Virus genome (UHGV): UHGV-0096010
Direction: 5' to 3' (one strand)
Length of the DNA stretch: 24,017 bases
From: a virus
Shown here one piece after another: positions 1 through 24,017 of this stretch; positions within the stretch are counted from its first letter, which is position 1, and the number at the start of each line of letters is the position of its first letter. The notes under the pieces are model-generated. The model saw nothing but the letters and a program-made list of their open reading frames with translations, searched no databases and was not told the origin of the DNA. The translations under genes were made by a program, and so were the position numbers.

Positions 1-49
1 GCCTCTTTTATGATTATCTCGTTACAGAGCGTTTCATAGGCGTTTAAGG

Positions 50-727
50 CTATTGTTTAAATACTGGCGTTACAACGTCTTGCCCTGGGCTTTTTTGATT
101 TTTCTGTTCTGTTGTATTTACCTGCATTTTAACCTGTCCCCCTACAGATTTATTTGGTGCTGTTTTTACAGCAATAGCATTAGTGGTGGCCTTAGAGACA
201 AGACGAATTTGCTCAAAATCAAGAGTAAACAATAAGCTTTCGCTTGCTTCTTCTTCGTAAGACATGCCAACTAACACAACGTTGTCATAATTTTTTAACT
301 CAGTGACAAGTAGGAAAGGTTGGCGACTGTCCATCAACTGATTTAGGTATTCAAGCATAAGCATACGTCGATTGCCGTTAATTCCCGCATTCTTAATCAT
401 ATCGGGATTGAGTTTCAATACGGTTTCAGAGATACGCCCCTGTAATGTGAACTTGTTATTCCGTATTTGAACATGATCACTAACTTCTGATCCTGATTCG
501 ACGGCATAGCTTGTAACGTCTGCATTTCGGCTAACTTTCGTCGATTCCACGTTATCAAATGATAATGCCCGGTAGTCATTGTAAGCAGCATTTGCACCAC
601 TGCCGAGGTTAGAGGTAATAATCGCAAAGCCGTTACCCCCTTTAGTTGTTCTACCGTTGCTATCGTTGCTTGTGCTGTTGATTTTCGCCTCAGTCGGGCG
701 ACCAATGGTTAACGGACCCATTGCCAT
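50..727 (-). CDS. hypothetical protein (225 aa), possible virion/tail structural protein
   Basis: ORF with ATG at 727 preceded by AAGGA Shine-Dalgarno; last gene of a co-directional block directly downstream of the tape-measure-like gene; no motif recognised by eye. Confidence 0.4.
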   Translation of the reverse strand: MAMGPLTIGRPTEAKINSTSNDSNGRTTKGGNGFAIITSNLGSGANAAYNDYRALSFDNVESTKVSRNADVTSYAVESGSEVSDHVQIRNNKFTLQGRISETVLKLNPDMIKNAGINGNRRMLMLEYLNQLMDSRQPFLLVTELKNYDNVVLVGMSYEEEASESLLFTLDFEQIRLVSKATTNAIAVKTAPNKSVGGQVKMQVNTTEQKNQKSPGQDVVTPVFKQ

Positions 728-774
728 AATTTGTAATCCTTATTTAAGGGGGCTAAACAGCCCCACAGTGATGA

Positions 775-2616
775 TTAATAGGTTGACCCGCCTGACATAA
801 CACCCAGCGTTAATAGCTTGCTAAACTCAGCGGAGGATGCCTTTGATTTGAAGTCGATAAATTCGCTCAATCGTCCGGTGTCTGATTCGATAGTTAGCGG
901 CACTTCTGCATTTACTTGTAATTCTGGATTGAAGTTAATAACAGGTGCAAAGGTGTAAGAAGGAGTCTTGATAGCTTGTTGTGCTGCACTCTGTTTCAGA
1001 TTTGCAATGTTTTGTCCTTCGAGAGTGTATTGATTTACAGCCTGCGCCCCGCCTACCGTTTCTTCTGGCGTAAACCAGCCTTTAATAGTGTTAAACAGGG
1101 AATTGCTGTTATCTGGCTTAGTTGTTCCGGTGCCAGCGCCTTTATATTGATCAGGAACGAGATTAGAAAGATTCTGTTTCATCCCTTCGTTAGACAGTGG
1201 CGGTGCATCACCTAAATTCTTCTGAATAGCTTCCGTCTTCTCGTCGTTTTTCATCAGCCAGTTGATTGCTTTCATTACGGCGTTAACCAATCCGCCGATA
1301 GCCTCGCCTAATTTGGTAAACATTGGCAGCATTGCAACCATACTCTTTTTGAACTCTTCAATCACAGCAGGATCGAGAGATTTCATAAAGCCATCAACAA
1401 AGGCGATCCCTTGTGAGTCAGAAAGCCCACTAAGTGCATTATTCAGTTCACGGAATTTAATAACGCTTTCCTGTTGTGCCTGTGTTACCCAGCGCCCTGA
1501 TTCTCGTTGTTCTCGTGCTGATTGTTCCACTTCTTTAGCGGAGCGTGTCCAGTATTTAGAGGTGAGCATCAAATCATCAGCCAGATCTTCCAGACGACTA
1601 CCGATTTGTGCATCTGAATAGCCTTTAGCTACCATTCCCTGAACTGCTTTACTAACCAGACCAGCCGGATTATCAGCAAAGTCTTTTAGATCCTTTTTAG
1701 TTAGGAATCCTTCATTCATTAAAGTATTGATGCCGCTATCGCCGCCCTTCCATTCTCCTTTACCAGTTTTCTTATCAACTACATATTCAGCTTCATCATA
1801 AGATTTGGTTGCACGTTCACGCACATCTTTCATCTGATCCAGATACTTACGTTTACCTTGTTCGCCCATCATTGAATCAACGCCGTTTTTATACGCCCAT
1901 TGTTCAACATCGTTCATCTGGTTAACGTCTACACCGCCCAGCTTCGCACGGCTATACAATTCACCCAGCGTTTCAGCATTCGCAAAGCTGTTAGTAACAA
2001 ATTCAGAGGCTTTGCTCATAGCCATATACGTAGCGCCAGCGCCTAAGCCACCCAGCATAACAGCCGCAGCACCGCCGCCAATACTCCCGCTACCCTTAAC
2101 AGGTGCATAGGCTTTAGCGTGAGCGTTACGATTGCCATTAATCTTACGTTGTTGCTGTTGTAGGCGTTTCATTTGGCTATTCATACGTGCCAGACTAATA
2201 GCGCCTCTTTCATATTGGAGGGCAATTTCTCTAGCCTGTGCAATAGCTTTATATTGTTCCGCTACAGAAAGACGGTGCATTGCACTAATGCTTGATCCAA
2301 CGTCTAAAAGCTTTAATTCTGCCTTCTCTTTGCGTGCTGCCAGGGCTTTTTGTTCTCTTGCAACTACACGTTGAGCGGCTAATTGTGCTTTAGCATTGGC
2401 TTTATCTGCCTGTGCTTGCTTTTTAGCAATATCGTCTACGTCTTTTTTTGCTTTAGCGGTTGATTGTTTATGTGTCTTAACACGCAATTCTATATCTTTC
2501 ACCGCCGCCATTTGTTTACGAAGTTTTTCTACTTCTGCTTTTGCTTTCTCTAATGATGGTCGATCAACCTGGAAGGTGACAACGTTTGATAAGCGGCTGA
2601 CGTTAAGTTCTAACAT
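775..2616 (-). CDS. tape-measure-like / minor structural protein (613 aa)
   Basis: ATG at 2616 with AGGGAAA SD; N-terminal ~170 aa K/A/E/Q-rich (coiled-coil-like); central Gly-rich hydrophobic stretch GSGSIGGGAAAVMLGGLGAGATYMAM; composition typical of phage tape-measure proteins; family not verified. Confidence 0.45.
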   Translation of the reverse strand: MLELNVSRLSNVVTFQVDRPSLEKAKAEVEKLRKQMAAVKDIELRVKTHKQSTAKAKKDVDDIAKKQAQADKANAKAQLAAQRVVAREQKALAARKEKAELKLLDVGSSISAMHRLSVAEQYKAIAQAREIALQYERGAISLARMNSQMKRLQQQQRKINGNRNAHAKAYAPVKGSGSIGGGAAAVMLGGLGAGATYMAMSKASEFVTNSFANAETLGELYSRAKLGGVDVNQMNDVEQWAYKNGVDSMMGEQGKRKYLDQMKDVRERATKSYDEAEYVVDKKTGKGEWKGGDSGINTLMNEGFLTKKDLKDFADNPAGLVSKAVQGMVAKGYSDAQIGSRLEDLADDLMLTSKYWTRSAKEVEQSAREQRESGRWVTQAQQESVIKFRELNNALSGLSDSQGIAFVDGFMKSLDPAVIEEFKKSMVAMLPMFTKLGEAIGGLVNAVMKAINWLMKNDEKTEAIQKNLGDAPPLSNEGMKQNLSNLVPDQYKGAGTGTTKPDNSNSLFNTIKGWFTPEETVGGAQAVNQYTLEGQNIANLKQSAAQQAIKTPSYTFAPVINFNPELQVNAEVPLTIESDTGRLSEFIDFKSKASSAEFSKLLTLGVMSGGSTY

Positions 2617-2650
2617 GCTAATTGTTTCCCTGTATTATGATTGTTGTTTA

Positions 2651-2848
2651 TTATTGTTTTTTAGAGCAATAGTATTGAATTGCTTCGAAAGTGCTGCATC
2701 CAGTCTGAAAGACACGCTGACGCACATTATTTGCATCAATTTCTAAAAGGCGGCAAAGCGCCGATGTGTTTATAACTGATTCCTCGCTAATAGCTGCCAG
2801 TTCTTTTACAGATTTAAGAATTAATGCCTGTGAATTTTCTGCGTTCAT
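2651..2848 (-). CDS. small hypothetical protein (65 aa)
   Basis: short ORF between the 343-aa and 613-aa genes, same strand; position compatible with a tail-assembly chaperone but no direct evidence. Confidence 0.3.
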   Translation of the reverse strand: MNAENSQALILKSVKELAAISEESVINTSALCRLLEIDANNVRQRVFQTGCSTFEAIQYYCSKKQ

Positions 2849-3002
2849 TGGTTTTCTCTCACATATATATTTTTATTTGGGTTTGTAGACAGTAGAAAAA
2901 AATAAGGGCAAGAGACAGCGCATATTTTGCTTATATGATTATCCCTTACCCTTATTGCCCCGATTATTTCCAGACGATGGGGAATCGTCTATTAACGCTT
3001 TA

Positions 3003-4034
3003 TTACGCAGCAGATCCGAAGATGATAGCTTGCGGAATGTTGTTTACTGGCAGATAAGATGTCTCAGTAACCACAGATGGGAATTGGAATTCATCCTTGA
3101 TTAGATATTGGTGATGTAACACGGCATCTTGACCTAACTCAGCATGACGCACACCAACGCCGCTATGAAGCTGATAGCACTGTGCCGCTTTATCCATTAC
3201 TGGAACAATTGCGAAACCGTTCTCTCCGATGTGAGCAACAATCTCAGGAAACATTGACACATCAATAACAGTGATCCCACCAATCTGGAAAGAGTCATAG
3301 GCTGGGTTAGAATCAACCATACGGGTAAACAGGGCCGTAGCACTCGCATCACCTGCATATTTCACCATGTCACTGATCAGCGGGTTAGATGACAAACCAT
3401 CAGCAGCAGCGCCAGCAGCAAAGATAATTACACCAGTTCGCTTTGCAGCAAGACCAGACCCCAGCTTTTCACTCTGTAAGCGCACCGCTTTACGAATAGC
3501 AAGGAACGGGTTAACAGTAGTCGATGCAAAGTCGATAGCGGGTACCGTGGTTTTAGCCTGACCGTCGAGGAAGTCGAGATCACCTTGTCCGGCATATTCA
3601 GATTCAACTTTCAGGCCCAGCAGCGCGGTAATCAGATCCACTTCAACACGGTTTGCGTGTGAACGGTAATGAGCCTCAGAGAAATCATTAACCGCTACCA
3701 GCATAGCATCAGAACGGTTTGGATATTGGCGGCTGTATTGTTCCAGGTCACGAGAAGTAACAGCGTTAATACTGCCGACGTGTTTCATCTGGAAAAGTTT
3801 GTTTGACCATTCCTGACGTTTAGAGGCGTTCCAGTCGCTTTGAGCGTAAGGCGAGGTTTCCCCAGCTACCTGCACAAACTGATCAATCAGGTCGGTAAGA
3901 AGAATGCTGTTTTCTGTATGATATTGCACATCGAACAGATCGAGATTAGTAATCAGGGTATTAAGTGCATTCTCATAAGCAAATGGAGTTACTACCGCAG
4001 TATTAACGCCAAAATATGTTGATAAATCATTCAT
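3003..4034 (-). CDS. hypothetical structural protein (343 aa), candidate major capsid or major tail protein
   Basis: ATG at 4034 preceded by AAGGAA SD; large ORF in co-directional block; no catalytic or nucleotide-binding motif seen; assignment by size and context only. Confidence 0.5.
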   Translation of the reverse strand: MNDLSTYFGVNTAVVTPFAYENALNTLITNLDLFDVQYHTENSILLTDLIDQFVQVAGETSPYAQSDWNASKRQEWSNKLFQMKHVGSINAVTSRDLEQYSRQYPNRSDAMLVAVNDFSEAHYRSHANRVEVDLITALLGLKVESEYAGQGDLDFLDGQAKTTVPAIDFASTTVNPFLAIRKAVRLQSEKLGSGLAAKRTGVIIFAAGAAADGLSSNPLISDMVKYAGDASATALFTRMVDSNPAYDSFQIGGITVIDVSMFPEIVAHIGENGFAIVPVMDKAAQCYQLHSGVGVRHAELGQDAVLHHQYLIKDEFQFPSVVTETSYLPVNNIPQAIIFGSAA

Positions 4035-4048
4035 TATTATTTTCCTTG

Positions 4049-4432
4049 TTAAGTCGTAGGGATCGCAAGTTCTTCATAACCAGCAATTACAAAGCCGAGA
4101 GATTGCAGTTTTGCAATAACACTTGCCTTTTCCATACTGTTAAATTCAATCCCATCTTCAGCCAGAATAACGAAAGTAGGATGTGCAACCACTACGCTTT
4201 CCTGTCCTTCATAAGCCGGTTCAACCACTACGTGAGCAATATCAGAAGCGGTTGTTGCTTTGGTGCCATCGGCTTTCAGCAAAGCCCCGACAATAAGATC
4301 GTCAGTGAGAGGTGAAGCCAGTTTGACGAGGCGATCTTGCAGCACTGGATCAGCAGCGTAAGCTACTACCTTACAGCGTGAACGGGAATTATCCGCATTC
4401 ACTGCTTTTAATTTTCCATATGGGTTAGCCAT
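4049..4432 (-). CDS. hypothetical protein (127 aa)
   Basis: ATG at 4432 preceded by AAGGAA SD; 14-bp gap to downstream 343-aa gene (operon-like packing). Confidence 0.45.
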   Translation of the reverse strand: MANPYGKLKAVNADNSRSRCKVVAYAADPVLQDRLVKLASPLTDDLIVGALLKADGTKATTASDIAHVVVEPAYEGQESVVVAHPTFVILAEDGIEFNSMEKASVIAKLQSLGFVIAGYEELAIPTT

Positions 4433-4436
4433 AAGA

Positions 4437-4634
4437 TTATTTTCCTTTCAGTTGTTTAATTTTAGATTTAAGGGCATCAGCAAGACTAACCGCATCAGCC
4501 GATTTAAATAATTGAGCAGTGGTAGAACGAAGACTTTCGGGAGTAACTCCCAACAGTGCGGCAACCTTAATGAGGTTTTCATCACTAACAATCATCGTTT
4601 CCCCGTCTTTGCTGATAATCATTTCTTGTTTCAT
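4437..4634 (-). CDS. small hypothetical protein (65 aa from internal ATG)
   Basis: ORF-track start at 4676 is TTG; in-frame ATG at 4634 (MKQEM...) has AGGAA SD 8 nt upstream, so the shorter form is preferred. Confidence 0.35.
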   Translation of the reverse strand: MKQEMIISKDGETMIVSDENLIKVAALLGVTPESLRSTTAQLFKSADAVSLADALKSKIKQLKGK

Positions 4635-5615
4635 AAATAACGTTCCTGTTAGTGCCAGACAAATAAAAAGCCCCAATGCCGTAAGAGGTTCTGACCAGCA
4701 AAGGGGCTTTAACGTGCGGGCAATTACATAATTGATAAGTTAAACTATAAGAGGATTAAACATATCAGCAAATACACTTTTTAAATATACTTGATGATAT
4801 GCTTAAAGGGTGAATAGATACTCCTGAAAACATGCTCTTAAGAAAACATGCGGAATCAATCAGGAATATCTATTCGGGGCGCGGTGGCTAACCGCTATCT
4901 TTCATGGTGTGGATGCACCAGTCAGATTTTAAGGAATCACTATTCCAATCTACTCACAGATTAAATTTTTAATAAGGATTAACTACACCAACAGTAATCT
5001 ACCGTTTCAGAAAATCGTTTCACAACCAAAGATTATAGATCCGCATTCTATAAAACCCGTTTTGCTATCAATATTTCCAAAGTTTATTGCACCATTCTTA
5101 GCTAAACTCTCTCTACTTGCGGCTAACGCTATGCAGATGATAGTTTTTTGACAACAACTTAATAGATTATTCTGTTACTAACTTCCGTCATTAAATAAGA
5201 GTTTAATGATGTTAGTAAATAGTTATAAAATATAACTATCAGTGTAAGGCTCTTTAATGTTTTCGGACAAAATAAGGAGCTTTAGGATAAGCATAGATGA
5301 AAAATAAGAGCGGGAAGGGCAAGGAGATAACACCTACCCGCTTTTATCAAAAATTAAGCACAATGCCTAACAACATTCATCAACACAACGTAGAAACAAT
5401 CAACAATCAAAGAGGGAGTTATGATTATTCTAAAACTTCTTGATAGATGGAAGGTAATATTTGTTAGAGGTTAATGCCACTCAACCTTTGAGGCTATCAC
5501 CTTCCATATGCAGGGATTTATGACAGTAGAAGGATTAACACCAACTAAAATCTTTTAATCTACCCCTAAAATTATTATATAACAAAATCATCATAAATGC
5601 AAATGATTTTCATTA

Positions 5616-5918
5616 TCATTTAGAGAAAATAGCACTTTTTGCTAAATCATTTACTAATTGCTGAATCTCTTCACTTGCAGCCTTTAACGTGCTGGCGGTG
5701 TCTGTGATGGTTTGAGTGCACATCTTGGCATCTGATAGCTCTAAATCGCTCACCAGAGAGACAAAATCTTCTAAGCATACATTGAGCTTCATTAAGCTAA
5801 TAACGCATTGAGAGAGCGTATAATCGCATAAATCTGAATAGGCTTGATTTATTCTTGTTTGTAGTGAGATAGTCAGATCTAAAAGTTGTTCCATTGCATT
5901 GCTAATATCTTCTTCCAT
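5616..5918 (-). CDS. hypothetical protein (100 aa)
   Basis: ORF whose ATG overlaps the stop of the upstream gene by 1 nt (TAATG), indicating coupling. Confidence 0.35.
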   Translation of the reverse strand: MEEDISNAMEQLLDLTISLQTRINQAYSDLCDYTLSQCVISLMKLNVCLEDFVSLVSDLELSDAKMCTQTITDTASTLKAASEEIQQLVNDLAKSAIFSK

Positions 5919-6163
5919 TATGCGTATTCTCCTTGTAATGCATCATTAATCATATTCAATACGATGTTAAAAGGTGTCTTGAGCGTCAGCACTTCATCAC
6001 GGTAACGTTCTAATGCTTCGTAGTCTTCTGTTTCTTTTGCCAGCCGGATTAACTCAGCATAGTTTTTTGCATCAGACAGGAGCATCTGAAATAATTGTGT
6101 TTCTTGAATATAGCCAATCATTATTTTTCCTTTTTCGAATATTTTCATTGGGCGCTTATACAT
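5918..6163 (-). CDS. hypothetical protein (81 aa)
   Basis: ORF in same-strand small-gene cluster; no clear SD; start uncertain (ATG at 6163 or 6148). Confidence 0.3.
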   Translation of the reverse strand: MYKRPMKIFEKGKIMIGYIQETQLFQMLLSDAKNYAELIRLAKETEDYEALERYRDEVLTLKTPFNIVLNMINDALQGEYA

Positions 6164-6178
6164 ACGCCCGTCTTTCTA

Positions 6179-6559
6179 TTAGTTAGAACGTTTGTTAGAT
6201 GCGAGAGTGTCGATCAGGTGCTGCATCAGATCTGTTTCTGTAACGCCGCCTACCTGATTGTTGAACGAATTGAAGCCTGTATAGTGACGAAATGAGGTAA
6301 AGCCTAACAATTGCCATTTCTTCAATGTGCCAGGTTCTATAATCGTTGTCTTTCTTGTTCTGGGTTTGAAATACACACCATCACCCATTGATTGAATAAT
6401 TTCTAATTCTTCGTTTGTAAGTGGTGGGCTGTTAGATTCTAAAATGAAGACTATCTCTTCACCTGCTTCTTCATTATTCTTATAAACTTGCTTTCTTACG
6501 TCGTTGAAGGTGTTCCCTTGCTCAATACGTTTTAAGTTGTTCTTTTTCTTTCTTCCCAT
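6179..6559 (-). CDS. hypothetical protein (126 aa)
   Basis: ATG at 6559 preceded by AGAGGGAAA SD; basic N-terminus MGRKKK. Confidence 0.45.
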   Translation of the reverse strand: MGRKKKNNLKRIEQGNTFNDVRKQVYKNNEEAGEEIVFILESNSPPLTNEELEIIQSMGDGVYFKPRTRKTTIIEPGTLKKWQLLGFTSFRHYTGFNSFNNQVGGVTETDLMQHLIDTLASNKRSN

Positions 6560-6693
6560 TTTCCCTCTTTTTATGTGGATTATAAAAACTGAATGCCATA
6601 GTTACGATGAATATTGCTACAAATGCACTTGCCATATGTATTGCCCGATCTGTTGTTACTGATTGTTTGTGATGTTATAAATCATTTATTTCC

Positions 6694-7263
6694 TTAAAAG
6701 GGTAGTGAATCATATATTGTGCTCTCACTTTTGAGATCAATTATCAAAGAGTCAAAATCATTTTCACAAAGATAGATATTCTTTGAATCTAATGCTCGTT
6801 TTACAAAATCTTCTGTTTCTTCGTGCGGTGGTTTCTTCTTATCAAGGGAAAGAAGCCAAGTAAAAATTTCGGGCCGCTCAGGGAACTCTGGCTCTTGTGT
6901 TTCTTCTTCAACGATGATTTCGGAAACATTCAATATTTCATTAGATTCGTCTTCTTTCTCAGAAGGATCAGGTAGTGATGATTCTCCTTTTGGAATATCA
7001 AGCACTCGATAAAGGTTAGAGCTTCCTGGTCGTGCATCTTTTATAATTAATCCCATTTCGAGCAATTTCTTAACCCTTTCTTCTGCTGCTCTTGGTGTTA
7101 TGCCAAAAACATCGCCTATCTTAGCGTAAGAGGGAAATGCACGATCAAACCCTCTCAGATAGCAGTAAAGGTTTTTAGCACTATCTGTAAATTTATGCCC
7201 GTTTACTTGGCTTATTTTTAGAATCCACATAGGAACTTTTACAAATTGTTCTTCATTAATCAT
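6694..7263 (-). CDS. winged-helix/HTH DNA-binding protein, replication-initiator-like
   Basis: preferred ATG at 7263 (MINEEQ...) with AAGGAG SD; N-terminal pattern F.K.P..L......KLY.YL......FPS...I....G.....A...V..L...GLI resembles phage/plasmid Rep-type HTH domains; acidic C-terminal half; family not verified. Confidence 0.4.
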   Translation of the reverse strand: MINEEQFVKVPMWILKISQVNGHKFTDSAKNLYCYLRGFDRAFPSYAKIGDVFGITPRAAEERVKKLLEMGLIIKDARPGSSNLYRVLDIPKGESSLPDPSEKEDESNEILNVSEIIVEEETQEPEFPERPEIFTWLLSLDKKKPPHEETEDFVKRALDSKNIYLCENDFDSLIIDLKSESTIYDSLPF

Positions 7264-7316
7264 TAAAAATCTCCTTGATGTAATCACGCTCTACGGCGCT
7301 ACTATGGTGATAAAAA

Positions 7317-7487
7317 TCACTTGCTTTTGTTTGAGAGTGTTTCAGCCTCTCTTTTCAACATATCAAGAATGTAATCTGTAACAGTGATACGTTTACTTCT
7401 GGCTTCTTTAAACAACACCTGAAATACTTCATCAGGAATATGAAAGCAAGTGCGTGGTTGCCTTTTCTTTTCTGTAGTTTCGCTCAT
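7317..7487 (-). CDS. small DNA-binding protein, ribbon-helix-helix-like
   Basis: preferred ATG at 7487 (MSETTEKK...) with GGAGAA SD; segment RTCFHIPDEVFQVLFKEARSKRITVTDYILDML looks like a beta-strand plus two helices as in CopG/Arc-type repressors. Confidence 0.4.
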   Translation of the reverse strand: MSETTEKKRQPRTCFHIPDEVFQVLFKEARSKRITVTDYILDMLKREAETLSNKSK

Positions 7488-7506
7488 AGTTTTCTCCTTC
7501 TCTTCT

Positions 7507-7707
7507 TTACTCTGTTTCAGATTCTTTTTCAGATCCTTTTTCATTTTTTCTTAATTCATCAATAATTTTTAGTGCATCGTCAAAGCATTTTTCACGCTCT
7601 GGATAACCACAGCGTCGCGCTGTGTTCCTGTTCATCCTTACTTTAAAACGGTTGATCTCACCACGTTTCCAGGCTTCCACAATATCCTGTGGAGTGAAAT
7701 ATTTCAT
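7507..7707 (-). CDS. hypothetical protein (66 aa)
   Basis: ATG at 7707 preceded by strong AGGAGG SD; first gene of the leftward small-gene cluster. Confidence 0.45.
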   Translation of the reverse strand: MKYFTPQDIVEAWKRGEINRFKVRMNRNTARRCGYPEREKCFDDALKIIDELRKNEKGSEKESETE

Positions 7708-7950
7708 TAATTAACCTCCTATTCTATTTAGTTAAAAGAAATAGACACCTTGCAAGCCTTGGGCTTCAAAGTGCGATGCATTGGTTTAATTATTTAAAGG
7801 ATAAGAATGTTTTCCTGCCCCTAATATTACTTTACCACGACTAAAGGCTTTTGTCAACCCCCCAGCCATAAAAATATTGATCATTTTCAGTGTGTTATGA
7901 TTTTTCTTAGCAATTCGTGCTCTTACGAATACTCCAATTCTTCATTATTG

Positions 7951-7980
7951 TCTAAAACGCTCTAAAACGCGTTCTAACGA
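7951..7980. repeat. tandem 10-bp direct repeat (TCTAAAACGC x2 plus degenerate third copy)
   Basis: read directly from sequence. Confidence 0.6.
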
Positions 7981-8550
7981 GGTTTTGATAAAAACAATAC
8001 ATTCCCTTATGTAATGGCTGTTTAGCTCGCCTACGGTTTGATTTAAGCGGTAGAAACTCATCTACTACCTAACATCTTTAAACCATATTTTTCTTTTTTG
8101 TCTGTTTGATGGTTGATCTATAGTTATGCGTTAGCATCCCCAAAGGGGTAACGCTACCCTAATTGCATTCGCAAGAACATTGCACAAGAAATTTATTTTA
8201 GATGATTGATGATCGTTAGATGGTAGTTAGTTAATTATCGTTCTGCGCACAGCGCAAGACTATTTAGCCTTACGCAAGCCGTAGGCTATTTGCACATAGT
8301 AGATTACATATTCGTTGTGAGCGGAAAGCGAACATAGATCTACTAACTAACATTAACAAACAAAAACTATGTGTTATGAGAAGTATCAGTCTAACTGACT
8401 AACACTCTAACTTGTGCAAGGTTCTGGCGAATGCCAATAGATTAAGGGATAGTCGAAGACTCCCTAACGGGTATCCCTATAATTATTCTTTAAAGATAAA
8501 AGAATTTATAAAAGATAATTTAATTGTAGTTTGATAGTTGATCTAATAGG

Positions 8551-8687
8551 TAACAAAATTCTGTAGGGGTGGCTAACAGTTTTCTGTGGGGGTGTCTAAC
8601 ATAATTCTGTTAGGGTTGGGGTAACAGTTTTCTGTTAGGGTGCATATTTCTTTAAAAGTTAAGGATAACAGAATTCTGTGGGGGTAG
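8551..8687. repeat. iteron-like array: five direct repeats of ~21 bp, core TAACA-N3-TTCTGT-N-GGGGT
   Basis: copies at ~8551, 8574, 8597, 8622 and 8666; four are tandem with ~22-25 bp period, the fifth follows an AT-rich gap; non-coding context 0.8-1.3 kb from the Rep-like gene. Confidence 0.6.
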
Positions 8688-9641
8688 CTCACAGTGACCT
8701 ACCGTTACATCCATCACATAACATCTGTGCAATGATCTTCTTATAATCAGTAAAAGTCTTTCTTGCTATCAAAAATTAAACATCTAAAACAAGCTTAAAT
8801 TCAAGATTAATTGATGATTAATCCCTGTGTAATTCCATACTAAAAAATCCAAGAAAAATGGCTTCAAAATGCAATTCTTACTTTCTTCACTTTTGCGTCA
8901 TCATCAGCAAAGCCTTATGTTATGCGGCATATAGCGCATCACTGCAAAATTGTTGCTCAATAAACGTTCTATCATTTGTTGAACAAGTTCTTTCACGTGT
9001 TGAAAATTTATGTTTAAATTTGCTTTCAATCTTTAATGTGCAATCACTATCAACATAAAAATAAAAAACCTTCCATTATATTTCATAGCATACAAAAGTC
9101 AATAGAAGCCCTCTCGTGCTCCTACGTAAAAAATCCACCATTTTTCCCCTGATACATCAACTCAAGGCGTTCTATGTGTTCCTTAGTGCATATTACGATT
9201 ATTATGTTAAATGGATTTTGGCCTATATTTTGACCTGCACCCGCATAAACACTGGTTTCATCGCTTACAGCCCTTGTGAGACGTGGTGCTGTTTCTAGCA
9301 TCTGATCCGACATAAAACCGATCATTCTCGTGTTTAGTGAAAGTTTAGTGAGAGACATTACAGAAAGGCTTTCTGTGTAATGATTTAATAGGTAAAAACG
9401 ATGTTGATTACGCAAGAAAATTCCTTGCTGATATTTGGGGATTCTGGATTTTCCAGATCGGGGGGCGCTGAAAATCGCGTTAAGCACTTCTCGCAATCTA
9501 GCCATAAGGGAAGGGATATAGGTATTTAGATGTATTTATAGCTATTTATTTTTTATTTATCTTTATTTAAAAATAACCTTATAAATCAATAATATACAGA
9601 ACAATCTGTTTATATTTTAATCAATTAAATCAAGTTTAATA

Positions 9642-9674
9642 CCCTTAAATACCCTAAAAATAGCCTTAAATACC
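9642..9674. repeat. two copies of CCTTAAATACCC spaced 21 bp apart in an AT-rich tract
   Basis: read directly from sequence; a partial third copy (TAATACCC) lies just upstream. Confidence 0.45.
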
Positions 9675-9839
9675 CCAATAATTAATTTTAAGGCTTTCCG
9701 TGTTCTCTTCTGCATTATGAAAATGCAAAATAAGGCACAAAACAAGCTCACAGACGCATTAAACACACATCACCTACACATCCCTATACCAAGCAATGAA
9801 AACAGCGTTATAATGCGTCCTGTTGCGTTCTGGAGATTT

Positions 9840-9998
9840 TCAGAAATCCTCTCTAAGCCATTTCAACTCACTAAGGAGTTTTCTTTCTTCGTTCTCTCGT
9901 TGCTTACGCTCTAGCCAGGCTTTTCCTTCTGGCGTAGACAGGAACTTACGAGCGTGAATCTTGCGGTTATTACGTTTGATAGCTGCAATGTTTTTCAT
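9840..9998 (-). CDS. small basic hypothetical protein (52 aa)
   Basis: ATG at 9998 with AGAGG SD 7 nt upstream; translation MKNIAAIKRNNRKIHARKFLSTPEGKAWLERKQRENEERKLLSELKWLREDF; not in ORF track because it is under 60 aa. Confidence 0.25.
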   Translation of the reverse strand: MKNIAAIKRNNRKIHARKFLSTPEGKAWLERKQRENEERKLLSELKWLREDF

Positions 9999-10603
9999 CG
10001 TGTGCCTCTGTATTCATATGAAAATTAACAAGTTACATACTACACAGGGAGACTACGCATAAAACACAATACAAGTAAAGATACATTTTCAAGACAATAG
10101 GAGCCATAAAGCGCCTTTGATGGTTATACCAAAAAATAAGCGCCGTAGGCGTATCCACTAAAAAGGGCTTTTTCACAAAAGCTATGAAGTCTTAGCAGTT
10201 CTTCTCTTATCAGGCACCCGTTGTACTCCGGTGGACGAAACCGTGCTAGAGCTTGATTCTTTCCCGATCAAGTTAGGTTTTGAAGAGGTGGGCTTTAATC
10301 CACTATTGCACTTAAAACTCTTCCCATCATTTAGCCTGTTTATCCTCTGCAACGTCTCACGACGTGTAGCATCATTGGACACCGCGCCAGGTGTGGAACA
10401 TCTTGCTAAGAGTTTTGGTAGAAGGTTTAGAGACGGTGGCACGTCTTCCAGCTTCAAAGGAACTTGTTACGAGGTTGAGCCTGGGAACTACTCGCCCATA
10501 CGTGTTACACTACCAAAGCCCATAACAACGTATAGGCGTTTGTAAGTGATAACAGAAGATACAATTTCTTAGAGAAGTTAAGCTAAGTTATTGATTTTCT
10601 TGA

Positions 10604-10649
10604 TGGTGCCGATAATAGGAGTCGAACCTACGACCTTCGCATTACGAAT
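10604..10649 (-). tRNA. 3-prime 46-nt fragment of a tRNA-Thr(CGU)-like gene (anticodon-loop through CCA); integrase attachment-site type repeat, not a complete tRNA
   Basis: minus-strand reading ATTCGTAATGCGAAGGTCGTAGGTTCGACTCCTATTATCGGCACCA shows a T-arm (GTAGG/TTCGACT/CCTAT), acceptor 3-prime strand, discriminator and CCA; sequence upstream of it cannot form the D-arm or 5-prime acceptor strand; matches from memory the 3-prime half of enterobacterial thrW. Confidence 0.6.
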
Positions 10650-11048
10650 TATAAGAATCCGCTTCTAATTCAAAGCATTACCCCATCAACACTGCGCTCA
10701 CACGTCCCACCACATCAAAACATGTAAAGCCTTGCAAGTCATTGCGAGGCCTTATGTGTCTCAGTTTTGTCCCACCTTGTATTACGACTTGCATAGCCAA
10801 TGAAGATAAATGTGACGACAAACGGCGCAGCAGTCTTCTTTTCCTTCATACTTTCCCCACCCAGCATGCATACCTTCTACCATAACTGTAGTGAATGTCT
10901 GTTATGAGCGAAAAGCGGACAGGAACATTCTGGTTAATAGATATCAATGCTAACAAAAAAGCTCCCGATGGAGATTTTGAAACCGCTTCCACATAATGAG
11001 ATAAAAGGATTTATTTCTGGTCATGCCCACACATTGACCACGTCGAAG

Positions 11049-11077
11049 TAAGTAGCTCCGCTTCGCGGAGTTACTTA
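11049..11077. other. strong palindromic hairpin (13-bp stem, 3-nt loop) downstream of the SIR2-like gene
   Basis: GTAAGTAGCTCCGC / TTC / GCGGAGTTACTTA; no flanking U-tract on either strand, so not a canonical intrinsic terminator. Confidence 0.35.
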
Positions 11078-11175
11078 AGATAATTTCTATGTAGTTCCAT
11101 GCTATGATTTAATTTTCAAGTTACAAAATCTAAATCTACAAATGTCCATTTGGGTGTAAAATTACACAATCCTAT

Positions 11176-13501
<2,326 letters not shown>

Positions 13502-13802
13502 TTTAATTACCTTATATATCCAAACTCTTAATTTTCTCTTTTTTACCATAGGATTAATCCAAAATAAAGACCTTGTTGACTAAACCCTCATGTACAAAAT
13601 GCACACTTACTCAAAAGGATCTGGAGGTAATCTCGACCTTCATGATTTAGTTCCTAGGGATAAGCAGAAATCTAGCACTGGATTAAAATTTAAAAATAAT
13701 AATCAATAGGTTATAATGGTTTTTATTCGCATCCATGGGATCTGCTGCTGCCCGCATGATGTTGGATGCGACGGCGATGGCACGACCTCACCCGGTGAAA
13801 CG

Positions 13803-14249
13803 ATGAAACGCGAAAGGGTTGTTCTTCGGGAAGGTGCAGTTGGACTTTCAATCGATGCCGTTGCAAAAGAGGCTGGCGTCAGTAAGGCAACGGTAATGTA
13901 CGATCATAAGTCAAAGCAAGATTTGCTCAGCGATCTCATCAGTCGCCTTATGCCAGTAGAGGAGGAACGTGTTCAGCAAGCGATAGCGGAAAGTAATAAT
14001 ACCCCACATCCCGCACTCTATGGGCGAATTATTTCAGCCAGTAATGCTCTCAGTCATACTGAGAGAGCAATAGTGCTGGCGGTCAGCGAATCGTTAACTA
14101 ACGATACGAATATCAGGGACACCATGCGTTCCTGCACAAACAAAGATTTGGATGAGATAAAAAGAGGACCAAAACCAGACGTTGCCGTCCTGGTATATTT
14201 GGCGTTATCTGGTATCTACTGCCAAGAATTTTTTGATTTTTACAAATGA
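13803..14249 (+). CDS. TetR-family-like transcriptional regulator (short, 148 aa)
   Basis: N-terminal HTH LSIDAVAKEAGVSKATVMYDHKSKQDLL fits the TetR signature; preferred ATG at 13803 with GGTGA SD; the longer ORF-track start 13716 overlaps a TATAAT hexamer and is probably not coding. Confidence 0.5.
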   Translation: MKRERVVLREGAVGLSIDAVAKEAGVSKATVMYDHKSKQDLLSDLISRLMPVEEERVQQAIAESNNTPHPALYGRIISASNALSHTERAIVLAVSESLTNDTNIRDTMRSCTNKDLDEIKRGPKPDVAVLVYLALSGIYCQEFFDFYK

Positions 14250-14576
14250 TCTCCTGGCGAGCGAGATAAAATTATCGAAGGCATTCGCTGTTTGTATGAA
14301 TCATACCCTTATAAGTCTGAATAAATAATGTCTCCGGGAATGACATTTCATGTGCGACTAATTCGCGATATTCCTATACGTAAAGGTCCGCTTTTGGCAC
14401 ATAGCAGCCCTAGAGACAGTGGCGTAAAGTCATGGAGAATCGGTGGGAGGATATTCAGTTTCATTCATGCCGAAATACGGTAAAATCTATAACAGATAGA
14501 AATCATTCAATATTCGCACTATCAGAAGCTGGCCAGCCAGCCGCAGCACTTTCTTGCATACGACGAGCCTGCGGTT

Positions 14577-15131
14577 TCATTTATCTCCGACCGGAAACTT
14601 CTTATACAGTGTCGATACACCAACATCATAGATGATCGCCACCTTCTGGCGAGGAATTCCTGCTGCAATTAATCGTCCGGCCTGCGCCCATTGTTCTGGT
14701 GTAAGTTTGGGACGACGTCCCCCAATTCGTCCCTGTGCGCGAGCAGCTTCCAGTCCAGCTTTTGTTCGTTCAATAATCAGTTCTCGTTCCATTTCAGCCA
14801 GGGCACCCATCACATGAAAGAAAAAACGCCCCATCGGTGTGCTGGTATCAATAGCATCCGTCAGGCTGCGAAAATTAACGCCACGTTCGCGCAACTCCTC
14901 AACCAGAATGACCAGATGCCGCATACTACGCCCCAGCCGATCCAGTTTCCAGACAACCAGTGTGTCACCTGCCGATAATGTCCTGAGCAGTTTTTTCAGT
15001 CCCGGCCTTTCGGACTTTGTACCGCTTATCTTGTCTTCAAAAATCAGCTCGCATCCTGCACAGTTCAACGCATTACGTTGTAGATCTGTGTTCTGGTCAT
15101 TTGTTGATACGCGTACATAGCCAATAAGCAT
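14577..15131 (-). CDS. pin: Gin/Pin/Cin/Hin-family serine DNA invertase
   Basis: start at MLIGYVRVSTNDQNTDLQRNAL; conserved VWKLDRLGRS, GRFFFHVMGALAEMERELIIERT and C-terminal HTH GIPRQKVAIIYDVGVSTLYKK; lies immediately beside an invertible tail-fibre segment. Confidence 0.9.
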   Translation of the reverse strand: MLIGYVRVSTNDQNTDLQRNALNCAGCELIFEDKISGTKSERPGLKKLLRTLSAGDTLVVWKLDRLGRSMRHLVILVEELRERGVNFRSLTDAIDTSTPMGRFFFHVMGALAEMERELIIERTKAGLEAARAQGRIGGRRPKLTPEQWAQAGRLIAAGIPRQKVAIIYDVGVSTLYKKFPVGDK

Positions 15132-15185
15132 GGTAGATCCCCCTGACAAAAGCAGGAATGATGCCATTTGCTCGTTATTTCTGCA

Positions 15186-15211
15186 TTTTCATAAACGTTG
15201 GTTTGAGAGAA
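15186..15211 (+). other. invertase crossover site (gix/hix-like), distal
   Basis: TTTTCATAAACG-TT-GGTTTGAGAGAA; imperfect 12-2-12 dyad matching the Hin/Gin site pattern, inverted relative to the partner site at 17052-17077. Confidence 0.7.
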
Positions 15212-15832
15212 GGTTCATTTGGGTTCAGAAATCTGGTTACCTTCACAACGGCTGGAGTAACAAGCTGGACTGTTCCTGAAGAGTTGCGCAAAGGAAGAAA
15301 ATGTTACGTCAAAGTTATTGGTGGCGGTGCGTCAGGAGGGATAGGTTCAACAACCGCTTCAGCCGTTACATGTGGCGGAGGAGGTGGTGGGGGCGGAGTT
15401 GCTGAGGGACTGGTAGATTTAACTGGTATAAACAGTGTTTCGATTACGGTTGGTGCCGGTGGTGCGCCTGTGTCTGGTATTTCTGTAAACGGTAAAAATG
15501 GTGGCTCGAGCAGTTTCGGGACTTACATGTCAGCTTCCGGAGGCTATAGCGGAGGCCAGCCTTCCGGAGGGTTAGGCGCAGTTGGTGTCGGGGGAACAAT
15601 TAATACATCGCTTGGGCCAGGTTCTCCAGGTTCCATTGCTTCTGCCGCATCGGGGGCTGGTAATGGTGGTTCTGGTGGTGGCCCCGGAGGAGCAGGTTCA
15701 TTCAGAGATACAGCTAACGGAAAAGCGGTATCAGCAGTTGGGCCTGGAGGTGGCGGTGCAGGATTATGTCCTAATTCATCAACGGGTCAGTCGGGTGCCG
15801 GAGCAGATGGCGCAGTTTATATTTACTGGTGA
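15200..15832 (+). CDS. alternative tail-fibre C-terminal cassette (silent orientation), glycine-rich
   Basis: open frame from the crossover site to TGA at 15830-15832; no start of its own; begins ...NVGLREGS like the expressed fibre at its crossover (...NLGLGEGS); Gly-rich with poly-G run, resembling adhesin-tip regions. Confidence 0.55.
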   Translation, partial: GLREGSFGFRNLVTFTTAGVTSWTVPEELRKGRKCYVKVIGGGASGGIGSTTASAVTCGGGGGGGGVAEGLVDLTGINSVSITVGAGGAPVSGISVNGKNGGSSSFGTYMSASGGYSGGQPSGGLGAVGVGGTINTSLGPGSPGSIASAASGAGNGGSGGGPGGAGSFRDTANGKAVSAVGPGGGGAGLCPNSSTGQSGAGADGAVYIYW

Positions 15833-15839
15833 GGTTCAT

Positions 15840-16010
15840 ATGTGGGCAAGAATTGAAGAAAATAAAGTAGAAGAGATAACGGAAATTAATCCTGAAGGAA
15901 GATTCCATCCATCATTAATATGGAAAGAATGCCCTGCTGACACACAGCAGGGGGATTTATATATTGATGGTGAGTTTATTGCGCAGTCTCCGGCAGTTCA
16001 GGCCAGATGA
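15840..16010 (+). CDS. small ORF (56 aa) downstream of alternative cassette; candidate alternative fibre chaperone or truncated tfa-prime
   Basis: ATG at 15840 with GGTGAGG SD 7 nt upstream; converges on and overlaps the 3-prime end of the minus-strand Tfa gene. Confidence 0.35.
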   Translation: MWARIEENKVEEITEINPEGRFHPSLIWKECPADTQQGDLYIDGEFIAQSPAVQAR

Positions 16011-16584
16011 CATCCGGCGCGGTGCTGGTATCTGTTGCCGTCACCGCGTCAATGTAATCCAGCACGGCGTTAAGTCGGGTTGTTTCTGCCAGCGTCAACT
16101 TCCGTCCGGCCTGTAATTTCAGCTGAATCAGACTAATGGAAGCCATTGCTGCATCAATCAGTGACTGGCGCTGTGCTTCTGCCGCGTCTACTGCGGCACT
16201 ATGCTGTGCCTCAGTATCGGTCACCCATTTCTCACCATCCCATTTATCATATGGCGTTAACGGGGCGATAGTGGTTGTATTTTCAGGGTAATCACCCGGA
16301 GCTGTGATTTCTTTCGATTCTCCTGTTTCGGTGCTATAGATGATTTCACCGCGATGGTCTGGCACATATTCCCATGAGTTAAAATCTGCAGAACGGCAGA
16401 TTGCATAACCAGTTTTGTATGAGCCAGGAGCATCTAAACAGGAACATGCCGGAATGCCGACACCCACAGCAAGATATTCATTTGAAGTGGAAATATATTC
16501 CCGTATTTCACCATCATAGTTATAGACGGTAATATTCCCTGCCTTCGTGGCAATAATCTCGCTATTTAATACAGCGTTATCCAT
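15976..16584 (-). CDS. tail fibre assembly protein (Tfa / gpG-gpU family)
   Basis: 202 aa; ATG overlaps H stop by 1 nt (TAATG); C-terminal region with W..KW.TDTEAQ...STAPDVIWPELP typical of caudoviral tail-fibre assembly chaperones. Confidence 0.75.
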   Translation of the reverse strand: MDNAVLNSEIIATKAGNITVYNYDGEIREYISTSNEYLAVGVGIPACSCLDAPGSYKTGYAICRSADFNSWEYVPDHRGEIIYSTETGESKEITAPGDYPENTTTIAPLTPYDKWDGEKWVTDTEAQHSAAVDAAEAQRQSLIDAAMASISLIQLKLQAGRKLTLAETTRLNAVLDYIDAVTATDTSTAPDVIWPELPETAQ

Positions 16585-17885
16585 TATGCAGCCCTCACAA
16601 TATAATTAAAGGCAATGTTACGTGGGCGGTTCTCATTTGCGGTTGGGACAACGGCTGAAGCATTAAAATTCGCATACAGGGAGCGTTGATACCCGGATGC
16701 TGATGCACCACTTAATGCGGGAGCTTTTGACTCCGAAGCCGAAAAGGCCCCTGACACGTATCCTAATAACCCTTGTGAATCGCCAATTGAACTGTAGCCA
16801 ACCACCCCGGTAATGTTTCGGATAGCATCTCCTTGTGCTGAAAGCAGAGTTCGCCCACTATCCACTCCCTTTCCACCATCCCAGCCACGAATAAACTCAC
16901 CGCGTAAATCAGGCAATTTTAACGTCGGGTAAGCCTTTGCCAGATTAGGGTAATCTTCAGCAGAAAAAGCCGCACCGTTGCATTTCAGCCAGCCTGTTGG
17001 CGGTGTGGCTGAAGGCCATGGAACAGGCACACCAACAGGCAGCGCAGAGCCTTCCCCTAAACCAAGGTTTTGTAGAAAAACAGAAACGTTTTCTATGTCT
17101 GAACCATTTGCCGATTTATCCATCTTTCCAGCGAGTGAATTTGTTACGGTGGTAGCAAAGTTAGGATCATTACCCAAAGCCGCAGCAAGTTCATTCAGCG
17201 TATCCAGCGCTTCAGGCGAAGAGCCAACCAAAGCAGCAATAGCAGCCTGAACGAAAGCTGTATTTGCAATTTGAGTAGAACTATCTTTGCCTTCCGCCGT
17301 TGGCGCAGTCGGCCTGCCAGTAAGAGCGGGACTTTCTTTTGGTGCGTATTGTTTATGCGGATCAGCCGCAGCTACATGCGCTGCCATTTTCTGATCAACA
17401 TAGCTTTTCACCTGGATGATCTGATCATCAACATACTGTCGGGTTGCCAGAACTACCGAAGGGTCAATTTTCAGCGTTACGGCAGCGGTGCTGCTGACAA
17501 TCAGGATCATGCGTACAACCTGTACGCGCCCGCTTCCCTCCTGTAACTGCGGCTTATACGTTTCCGCACAGTTGGCTACGGCAATCATATCGCCGTCTTT
17601 ATCGAATAAACCGATTTCACGGATCCACCACCCGCCCTCGTCTTCAGGGATCACCTGCTCGGCAATAATCTGGTTGGCGTTATTCGGGTCAATGCTCAGA
17701 CTATTAAGCGGCTTGCGGCGCAGCTCATGAACCAGCGCCGTTTGTGCCGGGTTCGGCGTCGGCAACACGCCGTTACCATCGCCTACAGCCATCTTGGTGA
17801 TTTCAACCTGCGCACCCAATGCCGTGGCATTTGCCAGTTTCGCCGCGCCCACATTGGTTAGCACGGCATAATATTTAGTCGCCAC
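16584..17885 (-). CDS. H: tail fibre protein, P2 gpH-like N-terminal domain with tail-collar-type C-terminal variable region
   Basis: N-terminus ...NVGAAKLANATALG...MAVGDG...AEQVIPEDEGGWWIREIGLFD...AVANCAETYKP...EGSGRVQVVRMILIVSS and internal TQIANTAFVQAAIAALVGSSPEALDTLNELAAALGNDPNFATT match remembered P2 H; C-terminal LPDLRGEFIRGWD collar motif; GTG at 17885 with GGAG SD preferred over ORF-track TTG at 17906. Confidence 0.8.
   Translation of the reverse strand: MATKYYAVLTNVGAAKLANATALGAQVEITKMAVGDGNGVLPTPNPAQTALVHELRRKPLNSLSIDPNNANQIIAEQVIPEDEGGWWIREIGLFDKDGDMIAVANCAETYKPQLQEGSGRVQVVRMILIVSSTAAVTLKIDPSVVLATRQYVDDQIIQVKSYVDQKMAAHVAAADPHKQYAPKESPALTGRPTAPTAEGKDSSTQIANTAFVQAAIAALVGSSPEALDTLNELAAALGNDPNFATTVTNSLAGKMDKSANGSDIENVSVFLQNLGLGEGSALPVGVPVPWPSATPPTGWLKCNGAAFSAEDYPNLAKAYPTLKLPDLRGEFIRGWDGGKGVDSGRTLLSAQGDAIRNITGVVGYSSIGDSQGLLGYVSGAFSASESKAPALSGASASGYQRSLYANFNASAVVPTANENRPRNIAFNYIVRAA
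17052..17077 (-). other. invertase crossover site (gix/hix-like) inside the tail-fibre gene
   Basis: minus-strand reading TTCTACAAAACC-TT-GGTTTAGGGGAA, encoding ...FLQNLGLGE...; partner of the site at 15186-15211. Confidence 0.7.
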
Positions 17886-18489
17886 TTGCGATCTCCACGG
17901 TGTCAATTAAATGGATTGCCGCCCCGGTGTAATCATCACCGCCCACGGCTATGGTTTCAGGAAAATACGGGTACACGGTTAGCGTATCGCCGGAATAACT
18001 GCCCGCGCCGATATACAGATCGCCGGTTGTTTGCAGGTGAAGAGACATTCCCAGCATATGACGGCTGCACGGCTTCACATCGGCGATCAGGCGTTCAAGT
18101 TCCTGATAGGTTTCTTCACTAATGCCCTGGTCTTCCACGCCAATATCCAGCGTGAAGGTGCCCGGTGCGGTGTCGATGTTCCACCACTCGTTAACCCGGA
18201 TGAAGAAGCCGAACGGCTCCACAACCCGGCGCATGGCGCCCGTTGTACCCTTGTACTTATGCAGGTAAAACGCATCGGCCACCGCCTTTCGTTTTGTGTT
18301 TATCGGCCAGGCCTCATCCCAGCGATCAACGGAGAAGGCCCACGCCAGATAGGGCAACAGATCAGCCCGACACGTCCACGGGTTCCACAACTGGCGCAGC
18401 GGCACGGGCACTTCACCCAACGACGCACAGACGCGCGCGGCGACGCGCTCCATTCGGCTGGCGCTGGGTGGTAACAGGTCATTACTCAT
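17875..18489 (-). CDS. I: baseplate assembly protein, P2 gpI-like
   Basis: preferred ATG at 18489 (MSNDLLPP...); LLPP...LW.PW.C...LLPYLAWAFSVD.W pattern of the phage tail protein I family; synteny J-I-H. Confidence 0.7.
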   Translation of the reverse strand: MSNDLLPPSASRMERVAARVCASLGEVPVPLRQLWNPWTCRADLLPYLAWAFSVDRWDEAWPINTKRKAVADAFYLHKYKGTTGAMRRVVEPFGFFIRVNEWWNIDTAPGTFTLDIGVEDQGISEETYQELERLIADVKPCSRHMLGMSLHLQTTGDLYIGAGSYSGDTLTVYPYFPETIAVGGDDYTGAAIHLIDTVEIASGD

Positions 18490-19393
18490 CGTAACCACCC
18501 ACCGTTATGGTGTATTCGGTGCAGTGCGATGCCTGGTAGTCACTCAGCACAATATCCGCAACAGGCTGCGCCAGTTCCACGCGCTGGACGCCTTCGACGT
18601 GCAGGGCGGCGTAGATAGCTGAAAGACGGATATCGCGCCCTAAGCGATTCTGCGCGGCAATATACGCCTGTAACTGCTGTTCCGATGCCTGCCGGACGGG
18701 TTCAGCTTCCGGCCCCGGATAGATGTAAAGCGTTGCATCAATCTGATACGGCACGATCTCCGCAGACTGCACCGTTACCCTGTCGGCCACCGGGCGCACT
18801 TCTTCATCGTTCAGGGCAGCAGCGACCACGGAAAGCAGATCATCGCTGGCCGTTCCGTCACCTTCGCGCGACAGCACCGAAATGGTGACGCAGGCAGGCG
18901 TAGGACTCACCGCCGAAATATCAGCTACGCGCCCGTCTGCTGAACGCCCCCAAAATTCATACGCCGCAGTTGGCCCGGCCACGCTCAGACCTTCAAAAGC
19001 CTGCTGGGTACGCGTGCGTAAATCTGGGTCTGACTCCATCACGGCTTCAATTGGCGGTGTAACGCTGTCGTCTTCTTCCTGAATGGTCAGACGTTCAACG
19101 TTGAAATTGACCGCCAGATTATCCAGATCGCTATCCGTGGAATAAGCCAGCATCACCGCGCGGGCTGCTTCATTCACCCGCTGGCGCAACAGCAATTCGC
19201 GATAGCAATTCTCTTCCAGCAGCATGGTGATCGGCTCCGATTCAAGCTCAAGCGTGCGGGCGATCTCTTCCTGCTCGTCTTCCGGGTACATCGCAATAAA
19301 TGCCGCCTTGCGCTGCGCGAAAAGCGTTTCGAAGTCCAGCGGTTCAACCACCACGGGCGGCGGTAGCTGCGATAAATCGATCGTGCCGCTCAT
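18482..19393 (-). CDS. J: baseplate assembly protein, P2 gpJ-like
   Basis: 303 aa; N-terminus IDLSQLPPP...EPLDFETLFAQRKAAF...YPEDEQEEIARTLELESEP...LLEENCYRELLLRQRVNEAARAVMLA closely matches remembered P2 J; ATGA overlap with W. Confidence 0.85.
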   Translation of the reverse strand: MSGTIDLSQLPPPVVVEPLDFETLFAQRKAAFIAMYPEDEQEEIARTLELESEPITMLLEENCYRELLLRQRVNEAARAVMLAYSTDSDLDNLAVNFNVERLTIQEEDDSVTPPIEAVMESDPDLRTRTQQAFEGLSVAGPTAAYEFWGRSADGRVADISAVSPTPACVTISVLSREGDGTASDDLLSVVAAALNDEEVRPVADRVTVQSAEIVPYQIDATLYIYPGPEAEPVRQASEQQLQAYIAAQNRLGRDIRLSAIYAALHVEGVQRVELAQPVADIVLSDYQASHCTEYTITVGGYDE

Positions 19394-19740
19394 GCCTGGC
19401 CCCTCAATGTAATATCAGCGTTAAATGGCGTCTGATTGTCGGTGCGATTGGCCTGGATAGTGGCAACCAGCCGACCGGCACCCGGCGCGCTCAGGGTGAT
19501 ACTGGTCAGAGAGATCCGCGGTTCCCATAAATACAGGGCGCTGTAGATGGCAGACATAACGCGCAGCTTCGTTATGGCGTTATCTATCAGGTTGAAAAGC
19601 TGCGAACCGTAAGCGCGGCGCATTACACGGGAACCGATCGGCGTTAACAGAATATCGCCGATAGACTGCGCTATATGCTCGTTGTCGGTGATGGCATGGC
19701 CTGAACTGGCATTCATGCCGCTGTAACGGACTGTACTCAT
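19390..19740 (-). CDS. W: baseplate protein, P2 gpW-like (gp25/GPW family)
   Basis: 116 aa; ...HI.QSIGDILLTPIGSRVMRRAYGS... typical of the GPW/gp25 family; synteny V-W-J. Confidence 0.8.
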   Translation of the reverse strand: MSTVRYSGMNASSGHAITDNEHIAQSIGDILLTPIGSRVMRRAYGSQLFNLIDNAITKLRVMSAIYSALYLWEPRISLTSITLSAPGAGRLVATIQANRTDNQTPFNADITLRGQA

Positions 19741-20366
19741 ACCGGGCCACCTGTATTACTACCACCGGACTGGACGCCGCTATGTTTGTGAGAATGGACA
19801 ACGACACCATTAGACGAAAGCGATCCGCCTGAATGGGTAATATTGCCCTTCATTTCCCCGCCCTTTTGCACTTCCAGCGTGGCGGTGATCAGCTTGTTGG
19901 TGCAGACCACTTCCGGCGTGTCCAGGGTAACGCGCGTATCTGCCTTGACCGTTACCACCGGCACGGTGGCGGTAATGGATTCCGACGCGGTGACGCTTGC
20001 CGTTTTTACCCCGCTGACAACCAGCGTGCTGGCCTCCGGGTCATATGAAATACGGGCGCCATCCGGGTGCAGGATCACGCAGGTGGTAGCGCCAGCATCT
20101 GGCGGCGGTGCGTCTTCGCTGTAAAGGCTTCCGGCAATGAATGCCGTCTCCAGCTCACCGCAGGGGCACAAAATATAAACCTGTTCGCCCACTGTCGGCG
20201 CCCACCACGTCACGGCTTCACCGGCGCGCGGCACTGCCCAGCGGATCCAGTCGGTTTTGTTCTCGCCGGTTTCGACGCGTGCAAGATACTTTTCCGTATC
20301 CACTTCCAGCACGGTGCCAATGCGGGCGAGATTGCAGATAAGGCGATAGAGTTCGTTTAAATTCAT
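19737..20366 (-). CDS. V: baseplate spike/hub protein, P2 gpV-like
   Basis: 209 aa; ...TWWAPTVGEQVYIL...; C-terminal TASVTASESITATVPVVTVKADTRVTLDTPEVVCTNKLITATLEVQKGGEMKGNITHSGG matches remembered P2 V. Confidence 0.85.
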   Translation of the reverse strand: MNLNELYRLICNLARIGTVLEVDTEKYLARVETGENKTDWIRWAVPRAGEAVTWWAPTVGEQVYILCPCGELETAFIAGSLYSEDAPPPDAGATTCVILHPDGARISYDPEASTLVVSGVKTASVTASESITATVPVVTVKADTRVTLDTPEVVCTNKLITATLEVQKGGEMKGNITHSGGSLSSNGVVVHSHKHSGVQSGGSNTGGPV

Positions 20367-20504
20367 AGTGCTGACTGTTTCCCGTGGTGCCGGTTACGCT
20401 GTCCGGCGTCGTTTCCACCCGGTAGCAGGCTTTACGACCGTTTCGGCTTTTGGGTTATGCAGTCAGTATCAGGAGTCGCGCGCGCGCAAACAACGCGGCA
20501 CCCT

Positions 20505-20522
20505 TGTGGCGGGTTGGTGACA
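20505..20522 (-). promoter_or_regulatory. P2-type late promoter activator site (TGT-N12-ACA dyad) upstream of gene V
   Basis: minus-strand TGTCACCAACCCGCCACA in the S-V intergenic gap; a -10-like GATACT lies where expected if the dyad is centred near -55; this matches the remembered architecture of Ogr/Delta-dependent late promoters. Confidence 0.55.
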
Positions 20523-20523
20523 A

Positions 20524-21168
20524 TCAAATCTCTTGCATGAAGGCGACAACAGTATCGACCAGCCAGTCTAAATCCCCCTCGGTCATGCCCAGGAGTTCAC
20601 GCACCGGGTAGCGTGCACGGGCACCCGGCACCACGTTATCGACTTCACCGTACTGGTGAACGCTGGCAATTTCGGCGGTATGCCCCTGAAAGCCAACCAC
20701 TGCCATGCCGCCCGTACCGTAAGCCTTAAGAAAGCGTGCGGTGCGCAGCTTGCGGAACATCGGATCCTTTCTGGTGCGGTTTTGCTTTGACTGGTTGAGA
20801 TTGATTTCAATATAGCGCTGGATATCGCGCTTATAGAACGTGCGCAGGGCACCGCGATCAACGTCATAGCCGGTGATTGCGCGGTGCTCACCCCTGCCCG
20901 TGGTTCGCCAGTTGCGTAACTCCCTGGCCTCATCATTCCATACGAATTTTATCCCGCCCTGGGTGCGCAGAATTTTGCGGCGGCGGGCCTGATAGCTTTC
21001 ACCGCTGGGGTTCTTCTGGCTGGCGATACGCTTTTGCTGGCGCTTACGCAGCCCGATCGCAACGTCGCGCGTCAGCTTGCGACGGTGTCCGGGCGAAAGC
21101 TGCGCGGCAACGCTGGCTAACCAGTCGTCTAACTGCTGGAAGAGGGGATCGGTTTGTTGTCCTGCCAT
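20524..21168 (-). CDS. S: virion morphogenesis / tail completion protein, P2 gpS-like
   Basis: 214 aa ORF with ATG start; position between R and V as in P2; family call by synteny and general composition. Confidence 0.55.
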   Translation of the reverse strand: MAGQQTDPLFQQLDDWLASVAAQLSPGHRRKLTRDVAIGLRKRQQKRIASQKNPSGESYQARRRKILRTQGGIKFVWNDEARELRNWRTTGRGEHRAITGYDVDRGALRTFYKRDIQRYIEINLNQSKQNRTRKDPMFRKLRTARFLKAYGTGGMAVVGFQGHTAEIASVHQYGEVDNVVPGARARYPVRELLGMTEGDLDWLVDTVVAFMQEI

Positions 21169-21623
21169 GTTTCGCCGCTGACCTCATCAACAAATACCAG
21201 TGACCACGCGCCAATTTCCGGCCCCGGTGCAGGGTCAGCACGGTGACGGGTGACGATCTCGCCATCTTCACGGGTGACGATCACCGCTTCATCAGCCTGA
21301 ATCTGGATCAGTACGTCCATCGTGCTGTTACTCAGAATATCGGCTTCGAATGTTATGCCGTTCTGCTGCCTGTCCGGGTTAAACAACAGATCAGGCTGAT
21401 ATAAGCGCGCCCATGCCAGCACCGGCACGCTGATAGTATCCAGAGATTCAGGGTAATCCATCACCAGCACTTCCAGCGTATAGCGATACTCAAACGCAGC
21501 AGCACGCTGGCCGGTGCTGACCATACGACCTTTTCGCAGATAAACCGCCAGATTATCGGGATTTTCGCGCAGCCAGGGCACATGCTGGCTTATCATCTGG
21601 CGCAGTAAATCGGGTTTAAGCAT
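21129..21623 (-). CDS. R: tail completion protein, P2 gpR-like
   Basis: 164 aa; N-terminus MLKPDLLR and central ...RYTLEV...VPVLAW....QPD... resemble remembered P2 R; synteny. Confidence 0.65.
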   Translation of the reverse strand: MLKPDLLRQMISQHVPWLRENPDNLAVYLRKGRMVSTGQRAAAFEYRYTLEVLVMDYPESLDTISVPVLAWARLYQPDLLFNPDRQQNGITFEADILSNSTMDVLIQIQADEAVIVTREDGEIVTRHRADPAPGPEIGAWSLVFVDEVSGETWQDNKPIPSSSS

Positions 21624-22127
21624 TACTTATTCCCCCCGGACTTAACCGCATCATATGCAGCCTCACAGGCTAATCCTCTGGCTCTTGCTTCATCAGCTTC
21701 TCTTGCCAGTTCCCCCGCTCGCTCGTCAGCCCGCTTAAACAGGTCGGCAAGCAATGCGGCACCGCTGGCTTTTGCCTCGCTTCTGCCGGGAGTTCCGGCA
21801 CCGCAGGCACGTTCACGGTCTGCCAGTCTTCTGGCGAGTTCGTCGGCTTTGGCGTGCAGCCCACGAGAAACAGCACTGGCACGATCGGCAGCAGCCTGCA
21901 CGCCAGCAAGCTGCTGACTGGTTTCTGATCGCATCAATTTCACCTTGTCGGCGTTGTTCTTCTGTCCTGGCCTCAGCCTGCCTTTGCGCCAGCGCGGTGG
22001 CGTCGCGTGCATCACGTTGCGCCCACTTTTCACGCCAGTGCTGATCTGCATCACCGTAACCAGCGCTGTAACGCCAGTGGCTAAAACCCCATACAGCAGC
22101 AGCGGCCAGCACAAGACAAACGATCAC
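21623..22127 (-). CDS. Rz/LysB-like i-spanin with coding signal split between two reading frames (apparent frameshift)
   Basis: N-terminal TM segment plus charged helix (MIVCLVLAAAAVWGF...WREKWAQRDARDATALAQRQAEARTEEQRRQ) in the frame starting at 22127; Ala/Arg-rich coiled-coil-like C-terminal domain (...ADELARRLADRERA...AREADEARARG...) in the frame ending at 21623. Confidence 0.45.
21670..21909 (-). CDS. Rz1/LysC-like o-spanin lipoprotein, embedded in the i-spanin region in another frame
   Basis: signal-peptide-like N-terminus with lipobox LVGC, then proline-rich mature region (TPKPTNSPEDW...PAVPELPAEARQKPAVP); start codon TTG. Confidence 0.55.
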   Translation of the reverse strand: MLACRLLPIVPVLFLVGCTPKPTNSPEDWQTVNVPAVPELPAEARQKPAVPHCLPTCLSGLTSERGNWQEKLMKQEPED

Positions 22128-22241
22128 TTTCCAACCCCATATCTAAACCTCTCGCCAGCTCGCACTGTCATTACCGTACGTGCTGGAGCACTGTCAAAAA
22201 TGACCGCGCTCGATACGCACGGCCAGCACGGTTAGACATGA

Positions 22242-22721
22242 TCACGACTCAGAAACGGAGCGCGTACCGGATAGCTGCGGCAATGGTTGAACATCGACAG
22301 GAATATCTTTCGGCCAGCGATATCCAGATACCCGCGATGTAGAAAACGCACGGATATTCACCGCATCACTCTGATTTCCACCCAGTACCATCAAATCGCC
22401 ATTTGCCTGCTGACCAACAACAAAGCCAACGTGACCGCCGCCGTCACGGCTGAATACCACCACACAACCATATGCAGGTTTATCCAGCTTCACCCCCCAA
22501 TTAAGATAAGATGCGGCTGATTCAAAGCGGCTTGATGTGATACCTGAACGTTCCAGCACTCCCCCAACGTAAGCCGCACACCACGGCGTTTCGTCGTCCT
22601 TAATACCGCCTCGTTTTATATCCTTCCAGAACTGTAAAATTAGCGGGTTATGCTCTGGCCCTTTAATTTCCTTTTCACCAATATATTTACGACCTTCAAC
22701 AATCCATGATGGTTCTTTCAT
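22242..22721 (-). CDS. putative endolysin / peptidoglycan hydrolase (Cys-His peptidase-like)
   Basis: 159 aa between holin and spanins; conserved Cys (PWCAAYVGG) and His (GGGHVGFVVG) spaced as in CHAP/NlpC-P60-type hydrolases; function assigned mainly by lysis-cassette synteny. Confidence 0.55.
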   Translation of the reverse strand: MKEPSWIVEGRKYIGEKEIKGPEHNPLILQFWKDIKRGGIKDDETPWCAAYVGGVLERSGITSSRFESAASYLNWGVKLDKPAYGCVVVFSRDGGGHVGFVVGQQANGDLMVLGGNQSDAVNIRAFSTSRVSGYRWPKDIPVDVQPLPQLSGTRSVSES

Positions 22722-22785
22722 GGCTGCATTCCTCTTTGACAGTGAATAAAACCGCCAACCAGCAAATCATTTCAGGTGATGGGAT

Positions 22786-23115
22786 TTATTCCCCGCCCTT
22801 CATTCCGCCGATACGGTTTTCGATAAACCCAGTAACTTTGTTGCGGACTTTATCCGCTCCCATAAATCCGATTGAGGCGCCCACGAACGTTACTGCGTTG
22901 GACGGAAGCCCCAGATATTCCAGCGAACCGGCCACAGCAAGCGTGACAATCCCACATACCAGCGATCCGGTGGCGGTTTTAAGCAAAGACTGCCCATCGT
23001 AAAGGCTCATTAGCGCCGAAATACTCAGCGCCGCACCAGCCGCAAACAGTGTCGGCAGATAAGTAGCGATCCATTTCATTGTTTGTTCGAGTAATCCCGG
23101 TGGTGTGTCGTGCAT
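22786..23115 (-). CDS. holin
   Basis: small protein with hydrophobic TM segments (LPTLFAAGAALSISALM, LVCGIVTLAVAGSL) and C-terminal GFMGADKVRNKVTGFIENRIGG motif; second in-frame ATG at 23079; ORF-track start 23235 likely over-extended. Confidence 0.6.
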   Translation of the reverse strand: MHDTPPGLLEQTMKWIATYLPTLFAAGAALSISALMSLYDGQSLLKTATGSLVCGIVTLAVAGSLEYLGLPSNAVTFVGASIGFMGADKVRNKVTGFIENRIGGMKGGE

Positions 23116-23125
23116 ACCCTCCCCC

Positions 23126-23326
23126 TTAATCCCATAGCTGCACGGTTTCCCGCTGGGCTGGCGGCTGGATCTCTGGCAGGTAGACAATCTGCCCGGCCTG
23201 CAACTCAGTGGCGGCGGAAATGCCCTTATTGGCATCGATCACCGCCTCGGTAACGCCTGCTGTTCTGCCGTAATAGCGCCAGCAAAGCAGGTCGATCGTG
23301 TCGTTTTGCTGCGCCTGAACGTTCAT
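23126..23326 (-). CDS. X: tail protein X, P2 gpX-like (LysM-like)
   Basis: 66 aa; NDTIDLLCWRYYGRT...GQIVYLPE matches the LysM-like pattern of P2 X; synteny L-X-holin. Confidence 0.8.
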   Translation of the reverse strand: MNVQAQQNDTIDLLCWRYYGRTAGVTEAVIDANKGISAATELQAGQIVYLPEIQPPAQRETVQLWD

Positions 23327-23814
23327 TACACCAACTCCGCCAGGCCCCGGCTTTCGTCCTGGATATCACGGATTGACCAGCGCACATCCCGCCACAGCGT
23401 ATCGATCTGCGTGCTCAATGCCGCCGCGTGGTCTTCGCCTTTACTGGTGGTGTCAATATCGCGGTAGCCTTCAATCAACAGCGCCTTAGTGAGTGAATAC
23501 ACGGCGTTTTTATAGCGCCATACCTTCACGGAAGTGCCATTCACCGGACTGGCCGGAATTTCTGCCAATGACTCATAGCCCGCATCAATCTGCACCTGGC
23601 GCCACAGGAAAAGCTGATCATTAACATGGGCCACCGCTTCCACCGTTCGCGACATCAGGCGATCGGTTGTCACCTGCCCATCAAGACGCATCGCGCGGCG
23701 TAGTTCAGCCAGCGAAATGACCGGCCAGAATGGCAGGCTTTCAACCTTCGCGCCGCCATCATCAGGCACTGGATCGGATGGTGGCCGTACTGGCTCAGTG
23801 GCTACCAGACTCAT
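23326..23814 (-). CDS. L: head completion/stabilisation protein, P2 gpL-like
   Basis: preferred ATG at 23814 (MSLVATEP...) with GGAG SD; the ORF-track GTG extension to 23910 is low-complexity and probably non-coding; assignment by synteny. Confidence 0.55.
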   Translation of the reverse strand: MSLVATEPVRPPSDPVPDDGGAKVESLPFWPVISLAELRRAMRLDGQVTTDRLMSRTVEAVAHVNDQLFLWRQVQIDAGYESLAEIPASPVNGTSVKVWRYKNAVYSLTKALLIEGYRDIDTTSKGEDHAAALSTQIDTLWRDVRWSIRDIQDESRGLAELV

Positions 23815-23916
23815 GATCTCTACTCCGTATAAGTCAGGCGGTGGACGGCAGGACGAAGACGCGGCGTTGCCTGTTTTCGCCTGCCGTGCCGCCTGGGTGC
23901 GCGGGGGCACGTTCGG

Positions 23917-24017
23917 TTATGACGCCGCCTTCTGGCGGGCTGTCGTGGTTCTTTTCTTCGCTGCCGGCTTGCTTTTAGCGGCGGGCTTTTTGGTTTCCCG
24001 CTTCGCTTTTGGCTGGG
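23917..24017 (-). CDS. 3-prime end of an upstream gene truncated by the window edge, possibly terminase small subunit (gpM-like); lysine-rich C-terminal tail
   Basis: open frame reading ...QPKAKRETKKPAAKSKPAAKKRTTTARQKAAS then stop at 23917-23919; no start within window; frame choice uncertain. Confidence 0.3.
   Translation of the reverse strand, partial: QPKAKRETKKPAAKSKPAAKKRTTTARQKAAS

Follow-up and report, generated by a model that had tools for sequence, protein, structure and literature searches.

P4, the satellite of P2, has a genome of 11.6 kb that fits a small capsid; capsid and tail genes are missing from it, and it relies on Sid, Psu and Delta together with a primase-helicase. The cf-PICIs have a full head and packaging set, comprising small terminase, portal, protease and connectors, and no tail genes. 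PLE, a small integrated island of Vibrio cholerae tied to the large lytic myovirus ICP1, has small capsids as P4 does. It has no capsid protein of its own, and an external scaffold reshapes the ICP1 coat (8g1r). ICP1 encodes Odn, an origin-directed nuclease against the RepA and origin of PLE, the identity of the shared domain being 42% (PMC8263062). In SaPIbov5, the satellite-encoded Ccm is a homologue of the helper major capsid protein and alters the capsid that is built (PMC8569155). SaPIbov5 is a cos-type PICI of Gram-positive bacteria whose helper is a temperate siphovirus, and Ccm works alongside the capsid protein of that helper.

The locus described here lies in a window of 24,017 nucleotides, taken from UHGV virus genome UHGV-0096010, and resembles each of these systems in part. 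Like PLE, it is a small integrated island, apparently tied to a large lytic myovirus, with an initiator-like protein whose N-terminal DNA-binding domain varies, and with iterons to match; the capsid protein of ICP1 falls into one structural class with that of the island (8g1r is among the top structural matches). There is, however, no sequence relationship between PLE genes and the island, and where PLE depends on the coat of its helper the island brings capsid, decoration, tape measure and tube initiator proteins. With the cf-PICIs it shares an enterobacterial host range, a size within 10–15 kb and an HK97-fold capsid protein of its own, phages supplying the rest; it differs in that its head genes are capsid and decoration only, packaging genes are lacking, and two tail-core genes are present. 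Membership of that group was rejected, as small terminase, portal, prohead protease and connectors are absent from the island ORFs in Pfam and PHROG searches. SaPIbov5 likewise has a homologue of the helper major capsid protein, but the island comes with a decoration protein to match, and its capsid protein and that of the presumed helper are only very remotely related. Like P4, the island is an integrative element of ~ 12 kb at a tRNA-type site with a putative replicon of its own. A P4-like satellite was rejected too: Sid, Psu, Delta and the alpha primase-helicase were not found in the island with Pfam and PHROGs, the replicon consists of a winged-helix initiator-like protein and iterons, and the P2-like genes in the window are part of a different, neighbouring element.

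If the island is a satellite, then to our knowledge no earlier one has tail-core genes (tape measure, tube initiator) beside its own capsid shell. Our preferred reading, to which we give a probability of roughly two in three, is that the island lives as a satellite of the lytic myoviruses of phi92/phAPEC8 type (Stephanstirmvirinae) and that the gene block at positions 50–4634 is its morphogenesis module.

Organisation of the gene block

The first-pass annotation described six tightly packed genes with good Shine–Dalgarno sequences on the minus strand at 50–4634. All six ORFs were confirmed at the sizes given (65, 127, 343, 65, 613 and 225 aa). The gaps between them are 4–47 nt except for one of 154 nt downstream of the 343-aa gene, and a ribosome-binding site of AGGA or AAGGA type precedes five of the six starts, that at 2848 having only a weak one. 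In diverged copies all six ORFs are intact and of similar length, dN/dS is 0.06–0.29, with 0.04 as the lowest value for one 65-aa gene, and four of the six proteins significantly match a known family, structure or homologue; the genes are therefore real and intact and not chance ORFs and, on sequence comparison, they are under purifying selection. The order mirrors that of phAPEC8, with decoration and capsid genes followed by a small ORF, tape measure and tube initiator, the genes that lie between these two groups in the phage being absent from the island. The 154-nt spacer (2849–3002, minus strand), immediately 3′ of the capsid gene, contains a terminator-like hairpin with a T run, and phAPEC8 likewise has an annotated terminator immediately 3′ of its major head gene.

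Head proteins

Relatives of the 343-aa protein (3003–4034, minus strand) at 40–49% identity carry the name major capsid protein. Of 16 aligned sequences, 12 match the Pfam family PF03864 (Phage_cap_E), with a best E-value of 9.7e-37: eleven are such relatives and the twelfth is the major head protein of phAPEC8. The window protein itself gives no Pfam match even at E-values up to 1. Its AF2 model is of moderate confidence (pLDDT 61, pTM 0.60). The best 24 Foldseek matches to this model are all phage capsid proteins with probabilities of 0.99–1.00, among them those of phiTE (4.5e-10), ICP1 (coat, 8g1r), Bas63, Sf14 and lambda (gpE). Direct comparison with phAPEC8 gp114 gives a weak match (8e-4) at ~ 24% identity. 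From relatives and model together, we identify the protein as an HK97-fold major capsid protein of the lambda gpE / Felix O1 / ICP1 class. It had been proposed as a candidate major structural protein, which holds; the accompanying statement that none of the block's proteins resembles lambda E is wrong at the level of profile and fold.

The predicted fold of the 127-aa protein (4049–4432, minus strand) is that of the lambda gpD and phage 21 SHP decoration proteins. Its AF2 model (pLDDT 82.5, pTM 0.76) has as its top 13 Foldseek matches the decoration proteins of phiTE, Bas63, Sf14 and phage 21 (SHP), with lambda gpD lower. Comparison with phAPEC8 gp115 was non-significant by both BLASTP and hhalign, and the PHROG head-decoration match is weak (0.068). 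On the strength of the model, it is identified as a gpD/SHP-like head decoration protein.

Tail proteins and small proteins

The 613-aa protein (775–2616, minus strand) had been taken for a tape measure by eye, and the profile and homologue searches bear this out. It matches phrog_16051 at 2.7e-33, phAPEC8 gp104 at 2e-24 (~ 25% identity, the first ~ 26 residues being almost identical) and Phi92_gp134 (PDB 21vq) at 1.2e-21. The translation has a charged helical N-terminus and a Gly-rich hydrophobic segment at about residues 172–206, and dN/dS for the gene is 0.17–0.22. By homology it is thus a tape measure protein, the counterpart of phi92 gp134, although at 613 aa it is shorter than the 659–662 aa of the presumed helper phages. 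The gene adjoins that of the 225-aa protein (50–727, minus strand) as gp104 adjoins gp103 in phAPEC8. The 225-aa protein matches Pfam PF21821 (Dit_like) at 2.2e-27, with 96.1 bits against a cut-off of 24.2, has 53% identity with phAPEC8 gp103 (3e-71), and matches Phi92_gp135 (PDB 21vq) at 1.4e-53 as well as the chains named tube initiator of phiTE and Pam3. Its dN/dS is 0.06–0.09. These matches identify it as a tail tube initiator, that is, a Dit-like baseplate-proximal ring protein homologous to phi92 gp135. Both this assignment and the connection with lytic Stephanstirmvirinae phages had escaped the first-pass annotation. The tube initiator is absent from Klebsiella-type relatives and is therefore inessential to the island family.

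The two 65-aa proteins have no Pfam or PHROG family matches. The block opens with one of them (4437–4634, minus strand, ATG start), and a small ORF of 64–73 aa occupies this position in every relative examined. The gene of the other (2651–2848, minus strand) always sits directly before the tape measure gene; its product shows no similarity to phAPEC8 gp105 at the equivalent position and is 36–43% identical to its positional counterparts in islands of Citrobacter, Phytobacter and Scandinavium, with dN/dS of 0.04–0.29. The earlier suggestion that the block's proteins may be novel folds thus fails for four of the six, these two being the ones without assignment.

Limits, contents and distribution of the island

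The block is the virion-morphogenesis module of an integrative island of 12,085–12,850 bp (12.1–12.9 kb) flanked by perfect direct repeats of 20–22 bp derived from tRNA genes. Insertions are found at thrW and at a tRNA-Gly, with three chromosomal sites overall. The repeat of the island in the window is the 20-bp ATGGTGCCGATAATAGGAGT. Its right end is marked by a 46-nt copy of the 3′ part of the tRNA-Thr gene thrW (10604–10649, minus strand), which is also the left att of the next element, and the integrase (tyrosine recombinase) gene lies at one island end just to the left of the window (L001 16692–17969). The block had been assigned to an element other than the P2-like module, partly on its lower GC content. 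The values are 0.42–0.47 in the block and 0.55–0.59 at 17.5–24 kb of the window, and the limits of the island do separate it from the neighbouring P2-like tail element; among the three kinds of element then suggested, satellite was the best guess.

Upstream of the block is a non-coding leader of ~ 1 kb (4635–5615, minus strand) with a hairpin and T run at 4667–4710 before the first gene. The longest ORF in it, at 48 aa, falls short of the 50-aa threshold, and Rfam gives no match; the leader is 88–92% conserved among islands whose neighbouring modules have been swapped, whole modules being exchanged between islands. Three small genes of 100, 81 and 126 aa follow (5616–6559, minus strand), with nothing in Pfam, PHROG or PADLOC; the 126-aa gene belongs to the conserved core of the family, its product being 30–39% identical to proteins at the matching position in other genera. 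A 75-aa Arc-like protein with an overlapping 66-aa ORF (7317–7707, minus strand) has a weak match to the phrog_582 Arc-like repressors (1.8e-3), and in other genera, too, its gene precedes that of the initiator-like protein. Searches of the island ORFs with Pfam and PHROGs found no portal, terminase, protease, sheath, tube, baseplate, fibre or head-tail connector gene. A packaging signal, a small terminase and a helper-type promoter were looked for in the island and none was found.

Matches to the block occur in 570 of 5426 complete E. coli genomes (~ 10%), 141 of which have at least 80% of it. The same gene order is found in Klebsiella, Citrobacter, Kluyvera, Phytobacter, Buttiauxella, Scandinavium and Raoultella, giving at least eight genera overall. 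Matches in viral contigs are mostly prophage calls in isolate genomes and not virus-particle data, and no earlier description of the family was found in the literature.

The collinearity with part of phAPEC8 might suggest decay from a temperate phage akin to those of Felix O1/phi92 type, the island then being a cryptic prophage in which six structural genes are left over. Some copies are indeed interrupted by IS elements, and in E. coli K-12 thrW is occupied by the cryptic prophage CP4-6. Independent decay would not, however, repeat one minimal set, and the same gene set of ~ 12 kb, its order kept and its ORFs intact, recurs at three sites in the chromosome and across eight genera or more. The low dN/dS in the block also speaks against decay, and pseudogene fragments of portal, terminase, sheath and baseplate were not found. 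We consider such an origin improbable; the block is part of a discrete, repeat-bounded island with integrase, initiator-like protein and iterons, and is not a prophage fragment. Still less credible is a self-sufficient small virus, or an element resembling a plasmid, that forms particles without a helper. One relative assembled as a circle of ~ 13.6 kb, without integrase and with a helicase-like gene, would fit it, but plasmid records give no match to the island and all copies examined lack portal, terminase, protease, sheath, tube and baseplate genes, a set from which no tailed particle could be made.

Candidate replication module and a predicted phage nuclease

The winged-helix replication-initiator-like protein (6694–7287, minus strand; 189 aa from the ATG at 7263) matches phrog_270 (replication initiation protein) at 1.2e-8 and also O-like families. 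It is built of a variable N-terminal DNA-binding domain and a conserved C-terminal tail; the window protein and the L004 allele are alike mostly in the C-terminal ~ 95 residues and share little in their N-terminal domains. Five 23-nt iterons with the core TAACAnnnTTCTGT (8548–8686, plus strand) form a candidate origin of replication. Identical iterons are present in island L003, which has the same initiator allele as the window, whereas L004, L005 and L013, with other alleles, have different iterons in the same relative place. The iterons are 22–23 nt long across islands, and their type changes together with the initiator DNA-binding domain. Initiator-like protein and cognate iterons are thus a candidate for the island's own replicon.

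The lytic Stephanstirmvirinae phages Mt1B1_P17, BI-EHEC and muut have a gene for a predicted chimeric nuclease whose tandem DNA-binding domains are 88–100% identical to three distinct island initiator alleles. Residues 1–105 of Mt1B1_P17 gp053 have 99% amino-acid identity with the window initiator (allele A), the DNA identity with window positions 6950–7304 being 98.9%, and the second domain is 88–89% identical to the L004 allele (allele B). The first domain of muut gp094 has 100% DNA identity with a third allele (C) from an island of the same architecture. The C-terminus of the nuclease matches phrog_681 (endonuclease) at 2.4e-18; Pfam scores are below cut-off (MUG113, 21.2 bits against 22.3; T5orf172, 15 bits against 20), and annotated homologues are homing or GIY-YIG endonucleases. 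The full-length gene is present in only about six phage records, and the allele-A iterons of the window do not occur in the phage genome.

Like Odn, this protein is a phage-encoded chimera of an initiator-type DNA-binding domain with what may be a domain of T5orf172/GIY-YIG type. Unlike Odn, it has two tandem domains that match two alleles, and at 88–100% rather than 42% identity. By analogy, its DNA-binding domains were presumably copied from island initiators and aimed at the island origin. It could instead be an ordinary homing endonuclease that by chance shares DNA-binding domains with the island.

A phage counter-measure would be expected of a satellite, and equally of a defence island that does not spread, in which capsid, tape measure and tube initiator serve as poison or decoy subunits that wreck Stephanstirmvirinae heads and tails and so protect the population. 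The three proteins have homologues in the phages among which the nuclease gene occurs, at 53% identity for the tube initiator, ~ 25% for the tape measure and a marginal level for the capsid protein, and defences of mobile elements that interfere with assembly have been described (PMC11364771, PMC10884400). Pure defence, on the other hand, would require neither an integrase with perfect att repeats at several different tRNA genes nor an initiator–iteron replicon; the free recombination of modules and the many genera suggest frequent horizontal transfer, a decoration protein would be an odd poison, and PADLOC found no defence system in the island. Since known satellites join interference with transfer, this explanation is in part a sub-case of the satellite reading, and as a separate account we think it unlikely, if less so than decay.

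Proposed life cycle and significance

We therefore return to the satellite of phi92/phAPEC8-type phages. From the existence and conservation of the genes we infer a life cycle whose steps are all conditional. Infection by a helper phage would lead to excision of the island, which would replicate from its iterons by means of its own initiator and borrowed replication enzymes. The capsid and decoration proteins would build a shell on the portal and scaffold of the helper, and for a genome of 12 kb a shell of small size would be suitable. As the island capsid protein is only ~ 24% identical to that of the helper, its fit with the helper portal and scaffold is an assumption. The island's tape measure and tube initiator would be built into tails whose other components come from the helper, and could either mark these tails for the satellite or spoil them for the helper. 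The counter-move of the phage would be the nuclease with initiator-derived DNA-binding domains, presumably cutting the island origin.

We give about even odds to the fuller proposal, that this is an undescribed satellite family, present in ~ 10% of E. coli and across Enterobacteriaceae, which makes chimeric virions and drove the evolution of a multi-headed origin-directed nuclease in its helpers. Such virions would combine the island's own shell, decoration, tape measure and tube initiator with the portal, sheath, tube and baseplate of the helper, and the nuclease would stack domains stolen from several replicon types.

Phages of the phi92/phAPEC8 type are widely isolated for possible use in therapy and in biocontrol of pathogenic E. 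coli. If the satellite reading is correct, an element that is common in E. coli chromosomes parasitises or blocks these phages, and host range, treatment outcome and gene transfer would be affected. The system would be a tractable E. coli counterpart to the arms race between PLE and ICP1 in Vibrio, with a second, more elaborate example of a phage nuclease directed at a satellite origin, and the exchange of capsid, tail and replicon alleles among islands provides a natural experiment for studying the specificity between satellite and helper.

Structural genes of the block

The six genes between 50 and 4634 all lie on the minus strand, as the first-pass annotation had it, and encode proteins of 65, 127, 343, 65, 613 and 225 aa (4437–4634, 4049–4432, 3003–4034, 2651–2848, 775–2616 and 50–727, respectively). 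The gaps between them are 4–47 nt except for 154 nt 3′ of the 343-aa gene, a spacer containing a hairpin and then a T run, and AGGA-type ribosome-binding sites are found ahead of five of the six starts. The GC content of the block is 0.42–0.47, that of the adjoining 5–10 kb stretch 0.34–0.36 and that of the P2-like region (17.5–24 kb) 0.55–0.59.

The 225-aa protein is identified as a tail tube initiator by matches to Pfam Dit_like (2.2e-27), to gp103 of the lytic phage phAPEC8 (53% identity, 3e-71) and to Phi92_gp135 in PDB entry 21vq (1.4e-53), together with phiTE and Pam3 chains labelled 'tube initiator'. The 613-aa protein, already suspected of being a tape measure, is borne out as a tape measure protein by its matches to phrog_16051 (2.7e-33), phAPEC8 gp104 (2e-24) and Phi92_gp134 (1.2e-21; the same PDB entry as Phi92_gp135); its N-terminal ~26 residues are near-identical to those of phAPEC8 gp104.

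The 343-aa protein itself has no Pfam match. Its relatives (40–49% identity) carry the name major capsid protein, and Phage_cap_E is matched by 12 of the 16 aligned sequences. A PDB search with its AlphaFold model (pLDDT 61, moderate confidence) gave top matches that are all HK97-fold capsid proteins: those of phiTE, Bas63 and Sf14, the coat of ICP1 (the Vibrio cholerae phage that is helper to PLE) in the PLE small capsid, and lambda gpE. We conclude that this is the major capsid protein, in keeping with the major structural role first proposed for it; the accompanying view that nothing here resembles lambda E was wrong. The 127-aa protein was resolved by fold search alone, sequence matches being of no use: comparison with the phAPEC8 decoration protein gp115 was not significant, the family gave chance matches only in a PDB profile search, and none of its 167 protein clusters is named. 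Its confident model (pLDDT 82.5) matches the decoration proteins of phiTE, Bas63 and Sf14, phage 21 SHP and lambda gpD, which points to a head decoration protein. The expectation of novel folds did not hold for four of the six proteins. Comparison of the 65-aa protein with phAPEC8 gp105 gave no significant sequence similarity; the positions of both 65-aa proteins are filled by small ORFs in all relatives examined.

RefSeq labels for two proteins of the island copy L001, 'flotillin family protein' for the tape measure homologue (18775–20616) and 'LexA family transcriptional regulator' for the initiator-like protein described below (24695–25264), look like artefacts of weak similarity.

Limits and gene order of the island

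Many E. coli chromosomes carry a segment 99.3–99.7% identical to positions 1–10649 of the window, located between an integrase gene, which falls just beyond the left edge of the window, and the tRNA-Thr gene thrW; strains with the island include CFSAN029787, RS571 and APEC E18055. At either edge of this island lie the same 20 bp of the tRNA 3′ end, a perfect direct repeat, and the element so delimited is 12,085 bp long in L001 and 12,587 bp long in a second copy, L003. A sister island of 12,850 bp with a 22-bp repeat lies at tRNA-Gly, and a third near yggE. Reading from the integrase, the island carries genes for the tube initiator, the tape measure, a 65-aa protein, the capsid, the decoration protein and the other 65-aa protein. 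A conserved non-coding leader of ~1 kb separates these from three small genes and, after them, the genes for an initiator-like winged-helix protein and an Arc-like protein; at the far end lies non-coding sequence containing iterons, along with a variable slot. Among the island ORFs there was no match to portal, protease, terminase, sheath, tube or baseplate proteins.

The leader (4635–5615) has no ORF of 50 aa or more, is 88–92% conserved among islands with differing neighbour modules, and ends, right before the first structural gene, in a hairpin and T run (4667–4710); possible roles are those of a regulated leader or of a packaging site. An Rfam scan of the island, leader included, found no match, and its counts of sigma-70-type promoters and terminators were not above those of shuffled sequence. 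The variable slot between the iterons and the att end (8990–9844 in the window; 21243–21794 in L003; 18615–19166 and 5889–6428 in the related islands L004 and L013) holds a small serine recombinase in several islands; in the window the sequence there is unrelated and contains a 127-aa ORF (9122–9505) that carries no annotation.

A partial, 46-nt thrW copy at 10604–10649 marks the start of a second integrated element. The sequence that follows this copy (10604–10700) matches Shigella phages SfI, SfII, SfIV and SfV in their attP/int region at 92–95% identity; thrW thus holds two elements in tandem. The attachment sequence of the second is of SfV/P22 type. The P2-like tail genes lie in this second element, so that the block does belong to an element distinct from the P2-like module, as had been proposed, and the call that this element is satellite-like was right. 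The alternative that the block encodes P2-type tail proteins is rejected, its tail genes matching the phi92 type and the P2-like genes lying in the separate element beyond the att copy. A phage-plasmid is likewise rejected, as no plasmid record carries the block.

The interval from the att copy to the P2-like tail genes holds three co-directional genes (11176–13549), which encode a SIR2_2-domain protein (PADLOC ThsA-like SIR2, 8.9e-32), a Ham1/ITPase-family protein and an adenosine deaminase resembling the CARF_ADA deaminase, with a TetR-like gene at 13716–14249. The trio, a combination matched by no single PADLOC system, is a candidate for anti-phage cargo carried by this second element. Farther on (14577–17906), a serine invertase (Resolvase and HTH_7, 9.6e-52) adjoins a gene with the Pfam glycine-rich domain Gly_rich_2, a tail fibre gene and a tail-fibre-assembly gene, an arrangement typical of invertible host-range switches, here within the P2-like element.

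A predicted modular replicon

The winged-helix protein matches phage replication-initiator families (phrog_270, 1.2e-8, and O-like families). Five 23-nt iterons with the core TAACAnnnTTCTGT lie at 8548–8686. L003 has the same initiator allele as the window and the same iterons, and the islands at L004, L005 and L013 have other alleles and different 22–23-nt iterons in the same relative place (17954–18034 in L004, about 7100–7330 in L013). Identity between the window and L004 initiators is found mostly in the C-terminal ~95 residues, with little common to the N-terminal domains, and DNA alignment between islands breaks exactly at the initiator N-terminal domain and at the iterons. A like layout has been described for PLE RepA and its origin (PMC8263062).

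Relationship to Stephanstirmvirinae phages

The island tube initiator and tape measure clearly match those of lytic Stephanstirmvirinae myoviruses of ~145–152 kb (phAPEC8, phi92 and relatives), the capsid protein only marginally, and the island gene order is that of phAPEC8 minus the intervening genes. In a tblastn comparison of all island ORFs with 150 kb of the 151.2-kb Phapecoctavirus Mt1B1_P17, four proteins matched: these three, the capsid again marginally, and the winged-helix protein. The last provides the strongest link between island and phage, an unexpected one, as window positions 6950–7304, comprising the start of the initiator gene and 41 bp upstream, are 98.9% identical in DNA to Mt1B1_P17 gp053.

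The gp053 protein (328 aa; 3328–4314 of its locus, L008) has three parts. Residues 1–105 match the DNA-binding domain of the window initiator at 99% identity, and residues 119–210 that of the L004 allele at 88%. The C-terminal domain matches the endonuclease family phrog_681 (2.4e-18), with Pfam MUG113 and T5orf172 near threshold; T5-like and jumbo phages have homologues of this domain, for which the annotation is homing or GIY-YIG endonuclease. The orthologue in Justusliebigvirus muut, gp094 (L012, 1399–2397), keeps the second domain (89% identical to the L004 allele) and the nuclease domain and differs from gp053 in the first, the DNA of which is 100% identical to a third initiator allele in an island of E. 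coli RM9131 and is found at 95% identity or more in 94 E. coli genomes. The full-length chimeric gene occurs in only ~6 phage records, the island alleles in hundreds of genomes. None of the window iterons was found in the 150 kb of Mt1B1_P17 examined. A helper-specific promoter or short motif common to the island and this phage was sought and none stood out; the phage structural genes have ordinary sigma-70-like promoters.

Conservation and spread

The block is matched in 570 of 5426 complete E. coli genomes, with at least 80% of it present in 141. In L003 the capsid, decoration and 65-aa genes belong to another set (capsid 18% identical), and in L004 it is the tape measure and tube initiator that differ; the flanks of the swapped modules keep 88–99% identity between islands, a pattern that indicates exchange of whole modules. 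In close comparisons dN/dS was 0.06–0.09 for the tube initiator, 0.17–0.22 for the tape measure and 0.06 for the capsid. A conserved order (Arc-like protein, initiator, 126-aa protein, decoration, capsid, small ORF, tape measure, integrase) is found in Klebsiella, Citrobacter, Kluyvera, Buttiauxella, Scandinavium, Raoultella and Phytobacter, in the last with the tube initiator too; the tube initiator is missing in the Klebsiella-type relatives. Because gene set and order recur across genera and the block is conserved and widespread in a mosaic family, random prophage decay is all but ruled out.

A relative with the same six-gene block (L025, 1–13649, from Logan ERR10766091) was assembled as a circle of ~13.6 kb with a 30-bp terminal overlap. 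A helicase-like gene (492 aa) stands where the winged-helix initiator would be; the circle also carries an Imm_superinfect gene, lacks integrase and att, and has no counterpart among plasmid records. A 12.1-kb Logan contig considered as a free island was rejected, being not circular and merely broken at the att repeats, and IMG/VR matches, mostly prophage calls from isolate genomes, were set aside as evidence of packaging. The first DNA-binding domain of the muut nuclease has a counterpart, 75% identical in DNA, in a helix-turn-helix gene of BL21 and AS19 derivatives of the E. coli B lineage (hits H223–H226); common laboratory strains may thus harbour a relative of the island family.

Discussion

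Judged from sequence, the block is probably (a probability of roughly 0.7) the morphogenesis module of an apparently undescribed family of satellites of phi92/phAPEC8-type phages. In open-access papers and bioRxiv, searched by protein accession as well, neither these islands nor satellites of such phages were found described; a description elsewhere is possible. The main rival, a defence-only island whose structural proteins act as decoys, seems to us unlikely; PADLOC found no match to known defence systems among the island proteins.

As a satellite, the island would stay silent until infection by a Stephanstirmvirinae phage, and would then be excised and replicate from the iterons. Its capsid and decoration proteins would form a shell built on the portal and scaffold of the helper. 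The small capsids of P4 and PLE hold a genome of ~12 kb. The island tape measure (613 aa, against 659–662 aa in the helpers) and tube initiator would join tails otherwise made of helper proteins. Judging by its conserved N-terminus, the tape measure seems to have kept the ability to dock with a component of the helper tail.

The island is neither a P4-like satellite nor a classical PICI. It is not a cf-PICI, having no portal, protease, terminase or connectors, yet carrying tail genes. In its predicted working the island comes closest to PLE with ICP1, with which it would share dependence on a lytic helper, the modular build of initiator and origin, and a counter-measure of the Odn type; membership of the PLE family is rejected, as the two have no genes in common and opposite capsid strategies. 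SaPIbov5 Ccm (PMC8569155) sets a precedent for a capsid homologue encoded by a satellite.

In Odn, the ICP1 nuclease that cuts the PLE origin, a DNA-binding domain copied from PLE RepA (42% identical) is joined to a T5orf172 nuclease (PMC8263062). The proteins gp053 and gp094 have the same design, an initiator DNA-binding domain fused to a predicted nuclease, but their domains are 88–100% identical to those of the islands, far above the 42% of Odn, and one coliphage protein carries two specificities; they look like a two-headed version of this origin-directed nuclease. For their part, the tail genes of the island may serve satellite particles, interfere with the helper, or both.

Follow-up and report, generated by a model that had tools for sequence, protein, structure and literature searches.

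A candidate replication module in an integrative island of Escherichia coli, a predicted satellite of phi92-like phages

The region between positions 6694 and 8687 of a 24,017-nt viral sequence (UHGV-0096010; this whole stretch is called the window) was interpreted, with a probability of roughly 0.6, as a replication module comprising a helper-dependent origin and its initiator. The module belongs to an integrative island, most likely a satellite of lytic phi92-like/Phapecoctavirus phages (Stephanstirmvirinae). A repeat array beside an AT-rich tract, together with a small DNA-binding protein whose type goes with that of the repeats, most likely marks the replication origin of the island.

In the proposed mechanism, dimers of a 189-aa protein would bind five 20-bp repeats (8551-8685) through an N-terminal winged helix, and the loading of several dimers would strain or open a 73-bp AT-rich tract (8478-8550). 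The conserved C-terminal helical domain of the protein and its floppy PF tip would recruit replication proteins that are not encoded by the island, and a small ribbon-helix-helix (RHH) protein would probably act as the regulator of the operon, in the way that CopG regulates RepB. Replication would be expected after helper infection rather than as plasmid-like maintenance. The analysis itself shows the repeats with their AT-rich partner, the domain layout of the protein, the pairing of N-terminal domain types with repeat types, and the occurrence of these domains in phage nucleases; that the protein binds the repeats, melts the tract, and recruits other proteins is inferred, as are the timing of replication and the activity of the origin.

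Repeat array and AT-rich tract

8551..8685, + strand: type-A repeat array of five 20-bp semi-palindromic units (TAACAGAATTCTGTGGGGGT), candidate iterons for the winged-helix protein
8478..8550, no strand: AT-rich tract of 73 bp (84% AT) that ends in TGATCTAATAG and adjoins the repeats on the left, candidate DNA-unwinding element
8686..8712, + strand: conserved right flank AGCTCACAGTGACCTACC-GTTACATCC (from the alignment), equal to one orphan type-E unit plus a type-C half-site
8718..8747: promoter-like hexamers just right of the array (consensus scan)

Five direct repeats spaced by about two helical turns had been predicted at 8551-8687, and they were confirmed as 20-bp units within 8551-8685 with a last step of 44 bp. 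Copies of TAACANNNTTCTGTNRGGGT were located at 8551-8570, 8574-8593, 8597-8616, 8622-8641, and 8666-8685, each matching without a mismatch on the + strand, and no other match was found in the 24-kb window when up to 2 mismatches were allowed. The number expected by chance was 0.03, and five or more matches occurred in 0 of 100 shuffles. The unit consensus is TAACA-N3-TTCTGT-N-RGGGT, and each unit contains the palindromic core ACAGAATTCTGT, which the original prediction had missed. The start-to-start steps of 23, 23, 25, and 44 bp correspond to about 2.2 helical turns and then about 4.2, so that the array has the form of an iteron-type origin (at least three direct repeats, each about 17-30 bp long, with near-helical spacing). 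Palindromic sites 23 bp apart fit operator arrays too.

Relatives that share the DNA-binding domain, Franconibacter helveticus among them, show the same layout of four units plus one, the last set 44 bp apart. Absence or poor conservation of the repeats in homologous elements had been named as a refuting condition; the array proved to be kept where the domain was the same, and a different array took its place where the domain differed. The array had no blastn match among 50,697 phage records. Type-A arrays were present in only 8 contigs of IMG/VR (19-58 kb), none as large as a 150-kb phage genome, and in the contigs examined the arrays sit in islands like that of the window.

An AT-rich tract precedes every array type, as well as each array in the compound loci, which are built of serial cassettes of AT tract plus array. 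In both E. coli and Franconibacter, GATCTAATAG adjoins the first type-A unit. Iteron-type origins also have an AT-rich unwinding tract adjoining their repeats, to which 8478-8550 corresponds. Host-factor sites were sought between 7700 and 10000, where neither TTATCCACA (up to 1 mismatch), TTWTNCACA, nor the IHF consensus was found; DnaA boxes and IHF sites are common at iteron-type origins, though not universal. The orphan unit in the right flank belongs to the type-E arrays, which are built from AGCTCACAGTGACCTACCCCCT.

Winged-helix protein and the leftward operon

6694..7263, - strand: gene of the 189-aa initiator-like winged-helix (wHTH) protein
7317..7487, - strand: gene of the 56-aa RHH protein, in one operon with the wHTH gene, which it directly precedes
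7507..7707, - strand: gene of a 66-aa protein, first of the leftward operon (from the ORF list; annotated in RefSeq relatives; no family match)
7829..7857, - strand: promoter-like site of the leftward operon, TTGACA-17-TAAAGT with TG before the second hexamer (10/12 consensus positions)

The 189-aa protein is laid out as a winged helix (aa 6-90), an acidic disordered linker (93-129), a three-helix domain (130-180), and a tip ending in IYDSLPF. The call of a Rep-like helix-turn-helix gene at 6694-7263 was upheld, in that the product is a winged-helix protein whose N-terminal domain is initiator-like by profile and fold. The profile search suggested as a check gave a divided answer: its PHROG matches were all initiator families, including 'O-like' ones, whereas Pfam gave no match to RepA_N (PF06970), Rep_3, or Phage_rep_O (PF04492). 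The Pfam model HTH_36 scored 20 bits, under its cut-off of 25 bits. A PDB sequence search returned nothing significant, and NCBIfam and PADLOC returned nothing for the 189-aa, RHH, and 66-aa proteins.

Membership of the LexA family was also considered and rejected, with LexA_DNA_bind at an E-value of 0.099 (12.9 bits against a cut-off of 23.7) and no S24 peptidase domain. Instead of a peptidase, the C-terminal half holds the acidic linker and the three-helix domain, and the RefSeq name 'LexA family transcriptional regulator' is probably wrong. Every intact C-terminus that was examined has the ending (D/S/G)(I/L)PF (YDSLPF, DDFDIPF, EDFDLPF, and FGIPF in Franconibacter), with P188 and F189 invariant among them. 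The tip is similar to the C-terminus of E. coli SSB, a likeness of 3-7 residues. In SSB, this tip (DDDIPF) serves replication proteins as a hub (PMC5872125).

The predicted RHH gene was borne out at the level of fold. An AF2 single-sequence model (pLDDT 89) showed an extended N-terminus and helices at 19-31 and 36-54, and the best Foldseek matches were Arc, CopG, RHH antitoxins, and the plasmid copy-control protein ORF56 (probability 0.8-0.98, E 0.09-1); no Pfam or NCBIfam family was matched. The RHH protein is near-identical across domain types, the same WP_000005468 being present in loci L001-L004, and its gene is missing in the type-B relatives L005 and L009. At the promoter-like site of the operon, TTTGTCAA was invariant in 9 aligned loci; this site, predicted by consensus match, is separated from the repeats by about 700 bp.

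Co-variation of DNA-binding domain and repeat

Related islands carry five types of N-terminal domain (A-E), each with its own palindromic repeat, the cores of which are as follows.

Type A: ACAGAATTCTGT
Type B: GGAAnTCATTTCC
Type C: GTAACGnATCGTTAC
Type D: TATCAnnnnTGATA
Type E: TCACAGTGA

The majority repeat type was that of the domain in 27 of 29 informative loci, a ratio that overstates the number of independent events because the sampled loci are related; independent combinations of domain, C-terminus, and backbone number roughly ten. L043-L045 agreed as well, L043 and L044 being type C, and mixed arrays were present in L033 and L030. The match held whatever the C-terminal domain or the spacer between gene and array, and the same N-terminal domain type was found with different C-terminal domains. 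In the Franconibacter locus, for example, type A repeats accompany a type A domain that is joined to a different C-terminal domain. Among L003, L005, and L006, the right flanks are 97-98% and the C-terminal coding parts 89-99% identical, and the segments that encode the domain and form the array are only 61-65% identical. Together with the varied C-termini and the distance of about 1.1-1.3 kb between gene and array, this pattern shows that simple linkage does not account for the match.

The domain type thus predicts the repeat type, and an AT tract accompanies every array, supporting the earlier pairing of the wHTH protein with the repeats as a functional unit. The co-variation in 27/29 loci and in L043-L045 would also represent the agreement between initiator specificity and repeats that is expected of an iteron-type origin.

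Domain and site would co-vary equally if the protein were a repressor or activator and the array a row of operators that control the recombinase gene, or a promoter or RNA directed to the right. The row of palindromic units at 23-bp steps is reminiscent of phage operators such as lambda OR, and public annotations call the wHTH protein a 'transcriptional regulator', but its PHROG matches are all initiator families, the LexA match is below the cut-off with no S24 domain, and an acidic linker with an SSB-like tip is atypical of regulators. The position of promoter-like hexamers directly right of the array (8718-8747) would suit an operator row; however, this site is partly deleted in relatives in the alignment, and the promoter-like site of the operon is some 700 bp away. 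The joint movement of array and AT-rich tract as a cassette likewise argues against operators. A purely regulatory role is therefore considered unlikely, and an initiator with its origin is the preferred interpretation.

Distribution and satellite character of the island

9457..9502, + strand: 46-mer matching phage phi92 at 43/46 positions, spanning the inner end of the 343-bp left direct terminal repeat (DTR) of phi92

The island was detected in 746 of 5426 complete E. coli genomes (about 14%), and 888 of its 889 places were chromosomal; PLSDB gave two partial matches, one of them a 4.9-Mb record. On this distribution a plasmid or phage-plasmid was rejected, and the theta-type plasmid origin, the phage-plasmid, and plasmid-like autonomy put forward originally do not fit. 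Of the strains that carry the island, CFSAN029787 and RMDEC364 are 99.5% identical over 6100-9600. A satellite, also among the options given, is the best fit because of an integrase at tRNA genes, homologues of tail genes, the phi92 terminal-repeat boundary, and domains shared with Stephanstirmvirinae.

In L001, the island is flanked by the integrase and tRNA-Thr, and part of a tRNA-Thr was located at about 10600-10650. A recombinase gene is present in most relatives. The Dit-like island protein is 53% identical to Phapecoctavirus proteins, and a 343-aa capsid-like protein had no tblastn match in phages. No recognisable helicase, primase, or loader gene was detected on the island with Pfam, PHROGs, and NCBIfam. 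The island thus combines the marks of a satellite, namely an integrase and attachment site, helper-derived sequence, and few or no replisome or virion genes.

The sequence at 9457-9502 is a candidate packaging signal that may have been copied from the helper phage. An exact 23-mer core of it is shared by 10 island loci, which represent several types of initiator, and the DTR-like sequence is absent from many relatives that retain the array. In other genera, a word-based scan of GTDB species representatives gave three loci only, so either the family is narrow or the scan missed distant relatives. No paper on this island and no described satellite of phi92, Phapecoctavirus, or Stephanstirmvirinae phages was found in the literature, which is not proof of absence.

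Phage nucleases carrying island domains

In three phi92-like phages, a nuclease of the GIY-YIG type is joined to two domains that are 87-99% identical to those of the islands. The nuclease proteins of Mt1B1_P17 and inny have 328 and 367 aa, respectively. In Mt1B1_P17 and BI-EHEC, domain A (99% and 93% identical) and domain B (88-90%) are joined to a GIY-YIG/T5orf172-type endonuclease, and in phage inny the same type of nuclease carries domain C (87%) and domain B (89%). The identity between phage and island domains reaches 99% in protein and 98.9% in DNA. The nuclease part matched the endonuclease family phrog_681 (E 2e-18); MUG113 (21.2 bits) and T5orf172 (E 0.037) were both under their cut-offs, as was Phage_rep_O (E 0.014) for the type-B domain of the phage protein.

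The Odn protein of phage ICP1, a T5orf172 nuclease with a RepA-like domain, cuts the origin of the satellite PLE at its iterons (PMC8263062). The phage genes described here would share this combination of a GIY-YIG/T5orf172 nuclease and a satellite-initiator domain, and some phi92-like phages thus appear to target the island origin with a domain-sharing nuclease. A scan of the whole phi92 genome showed no cluster of repeat types A-E, and none of its ORFs ends in an acidic (I/L)PF. Two phi92 ORFs with acidic tails ending in F were rejected as SSB, one being the small subunit of RNR and the other an unknown 136-aa protein.

A packaging site would be another sensible target of a phage nuclease. 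Redirected packaging is common among satellites, and in lambda the winged-helix protein Nu1 recognises a set of repeated R sites; the 189-aa protein could accordingly act like a small terminase that binds pac- or cosB-like repeats and passes the DNA to the helper terminase. The helper terminal-repeat boundary about 800 bp to the right (9457-9502) would agree with such a role, but it lies apart from the array and is lacking in many relatives that have one. In addition, no profile of a small terminase subunit was matched in Pfam, PHROGs, or NCBIfam, the profiles that did match are replication initiators, and packaging leaves the AT-rich tract and the SSB-like tip unexplained. Packaging specificity is therefore regarded as very unlikely. 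Plasmid centromeres (parC/parH) typically consist of direct-repeat arrays to which small RHH or HTH proteins bind, and an RHH gene is present, but a partition site is highly improbable, as the island has no NTPase of the ParA, ParM, or TubZ type, is chromosomal in 888/889 places, and has repeats whose type follows the wHTH domain and not the RHH protein, which is near-identical across types and missing in type B.

Comparison with known systems

The predicted island and its phages, read as a replicating satellite and its helpers, resemble PLE and ICP1 most closely, both being integrative satellites of lytic myophages (PMC8263062), in the present case as predicted from sequence. In both, the origin is non-coding with semi-palindromic repeats, a single small initiator acts or would act without replisome genes of the element itself, and initiator/origin modules are swapped between elements. 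The phage side also corresponds, in that a T5orf172/GIY-YIG nuclease bears a DNA-binding domain copying the satellite initiator (PMC8263062). Unlike that of PLE, the island initiator has no Pfam RepA_N match and ends in an SSB-like PF tip, and its array has 5 units of 20 bp against three of about 30 bp. The nucleases differ as well: here two initiator-type domains stand in tandem with up to 99% identity, whereas Odn is 42% identical to RepA.

Members of other initiator families share single features with the island. The O protein of lambda binds palindromic iterons beside an AT-rich tract as a dimer through its N-terminal winged helix, and its specificity is swapped as a module among relatives. 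The island protein matches the PHROG 'O-like' families; however, it has no Phage_rep_O match, the island has no P-like loader, and its array lies about 1.3 kb outside the gene, whereas the iterons of ori-lambda are inside the O gene. Sequence-level membership was likewise lacking for the RepA_N plasmid initiators (pSK41-type) and the N-terminal domain of DnaD, from which the 189-aa protein also differs in being much shorter and in its unrelated C-terminal domain.

In plasmids of the pMV158 type, a small RHH gene (copG) lies directly upstream of the initiator gene (repB) in one operon, and the island has the same gene order within one operon. RepB is a rolling-circle nuclease, whereas nothing of that kind is present here, and the regulatory role of the island RHH protein is presumed. 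The likeness to SSB consists of an acidic flexible region ending in (D)(I/L)PF at the C-terminus, with variants such as DDFDIPF and EDFDIPF near the host sequence. In contrast to SSB, the tip is carried by a winged helix that would bind duplex DNA and not by an OB fold, and the window variant YDSLPF is weaker.

A wider interpretation is offered tentatively, as possible though rather doubtful. The islands would form an undescribed family in E. coli and Franconibacter, satellites of lytic phi92-like/Phapecoctavirus phages, with an SSB-mimicking minimal initiator (swappable winged helix, acidic linker, and small effector domain) that borrows partners of SSB such as PriA, DnaG, or the chi subunit. 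Phage nucleases with two captured initiator domains in tandem (A+B or C+B) would have driven the family to retain at least five initiator/iteron specificities, and even compound origins.

If the replication-module interpretation is correct, the island would be a tractable E. coli counterpart of Vibrio PLE/ICP1, as a satellite of large lytic coliphages, and its five naturally swapped initiator/origin pairs would suit the study of how specificity and origin co-evolve. The dual-specificity nucleases would then add a second, independent example of 'origin-directed' immunity against satellites, and an SSB-tip mimic that recruits the replisome would offer a new way of initiating replication independently of DnaA. 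Phage-therapy work makes use of phi92-like and Phapecoctavirus phages, so hijacking by resident islands could affect efficacy.

Other elements of the non-coding region

7960..8031, + strand: near-invariant block in all island variants (9-locus alignment), overlapping the second TCTAAAACGC copy
8100..8490, no strand: self-complementary region of nested helices, with arms at 8159-8188 / 8411-8440, inner hairpins, and CGCAAG x3 and GTTAGTTAG/CTAACTAAC inside

The region of 1.4 kb described as non-coding proved to be so: 7708-9121 contains no conserved ORF and has no annotated feature in any of the approximately 746 carrier E. coli genomes, and the unannotated stretch continues to about 9840. No Rfam family reached its gathering score in the window, and a permissive E-value gave chance-level matches only in its non-coding region; in nine related loci, only flanking tRNAs and a TPP riboswitch were detected. 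The window contains no tRNA or tmRNA gene.

Within the block 7960-8031, TTGATA-17-TATGTA may be a promoter-like element pointing right. A 21-mer from this block, when used on IMG/VR, retrieved 23 further islands; one locus (L027) was discarded as a chance match of the 21-mer unrelated to the island. A tandem repeat had been reported at 7951-7980, where two exact copies of TCTAAAACGC were verified (7951-7970) and the 'third copy' up to 7980 was found to be degenerate. The duplication is lost in some relatives.

The fold z-scores of the 8100-8490 region were -4.8 on the + strand and -5.9 on the - strand, and the consensus fold of 13 variants, which represent two haplotypes only, gave a z-score of about -9 on both strands. 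The fold energies are equal on both strands and give no choice between them. Three double-compensatory pairs were observed together with four wobble-type changes that fit the + strand only, in a comparison of just two haplotypes. The three CGCAAG motifs (8170, 8253, and 8270) and the inverted pair GTAGTTAGT / ACTAACTAAC (8220-8231 and 8342-8353) were present as first described, and both are parts of a larger nested set of inverted repeats.

Genomic setting of the repeat array

The window is E. coli chromosome, and its left 10.6 kb make up most of an island of ~12 kb. In strain RMDEC364, the island spans from a tyrosine integrase to tRNA-Thr, beside proA, and in the window it ends in a partial tRNA-Thr near 10600-10650. 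Related islands were found at other tRNA genes (Leu, Gly and Ser). The island encodes a Dit-like tail protein with 53% identity to Phapecoctavirus phage proteins, a tape-measure-like protein, a weakly capsid-like protein and several small ORFs, and no helicase, primase or loader was recognisable on it by family and profile searches.

The pattern TAACANNNTTCTGTNRGGGT was matched five times in the whole window, all on the plus strand between 8551 and 8685, against 0.03 matches expected by chance, which confirmed the five direct repeats of the original prediction. The repeat finders returned identical copies, with unit spacings of 23, 23, 25 and 44 bp. Every unit contains a palindrome, which reads ACAGAATTCTGT in the best copies. 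The smaller motifs predicted alongside were also present, as parts of a larger self-complementary region. No conserved ORF was found in 7708-9121, and no feature is annotated there in any E. coli genome carrying the stretch. Parts of the non-coding region occur in 746 of 5426 complete E. coli genomes; 888 of the 889 matching places are chromosomal.

Features around the array
8478-8550: AT-rich tract (73 bp, 84% AT), adjoining the first repeat unit
7857-7829: promoter-like site of the operon described below, 700 bp from the repeats
~8100-8490 (~390 nt): nested helices; hairpins lie inside the arms 8159-8188 and 8411-8440

Winged-helix and RHH proteins

The candidate initiator is the 189-aa winged-helix (wHTH) product of 6694-7263 (minus strand), for which the structure model gave the following parts.

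Parts of the 189-aa protein
aa 6-90: winged helix (pLDDT about 80-88)
aa 93-129: disordered acidic linker
aa 130-180: three-helix domain, then a floppy tip

The protein is initiator-like; its fold and profile evidence alone fit a transcription factor equally well. It belongs loosely to the HTH_36/DnaD-NTD-like winged-helix group. Membership of RepA_N, Phage_rep_O and LexA failed in profile tests. The RefSeq name, 'LexA family transcriptional regulator', appears to be wrong, as judged from the sequence, in which no LexA signature was found.

The operon runs in the order 66-aa gene, RHH gene, wHTH gene, resembling the copG-repB arrangement. The 56-aa product of 7317-7487 (minus strand) is modelled as one strand and two helices, with Arc, CopG and RHH antitoxins as best structural matches; the predicted RHH identity thus held at the level of fold, and no sequence profile matched the protein.

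Every intact C-terminus inspected has acidic residues and then a final (I/L)PF (YDSLPF, YDSIPF, DDFDIPF, EDFDIPF, EDFDLPF and FGIPF), with P188 and F189 invariant. In E. coli SSB the tip reads DDDIPF, a peptide to which DnaG and numerous other partners are known to dock (PMC5872125). No ORF in a whole-genome scan of phi92 has such an end. From these three observations, it is an attractive idea that the C-terminal tip may mimic host SSB.

Correspondence between domain type and repeat type

Nine annotated E. coli loci, 23 IMG/VR loci and three GTDB loci were compared. Among them, the wHTH protein has five unrelated-looking N-terminal domains (types A to E; the window is type A) and several C-terminal versions. 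The array occupies a fixed position in the island backbone, between a conserved AT-rich lead-in on the left and the conserved flank AGCTCACAGTGACCTACCGTTACATCC on the right, and the palindromic units found there are specific to the domain type.

Repeat types
Type A: core ACAGAATTCTGT, 5 copies
Type B: core GGAAnTCATTTCC, 3-4 copies
Type C: core GTAACGnATCGTTAC, 4-5 copies
Type D: core TATCAnnnnTGATA, 4-6 copies
Type E: core TCACAGTGA, inside AGCTCACAGTGACCTACCCCCT, 2-5 copies

The domain type agreed with the majority array type in 27 of 29 informative loci. This match does not reflect block linkage. In E. coli, two different C-terminal versions accompany type A, and Franconibacter helveticus adds a third while retaining the GATCTAATAG lead-in and the 4+1 layout of the array. 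Among three loci of types A, B and C (L003, L005 and L006), right flanks are 97-98% and C-terminal coding sequences 89-99% identical, with only 61-65% identity in the domain-coding and array segments. Gene and array are also separated by about 1.3 kb. The simplest reading would be that matching domain/array pairs are under selection, and the comparisons count as strong indirect evidence for binding of the repeats by the winged helix.

The Franconibacter locus (LMG 23732, NZ_AWFX01000007.1) is a related module beyond Escherichia. Its winged helix is of type A (87% identical) and is joined to a different C-terminal domain, which still ends in GIPF; the locus also has an RHH gene and a 4+1 type-A array with GATC-rich AT sequence in front.

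Every array has its own AT-rich tract in front. On some islands, several such cassettes of AT tract and array stand in series, the cognate one first; the order in island L033 is E x5, B x4, D x2, A x2, C x3, and L030 and L021 are similar. These compound cassettes lie to the right of the conserved block. The right flank conserved in all islands consists of an orphan E unit and a C half-site, which suggests that cassettes may have been exchanged repeatedly.

Phage nucleases carrying the island domains

Window positions 6950-7304 (355 bp), comprising the first 105 codons of the wHTH gene and 41 bp upstream, share 98.9% identity with Phapecoctavirus Mt1B1_P17. The phage gene (L010:5328-6314) encodes a 328-aa protein of three parts, namely domain A (99% identity to its island counterpart), domain B (88%) and a C-terminal endonuclease domain that matched phrog_681 (E 2e-18), with MUG113/T5orf172 slightly under the Pfam cut-offs. 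Other phages have homologues of this endonuclease domain, which carry the annotation GIY-YIG or homing endonuclease. Phage BI-EHEC has the same layout, and Justusliebigvirus inny (L042:238-1341) combines domain C (87%), domain B (89%) and the same nuclease. Full-length copies of the gene were confined to about six of the 50,697 phage records.

No array clusters of any type were found by whole-genome scan of phi92. Only 8 of the 2.9 million IMG/VR contigs carry type-A arrays; their lengths are 19-58 kb, none of them being as large as a 150-kb phage genome, and in those examined the arrays sit in islands of this kind.

The products of these genes in Mt1B1_P17, inny and BI-EHEC are candidate anti-satellite, 'origin-directed' nucleases. 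The same logic has been shown experimentally for Odn of phage ICP1, in which a T5orf172 nuclease is combined with a RepA-like domain: Odn cuts the origin of PLE, a Vibrio cholerae phage satellite, at semi-palindromic iterons, and PLEs escape it by iteron changes and exchange of the replication module (PMC8263062). By analogy to Odn and the PLE origin, the island arrays would be a site whose destruction benefits the phage, and an origin fits best.

Proposed mechanism and alternatives

The module would be an iteron-type satellite origin, a kind already known, set apart by its minimal initiator with SSB-like tip, by specificities exchanged among five types, and by candidate dual-domain phage nucleases aimed at those specificities. 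In function it looks like lambda O/ori-lambda, and like PLE RepA/ori together with Odn as the counter-measure; no paper on this island family, or on a satellite of Stephanstirmvirinae phages, was found in the literature. What the analysis shows is the anatomy of the module and the co-variation of domain and array. In the mechanism proposed, protein dimers would sit on all five units, four of them adjacent and the last 44 bp away; the neighbouring AT tract would open, and the conserved C-terminal domain and tip would bring in the replisome. The plasmid-like autonomy originally envisaged was not borne out: the absence of DnaA boxes and replisome genes and the chromosomal location argue for helper-triggered replication, as with PLE.

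A regulator with an operator array is an unlikely alternative. It agrees with the public annotations, the protein fold and the spacing of the palindromes at 23 bp; it disagrees with where the array lies, with the AT cassette, with PHROG matches to initiators only and with the C-terminal tail. An AT-rich partner is needed by an origin and not by an operator. Less likely than this regulator are a packaging-specificity factor, which is improbable, and a partition site, which is very improbable.

Structured non-coding region

In alignment, the block 7960-8031 (70 bp) is nearly invariant in every variant, and we read a rightward promoter-like TTGATA-17-TATGTA within it. The 8100-8490 region gave single-sequence fold z-scores of -4.8 (plus strand) and -5.9 (minus strand), and for the consensus fold of 13 variants z was about -9 relative to shuffled columns. 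Three pairs were double-compensatory, and four wobble changes agreed with the plus strand only; variation among the 13 variants amounts to two haplotypes, and the energies favour neither strand. No variant of the non-coding region matched an Rfam family. The 8100-8490 region may represent an RNA directed towards the proposed origin, as primer or regulator, or a single-strand DNA structure.

Three related loci (L007-L009) carry a different, GC-richer structured segment in its place. These and L002 and L005 have a variable insertion after GTTTAGCTCGCC (corresponding to window 8031), starting with tandem 13-bp repeats (GGCTTATTTAAGT; seven copies in L009, one to two elsewhere). In L002 and L005, GTTTAGCTCGCC is duplicated at both insertion ends.

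Other features of the island and its surroundings

A 46-mer at 9457-9502 matches phi92 318-363 at 43 of 46 positions and crosses the inner end of the 343-bp left direct terminal repeat of phi92; its exact 23-mer core occurs in 10 island loci of differing initiator types. It may be a packaging signal taken from a helper phage. Immediately to its right is a second AT-rich stretch (9516-9700, 80-87% AT) with 10-11-bp periodic repeats, TATAGGTATT-like at 9517-9569 and AATACCCTTA in three to four copies at 9638-9682.

Directly right of the non-coding region, most relatives carry a 183-aa serine recombinase (Pfam Resolvase, E 1e-38; L003:4016-4567, same position in L002 and L004-L009), which is absent from the window (~9120-9520) and L001 and could serve multimer or concatemer resolution. 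The resolvase/invertase of phi92 is gp053. The 613-aa product of 775-2616 matched the tape-measure family phrog_16051 (E 3e-33), and its RefSeq name, 'flotillin family protein', appears to be mistaken. The island segment 4635-5615 (~980 bp) has no ORF of at least 60 aa and no RefSeq annotation, and contains short hairpins (e.g. 4812-4827 with 4860-4875).

Just beyond the island, 11176-13549 (minus strand) encodes SIR2_2 (ThsA-like by PADLOC), a Ham1-family NTP pyrophosphatase and an adenosine deaminase (CARF_ADA-like). This three-gene cluster looks like a defence system, and is not on PADLOC's list as a system. Its place after the partial tRNA-Thr (~10600-10650) suggests tandem islands at thrW. 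G+C content rises near 14.5 kb, to ~47-60% against 34-47% further left.

Follow-up and report, generated by a model that had tools for sequence, protein, structure and literature searches.

The tRNA gene thrW is among the most-used tDNA targets in E. coli, and P22, ST104 and ST64T are documented integrators at this gene. According to the SfIV genome paper, each end of the prophage carries a 46 bp att site that is identical in SfI and SfV, and the conversion genes adjoin int-attP. More than one element can occupy the gene. Tandem lysogeny of SfX and SfI at thrW has been made experimentally, and in this case the second phage entered the attL of the resident prophage. Islander handles regenerated tDNAs, displaced tDNA fragments and tandem arrays as routine, and separates crossover subsites in the anticodon loop from those in the T-region.

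We examined a locus of this kind in a 24,017-nt stretch of DNA, the whole of which we call the window. An exact match to the tail-fibre assembly protein was found in a single contig, NODE_69 of ENA ERZ1303392, a short-read contig of 116,658 nt with a coverage of 5.7x. Window positions 5976-24017 are identical throughout to the final 18,042 nt of this contig, and its end coincides with window position 24017. The window is thus the terminal 24,017 nt of a contig that extends only toward pao, placing the proA/thrW side off the contig.

The thrW fragment and the adjoining arm

The features at the junction are the following:

1-10603, minus strand: left island, approximately 12 kb in full, with 99.7% identity to its CFSAN029787 counterpart, which adjoins an intact thrW
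10604-10649, minus strand: thrW fragment and P22/Sf-type att common core, identical to thrW at 46 of 46 positions, with an identical core in free-phage attP
10604-10622, minus strand: nested 19-nt core ACTCCTATTATCGGCACCA, corresponding to tRNA nt 58-76 and starting in the T-loop; proximal repeat of the left island
10650-10922, no strand assigned: attP-derived arm, homologous to attP and separated from int by the core in the free phage
10729-10770, plus strand: hairpin and T-run within the arm, found in a scan for terminator-like sites

The minus strand from 10649 to 10604 reads ATTCGTAATGCGAAGGTCGTAGGTTCGACTCCTATTATCGGCACCA and is a displaced 3' piece of thrW, 46 nt long. It matches the last 46 nt of E. 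coli thrW, tRNA-Thr(CGU), at every position, using the proA-adjoining tRNA-Thr of CFSAN029787 and TB06052 as the reference. In tRNA numbering the 46-mer covers nt 31-76, from the anticodon loop to the CCA. It begins with the final base of the 5' anticodon-stem strand, the loop with CGT, and the 3' stem strand; the remainder is made up of the variable loop, T-arm, 3' acceptor strand, discriminator, and CCA. Alignment with the intact tRNA-Thr showed that divergence begins directly 5' of ATTCGT (alignment A1). This pattern occurs once in the window when up to three mismatches are allowed and was not found in 100 shuffled windows. A first-pass annotation of this DNA had read the minus strand as a perfect 3' half of a tRNA-Thr(CGU)-like gene. 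The 46/46 match to thrW confirms the 3' half and makes the relationship closer than mere similarity, since this is the exact 3' end of the E. coli gene.

The sequence next to the fragment resembles the attachment region of known phages. Positions 10604-10774, which comprise the core and the first 125 nt of the arm (171 nt), are 96.5-97.7% identical to the attP of SfII, SfI, and SfIV, and positions 10604-10919 are 91.8% identical over 316 nt to Escherichia phage phi458. The SfII record annotates this region as 'attachment site attP; similar to P22 bacteriophage attP'. Identity to the thrW 3' end covers exactly 46 nt in the attP sites of three free phages, SfII, phi458, and the P22-like ST64T, and TTCTTATA precedes the 46-nt core in all three as it does in the window. 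The gene order in SfII and ST64T is int, core, arm, and cargo (gtrA, gtrB, and a type-specific gtr). The window contains the 46-nt core, the homologous arm, and accessory cargo directly beyond the arm that characterize a P22/Sf-type att site. The end of a P2-type prophage would instead have an att next to P2-type int or ogr/D genes at a P2 attachment locus, which is not what flanks the fragment; the closest P2-like prophages (0H26 and CX12) are located at fieF. The arm is common to the window, TB06052, 18AR0366, phi458, and CUPF06 up to ...GAGCGAnnAGCGGA at approximately position 10922, beyond which the cargo differs from genome to genome (alignment A2).

The hairpin in the arm is nearly invariant in seven of seven aligned att arms, and a 'terminator' is annotated beneath the match in SfII (KC736978). 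In the circular phage this hairpin would be located just downstream of int, across the core, and it is a candidate terminator or retroregulator of int.

The left island and the stacking of elements at thrW

Window positions 1-10649 are 99.7% identical to CFSAN029787, in which the match ends within an intact tRNA-Thr that is followed by proA and proB. At its far end, the CFSAN029787 island carries a gene for a tyrosine integrase 425 aa long with DUF6538 and Phage_integrase domains, adjoining paoD. The position of this gene is equivalent to just left of window position 1. The left island in the window contains the following features, with the protein assignments based on PHROGs and Pfam:

50-727: Dit-like protein
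775-2616: tape-measure-like protein
3003-4034: weakly capsid-like protein
6694-7287: replication-initiator-like protein
8551-8685: five iterons of approximately 20 nt, TAACAnnnTTCTGTnGGGGT

With its tail-like, capsid-like, and replication genes and its own integrase outside the window, the left island looks satellite-like. The iterons are located in a 3-kb gene-poor, AT-rich part of the island and likely form a candidate replication origin that matches the initiator-like ORF upstream. The island is widespread. Its copies following intact thrW share 99.5-99.7% identity across many strains, and its 613-aa protein is listed in 1,169 blocks of the collection (index). At one locus (L012), a Peptidase_S6 autotransporter gene follows the left island, and the island may belong to a thrW pathogenicity island that is already known (VAT-PAI / PAI-thrW).

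The nested 19-nt core is repeated at the other end of the island. In eight of eight comparison loci that include the far end, there is a second exact 19-nt copy just past the island's own integrase, and in L001/CFSAN029787 the distal repeat and the copy in thrW are 12,085 bp apart. The length of the proximal thrW copy varies with its neighbor. It is the full 76 nt when proA adjoins (L001, L008, L009, L012, and L013). TB06052, L010, and the window have a 46-nt copy, the neighbor in L010 being gtrA/glycosyltransferase, and L011 has a 36-nt copy with another integrase gene as its neighbor. Truncation of thrW thus goes together with the presence of an additional element on the proA side of the island. 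In the source lineage the 19-nt repeat is expected approximately 1.45 kb to the left of the window, and the longest flank ends approximately 600 bp short of this site. This flank, 10 kb long, comes from related contigs found via a strain-specific 127-aa ORF, the other left-block proteins being too common to single out the source contig. The integrase gene is present to the left of the window in contigs of the same lineage.

Two complete genomes provide the layout around this junction. In TB06052 the order is proB, proA, intact thrW, Int, a prophage of approximately 42 kb, the arm, the 46-nt fragment, the left island, its integrase, and the 19-nt repeat. The arm in this strain is 97.6% identical to that of the window, and its Int is 99.5% identical to SfIV Int and 89.5% identical to ST64T Int. 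CUPF06 matches the window without a single difference along 251 nt across the junction. It contains a 47,957-bp lambda-like prophage between two 46-nt repeats, with a 372-codon gene for an SfIV-type integrase beside the right one. The right copy, on the proA side, is also only a 46-nt fragment, indicating that at least three elements are stacked there. Among 5,426 complete E. coli genomes, 31 contain the composite junction of island flank, core, and arm, and two independent contigs from metagenomes contain it as well. Many genomes match the core and arm only, showing that the P22/Sf-type junction is common without the left island. In the window itself, no tyrosine integrase was found in positions 10650-24017, and we infer that the intact thrW and the integrase of the right element are located past the contig end in the source genome.

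Other material also occurs next to thrW 3' copies. P4-like satellites with a retron-like reverse transcriptase, psu, and ogr/delta are located directly downstream of such copies elsewhere: after the 46-nt fragment in 18AR0366 (L003 12842-16594) and after the 19-nt distal repeat in L013 (14251-21842). This shows that a third integrase type is present in the thrW array. Two Logan contigs from related samples (L022 and L023) both end 29 nt into the core, at the equivalent of 10604-10632. Counting the shared T after the CCA, the break comes at 30 nt, which is k-1 if k is assumed to be 31. With this value of k, the breaks would imply that those samples contain another thrW 3' copy with a different downstream flank.

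The lengths of the repeats suggest that the two elements belong to different crossover classes. The right element, with identity from nt 31, would be of the anticodon-loop class, and the left island, with identity from nt 58, would be of the T-region class.

Cargo, invertase and the P2-like block

The part of the window beyond the arm contains the following features:

10897-14404: 3.5-kb cassette made up of the Kongming operon and a divergent TetR gene
11176-13501, minus strand: Kongming defence operon, the cargo adjoining the arm
11176-11970, minus strand: komC (Pfam SIR2_2; PADLOC ThsA-type SIR2)
11970-12524, minus strand: komB, a HAM1-type pyrophosphatase (Pfam Ham1p_like)
12521-13501, minus strand: komA, an adenosine deaminase (Pfam A_deaminase; PADLOC CARF_ADA deaminase domain)
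13716-14249, plus strand: TetR-family regulator (Pfam TetR_N), divergent from the Kongming operon
14577-15167, minus strand: Pin-type serine DNA invertase, pinE-like (Pfam Resolvase and HTH_7)
15158-16584, no strand assigned: tail-fibre region next to the invertase, holding the homology overlap described below
15158-15832, plus strand: Gly-rich alternative tail-fibre C-terminus
15976-16584, minus strand: tail-fibre assembly gene
16584-24017, minus strand: P2-like late genes H, I, J, W, V, S, R, lysis genes, X, and L, running to the contig end

The published diagnostic residues of Kongming are all present in the three proteins. These are H15 and H17 in KomA, N9, K12, E15, and H65 in KomB, with H65 standing in place of the catalytic Asp, and H146 in KomC. 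This complete set identifies the cargo as a Kongming operon. The TetR regulator is outside the published description of the system. The cassette recurs with identical ends in Rac-like prophages at other chromosomal loci, and window positions 10896-15212 match the 18AR0366 thrW locus at 99% identity. The Kongming operon occupies the classic lysogenic-conversion slot beside attP, where Shigella phages carry O-antigen genes.

The slot between the arm and the Pin invertase (10923-14385) is a hotspot of cargo exchange with a sharp left boundary, as seen by comparison with L002, L003, L015, L018, and L019. It contains Kongming in the window, gtr genes in the Sf and P22 phages, and a type II restriction-modification system with a GIY-YIG protein in LD26-1 and CUPF06, while TB06052 and phi458 carry different genes there. 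The 18AR0366 locus has 3.1 kb of additional DNA, encoding a beta-flower protein, an Abi-like protein, and a frameshifted integrase, between copies of an overlap of approximately 24 bp (window 10896-10919).

The invertase is 99% identical to the copy in the 18AR0366 thrW locus, and the order of arm, cargo, pin, and tail fibre is also found in phi458, LD26-1, and TB06052. Window positions 14541-16666 are 96% identical to the thrW-resident prophage of LD26-1. From position 15988 on, the best matches are P2-like prophages at the fieF locus (0H26 and CX12) with 98-99% identity. These fieF-locus prophages have their own invertase and their own ends, with ogr/D at one end. Because the LD26-1 match runs to 16666 and the P2-like match starts at 15988, the switch between the two must be in the shared tract of approximately 680 bp between these positions, in the region of the tail-fibre assembly gene. 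The block that follows is 95.7% identical to Salmonella phages SEN4 and SEN5, and the contig end at 24017 falls within P2 gene L. The right element is thus mosaic in its body: only P2-like late genes were found after the invertase, with no structural genes of the SfV/lambda type.

The linkage of the P2-like block to the att flank comes from one assembly and passes through the tail-fibre repeat. No complete E. coli genome covered at least 80% of the window and the join was not reproduced among these genomes. One independent contig (L021, 99.96% identity) ends at the equivalent of 16270, within the shared tract, and in another (L020) the match stops at 16663, where a tail-fibre variant without a match takes over. 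A search around the tail-fibre segment for inverted repeats of at least 14 nt, as expected of Pin crossover sites, found none; a Pin-mediated origin of the join is thus unsupported. The P2-like block may reflect a true recombinant or hybrid, a rearrangement, or an assembler walk through the repeat that produced a chimeric contig, and the right element may accordingly be defective, rearranged, or partly mis-assembled. A true hybrid could consist of a P2-type structural module that acquired a P22/Sf-type thrW module of int, att, cargo, and pin. In each case the distance from the join to the tRNA fragment exceeds 5 kb, and the reading of the fragment stays the same.

Origin of the junction and comparison with known systems

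Based on these comparisons, the 46-mer is very probably the thrW 3' fragment at the attR of a P22/Sf-type integration, abutting a resident island whose 19-nt core is nested within it. A P22/Sf-type Int would recombine the 46-nt phage core, equal to thrW nt 31-76, with the chromosomal thrW. The strand exchange is placed at the anticodon loop because identity starts there, and this position should be regarded as probable. The phage copy would rebuild an intact thrW beside int on the proA side, and the original 3' part of thrW would be displaced to the far end of the prophage, preceded by cargo and arm. The window matches this distal geometry, with the Kongming cargo, the arm at 10650-10922, and the core at 10604-10649. 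Beyond the core is not chromosomal backbone but the presumably older island of approximately 12 kb, an element that uses the same tRNA with a different integrase, as known from the comparison genomes. The fragment would thus be a composite tandem junction that combines the attR of the right element with the proximal att of the left island, the island presumably having inserted first.

The first-pass annotation had proposed that a tyrosine integrase duplicated part of thrW at the end of an element or at a tandem junction, and the attP match together with the layouts of TB06052 and CUPF06 supports this. Its placement of the fragment between two mobile blocks also holds, given that the left island follows intact thrW elsewhere and a truncated copy where an element intervenes. 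It had named the block on the right P2-like. The fragment is indeed a junction of mobile elements, but the attP match shows that the att module is of the P22/Sf type and not of the P2 type.

The same structure could have been built in the opposite order, with the P22/Sf-type element arriving first and the left island later entering the displaced 46-nt fragment through its 19-nt core. Either order yields exactly what is observed, P22/Sf-type junctions without the left island are common, and the 46-mer, which retains the entire 19-nt core and its T-stem context, is a plausible secondary target. This order is the one rival of any weight, but we regard it as unlikely. The island is very commonly found right after intact thrW in near-identical form, which looks like a resident state. 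Moreover, a P22/Sf-type element entering an island strain has one usable target, because the 19-nt repeat is without the anticodon loop, and the second phage in the SfX/SfI experiment used the attL of the resident prophage, which is the end with the rebuilt thrW.

It is highly improbable that the fragment is instead what remained of thrW after its 5' part was lost in a deletion or another illegitimate rearrangement. In other strains this crowded hotspot contains decayed prophages, IS elements, and integrase genes with frameshifts, but the breakpoint is exactly at the nucleotide where free-phage attP identity starts, approximately 270 nt of attP arm adjoin it, and the junction recurs in 31 complete genomes. 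This recurrence also bears on the idea that the junction was created during assembly from repeated tRNA sequence. Low coverage (5.7x) and short reads in the source contig, as well as the Logan contigs from related samples that break inside the core, are in keeping with such an artefact, yet CUPF06 has the identical junction, as do a further 30 complete genomes and two other independent assemblies, which leaves the artefact with almost no probability. A functional RNA gene formed by the fragment and its flank, such as a variant tRNA, a tRNA half, or another small RNA, has very little to recommend it. The Rfam tRNA model aligns end-to-end in a permissive scan, and GTTGATG, 41 nt upstream of the core, is able to pair with the acceptor 3' strand. 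However, this alignment scored 14.2 bits (E=7.4), far under the gathering score of 29, and the scan at gathering thresholds gave no match. ARAGORN found no tRNA genes in the entire window, the fold of 10604-10690 (87 nt) was no better than that of shuffled sequences (z = -0.60), and a search of the arm for a promoter-like site on the tRNA strand found none. The free attP sites are without an Rfam tRNA signal, and the pairing of GTTGATG with the acceptor strand is lost in the ST64T arm. We had considered the arm as a degenerate tRNA 5' half on account of this pairing, and treat the pairing as chance since it is not kept in ST64T. The tRNA finders thus recovered no complete cloverleaf such as a functional tRNA gene would have, in agreement with the earlier statement that no 5' half can be folded from the adjacent sequence.

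With displacement of the thrW 3' end by a P22/Sf-type element as the preferred reading, the fragment serves as an annotation landmark that places the boundary of two mobile elements to the base. From it one can also tell which integrase family delivered the right element, although the contig does not reach the integrase gene. There is a small chance that the nested att sites are functional. Int could then excise the right element alone, and the island integrase could excise the island alone or both elements as a composite circle, the latter by recombining the 19-nt core inside the intact thrW with the distal repeat. If true, a small island could travel with, or parasitise, any prophage that lands beside it.

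The closest described systems are the Shigella flexneri phages SfI, SfII, SfIV, and SfV. Their attP and attR sites share with the window the 46-nt core, an arm start that is 96.5-97.7% identical, and the order int-core-arm-cargo. The cargo differs, being Kongming and TetR in the window and gtrA, gtrB, and a type-specific gtr in the Sf phages. The arm of the window is also longer, continuing as in phi458 and E. coli prophages, and the window is without an integrase and has later structural genes that are P2-like rather than SfV-type. Salmonella phage P22 and its relatives ST64T, L, and BTP1 have the same 46-nt identity to thrW, the same TTCTTATA boundary, and gtr cargo beside attP, and ST64T Int is 89.5% identical to the TB06052/SfIV-type Int. 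By contrast, their arms have diverged past the first approximately 10 nt (alignment A3), and these phages are podoviruses of a different host genus. For the left island, a comparable element is CP4-6 at thrW in E. coli K-12, which has a distal thrW pseudogene fragment beside intF at its pao-proximal end. CP4-6 resembles the CFSAN029787 left island in having a far-end integrase and a short thrW 3' repeat, but it is much larger and has different content.

The tandem lysogen of SfI and SfX is similar to the window in that two elements are present at thrW with an att copy between them. Both of those elements are Sf phages, whereas here the inner element is an island of approximately 12 kb with a nested 19-nt core and, in the comparison genomes, a different integrase. 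Earlier publications already cover the att core and arm, this integrase family, the layout with cargo beside attP, and tandem occupancy of thrW. The junction is thus an ordinary, well-understood one that involves no new mechanism, and among tandem tDNA islands of the Islander type the window is one more instance, with no difference in kind.

Follow-up and report, generated by a model that had tools for sequence, protein, structure and literature searches.

The locus described here raises the question of whether a tail-fibre gene, a neighbouring serine invertase gene and the segment between them form an inversion switch, and what such a switch could still do where a P2-type baseplate operon ends. 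We analyzed the whole of the virus genome UHGV-0096010 (24,017 nucleotides, called the window below), which matches E. coli assemblies at 99–100%. A Gin/Pin-type host-range switch had been proposed by the first-pass annotation, and we arrive at the same class: the locus is very probably a site-specific inversion switch of the Din family (Gin/Cin/Pin/Hin). Its structural elements (the serine invertase, the two sites and the two cassettes with in-frame fusions; Table 1) are all intact and in canonical arrangement, and the same cassette is found flipped in sister prophages. The switch as such is of the textbook Mu/P1/e14 type and its layout is common and published for P2-like prophages; the new part is the mosaic context in which it lies.

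Table 1. Features of the switch and its surroundings (positions in the window).
Feature	Position	Strand	Sequence or evidence
Serine DNA invertase, PinE orthologue, 184 aa	14577..15131	-	Pfam Resolvase 7.8e-52 + HTH_7
Candidate Fis-dependent recombinational enhancer	15047..15110	.	In invertase 5' coding region; position and motif
Crossover site A, invertase-proximal	15186-15211	+	TTTTCATAAACG-TT-GGTTTGAGAGAA, 26 bp, 12-2-12
Cassette 1 (silent): glycine-rich fibre tip Gly_rich_2	15188..15832	+	Pfam PF21722 2e-11, PHROG 863 2e-29
56-aa partner ORF of glycine-rich tip	15840..16010	+	Presumed assembly or accessory factor
Chaperone of cassette 2: Tfa (tail-fibre assembly protein), 202 aa	15976..16584	-	Pfam Caudo_TAP 6.8e-32
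Cassette 2 (expressed): variable fibre C-terminus, tail-collar domain	16584..17063	-	Pfam Collar 4.7e-15
Crossover site B, within fibre gene	17052-17077	-	TTCTACAAAACC-TT-GGTTTAGGGGAA, 26 bp, 12-2-12
Constant fibre N-terminus, P2 gpH-like, GTG start, ~274 codons	17065..17885	-	Pfam Phage_tail_fib 5.1e-66
P2-type baseplate genes I, J, W, V, upstream of fibre gene	17875..20366	-	Pfam Tail_P2_I

Results and Discussion

Crossover sites

The two 26-bp sites with 12-2-12 architecture were confirmed in both position and sequence, and when computed as inverted repeats they indeed lie in inverted orientation, match at 18 of 26 positions and carry the same central TT, with two differing positions between their inner halves. 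They flank a 1.87-kb segment that adjoins the intact invertase gene. Judged as a plain inverted repeat the pair is unremarkable: the repeat search returned it with 24 nt and 79% complementarity (15193-15216 / 17047-17070), together with numerous chance pairs that were about as good. The significance of the sites lies therefore in their match to known recombination sites rather than in generic inverted-repeat quality. Using a half-site matrix made from the Mu gix and e14 sites only, with the references taken from the Mu and K-12 records, site B scored 26.9 bits and site A 24.2 bits, far above any other position in the 24-kb window (8.9 bits at most) and the top value of 30 shuffles (18.4). The comparison with known sites suggested as a check by the earlier reading was obtained for gix and the e14 sites, and the scan gave exactly two sites and no third one in the window. 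The core pattern WAAACSWWSGTTTW matches three times (0.29 expected); the third match, at 12210, is inside the Ham1 gene, has no flanking half-site similarity and was rejected.

Site A agrees with the pin-proximal site of e14 at 25 of 26 positions, differing by one base from the published e14 repeat TTGGTTTGGGAGAAGG, and is the same as the site in the e14-like prophages L018 and L021. Site B is identical to the fibre-internal site of the P2-like prophages L005 and L007, and its outer half is also present in L002, joined there to a glycine-rich cassette. The two sites stem from different lineages.

Fibre gene and alternative tips

In both sites the central TT takes codon positions 2-3 (CTT-GGT and GTT-GGT), and the residues around the crossover are near-identical (NLGLGEGS vs NVGLREGS), just as the first-pass annotation had it. 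Its prediction of an in-frame fusion to the plus-strand cassette held as well: inversion in silico gives an unbroken 484-aa ORF, the first 276 residues of which are those of the native 433-aa fibre, so that a constant N-terminus of 274-276 aa is retained across the exchange. As in the Mu G, P1 C and e14 P segments, the crossover is located in the fibre ORF and the alternative C-termini each come with an accessory gene. The two cassettes are convergent, each with a fibre tip and a small partner gene, and both fusions are in frame, the alternative products being 433 aa (Collar with a Caudo_TAP Tfa) or 484 aa (Gly_rich_2 with the 56-aa ORF).

Public proteins contain the constant N-terminus at 99–100% identity in combination with Collar, Gp53-like_C and several Gly_rich_2 tips. 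The collar tip belongs to the 433-aa fibre P0108, a protein that occurs in identical form in other E. coli P2-like prophages. The glycine-rich cassette is open in frame from site A, with an ATG at 15158 outside the segment; near-identical C-termini are fused to fibre N-termini in the E. coli proteins P0013, P0004 and P0028, and a full-length fusion 96% identical to the predicted one exists as P0001. A sequence search of the PDB gave no match for the glycine-rich tip, and neither Pfam, PHROG nor NCBIfam gave one for the 56-aa ORF. Homologues of 54-56 aa are encoded directly 3' of Gly_rich_2 fibre genes in Budvicia and Leminorella prophages without invertase, and the 56-aa product is presumed to act as an assembly or accessory factor. 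A Gly_rich_2 tip with a partner of ~55 aa in place of a Tfa chaperone would be an uncharacterised two-gene module for fibre tips.

Invertase and candidate enhancer

The Pin/Gin-like invertase gene abuts the segment as had been noted, with its start codon 54 bp from site A. The protein is identical to E. coli K-12 PinE in 176 of 184 aa (96%) and to Gin in 143 of 184 (78%), and residues 1-181 align end to end with the Mu Gin structures 3UJ3 and 4M6F. Ser9 and Met114, the roles of which have been described (PMC3575834), are both present. The locus thus has two of the features that characterize the Din family, namely a small serine recombinase (~180-195 aa, nucleophilic Ser9/10, C-terminal HTH) and two inverted 26-bp 12-2-12 sites of imperfect dyad symmetry with the same central dinucleotide.

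Din systems use a recombinational enhancer in cis that is bound by Fis and normally located in the 5' part of the invertase gene, ~100 bp from one of the sites. Position and motif point to a candidate enhancer in the 5' coding region of the invertase gene. The centre of a Fis-like G-N13-C motif, GTATCAACAAATGAC, falls at position +29 of the gene and is separated from that of site A by ~96 bp. The motif is also found in e14 pinE, in Mu gin, in the invertase gene of L007 and, with one substitution, in that of L019. A weaker G-N13-C motif, read from the printed sequence, follows ~49 bp further on, and the first 240 nt of the gene are identical to e14 pinE at 232 positions. The Hin enhancer has 65 bp and is located ~100 bp from hixL (PMC3798978), and the candidate resembles it in position and size.

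Inversion activity at this locus, its dependence on Fis and the enhancer, and the role of the 56-aa ORF are inferred. In the proposed mechanism PinE-like dimers would bind both 26-bp sites and, together with Fis on the enhancer in the 5' part of pin, would form the invertasome; both sites would be cut at the central TT and, after rotation, the 1.87-kb segment between 15199 and 17064 would be flipped. In the present orientation the fibre gene reads from the constant N-terminus into the tail-collar tip and is followed by the Tfa chaperone gene, and in the inverted state the N-terminus would be fused in frame to the glycine-rich tip, followed by the 56-aa partner gene.

Both orientations in related prophages

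The window inverted in silico is colinear over 5 kb (98.8%) with the E. coli locus L002, which encodes the 484-aa fusion P0001. L001 and L019 represent the same P2-like prophage with a 1.9-kb block inverted at 99.7% identity, the ends of the block being at the sites. From the comparison of the e14-like prophages L018 and L021 with L020 it can be seen that each inner half-site travels together with its cassette and the outer one keeps its place, and the exchange is therefore confined to TTGGTTTG. Comparison of public genomes, with no experiment involved, thus places the natural exchange within 8 nt surrounding the central TT. Among 54 complete E. coli genomes carrying the glycine-rich cassette it adjoins pin in 19, and in about half of the 40 matches listed the annotated fibre gene (stfP or 'phage tail protein') overlaps the cassette, which is consistent with the fused state; two of these, L019 and L020, were inspected. 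Inversion of the e14 P segment by PinE has been shown experimentally (PMC12529663, PMC4272514).

For the exact locus one orientation is on record. The exact 484-aa fusion is in no cluster of proteins at 90% identity, and the flipped junction was found by neither strict nor relaxed exact scans of metagenome and genome collections, the predicted recombinant junctions being CTACAAAACCTTGGTTTGAGAGAAGGTTCATTTGG and TTTTCATAAACGTTGGTTTAGGGGAAGGCTCTGCG. Together with the mixed origin of the two sites, their 18 matching positions and the truncated prophage around them, this would fit a frozen relic, in which the parts look intact, the segment no longer inverts and the fibre is fixed in the collar form, for instance owing to an unproductive enhancer or hybrid site pair. 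We regard such a loss of activity, including these suggested causes, as improbable: the invertase ORF is intact and has its catalytic serine, both sites score as well as the functional gix and e14 sites, and each outer half-site is found elsewhere in recombined configurations. Moreover, Din invertases accept diverged half-sites and substitute for each other; PinQ inverts the e14 segment although it is only 38% identical to PinE (PMC12529663), and e14 itself is defective and still flips (PMC4272514).

Mosaic prophage context

On the P2-like side the genes follow the order R-S-V-W-J-I-H-G of a late operon of this type and have domains of the P2 family (Pfam Tail_P2_I, Phage_tail_S, Phage_tail_fib); gene calls on the identical contig L008 are GpR, S, V, W, J and I. 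The baseplate region shares 99% identity with L007, an intact P2-like prophage, and 95.8% with the Salmonella phages SEN4/SEN5. The latter match pointed to a Salmonella origin, which was rejected in view of the 99–100% matches to E. coli assemblies. Such a position had been called less expected for a switch of this type, a view that we cannot share, as intact E. coli P2-like prophages (L001, L019, L002, L005 and L007) show the same layout. Inversion in P2-like prophages of EPEC has been shown experimentally (PMC4272514), and 'Phage tail protein I' is 11-fold enriched beside genes targeted by inversion (PMC9881135).

What follows the fibre genes is of another origin. The locus is a mosaic, in which a P2-like late operon up to tfa adjoins an e14-like right prophage end made up of the glycine-rich cassette, pinE, defence-like cargo and a tRNA-Thr att remnant. 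The cargo beside the invertase encodes a TetR protein, a CARF-ADA-like deaminase, Ham1 and a ThsA-like SIR2 protein. Unlike in L007, P2-type genes for sheath, tube, tape measure, U, D and ogr after the invertase are absent from the window, and a phage able to build virions, as a host-range system requires, was not found within it; the missing genes may be located in another part of the genome. As the locus is such a mosaic, a working phage able to exploit the switch is probably absent here. Of the host-range switching originally proposed, the Mu/P1/e14 type of switch stands, and its current function at this place is doubtful with an e14-like right end following the operon. More generally, invertible cassettes and invertases move between prophage types as unrelated as P2-like and e14-like ones, and their exchange can yield chimeric prophage ends or rearrangements of the chromosome.

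The join itself might come from the assembly. According to this explanation one genome would contain two prophages, each with a complete switch, one being the source of the P2-like part and the other of the pinE/cargo part, and a short-read assembler would have joined these parts via the ~1.2-kb cassette that is almost identical in both. Positions 15200-16400 are ~100% identical to cassettes in P2-like (L001, L019) as well as e14-like prophages (L018, L020, L021). The part of the window from 6584 to 24017 (17.4 kb compared) is 100% identical to one SPAdes contig of 5.7x coverage, and the window stops at the end of this contig. The 202-aa Tfa is a mosaic with a change of donor at ~16400-16500, located by alignment and by identity per 100 nt, and among 153 billion gene positions the exact protein is recorded on this matching contig only; no complete E. 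coli genome covers at least 80% of 14400-18000. Against an artefact, four samples are recorded with the contig, and assemblers usually break contigs at such repeats instead of joining across them. In addition, the breakpoint zone at ~16405-16468 has substitutions of neither the L007 nor the L019/L018 type, so that the mosaic is no clean join of two parents. An assembly chimera is thus a serious alternative that we nevertheless hold to be unlikely, and we prefer a genuine mosaic.

The cargo and the truncated prophage could also suggest that the host has kept the switch as a reversible toggle for a function of its own, the glycine-rich and the collar tip being alternative ends of a short invertase-proximal protein that starts at ATG 15158. 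This protein would modify the surface of the cell or prevent other phages from adsorbing, as described for StfE2 of e14, through which inversion driven by PinQ/PinE was reported to block adsorption of T2 (PMC12529663), and the toggle would work alongside the adjacent defence-like deaminase, ITPase and SIR2 cargo. In favour of it, site A is preceded by the in-frame ATG-ATG leader MMPFARYFCIFINVGL, which is conserved in e14 as well as in e14-like or P2-like relatives and reads into whichever cassette is pin-proximal, and the ThsA-like SIR2 and CARF-ADA-like deaminase genes flank the invertase. However, in L007-type prophages stop codons break up the leader, its overlap with the upstream region of pin may account for its conservation, a promoter-like site for it was looked for and not found, and the experimental evidence concerns StfE2 and not glycine-rich or collar tips. 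We therefore give such a host function very little weight, and a Din-family fibre switch in a mosaic prophage end is the reading retained in the following comparison.

Comparison with known systems

The e14 P segment (stfP/tfaP, tfaE/stfE) with PinE is close to the locus in its invertase (176 of 184 aa) and its pin-proximal site (25 of 26 positions). In both, the invertase is at the right end of the prophage and is followed by a slot for defence cargo and a partial copy of the integration target, and they share a collar-type tip as well as a Tfa that contains tfaE-like sequence. They differ in the constant fibre part and the baseplate, which are P2-type here and of a Mu-like baseplate type in e14, in the Gly_rich_2 tip with its 56-aa partner instead of StfP/TfaP, in the cargo (TetR, deaminase, Ham1 and SIR2 vs McrA) and in the att remnant (tRNA-Thr vs icd).

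With the G segment of Mu and Gin (S/U vs S'/U') the locus shares a constant N-terminus and two convergent cassettes of tip and chaperone, 26-bp 12-2-12 sites with related half-sites, an invertase of 78% identity and the position of its gene immediately beyond the segment, where a baseplate/fibre operon of the V-W-J-I type ends. In contrast, the sites here have TT as their central dinucleotide and gix has TC, the segment measures 1.87 kb compared to ~3 kb, the tip domains are unrelated, and Mu is a complete phage whereas tail genes downstream are missing in the locus.

The order V-W-J-I-H(constant)-site-cassettes-site-invertase is common to the locus and the E. coli P2-like prophages (EPEC E2348/69, PMC4272514; L001/L019, L002, L005, L007). 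L007 and related loci encode the identical fibre protein, with 99.1–99.4% identity of the baseplate over aligned blocks, and L001/L019 carry the identical glycine-rich cassette. The invertases of the P2-like prophages have 188-193 aa and ~85% aa identity to the pinE-type enzyme of the locus, and they are followed by sheath, tube, tape measure and U and then by D and ogr, in contrast to the e14-type cargo found here. Fin of Fels-2 in Salmonella is a further invertible fibre system that is grouped with the segments of P2-like prophages.

Results and Discussion

As proposed in the first-pass annotation, the window carries a real invertible fibre switch with a recombinase, two crossover sites and in-frame cassettes, and the two 26-mers described there, each with a central TT, could be confirmed. 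Taken as a plain inverted repeat the site pair comprises 24 nt with 79% complementarity, and many chance pairs within the same 3.6 kb are equal to it. Because inverted-repeat quality alone was no better than that of chance pairs, we built a half-site matrix from known sites, using only independent references (gixL and gixR of Mu and two e14 sites, taken from the Mu and K-12 records). This matrix gives the two positions 26.9 and 24.2 bits; elsewhere in the window the highest score is 8.9 bits, and the best of 30 shuffles reaches 18.4 bits. The window has exactly two sites and therefore a simple two-state switch. The invertase-proximal site (site A) is identical to the e14 pin-proximal site in 25 of the 26 positions and includes, but for a single change, the published e14 repeat TTGGTTTGGGAGAAGG (PMC12529663). 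The claim that both sites share the same frame was also right, as exchange at the TT between site A and the site inside the fibre gene (site B) results in a continuous 484-aa ORF having 276 residues in common with the native 433-aa protein.

Features of the switch and the adjoining prophage sequence (plus-strand coordinates)
Feature	Position	Strand	Remarks
e14-like prophage end	10603-10919		opens with 47-nt tRNA-Thr 3' fragment (TGGTGCCGATAATAGGAGTCGAACC...)
AT-rich cargo block	11176-14249		34-38% GC; between invertase and prophage end
Tight three-gene operon	within 11176-14249	-	adenosine-deaminase-like, Ham1/ITPase, SIR2_2
TetR-like gene	13716-14249	+	in cargo block
Serine recombinase	14577-15131	-	184 aa; Pfam Resolvase + HTH_7
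ATG-ATG leader	15158-15190		MMPFARYFCIFINVGL; just outside site A
Site A	15186-15211		54 bp from invertase start codon
Glycine-rich frame	open from site A to 15832	+	PF21722 Gly_rich_2; PHROG 863 'tail'
56-aa ORF	15840-16010		follows glycine-rich frame
Caudo_TAP tail-fibre assembly gene	15976-16584	-	converges on 56-aa ORF
Fibre gene	16584-17885	-	GTG start; P2 gpH-like N-terminus (Phage_tail_fib), tail-collar C-terminus
Site B	17052-17077		inside fibre gene
P2-type genes I, J, W, V, S, R	upstream of fibre gene

Evidence for inversion comes from the relatives. Using the in-silico fusion protein as query against the protein collection, we found a 484-aa E. coli protein (P0001) matching it over the full length with 96% identity. 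Its locus (L002), a P2-like prophage whose baseplate is 99.4% identical to that of the window, is colinear with the in-silico inverted window across the junction (5 kb at 98.8%), whereas it aligns to the native window only with the cassette reversed, the breakpoints at 15193 and 17047 being the repeat arms. Furthermore, one canonical P2-like prophage is shared by two complete E. coli genomes (L001 and L019), whose W, J, I and TfaE proteins are identical and which hold the 1.9-kb stretch from site to site in opposite orientations (99.7% identity). In the e14-like prophages (L018 and L021 versus L020) the inner half-sites travel with their cassettes, GGTTTGAGAGAA always with the glycine-rich and GGTTTGGGAGAA with the collar one, and the outer half-sites remain with the constant part of the fibre or the invertase side. 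The natural exchange is therefore confined to TTGGTTTG, an interval consistent with cleavage at the central TT. The glycine-rich cassette adjoins the invertase in 19 of the 54 complete E. coli genomes carrying it, and in about half of the 40 listed entries an annotated fibre gene overlaps the cassette, consistent with the fused state, which inspection confirmed in L019 and L020. The flipped form of the exact window locus is not on record: exact and relaxed scans of metagenome and genome collections for the flipped junction were empty, P0001 is alone in its 90%-identity cluster and the window's own Tfa protein is found in one contig only. Switch activity at the locus itself is therefore an inference.

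Both cassettes pair a tip with a small partner gene, like Sv/U and Sv'/U' of Mu. No sequence related to the glycine-rich tip was found in the PDB, and the 56-aa ORF following it gave no family match. Homologues of this ORF (59–82% identical) lie directly 3' of fibre genes with a Gly_rich_2 tip in two prophages, a P2-like one from Budvicia and one from Leminorella whose baseplate is Mu-like. Both loci are without an invertase, and the ~55-aa ORF occupies the place of a Tfa gene, so it is probably the cognate accessory factor of the glycine-rich tip. In Escherichia, Budvicia and Leminorella (window 15840-16010 and loci L024-L027) this ORF is always directly behind the Gly_rich_2 fibre gene; in the E. 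coli loci inspected RefSeq calls it a hypothetical protein of 67 aa (L019, L020) or 115 aa (L001, L018, L021) overlapping the end of the fibre tip. A near-identical glycine-rich tip is also fused to other P2-like N-termini (P0013, P0004 and P0028 from E. coli), and the constant N-terminus of the window occurs in combination with Collar, Gp53-like_C and further Gly_rich_2 tips.

The invertase is identical to PinE of K-12 in 176 and to Gin in 143 of its 184 residues. Sequences of Mu Gin crystal structures align with its residues 1-181, and both the nucleophile Ser9 and Met114, the residue whose change renders Gin Fis-independent (PMC3575834), are kept. The five invertase genes compared all share a Fis-like G-N13-C motif, which carries one substitution in L019; in the window 96 bp separate it from the centre of site A, and a weaker G-N13-C motif follows ~49 bp further. 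By their position these motifs would form a candidate enhancer, resembling in placement that of Hin (65 bp, ~100 bp from hixL; PMC3798978). The ATG-ATG leader is in frame with whichever cassette lies next to the invertase, and it overlaps the pin upstream region of the opposite strand. Its conservation extends to e14, e14-like prophages and L001/L019, but stops interrupt it in L007-type prophages.

The locus is a mosaic. Between ~16500 and 24017 it shares 99–100% identity with intact P2-like prophages of E. coli, L007 among them, where gpU, tape measure, E, tube, sheath, D and ogr come after a 193-aa invertase. Position 15200 to ~16400 is ~100% identical to the glycine-rich/56-aa/tfaE cassette common to P2-like and e14-like prophages, and 14382-15212, the invertase with adjoining sequence, agrees at 95–99% with e14-like prophages that have Mu-type tails and ymfQ, compared to only ~76% for the L007 invertase. 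The donor switch lies inside tfa at roughly 16400-16500, where a short stretch matches no compared relative. Homologous recombination between two prophages through their related invertible segments would explain this most simply; it would have deprived the P2-like late operon of its tail and ogr genes at this place. Over the fetched part (17.4 kb, window 6584-24017) the window is 100% identical to NODE_69 of ENA ERZ1303392, a contig of 116.7 kb with 5.7x coverage, and it stops where this contig ends. A short-read mis-join through the shared 1.2-kb cassette is a serious alternative origin of the mosaic; we consider it rather unlikely, and the finding of a complete switch would stand in that case too. 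Among the relatives of the P2-like part, L004, L005 and L007 have the tail genes (sheath, tube, E, tape measure, U) on the strand opposite the baseplate/fibre operon, followed by D and ogr on the forward strand, unlike L001, L019 and L024 with colinear tail genes. The colinear order is that of phage P2 itself.

Beyond the invertase, the cargo operon encodes a 342-aa adenosine-deaminase-like protein (PADLOC CARF_ADA deaminase domain, 3.6e-36), a 184-aa Ham1/ITPase and a stand-alone 264-aa SIR2_2 protein (ThsA-like, 8.9e-32). In relatives this slot holds McrA, or restriction-modification and GIY-YIG genes, and the block may be an undescribed defence or counter-defence module. Behind the tRNA-Thr fragment the sequence agrees at 96–99% with the end of e14-like prophages that is distal to pin. 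ARAGORN found no whole tRNA; the fragment looks like an att remnant marking the prophage end, analogous to icdC in K-12 e14. Position 1-10649 is a separate, known AT-rich E. coli island; many complete genomes have it next to tRNA-Thr, the best matches at 99.7% identity. It shows iteron-like repeats (~8540-8700), a replication-initiator-like gene (6694-7287), a weak major-head-like gene (3003-4034) and tape-measure-like (775-2616) and Dit-like (50-727) genes. Within the ~3.4 kb at 7707-11176 no ORF is longer than 127 aa.

Conclusion

In summary, the window locus is an ordinary, mosaic member of a well-known switch type. The first-pass annotation had regarded such a switch as unexpected after a P2-type baseplate operon, but several intact E. 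coli P2-like prophages are arranged alike, inversion in P2-like prophages has been demonstrated experimentally (PMC4272514) and P2 'tail protein I' is strongly enriched beside inversion targets (PMC9881135). That switches of this type in defective prophages serve the host seems very improbable, and we grant the idea a small chance because e14 inversion was recently reported to produce a chimeric fibre fragment that blocks T2 adsorption (PMC12529663). The recombinase, sites and in-frame cassette architecture of the Din family are all found in the window, and its enhancer and the occurrence of both orientations at this locus are only indirectly supported. In its mode of action the switch resembles e14 P, Mu G and P1 C, and it differs, as a two-site, two-state system, from the multi-site P2-like locus of EPEC with its three repeats (PMC4272514).

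Follow-up and report, generated by a model that had tools for sequence, protein, structure and literature searches.

The gap between genes S and V of the analysed DNA very probably holds the late promoter PV of an E. coli prophage that belongs to the P2 family and is of the SEN4/SEN5 (Senquatrovirus-like) type. The window, as we call the whole stretch of 24,017 nucleotides that was analysed, carries in this gap a perfect inverted repeat of the kind recognized by Ogr/Delta-type activators, followed at the appropriate distance by a -10-like hexamer. The promoter adds to a kind already well known, as the Ogr/Delta late-promoter mechanism of P2, 186 and P4 has been textbook knowledge since the 1980s and 1990s, and our interpretation draws solely on comparative sequence evidence. 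A first-pass annotation had already read the region as a P2-type late promoter, and this reading is supported by the position and geometry of the elements, the copies in phage SEN5 and the conservation among relatives.

The promoter would serve the operon V-W-J-I-H-G, which lies on the minus strand downstream of gene S. The relevant genes of the window are:

20524..21168, minus strand: gene S (virion morphogenesis), which ends the upstream late operon (Pfam PF05069, E = 8e-24)
15976..20366, minus strand: V-W-J-I-H-G, the operon predicted to be served by the promoter (ORFs; Pfam for V, H and G)
19737-20366, minus strand: V (Pfam PF04717, PF18715 and PF18946)
19390-19740, minus strand: W
18482-19393, minus strand: J
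17875-18498, minus strand: I
16584-17906, minus strand: H, tail fibre (Pfam)
15976-16584, minus strand: G, tail-fibre assembly protein (Pfam)

Pfam also identifies the neighbouring gpR and gpL, and the gene order of the V operon is the same in the E. coli prophages L083-L090, in P2 and in SEN5. Positions 17400-24015 share 95-97% identity with Salmonella phage SEN5/SEN4 (Peduoviridae, Senquatrovirus), E. coli genomes match the whole window piecewise, and an identical S protein is found in 3453 blocks of the assembly collection. The overlap of genes R and S measures 40 nt (21129-21168) in the window and its E. coli relatives and 4 nt in SEN5.

Architecture of the putative promoter

The S-V gap comprises 157 bp (20367..20523), and the ATG of the V-like gene follows at 20366. 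Read directly, the minus strand from 20523 to 20504 is TTGTCACCAACCCGCCACAA, an extended and perfect TTGT-N12-ACAA dyad. Its TGT-N12-ACA core, TGTCACCAACCCGCCACA, occupies 20522..20505 of the minus strand and the dyad is centred on 20513.5. The TGA stop codon of the S-like ORF lies at 20526..20524; the 20-mer directly abuts this stop and the TGT core lies 2 nt beyond it. Sequence and ORF coordinates thus bear out the TGT-N12-ACA dyad that the first-pass annotation had placed in the 157-bp gap. In minus-strand order, the region reads GAGATTTGA-TTGTCACCAACCCGCCACAA-GGGTGCCGCGTTGTTTGCGCGCGCGCGACTCCT-GATACT-GACTGC, with TTGTCACCAACCCGCCACAA itself flanked downstream by GGG. Only one species-representative genome, Salmonella enterica s1, contains the exact 20-mer. 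The elements of the predicted promoter, all on the minus strand, are:

20504..20523, minus strand: putative Ogr-type activator binding dyad TTGTCACCAACCCGCCACAA, the sole exact TTGT-N12-ACAA in the window, with half-sites invariant in 13 relatives
20488..20493, minus strand: TTGTTT at the -35 position, matching TTGACA at 3/6 positions including TTG, 17 nt upstream of GATACT
20477..20487, minus strand: alternating (GC) tract GCGCGCGCGCG inside the promoter spacer
20465..20470, minus strand: -10-like hexamer GATACT, matching TATAAT at 4/6 positions, 33 nt after ACAA and kept by 12 close relatives
20457..20458, minus strand: predicted transcription start, placed from the P2 start sites, which lie 7-10 nt after the equivalent hexamers
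20367..20456, minus strand: 5' leader predicted for the V operon, ~91 nt when counted from the predicted start

For the comparison of promoter geometry, the -55 position and the activator and start sites of P2 were taken from the P2 GenBank annotation (PP, PO, PV and PF), all promoter modules were aligned on the 20-mer, and the hexamers 33 nt downstream were compared. The same 33-nt spacing between the 20-mer and a -10-like hexamer is found in the window, in all five SEN5 promoter directions and in the four P2 late promoters, so the -10-like GATACT, described earlier as lying at the expected distance, is spaced as in P2. The hexamers at this position are:

Window PV: GATACT
SEN5 PD: GACGAT
SEN5 PFI: AATGAT
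SEN5 PO: AATGAT
SEN5 PP: TAGCCT
P2 PO: GAAACT
P2 PP: TAGCCT
P2 PF: TGAAAA
P2 PV: CAATCT

In the L020 relative, the counterpart of GATACT is GAAACT at the same spacing. Applying the hexamer-to-start rule of P2, transcription in the window would start at ~20458, which would put the dyad centre at ~-55.5, in agreement with the position near -55 that the first-pass annotation gave for P2, 186 and P4 late promoters, and would yield the ~91-nt leader, a length that differs from P2. This leader is variable among relatives, with ~41 nt missing in L018 and a much shorter leader in L020, and is therefore dispensable.

The first-pass annotation had seen no good -35 element. A consensus scan of positions 19700-21200 of the window indeed found no sigma-70-type promoter, but the TTGTTT with its TTG is present, and the -35 element is therefore partial rather than absent. 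TTG occurs in the same register in SEN5 PD (TTGTTC), SEN5 PO (TTGCGC) and the PV of L020 (TTGCGC), whereas the P2 late promoters, when aligned on the dyad, lack it.

Transcription from P2-type late promoters needs the activator as well as the alpha subunit of RNA polymerase, and rpoA109 blocks it. By analogy with P2, an Ogr-type zinc-finger activator (CX2CX22CX4C) would bind the TTGT-N12-ACAA dyad, centred ~55 bp upstream of the start, and would recruit RNA polymerase via the alpha subunit to a weak core promoter (TTGTTT, 17 nt, GATACT). This core is presumably too weak to fire alone; once activated, transcription would proceed from ~20458 through V, W, J, I, H and G, the baseplate and tail fibre genes.

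Dyad copies, conservation and alternative explanations

The four late promoters of P2 have TGT-N12-ACA in common and are Ogr-dependent (PMC3931495). Like the window promoter, P2 PP, PO, PV and PF have a partial or perfect TGT-N12-ACA dyad centred near -55, and P2 PV likewise precedes gene V of a V-W-J-I-H-G operon. A divergent promoter pair shares a single dyad at P/O in P2 and SEN5, and in SEN5 also at FI/D, and the activators of P2 and of the SEN4/5 lineage are both small CX2CX22CX4C zinc-finger proteins encoded after gene D. In contrast to the perfect, extended window dyad (TTGT/ACAA), the right halves are imperfect in P2 PV, PO and PF, and P2 has neither a TTG at the -35 position nor the (GC)5 spacer tract of the window promoter. 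The SEN4/5 lineage also has the FI-U genes inverted relative to D, unlike P2. The same promoter class and activator family include the late promoters Psid and PLL of P4 (activated by Delta) and those of 186 (B) and PSP3 (Pag). P4 Delta consists of two fused Ogr domains, and a further binding site has been reported in the P4 promoters; P4-type genes are absent from the window. The motif of the PpsR/CrtJ operators of purple photosynthetic bacteria is also written TGT-N12-ACA. This resemblance is coincidental: the operators are bound by repressors from an unrelated protein family of alpha- and beta-proteobacteria and have no bearing on a prophage of E. coli.

The extended dyad TTGT-N12-ACAA occurs exactly three times in the 33.5 kb of SEN5 (0.5 expected), and only in late regulatory gaps:

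3038: P/O gap
9262: S/V gap
20789: FI/D gap

In a P2-family phage, late promoters are needed at precisely these three places. The PV and PD modules of SEN5 are near-duplicates, each consisting of TTGTCA(C/G)CAACC(C/T)GC(C/A)ACAA followed by GCGTTGTT and a (GC)n tract. E. coli prophages encoding the identical S protein also have the P/O and S/V sites, and E. coli AR_0118 has the FI/D site. Additional dyads, for which the first-pass annotation had recommended scanning the rest of the replicon, exist in the late gaps of SEN5 and of the E. coli relatives.

An IMG/VR scan with the V protein confirmed 592 related stretches, and 80 loci were kept. The dyad is retained by all close relatives (V at least 86% identical) and by the L020 group (V 67% identical). 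TTGT and ACAA are invariant in the 13 distinct aligned IMG/VR upstream regions, and most of the 12 spacer positions vary; for example, the dyad reads TTGTCACCCCCCCCCCACAA in L018 and TTGTTACCCACCCCTGACAA in L020. Lack of conservation in related prophages had been named beforehand as an observation that would speak against the promoter, and what the relatives show is conserved half-sites with a drifting spacer.

The strict TGT-N12-ACA motif is mostly absent from the V upstream regions of P2-clade relatives, including P2 PV itself (TTGT-N12-CAAA). In this clade, the left half-site and the geometry are conserved and the right half-site is often imperfect. TTGT lies 74-84 nt before the V gene in 33 of the 46 distinct regions, usually with CATCCT 33 nt after the 20-mer, and 19/46 regions match the dyad with at most one mismatch, compared to 0, 0 and 4 in three coding-sequence control regions. 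Many of the IMG/VR loci of the P2/186 clade (L024-L080) also have an inverted repeat, GCCGCCGG...CCGGCGGC, approximately 25-60 nt upstream of V. It sits between the dyad and the conserved CATCCT as a hairpin-forming element in the promoter spacer, and is possibly the terminator of the upstream operon in these P2/186-type PV regions.

Three of the five (GC)≥4 runs of SEN5 are located within the spacers of PV, PD and PP (positions 9298, 20827 and 3012, respectively), where the tract length is (GC)4-6, and the spacer tract of L020 is GCGCGCGCGTGTGTG, i.e. an alternating (GC)4(GT)3. SEN5 PO and PFI, read from these dyads in the opposite direction, have no such tract. The recurrence of TTG together with an alternating GC tract in three late-promoter spacers is the one mildly unusual feature of this lineage. 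It could mean that the Ogr-dependent promoters of the SEN4/5 lineage are composite, combining the -55 dyad with a TTG at or near -35 and an alternating purine-pyrimidine tract, but we consider this unlikely. If it were true, the tract would be a second regulatory input that P2 lacks, with a supercoiling- or Z-DNA-sensitive spacer and a second activator contact, similar to the extra Delta site that P4 promoters reportedly have, as candidate roles.

The bare motif alone is uninformative, as TGT-N12-ACA occurs six times in the whole window against 5.59 sites expected and is thus not enriched, and TTGT-N12-ACAA with one mismatch allowed is found 15 times against 13.6 expected. Since counts at the chance rate prove nothing by themselves, the argument is built on location, geometry, the recurrence of the dyad in a related phage and its conservation. 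These counts would agree with a chance occurrence of a short palindromic pattern, but the exact 8-base dyad is present only once in the window, with ~0.0013 sites expected in the 157-bp gap. In addition, all three SEN5 sites fall in late regulatory gaps and the half-sites are kept across relatives with V proteins 67-100% identical, leaving coincidence with a negligible probability. It is scarcely more credible that the dyad acts as RNA, either by terminating the S transcript or stabilising its end as a hairpin, or as part of a structure in the V leader. Although it is an inverted repeat located right behind the S stop codon, its arms comprise only 4 bp around a 12-nt loop and no T run follows, and the spacer substitutions in relatives have no compensatory pattern, none being needed to keep the arms. 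A terminator or other RNA element was rejected because no terminator-like site was found between S and V, a 201-nt region shows no folding advantage over shuffled sequence (z = 0.38), no Rfam family matches and ARAGORN found no tRNA in the window.

The missing terminator has a further consequence, as read-through from the upstream PO operon probably contributes to V expression. Taken further, V-G might be transcribed by this read-through only, with the dyad being conserved for another reason, e.g. as the site of a protein unrelated to Ogr. The weakness of the core promoter would fit, as would the lack of a terminator-like hairpin at a place where P2 has a terminator and orf30 and the window neither. 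Yet read-through leaves unexplained why the module of dyad and hexamer also precedes P, O, FI and D in SEN5, and the spacing is exactly as in the mapped P2 promoters. As for other proteins, the CRP site TGTGA-N6-TCACA corresponds to TGT-N10-ACA, and the spacings of both CRP and FNR sites differ from TGT-N12-ACA. We therefore regard transcription by read-through alone as very unlikely, and an Ogr-type late promoter supplemented by some read-through as the better description of this region.

Activator gene and truncation of the prophage

In intact relatives, the genes beyond the invertase are U, T, E, FII and FI, encoded on the opposite strand, and then D and ogr. The Ogr of SEN5 is an 80-aa protein (22042-22284, plus strand) with the CX2CX22CX4C motif and a match to Pfam Ogr_Delta (PF04606, E = 1.5e-13), and E. 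coli AR_0118 encodes an identical 80-aa protein (WP_001251454.1) just after gene D. With just 30% identity between SEN5-type Ogr and P2 Ogr, a shared site preference is an assumption. The RefSeq entry of SEN5 (NC_028701.2) assigns the note "late control protein ogr" to an ORF of 39 aa on the minus strand (22160-22279), which is the wrong strand, and the start of the O gene (3092) is probably annotated ~54 nt too far upstream when compared to the 281-aa O of the E. coli relatives. The paper describing SEN4/5 mentions neither promoters nor ogr. The sites described here thus provide a new regulatory annotation for a very common enterobacterial prophage lineage, in which late promoters and ogr are unannotated or misannotated.

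The window contains no intact Ogr/Delta gene according to tblastn searches with P2 Ogr, SEN5 Ogr and P4-type delta, and a six-frame scan of the window for the zinc-finger motif gave one spurious match only. The earlier statement that the activator is not encoded in the window is therefore correct for an intact gene, with a fragment as the only trace:

13730..13819, minus strand: 3' remnant (30 codons) of a PSP3/P2-type ogr/pag gene, matching P2 Ogr residues 44-72 by tblastn (50% identity, E = 3e-4)

The remnant peptide matches only the C-termini of phage Ogr/Pag genes (ENT4, 76.7%, E = 5e-8; PSP3 Pag, 60%), and a DNA-level search of phages with the remnant gave no match. Where its zinc-finger half should be, a TetR-family gene begins (13803-14249, plus strand), and this junction is 99.4% conserved in many E. 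coli genomes. The remnant has no zinc finger and is not functional; it sits within an unrelated cassette and is foreign to this prophage lineage.

The prophage in the window lacks U, T, E, FII, FI, D and ogr, and its invertase gene is followed instead by a cassette encoding TetR, a deaminase, Ham1 and SIR2. Sequence identities change along this part of the window: H and G (15988-18500) are 98% identical to the relative L084, positions 15213-15987 have no match among the compared loci, and positions 13000-15212, comprising the invertase and the sequence leftward of it, correspond with 98% identity to the pinE-TetR region of E. coli 18AR0366. Taken by itself, the invertase is 98% identical to the e14-type pinE of 18AR0366 vs. 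75% to the invertase of the relatives. These mixed identities indicate that the prophage recombined at or near the invertible segment, which unlinked the F operon and ogr, and suggest recombination between the invertible regions of two prophages. Among the complete E. coli genomes in the collection, none covers at least 80% of the window or of the junction region 13900-17400. The tail-fibre invertible segment spans 14577-17906, with H and G on the minus strand and the serine invertase gene adjoining; it also contains, on the plus strand, an alternative glycine-rich fibre end (15158-15832) and an assembly-protein ORF.

As the cognate ogr and the tail genes of the F operon are absent, firing of the promoter would depend on an Ogr/Delta protein supplied from another source in the cell. 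With an intact activator gene and the rest of the tail genes missing from the window, it may be silent in this genome. In the strongest form of this explanation, the site is a late promoter by descent that has become a silent relic here, with no activator reaching it and V-G unexpressed from it. The gene losses and the cassette in their place are consistent with such a relic, as are the e14-type invertase, the lack of an intact Ogr/Delta gene in the window and the absence of this arrangement from the complete E. coli genomes of the collection. On the other hand, neither the promoter nor the V-G reading frames are damaged, their sequences barely differ from those of active relatives, and Ogr/Delta proteins work in trans. 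Delta-carrying P4-type satellites occur in E. coli genomes, for instance in 18AR0366, where a delta-type gene lies next to psu. We regard a silent relic as a serious but less likely possibility in this genome.

Members of the Ogr/Delta family cross-activate one another's late promoters, which is the basis of the first-pass suggestion that this module may be activated in trans. The prediction is that the baseplate and tail-fibre operon of the truncated prophage responds to any Ogr or Delta of a co-resident P2-like prophage or P4-like satellite.

Other elements in the window

The cassette that follows the invertase gene has a low GC content (34-38%) and comprises four genes within 11176-14249:

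13803-14249, plus strand: TetR regulator
12521-13549: adenosine deaminase (PADLOC: CARF-ADA deaminase domain)
11970-12524: Ham1/ITPase
11176-11970: SIR2-like protein (PADLOC: ThsA-type SIR2)

E. coli LD27-1 carries the same four-gene cassette within its Rac prophage and 18AR0366 carries it next to pinE, making it a candidate mobile anti-phage cassette.

Positions 7700-11176 contain few long ORFs. The first part of the window (1-10649) is a low-GC (34-47%) phage-like element that encodes proteins resembling a Dit tail protein, a tape-measure protein, a replication initiator and, weakly, a major head protein. In many E. coli genomes, this element has a counterpart of 99.5-99.7% identity, in a region whose annotation includes tRNA-Thr.
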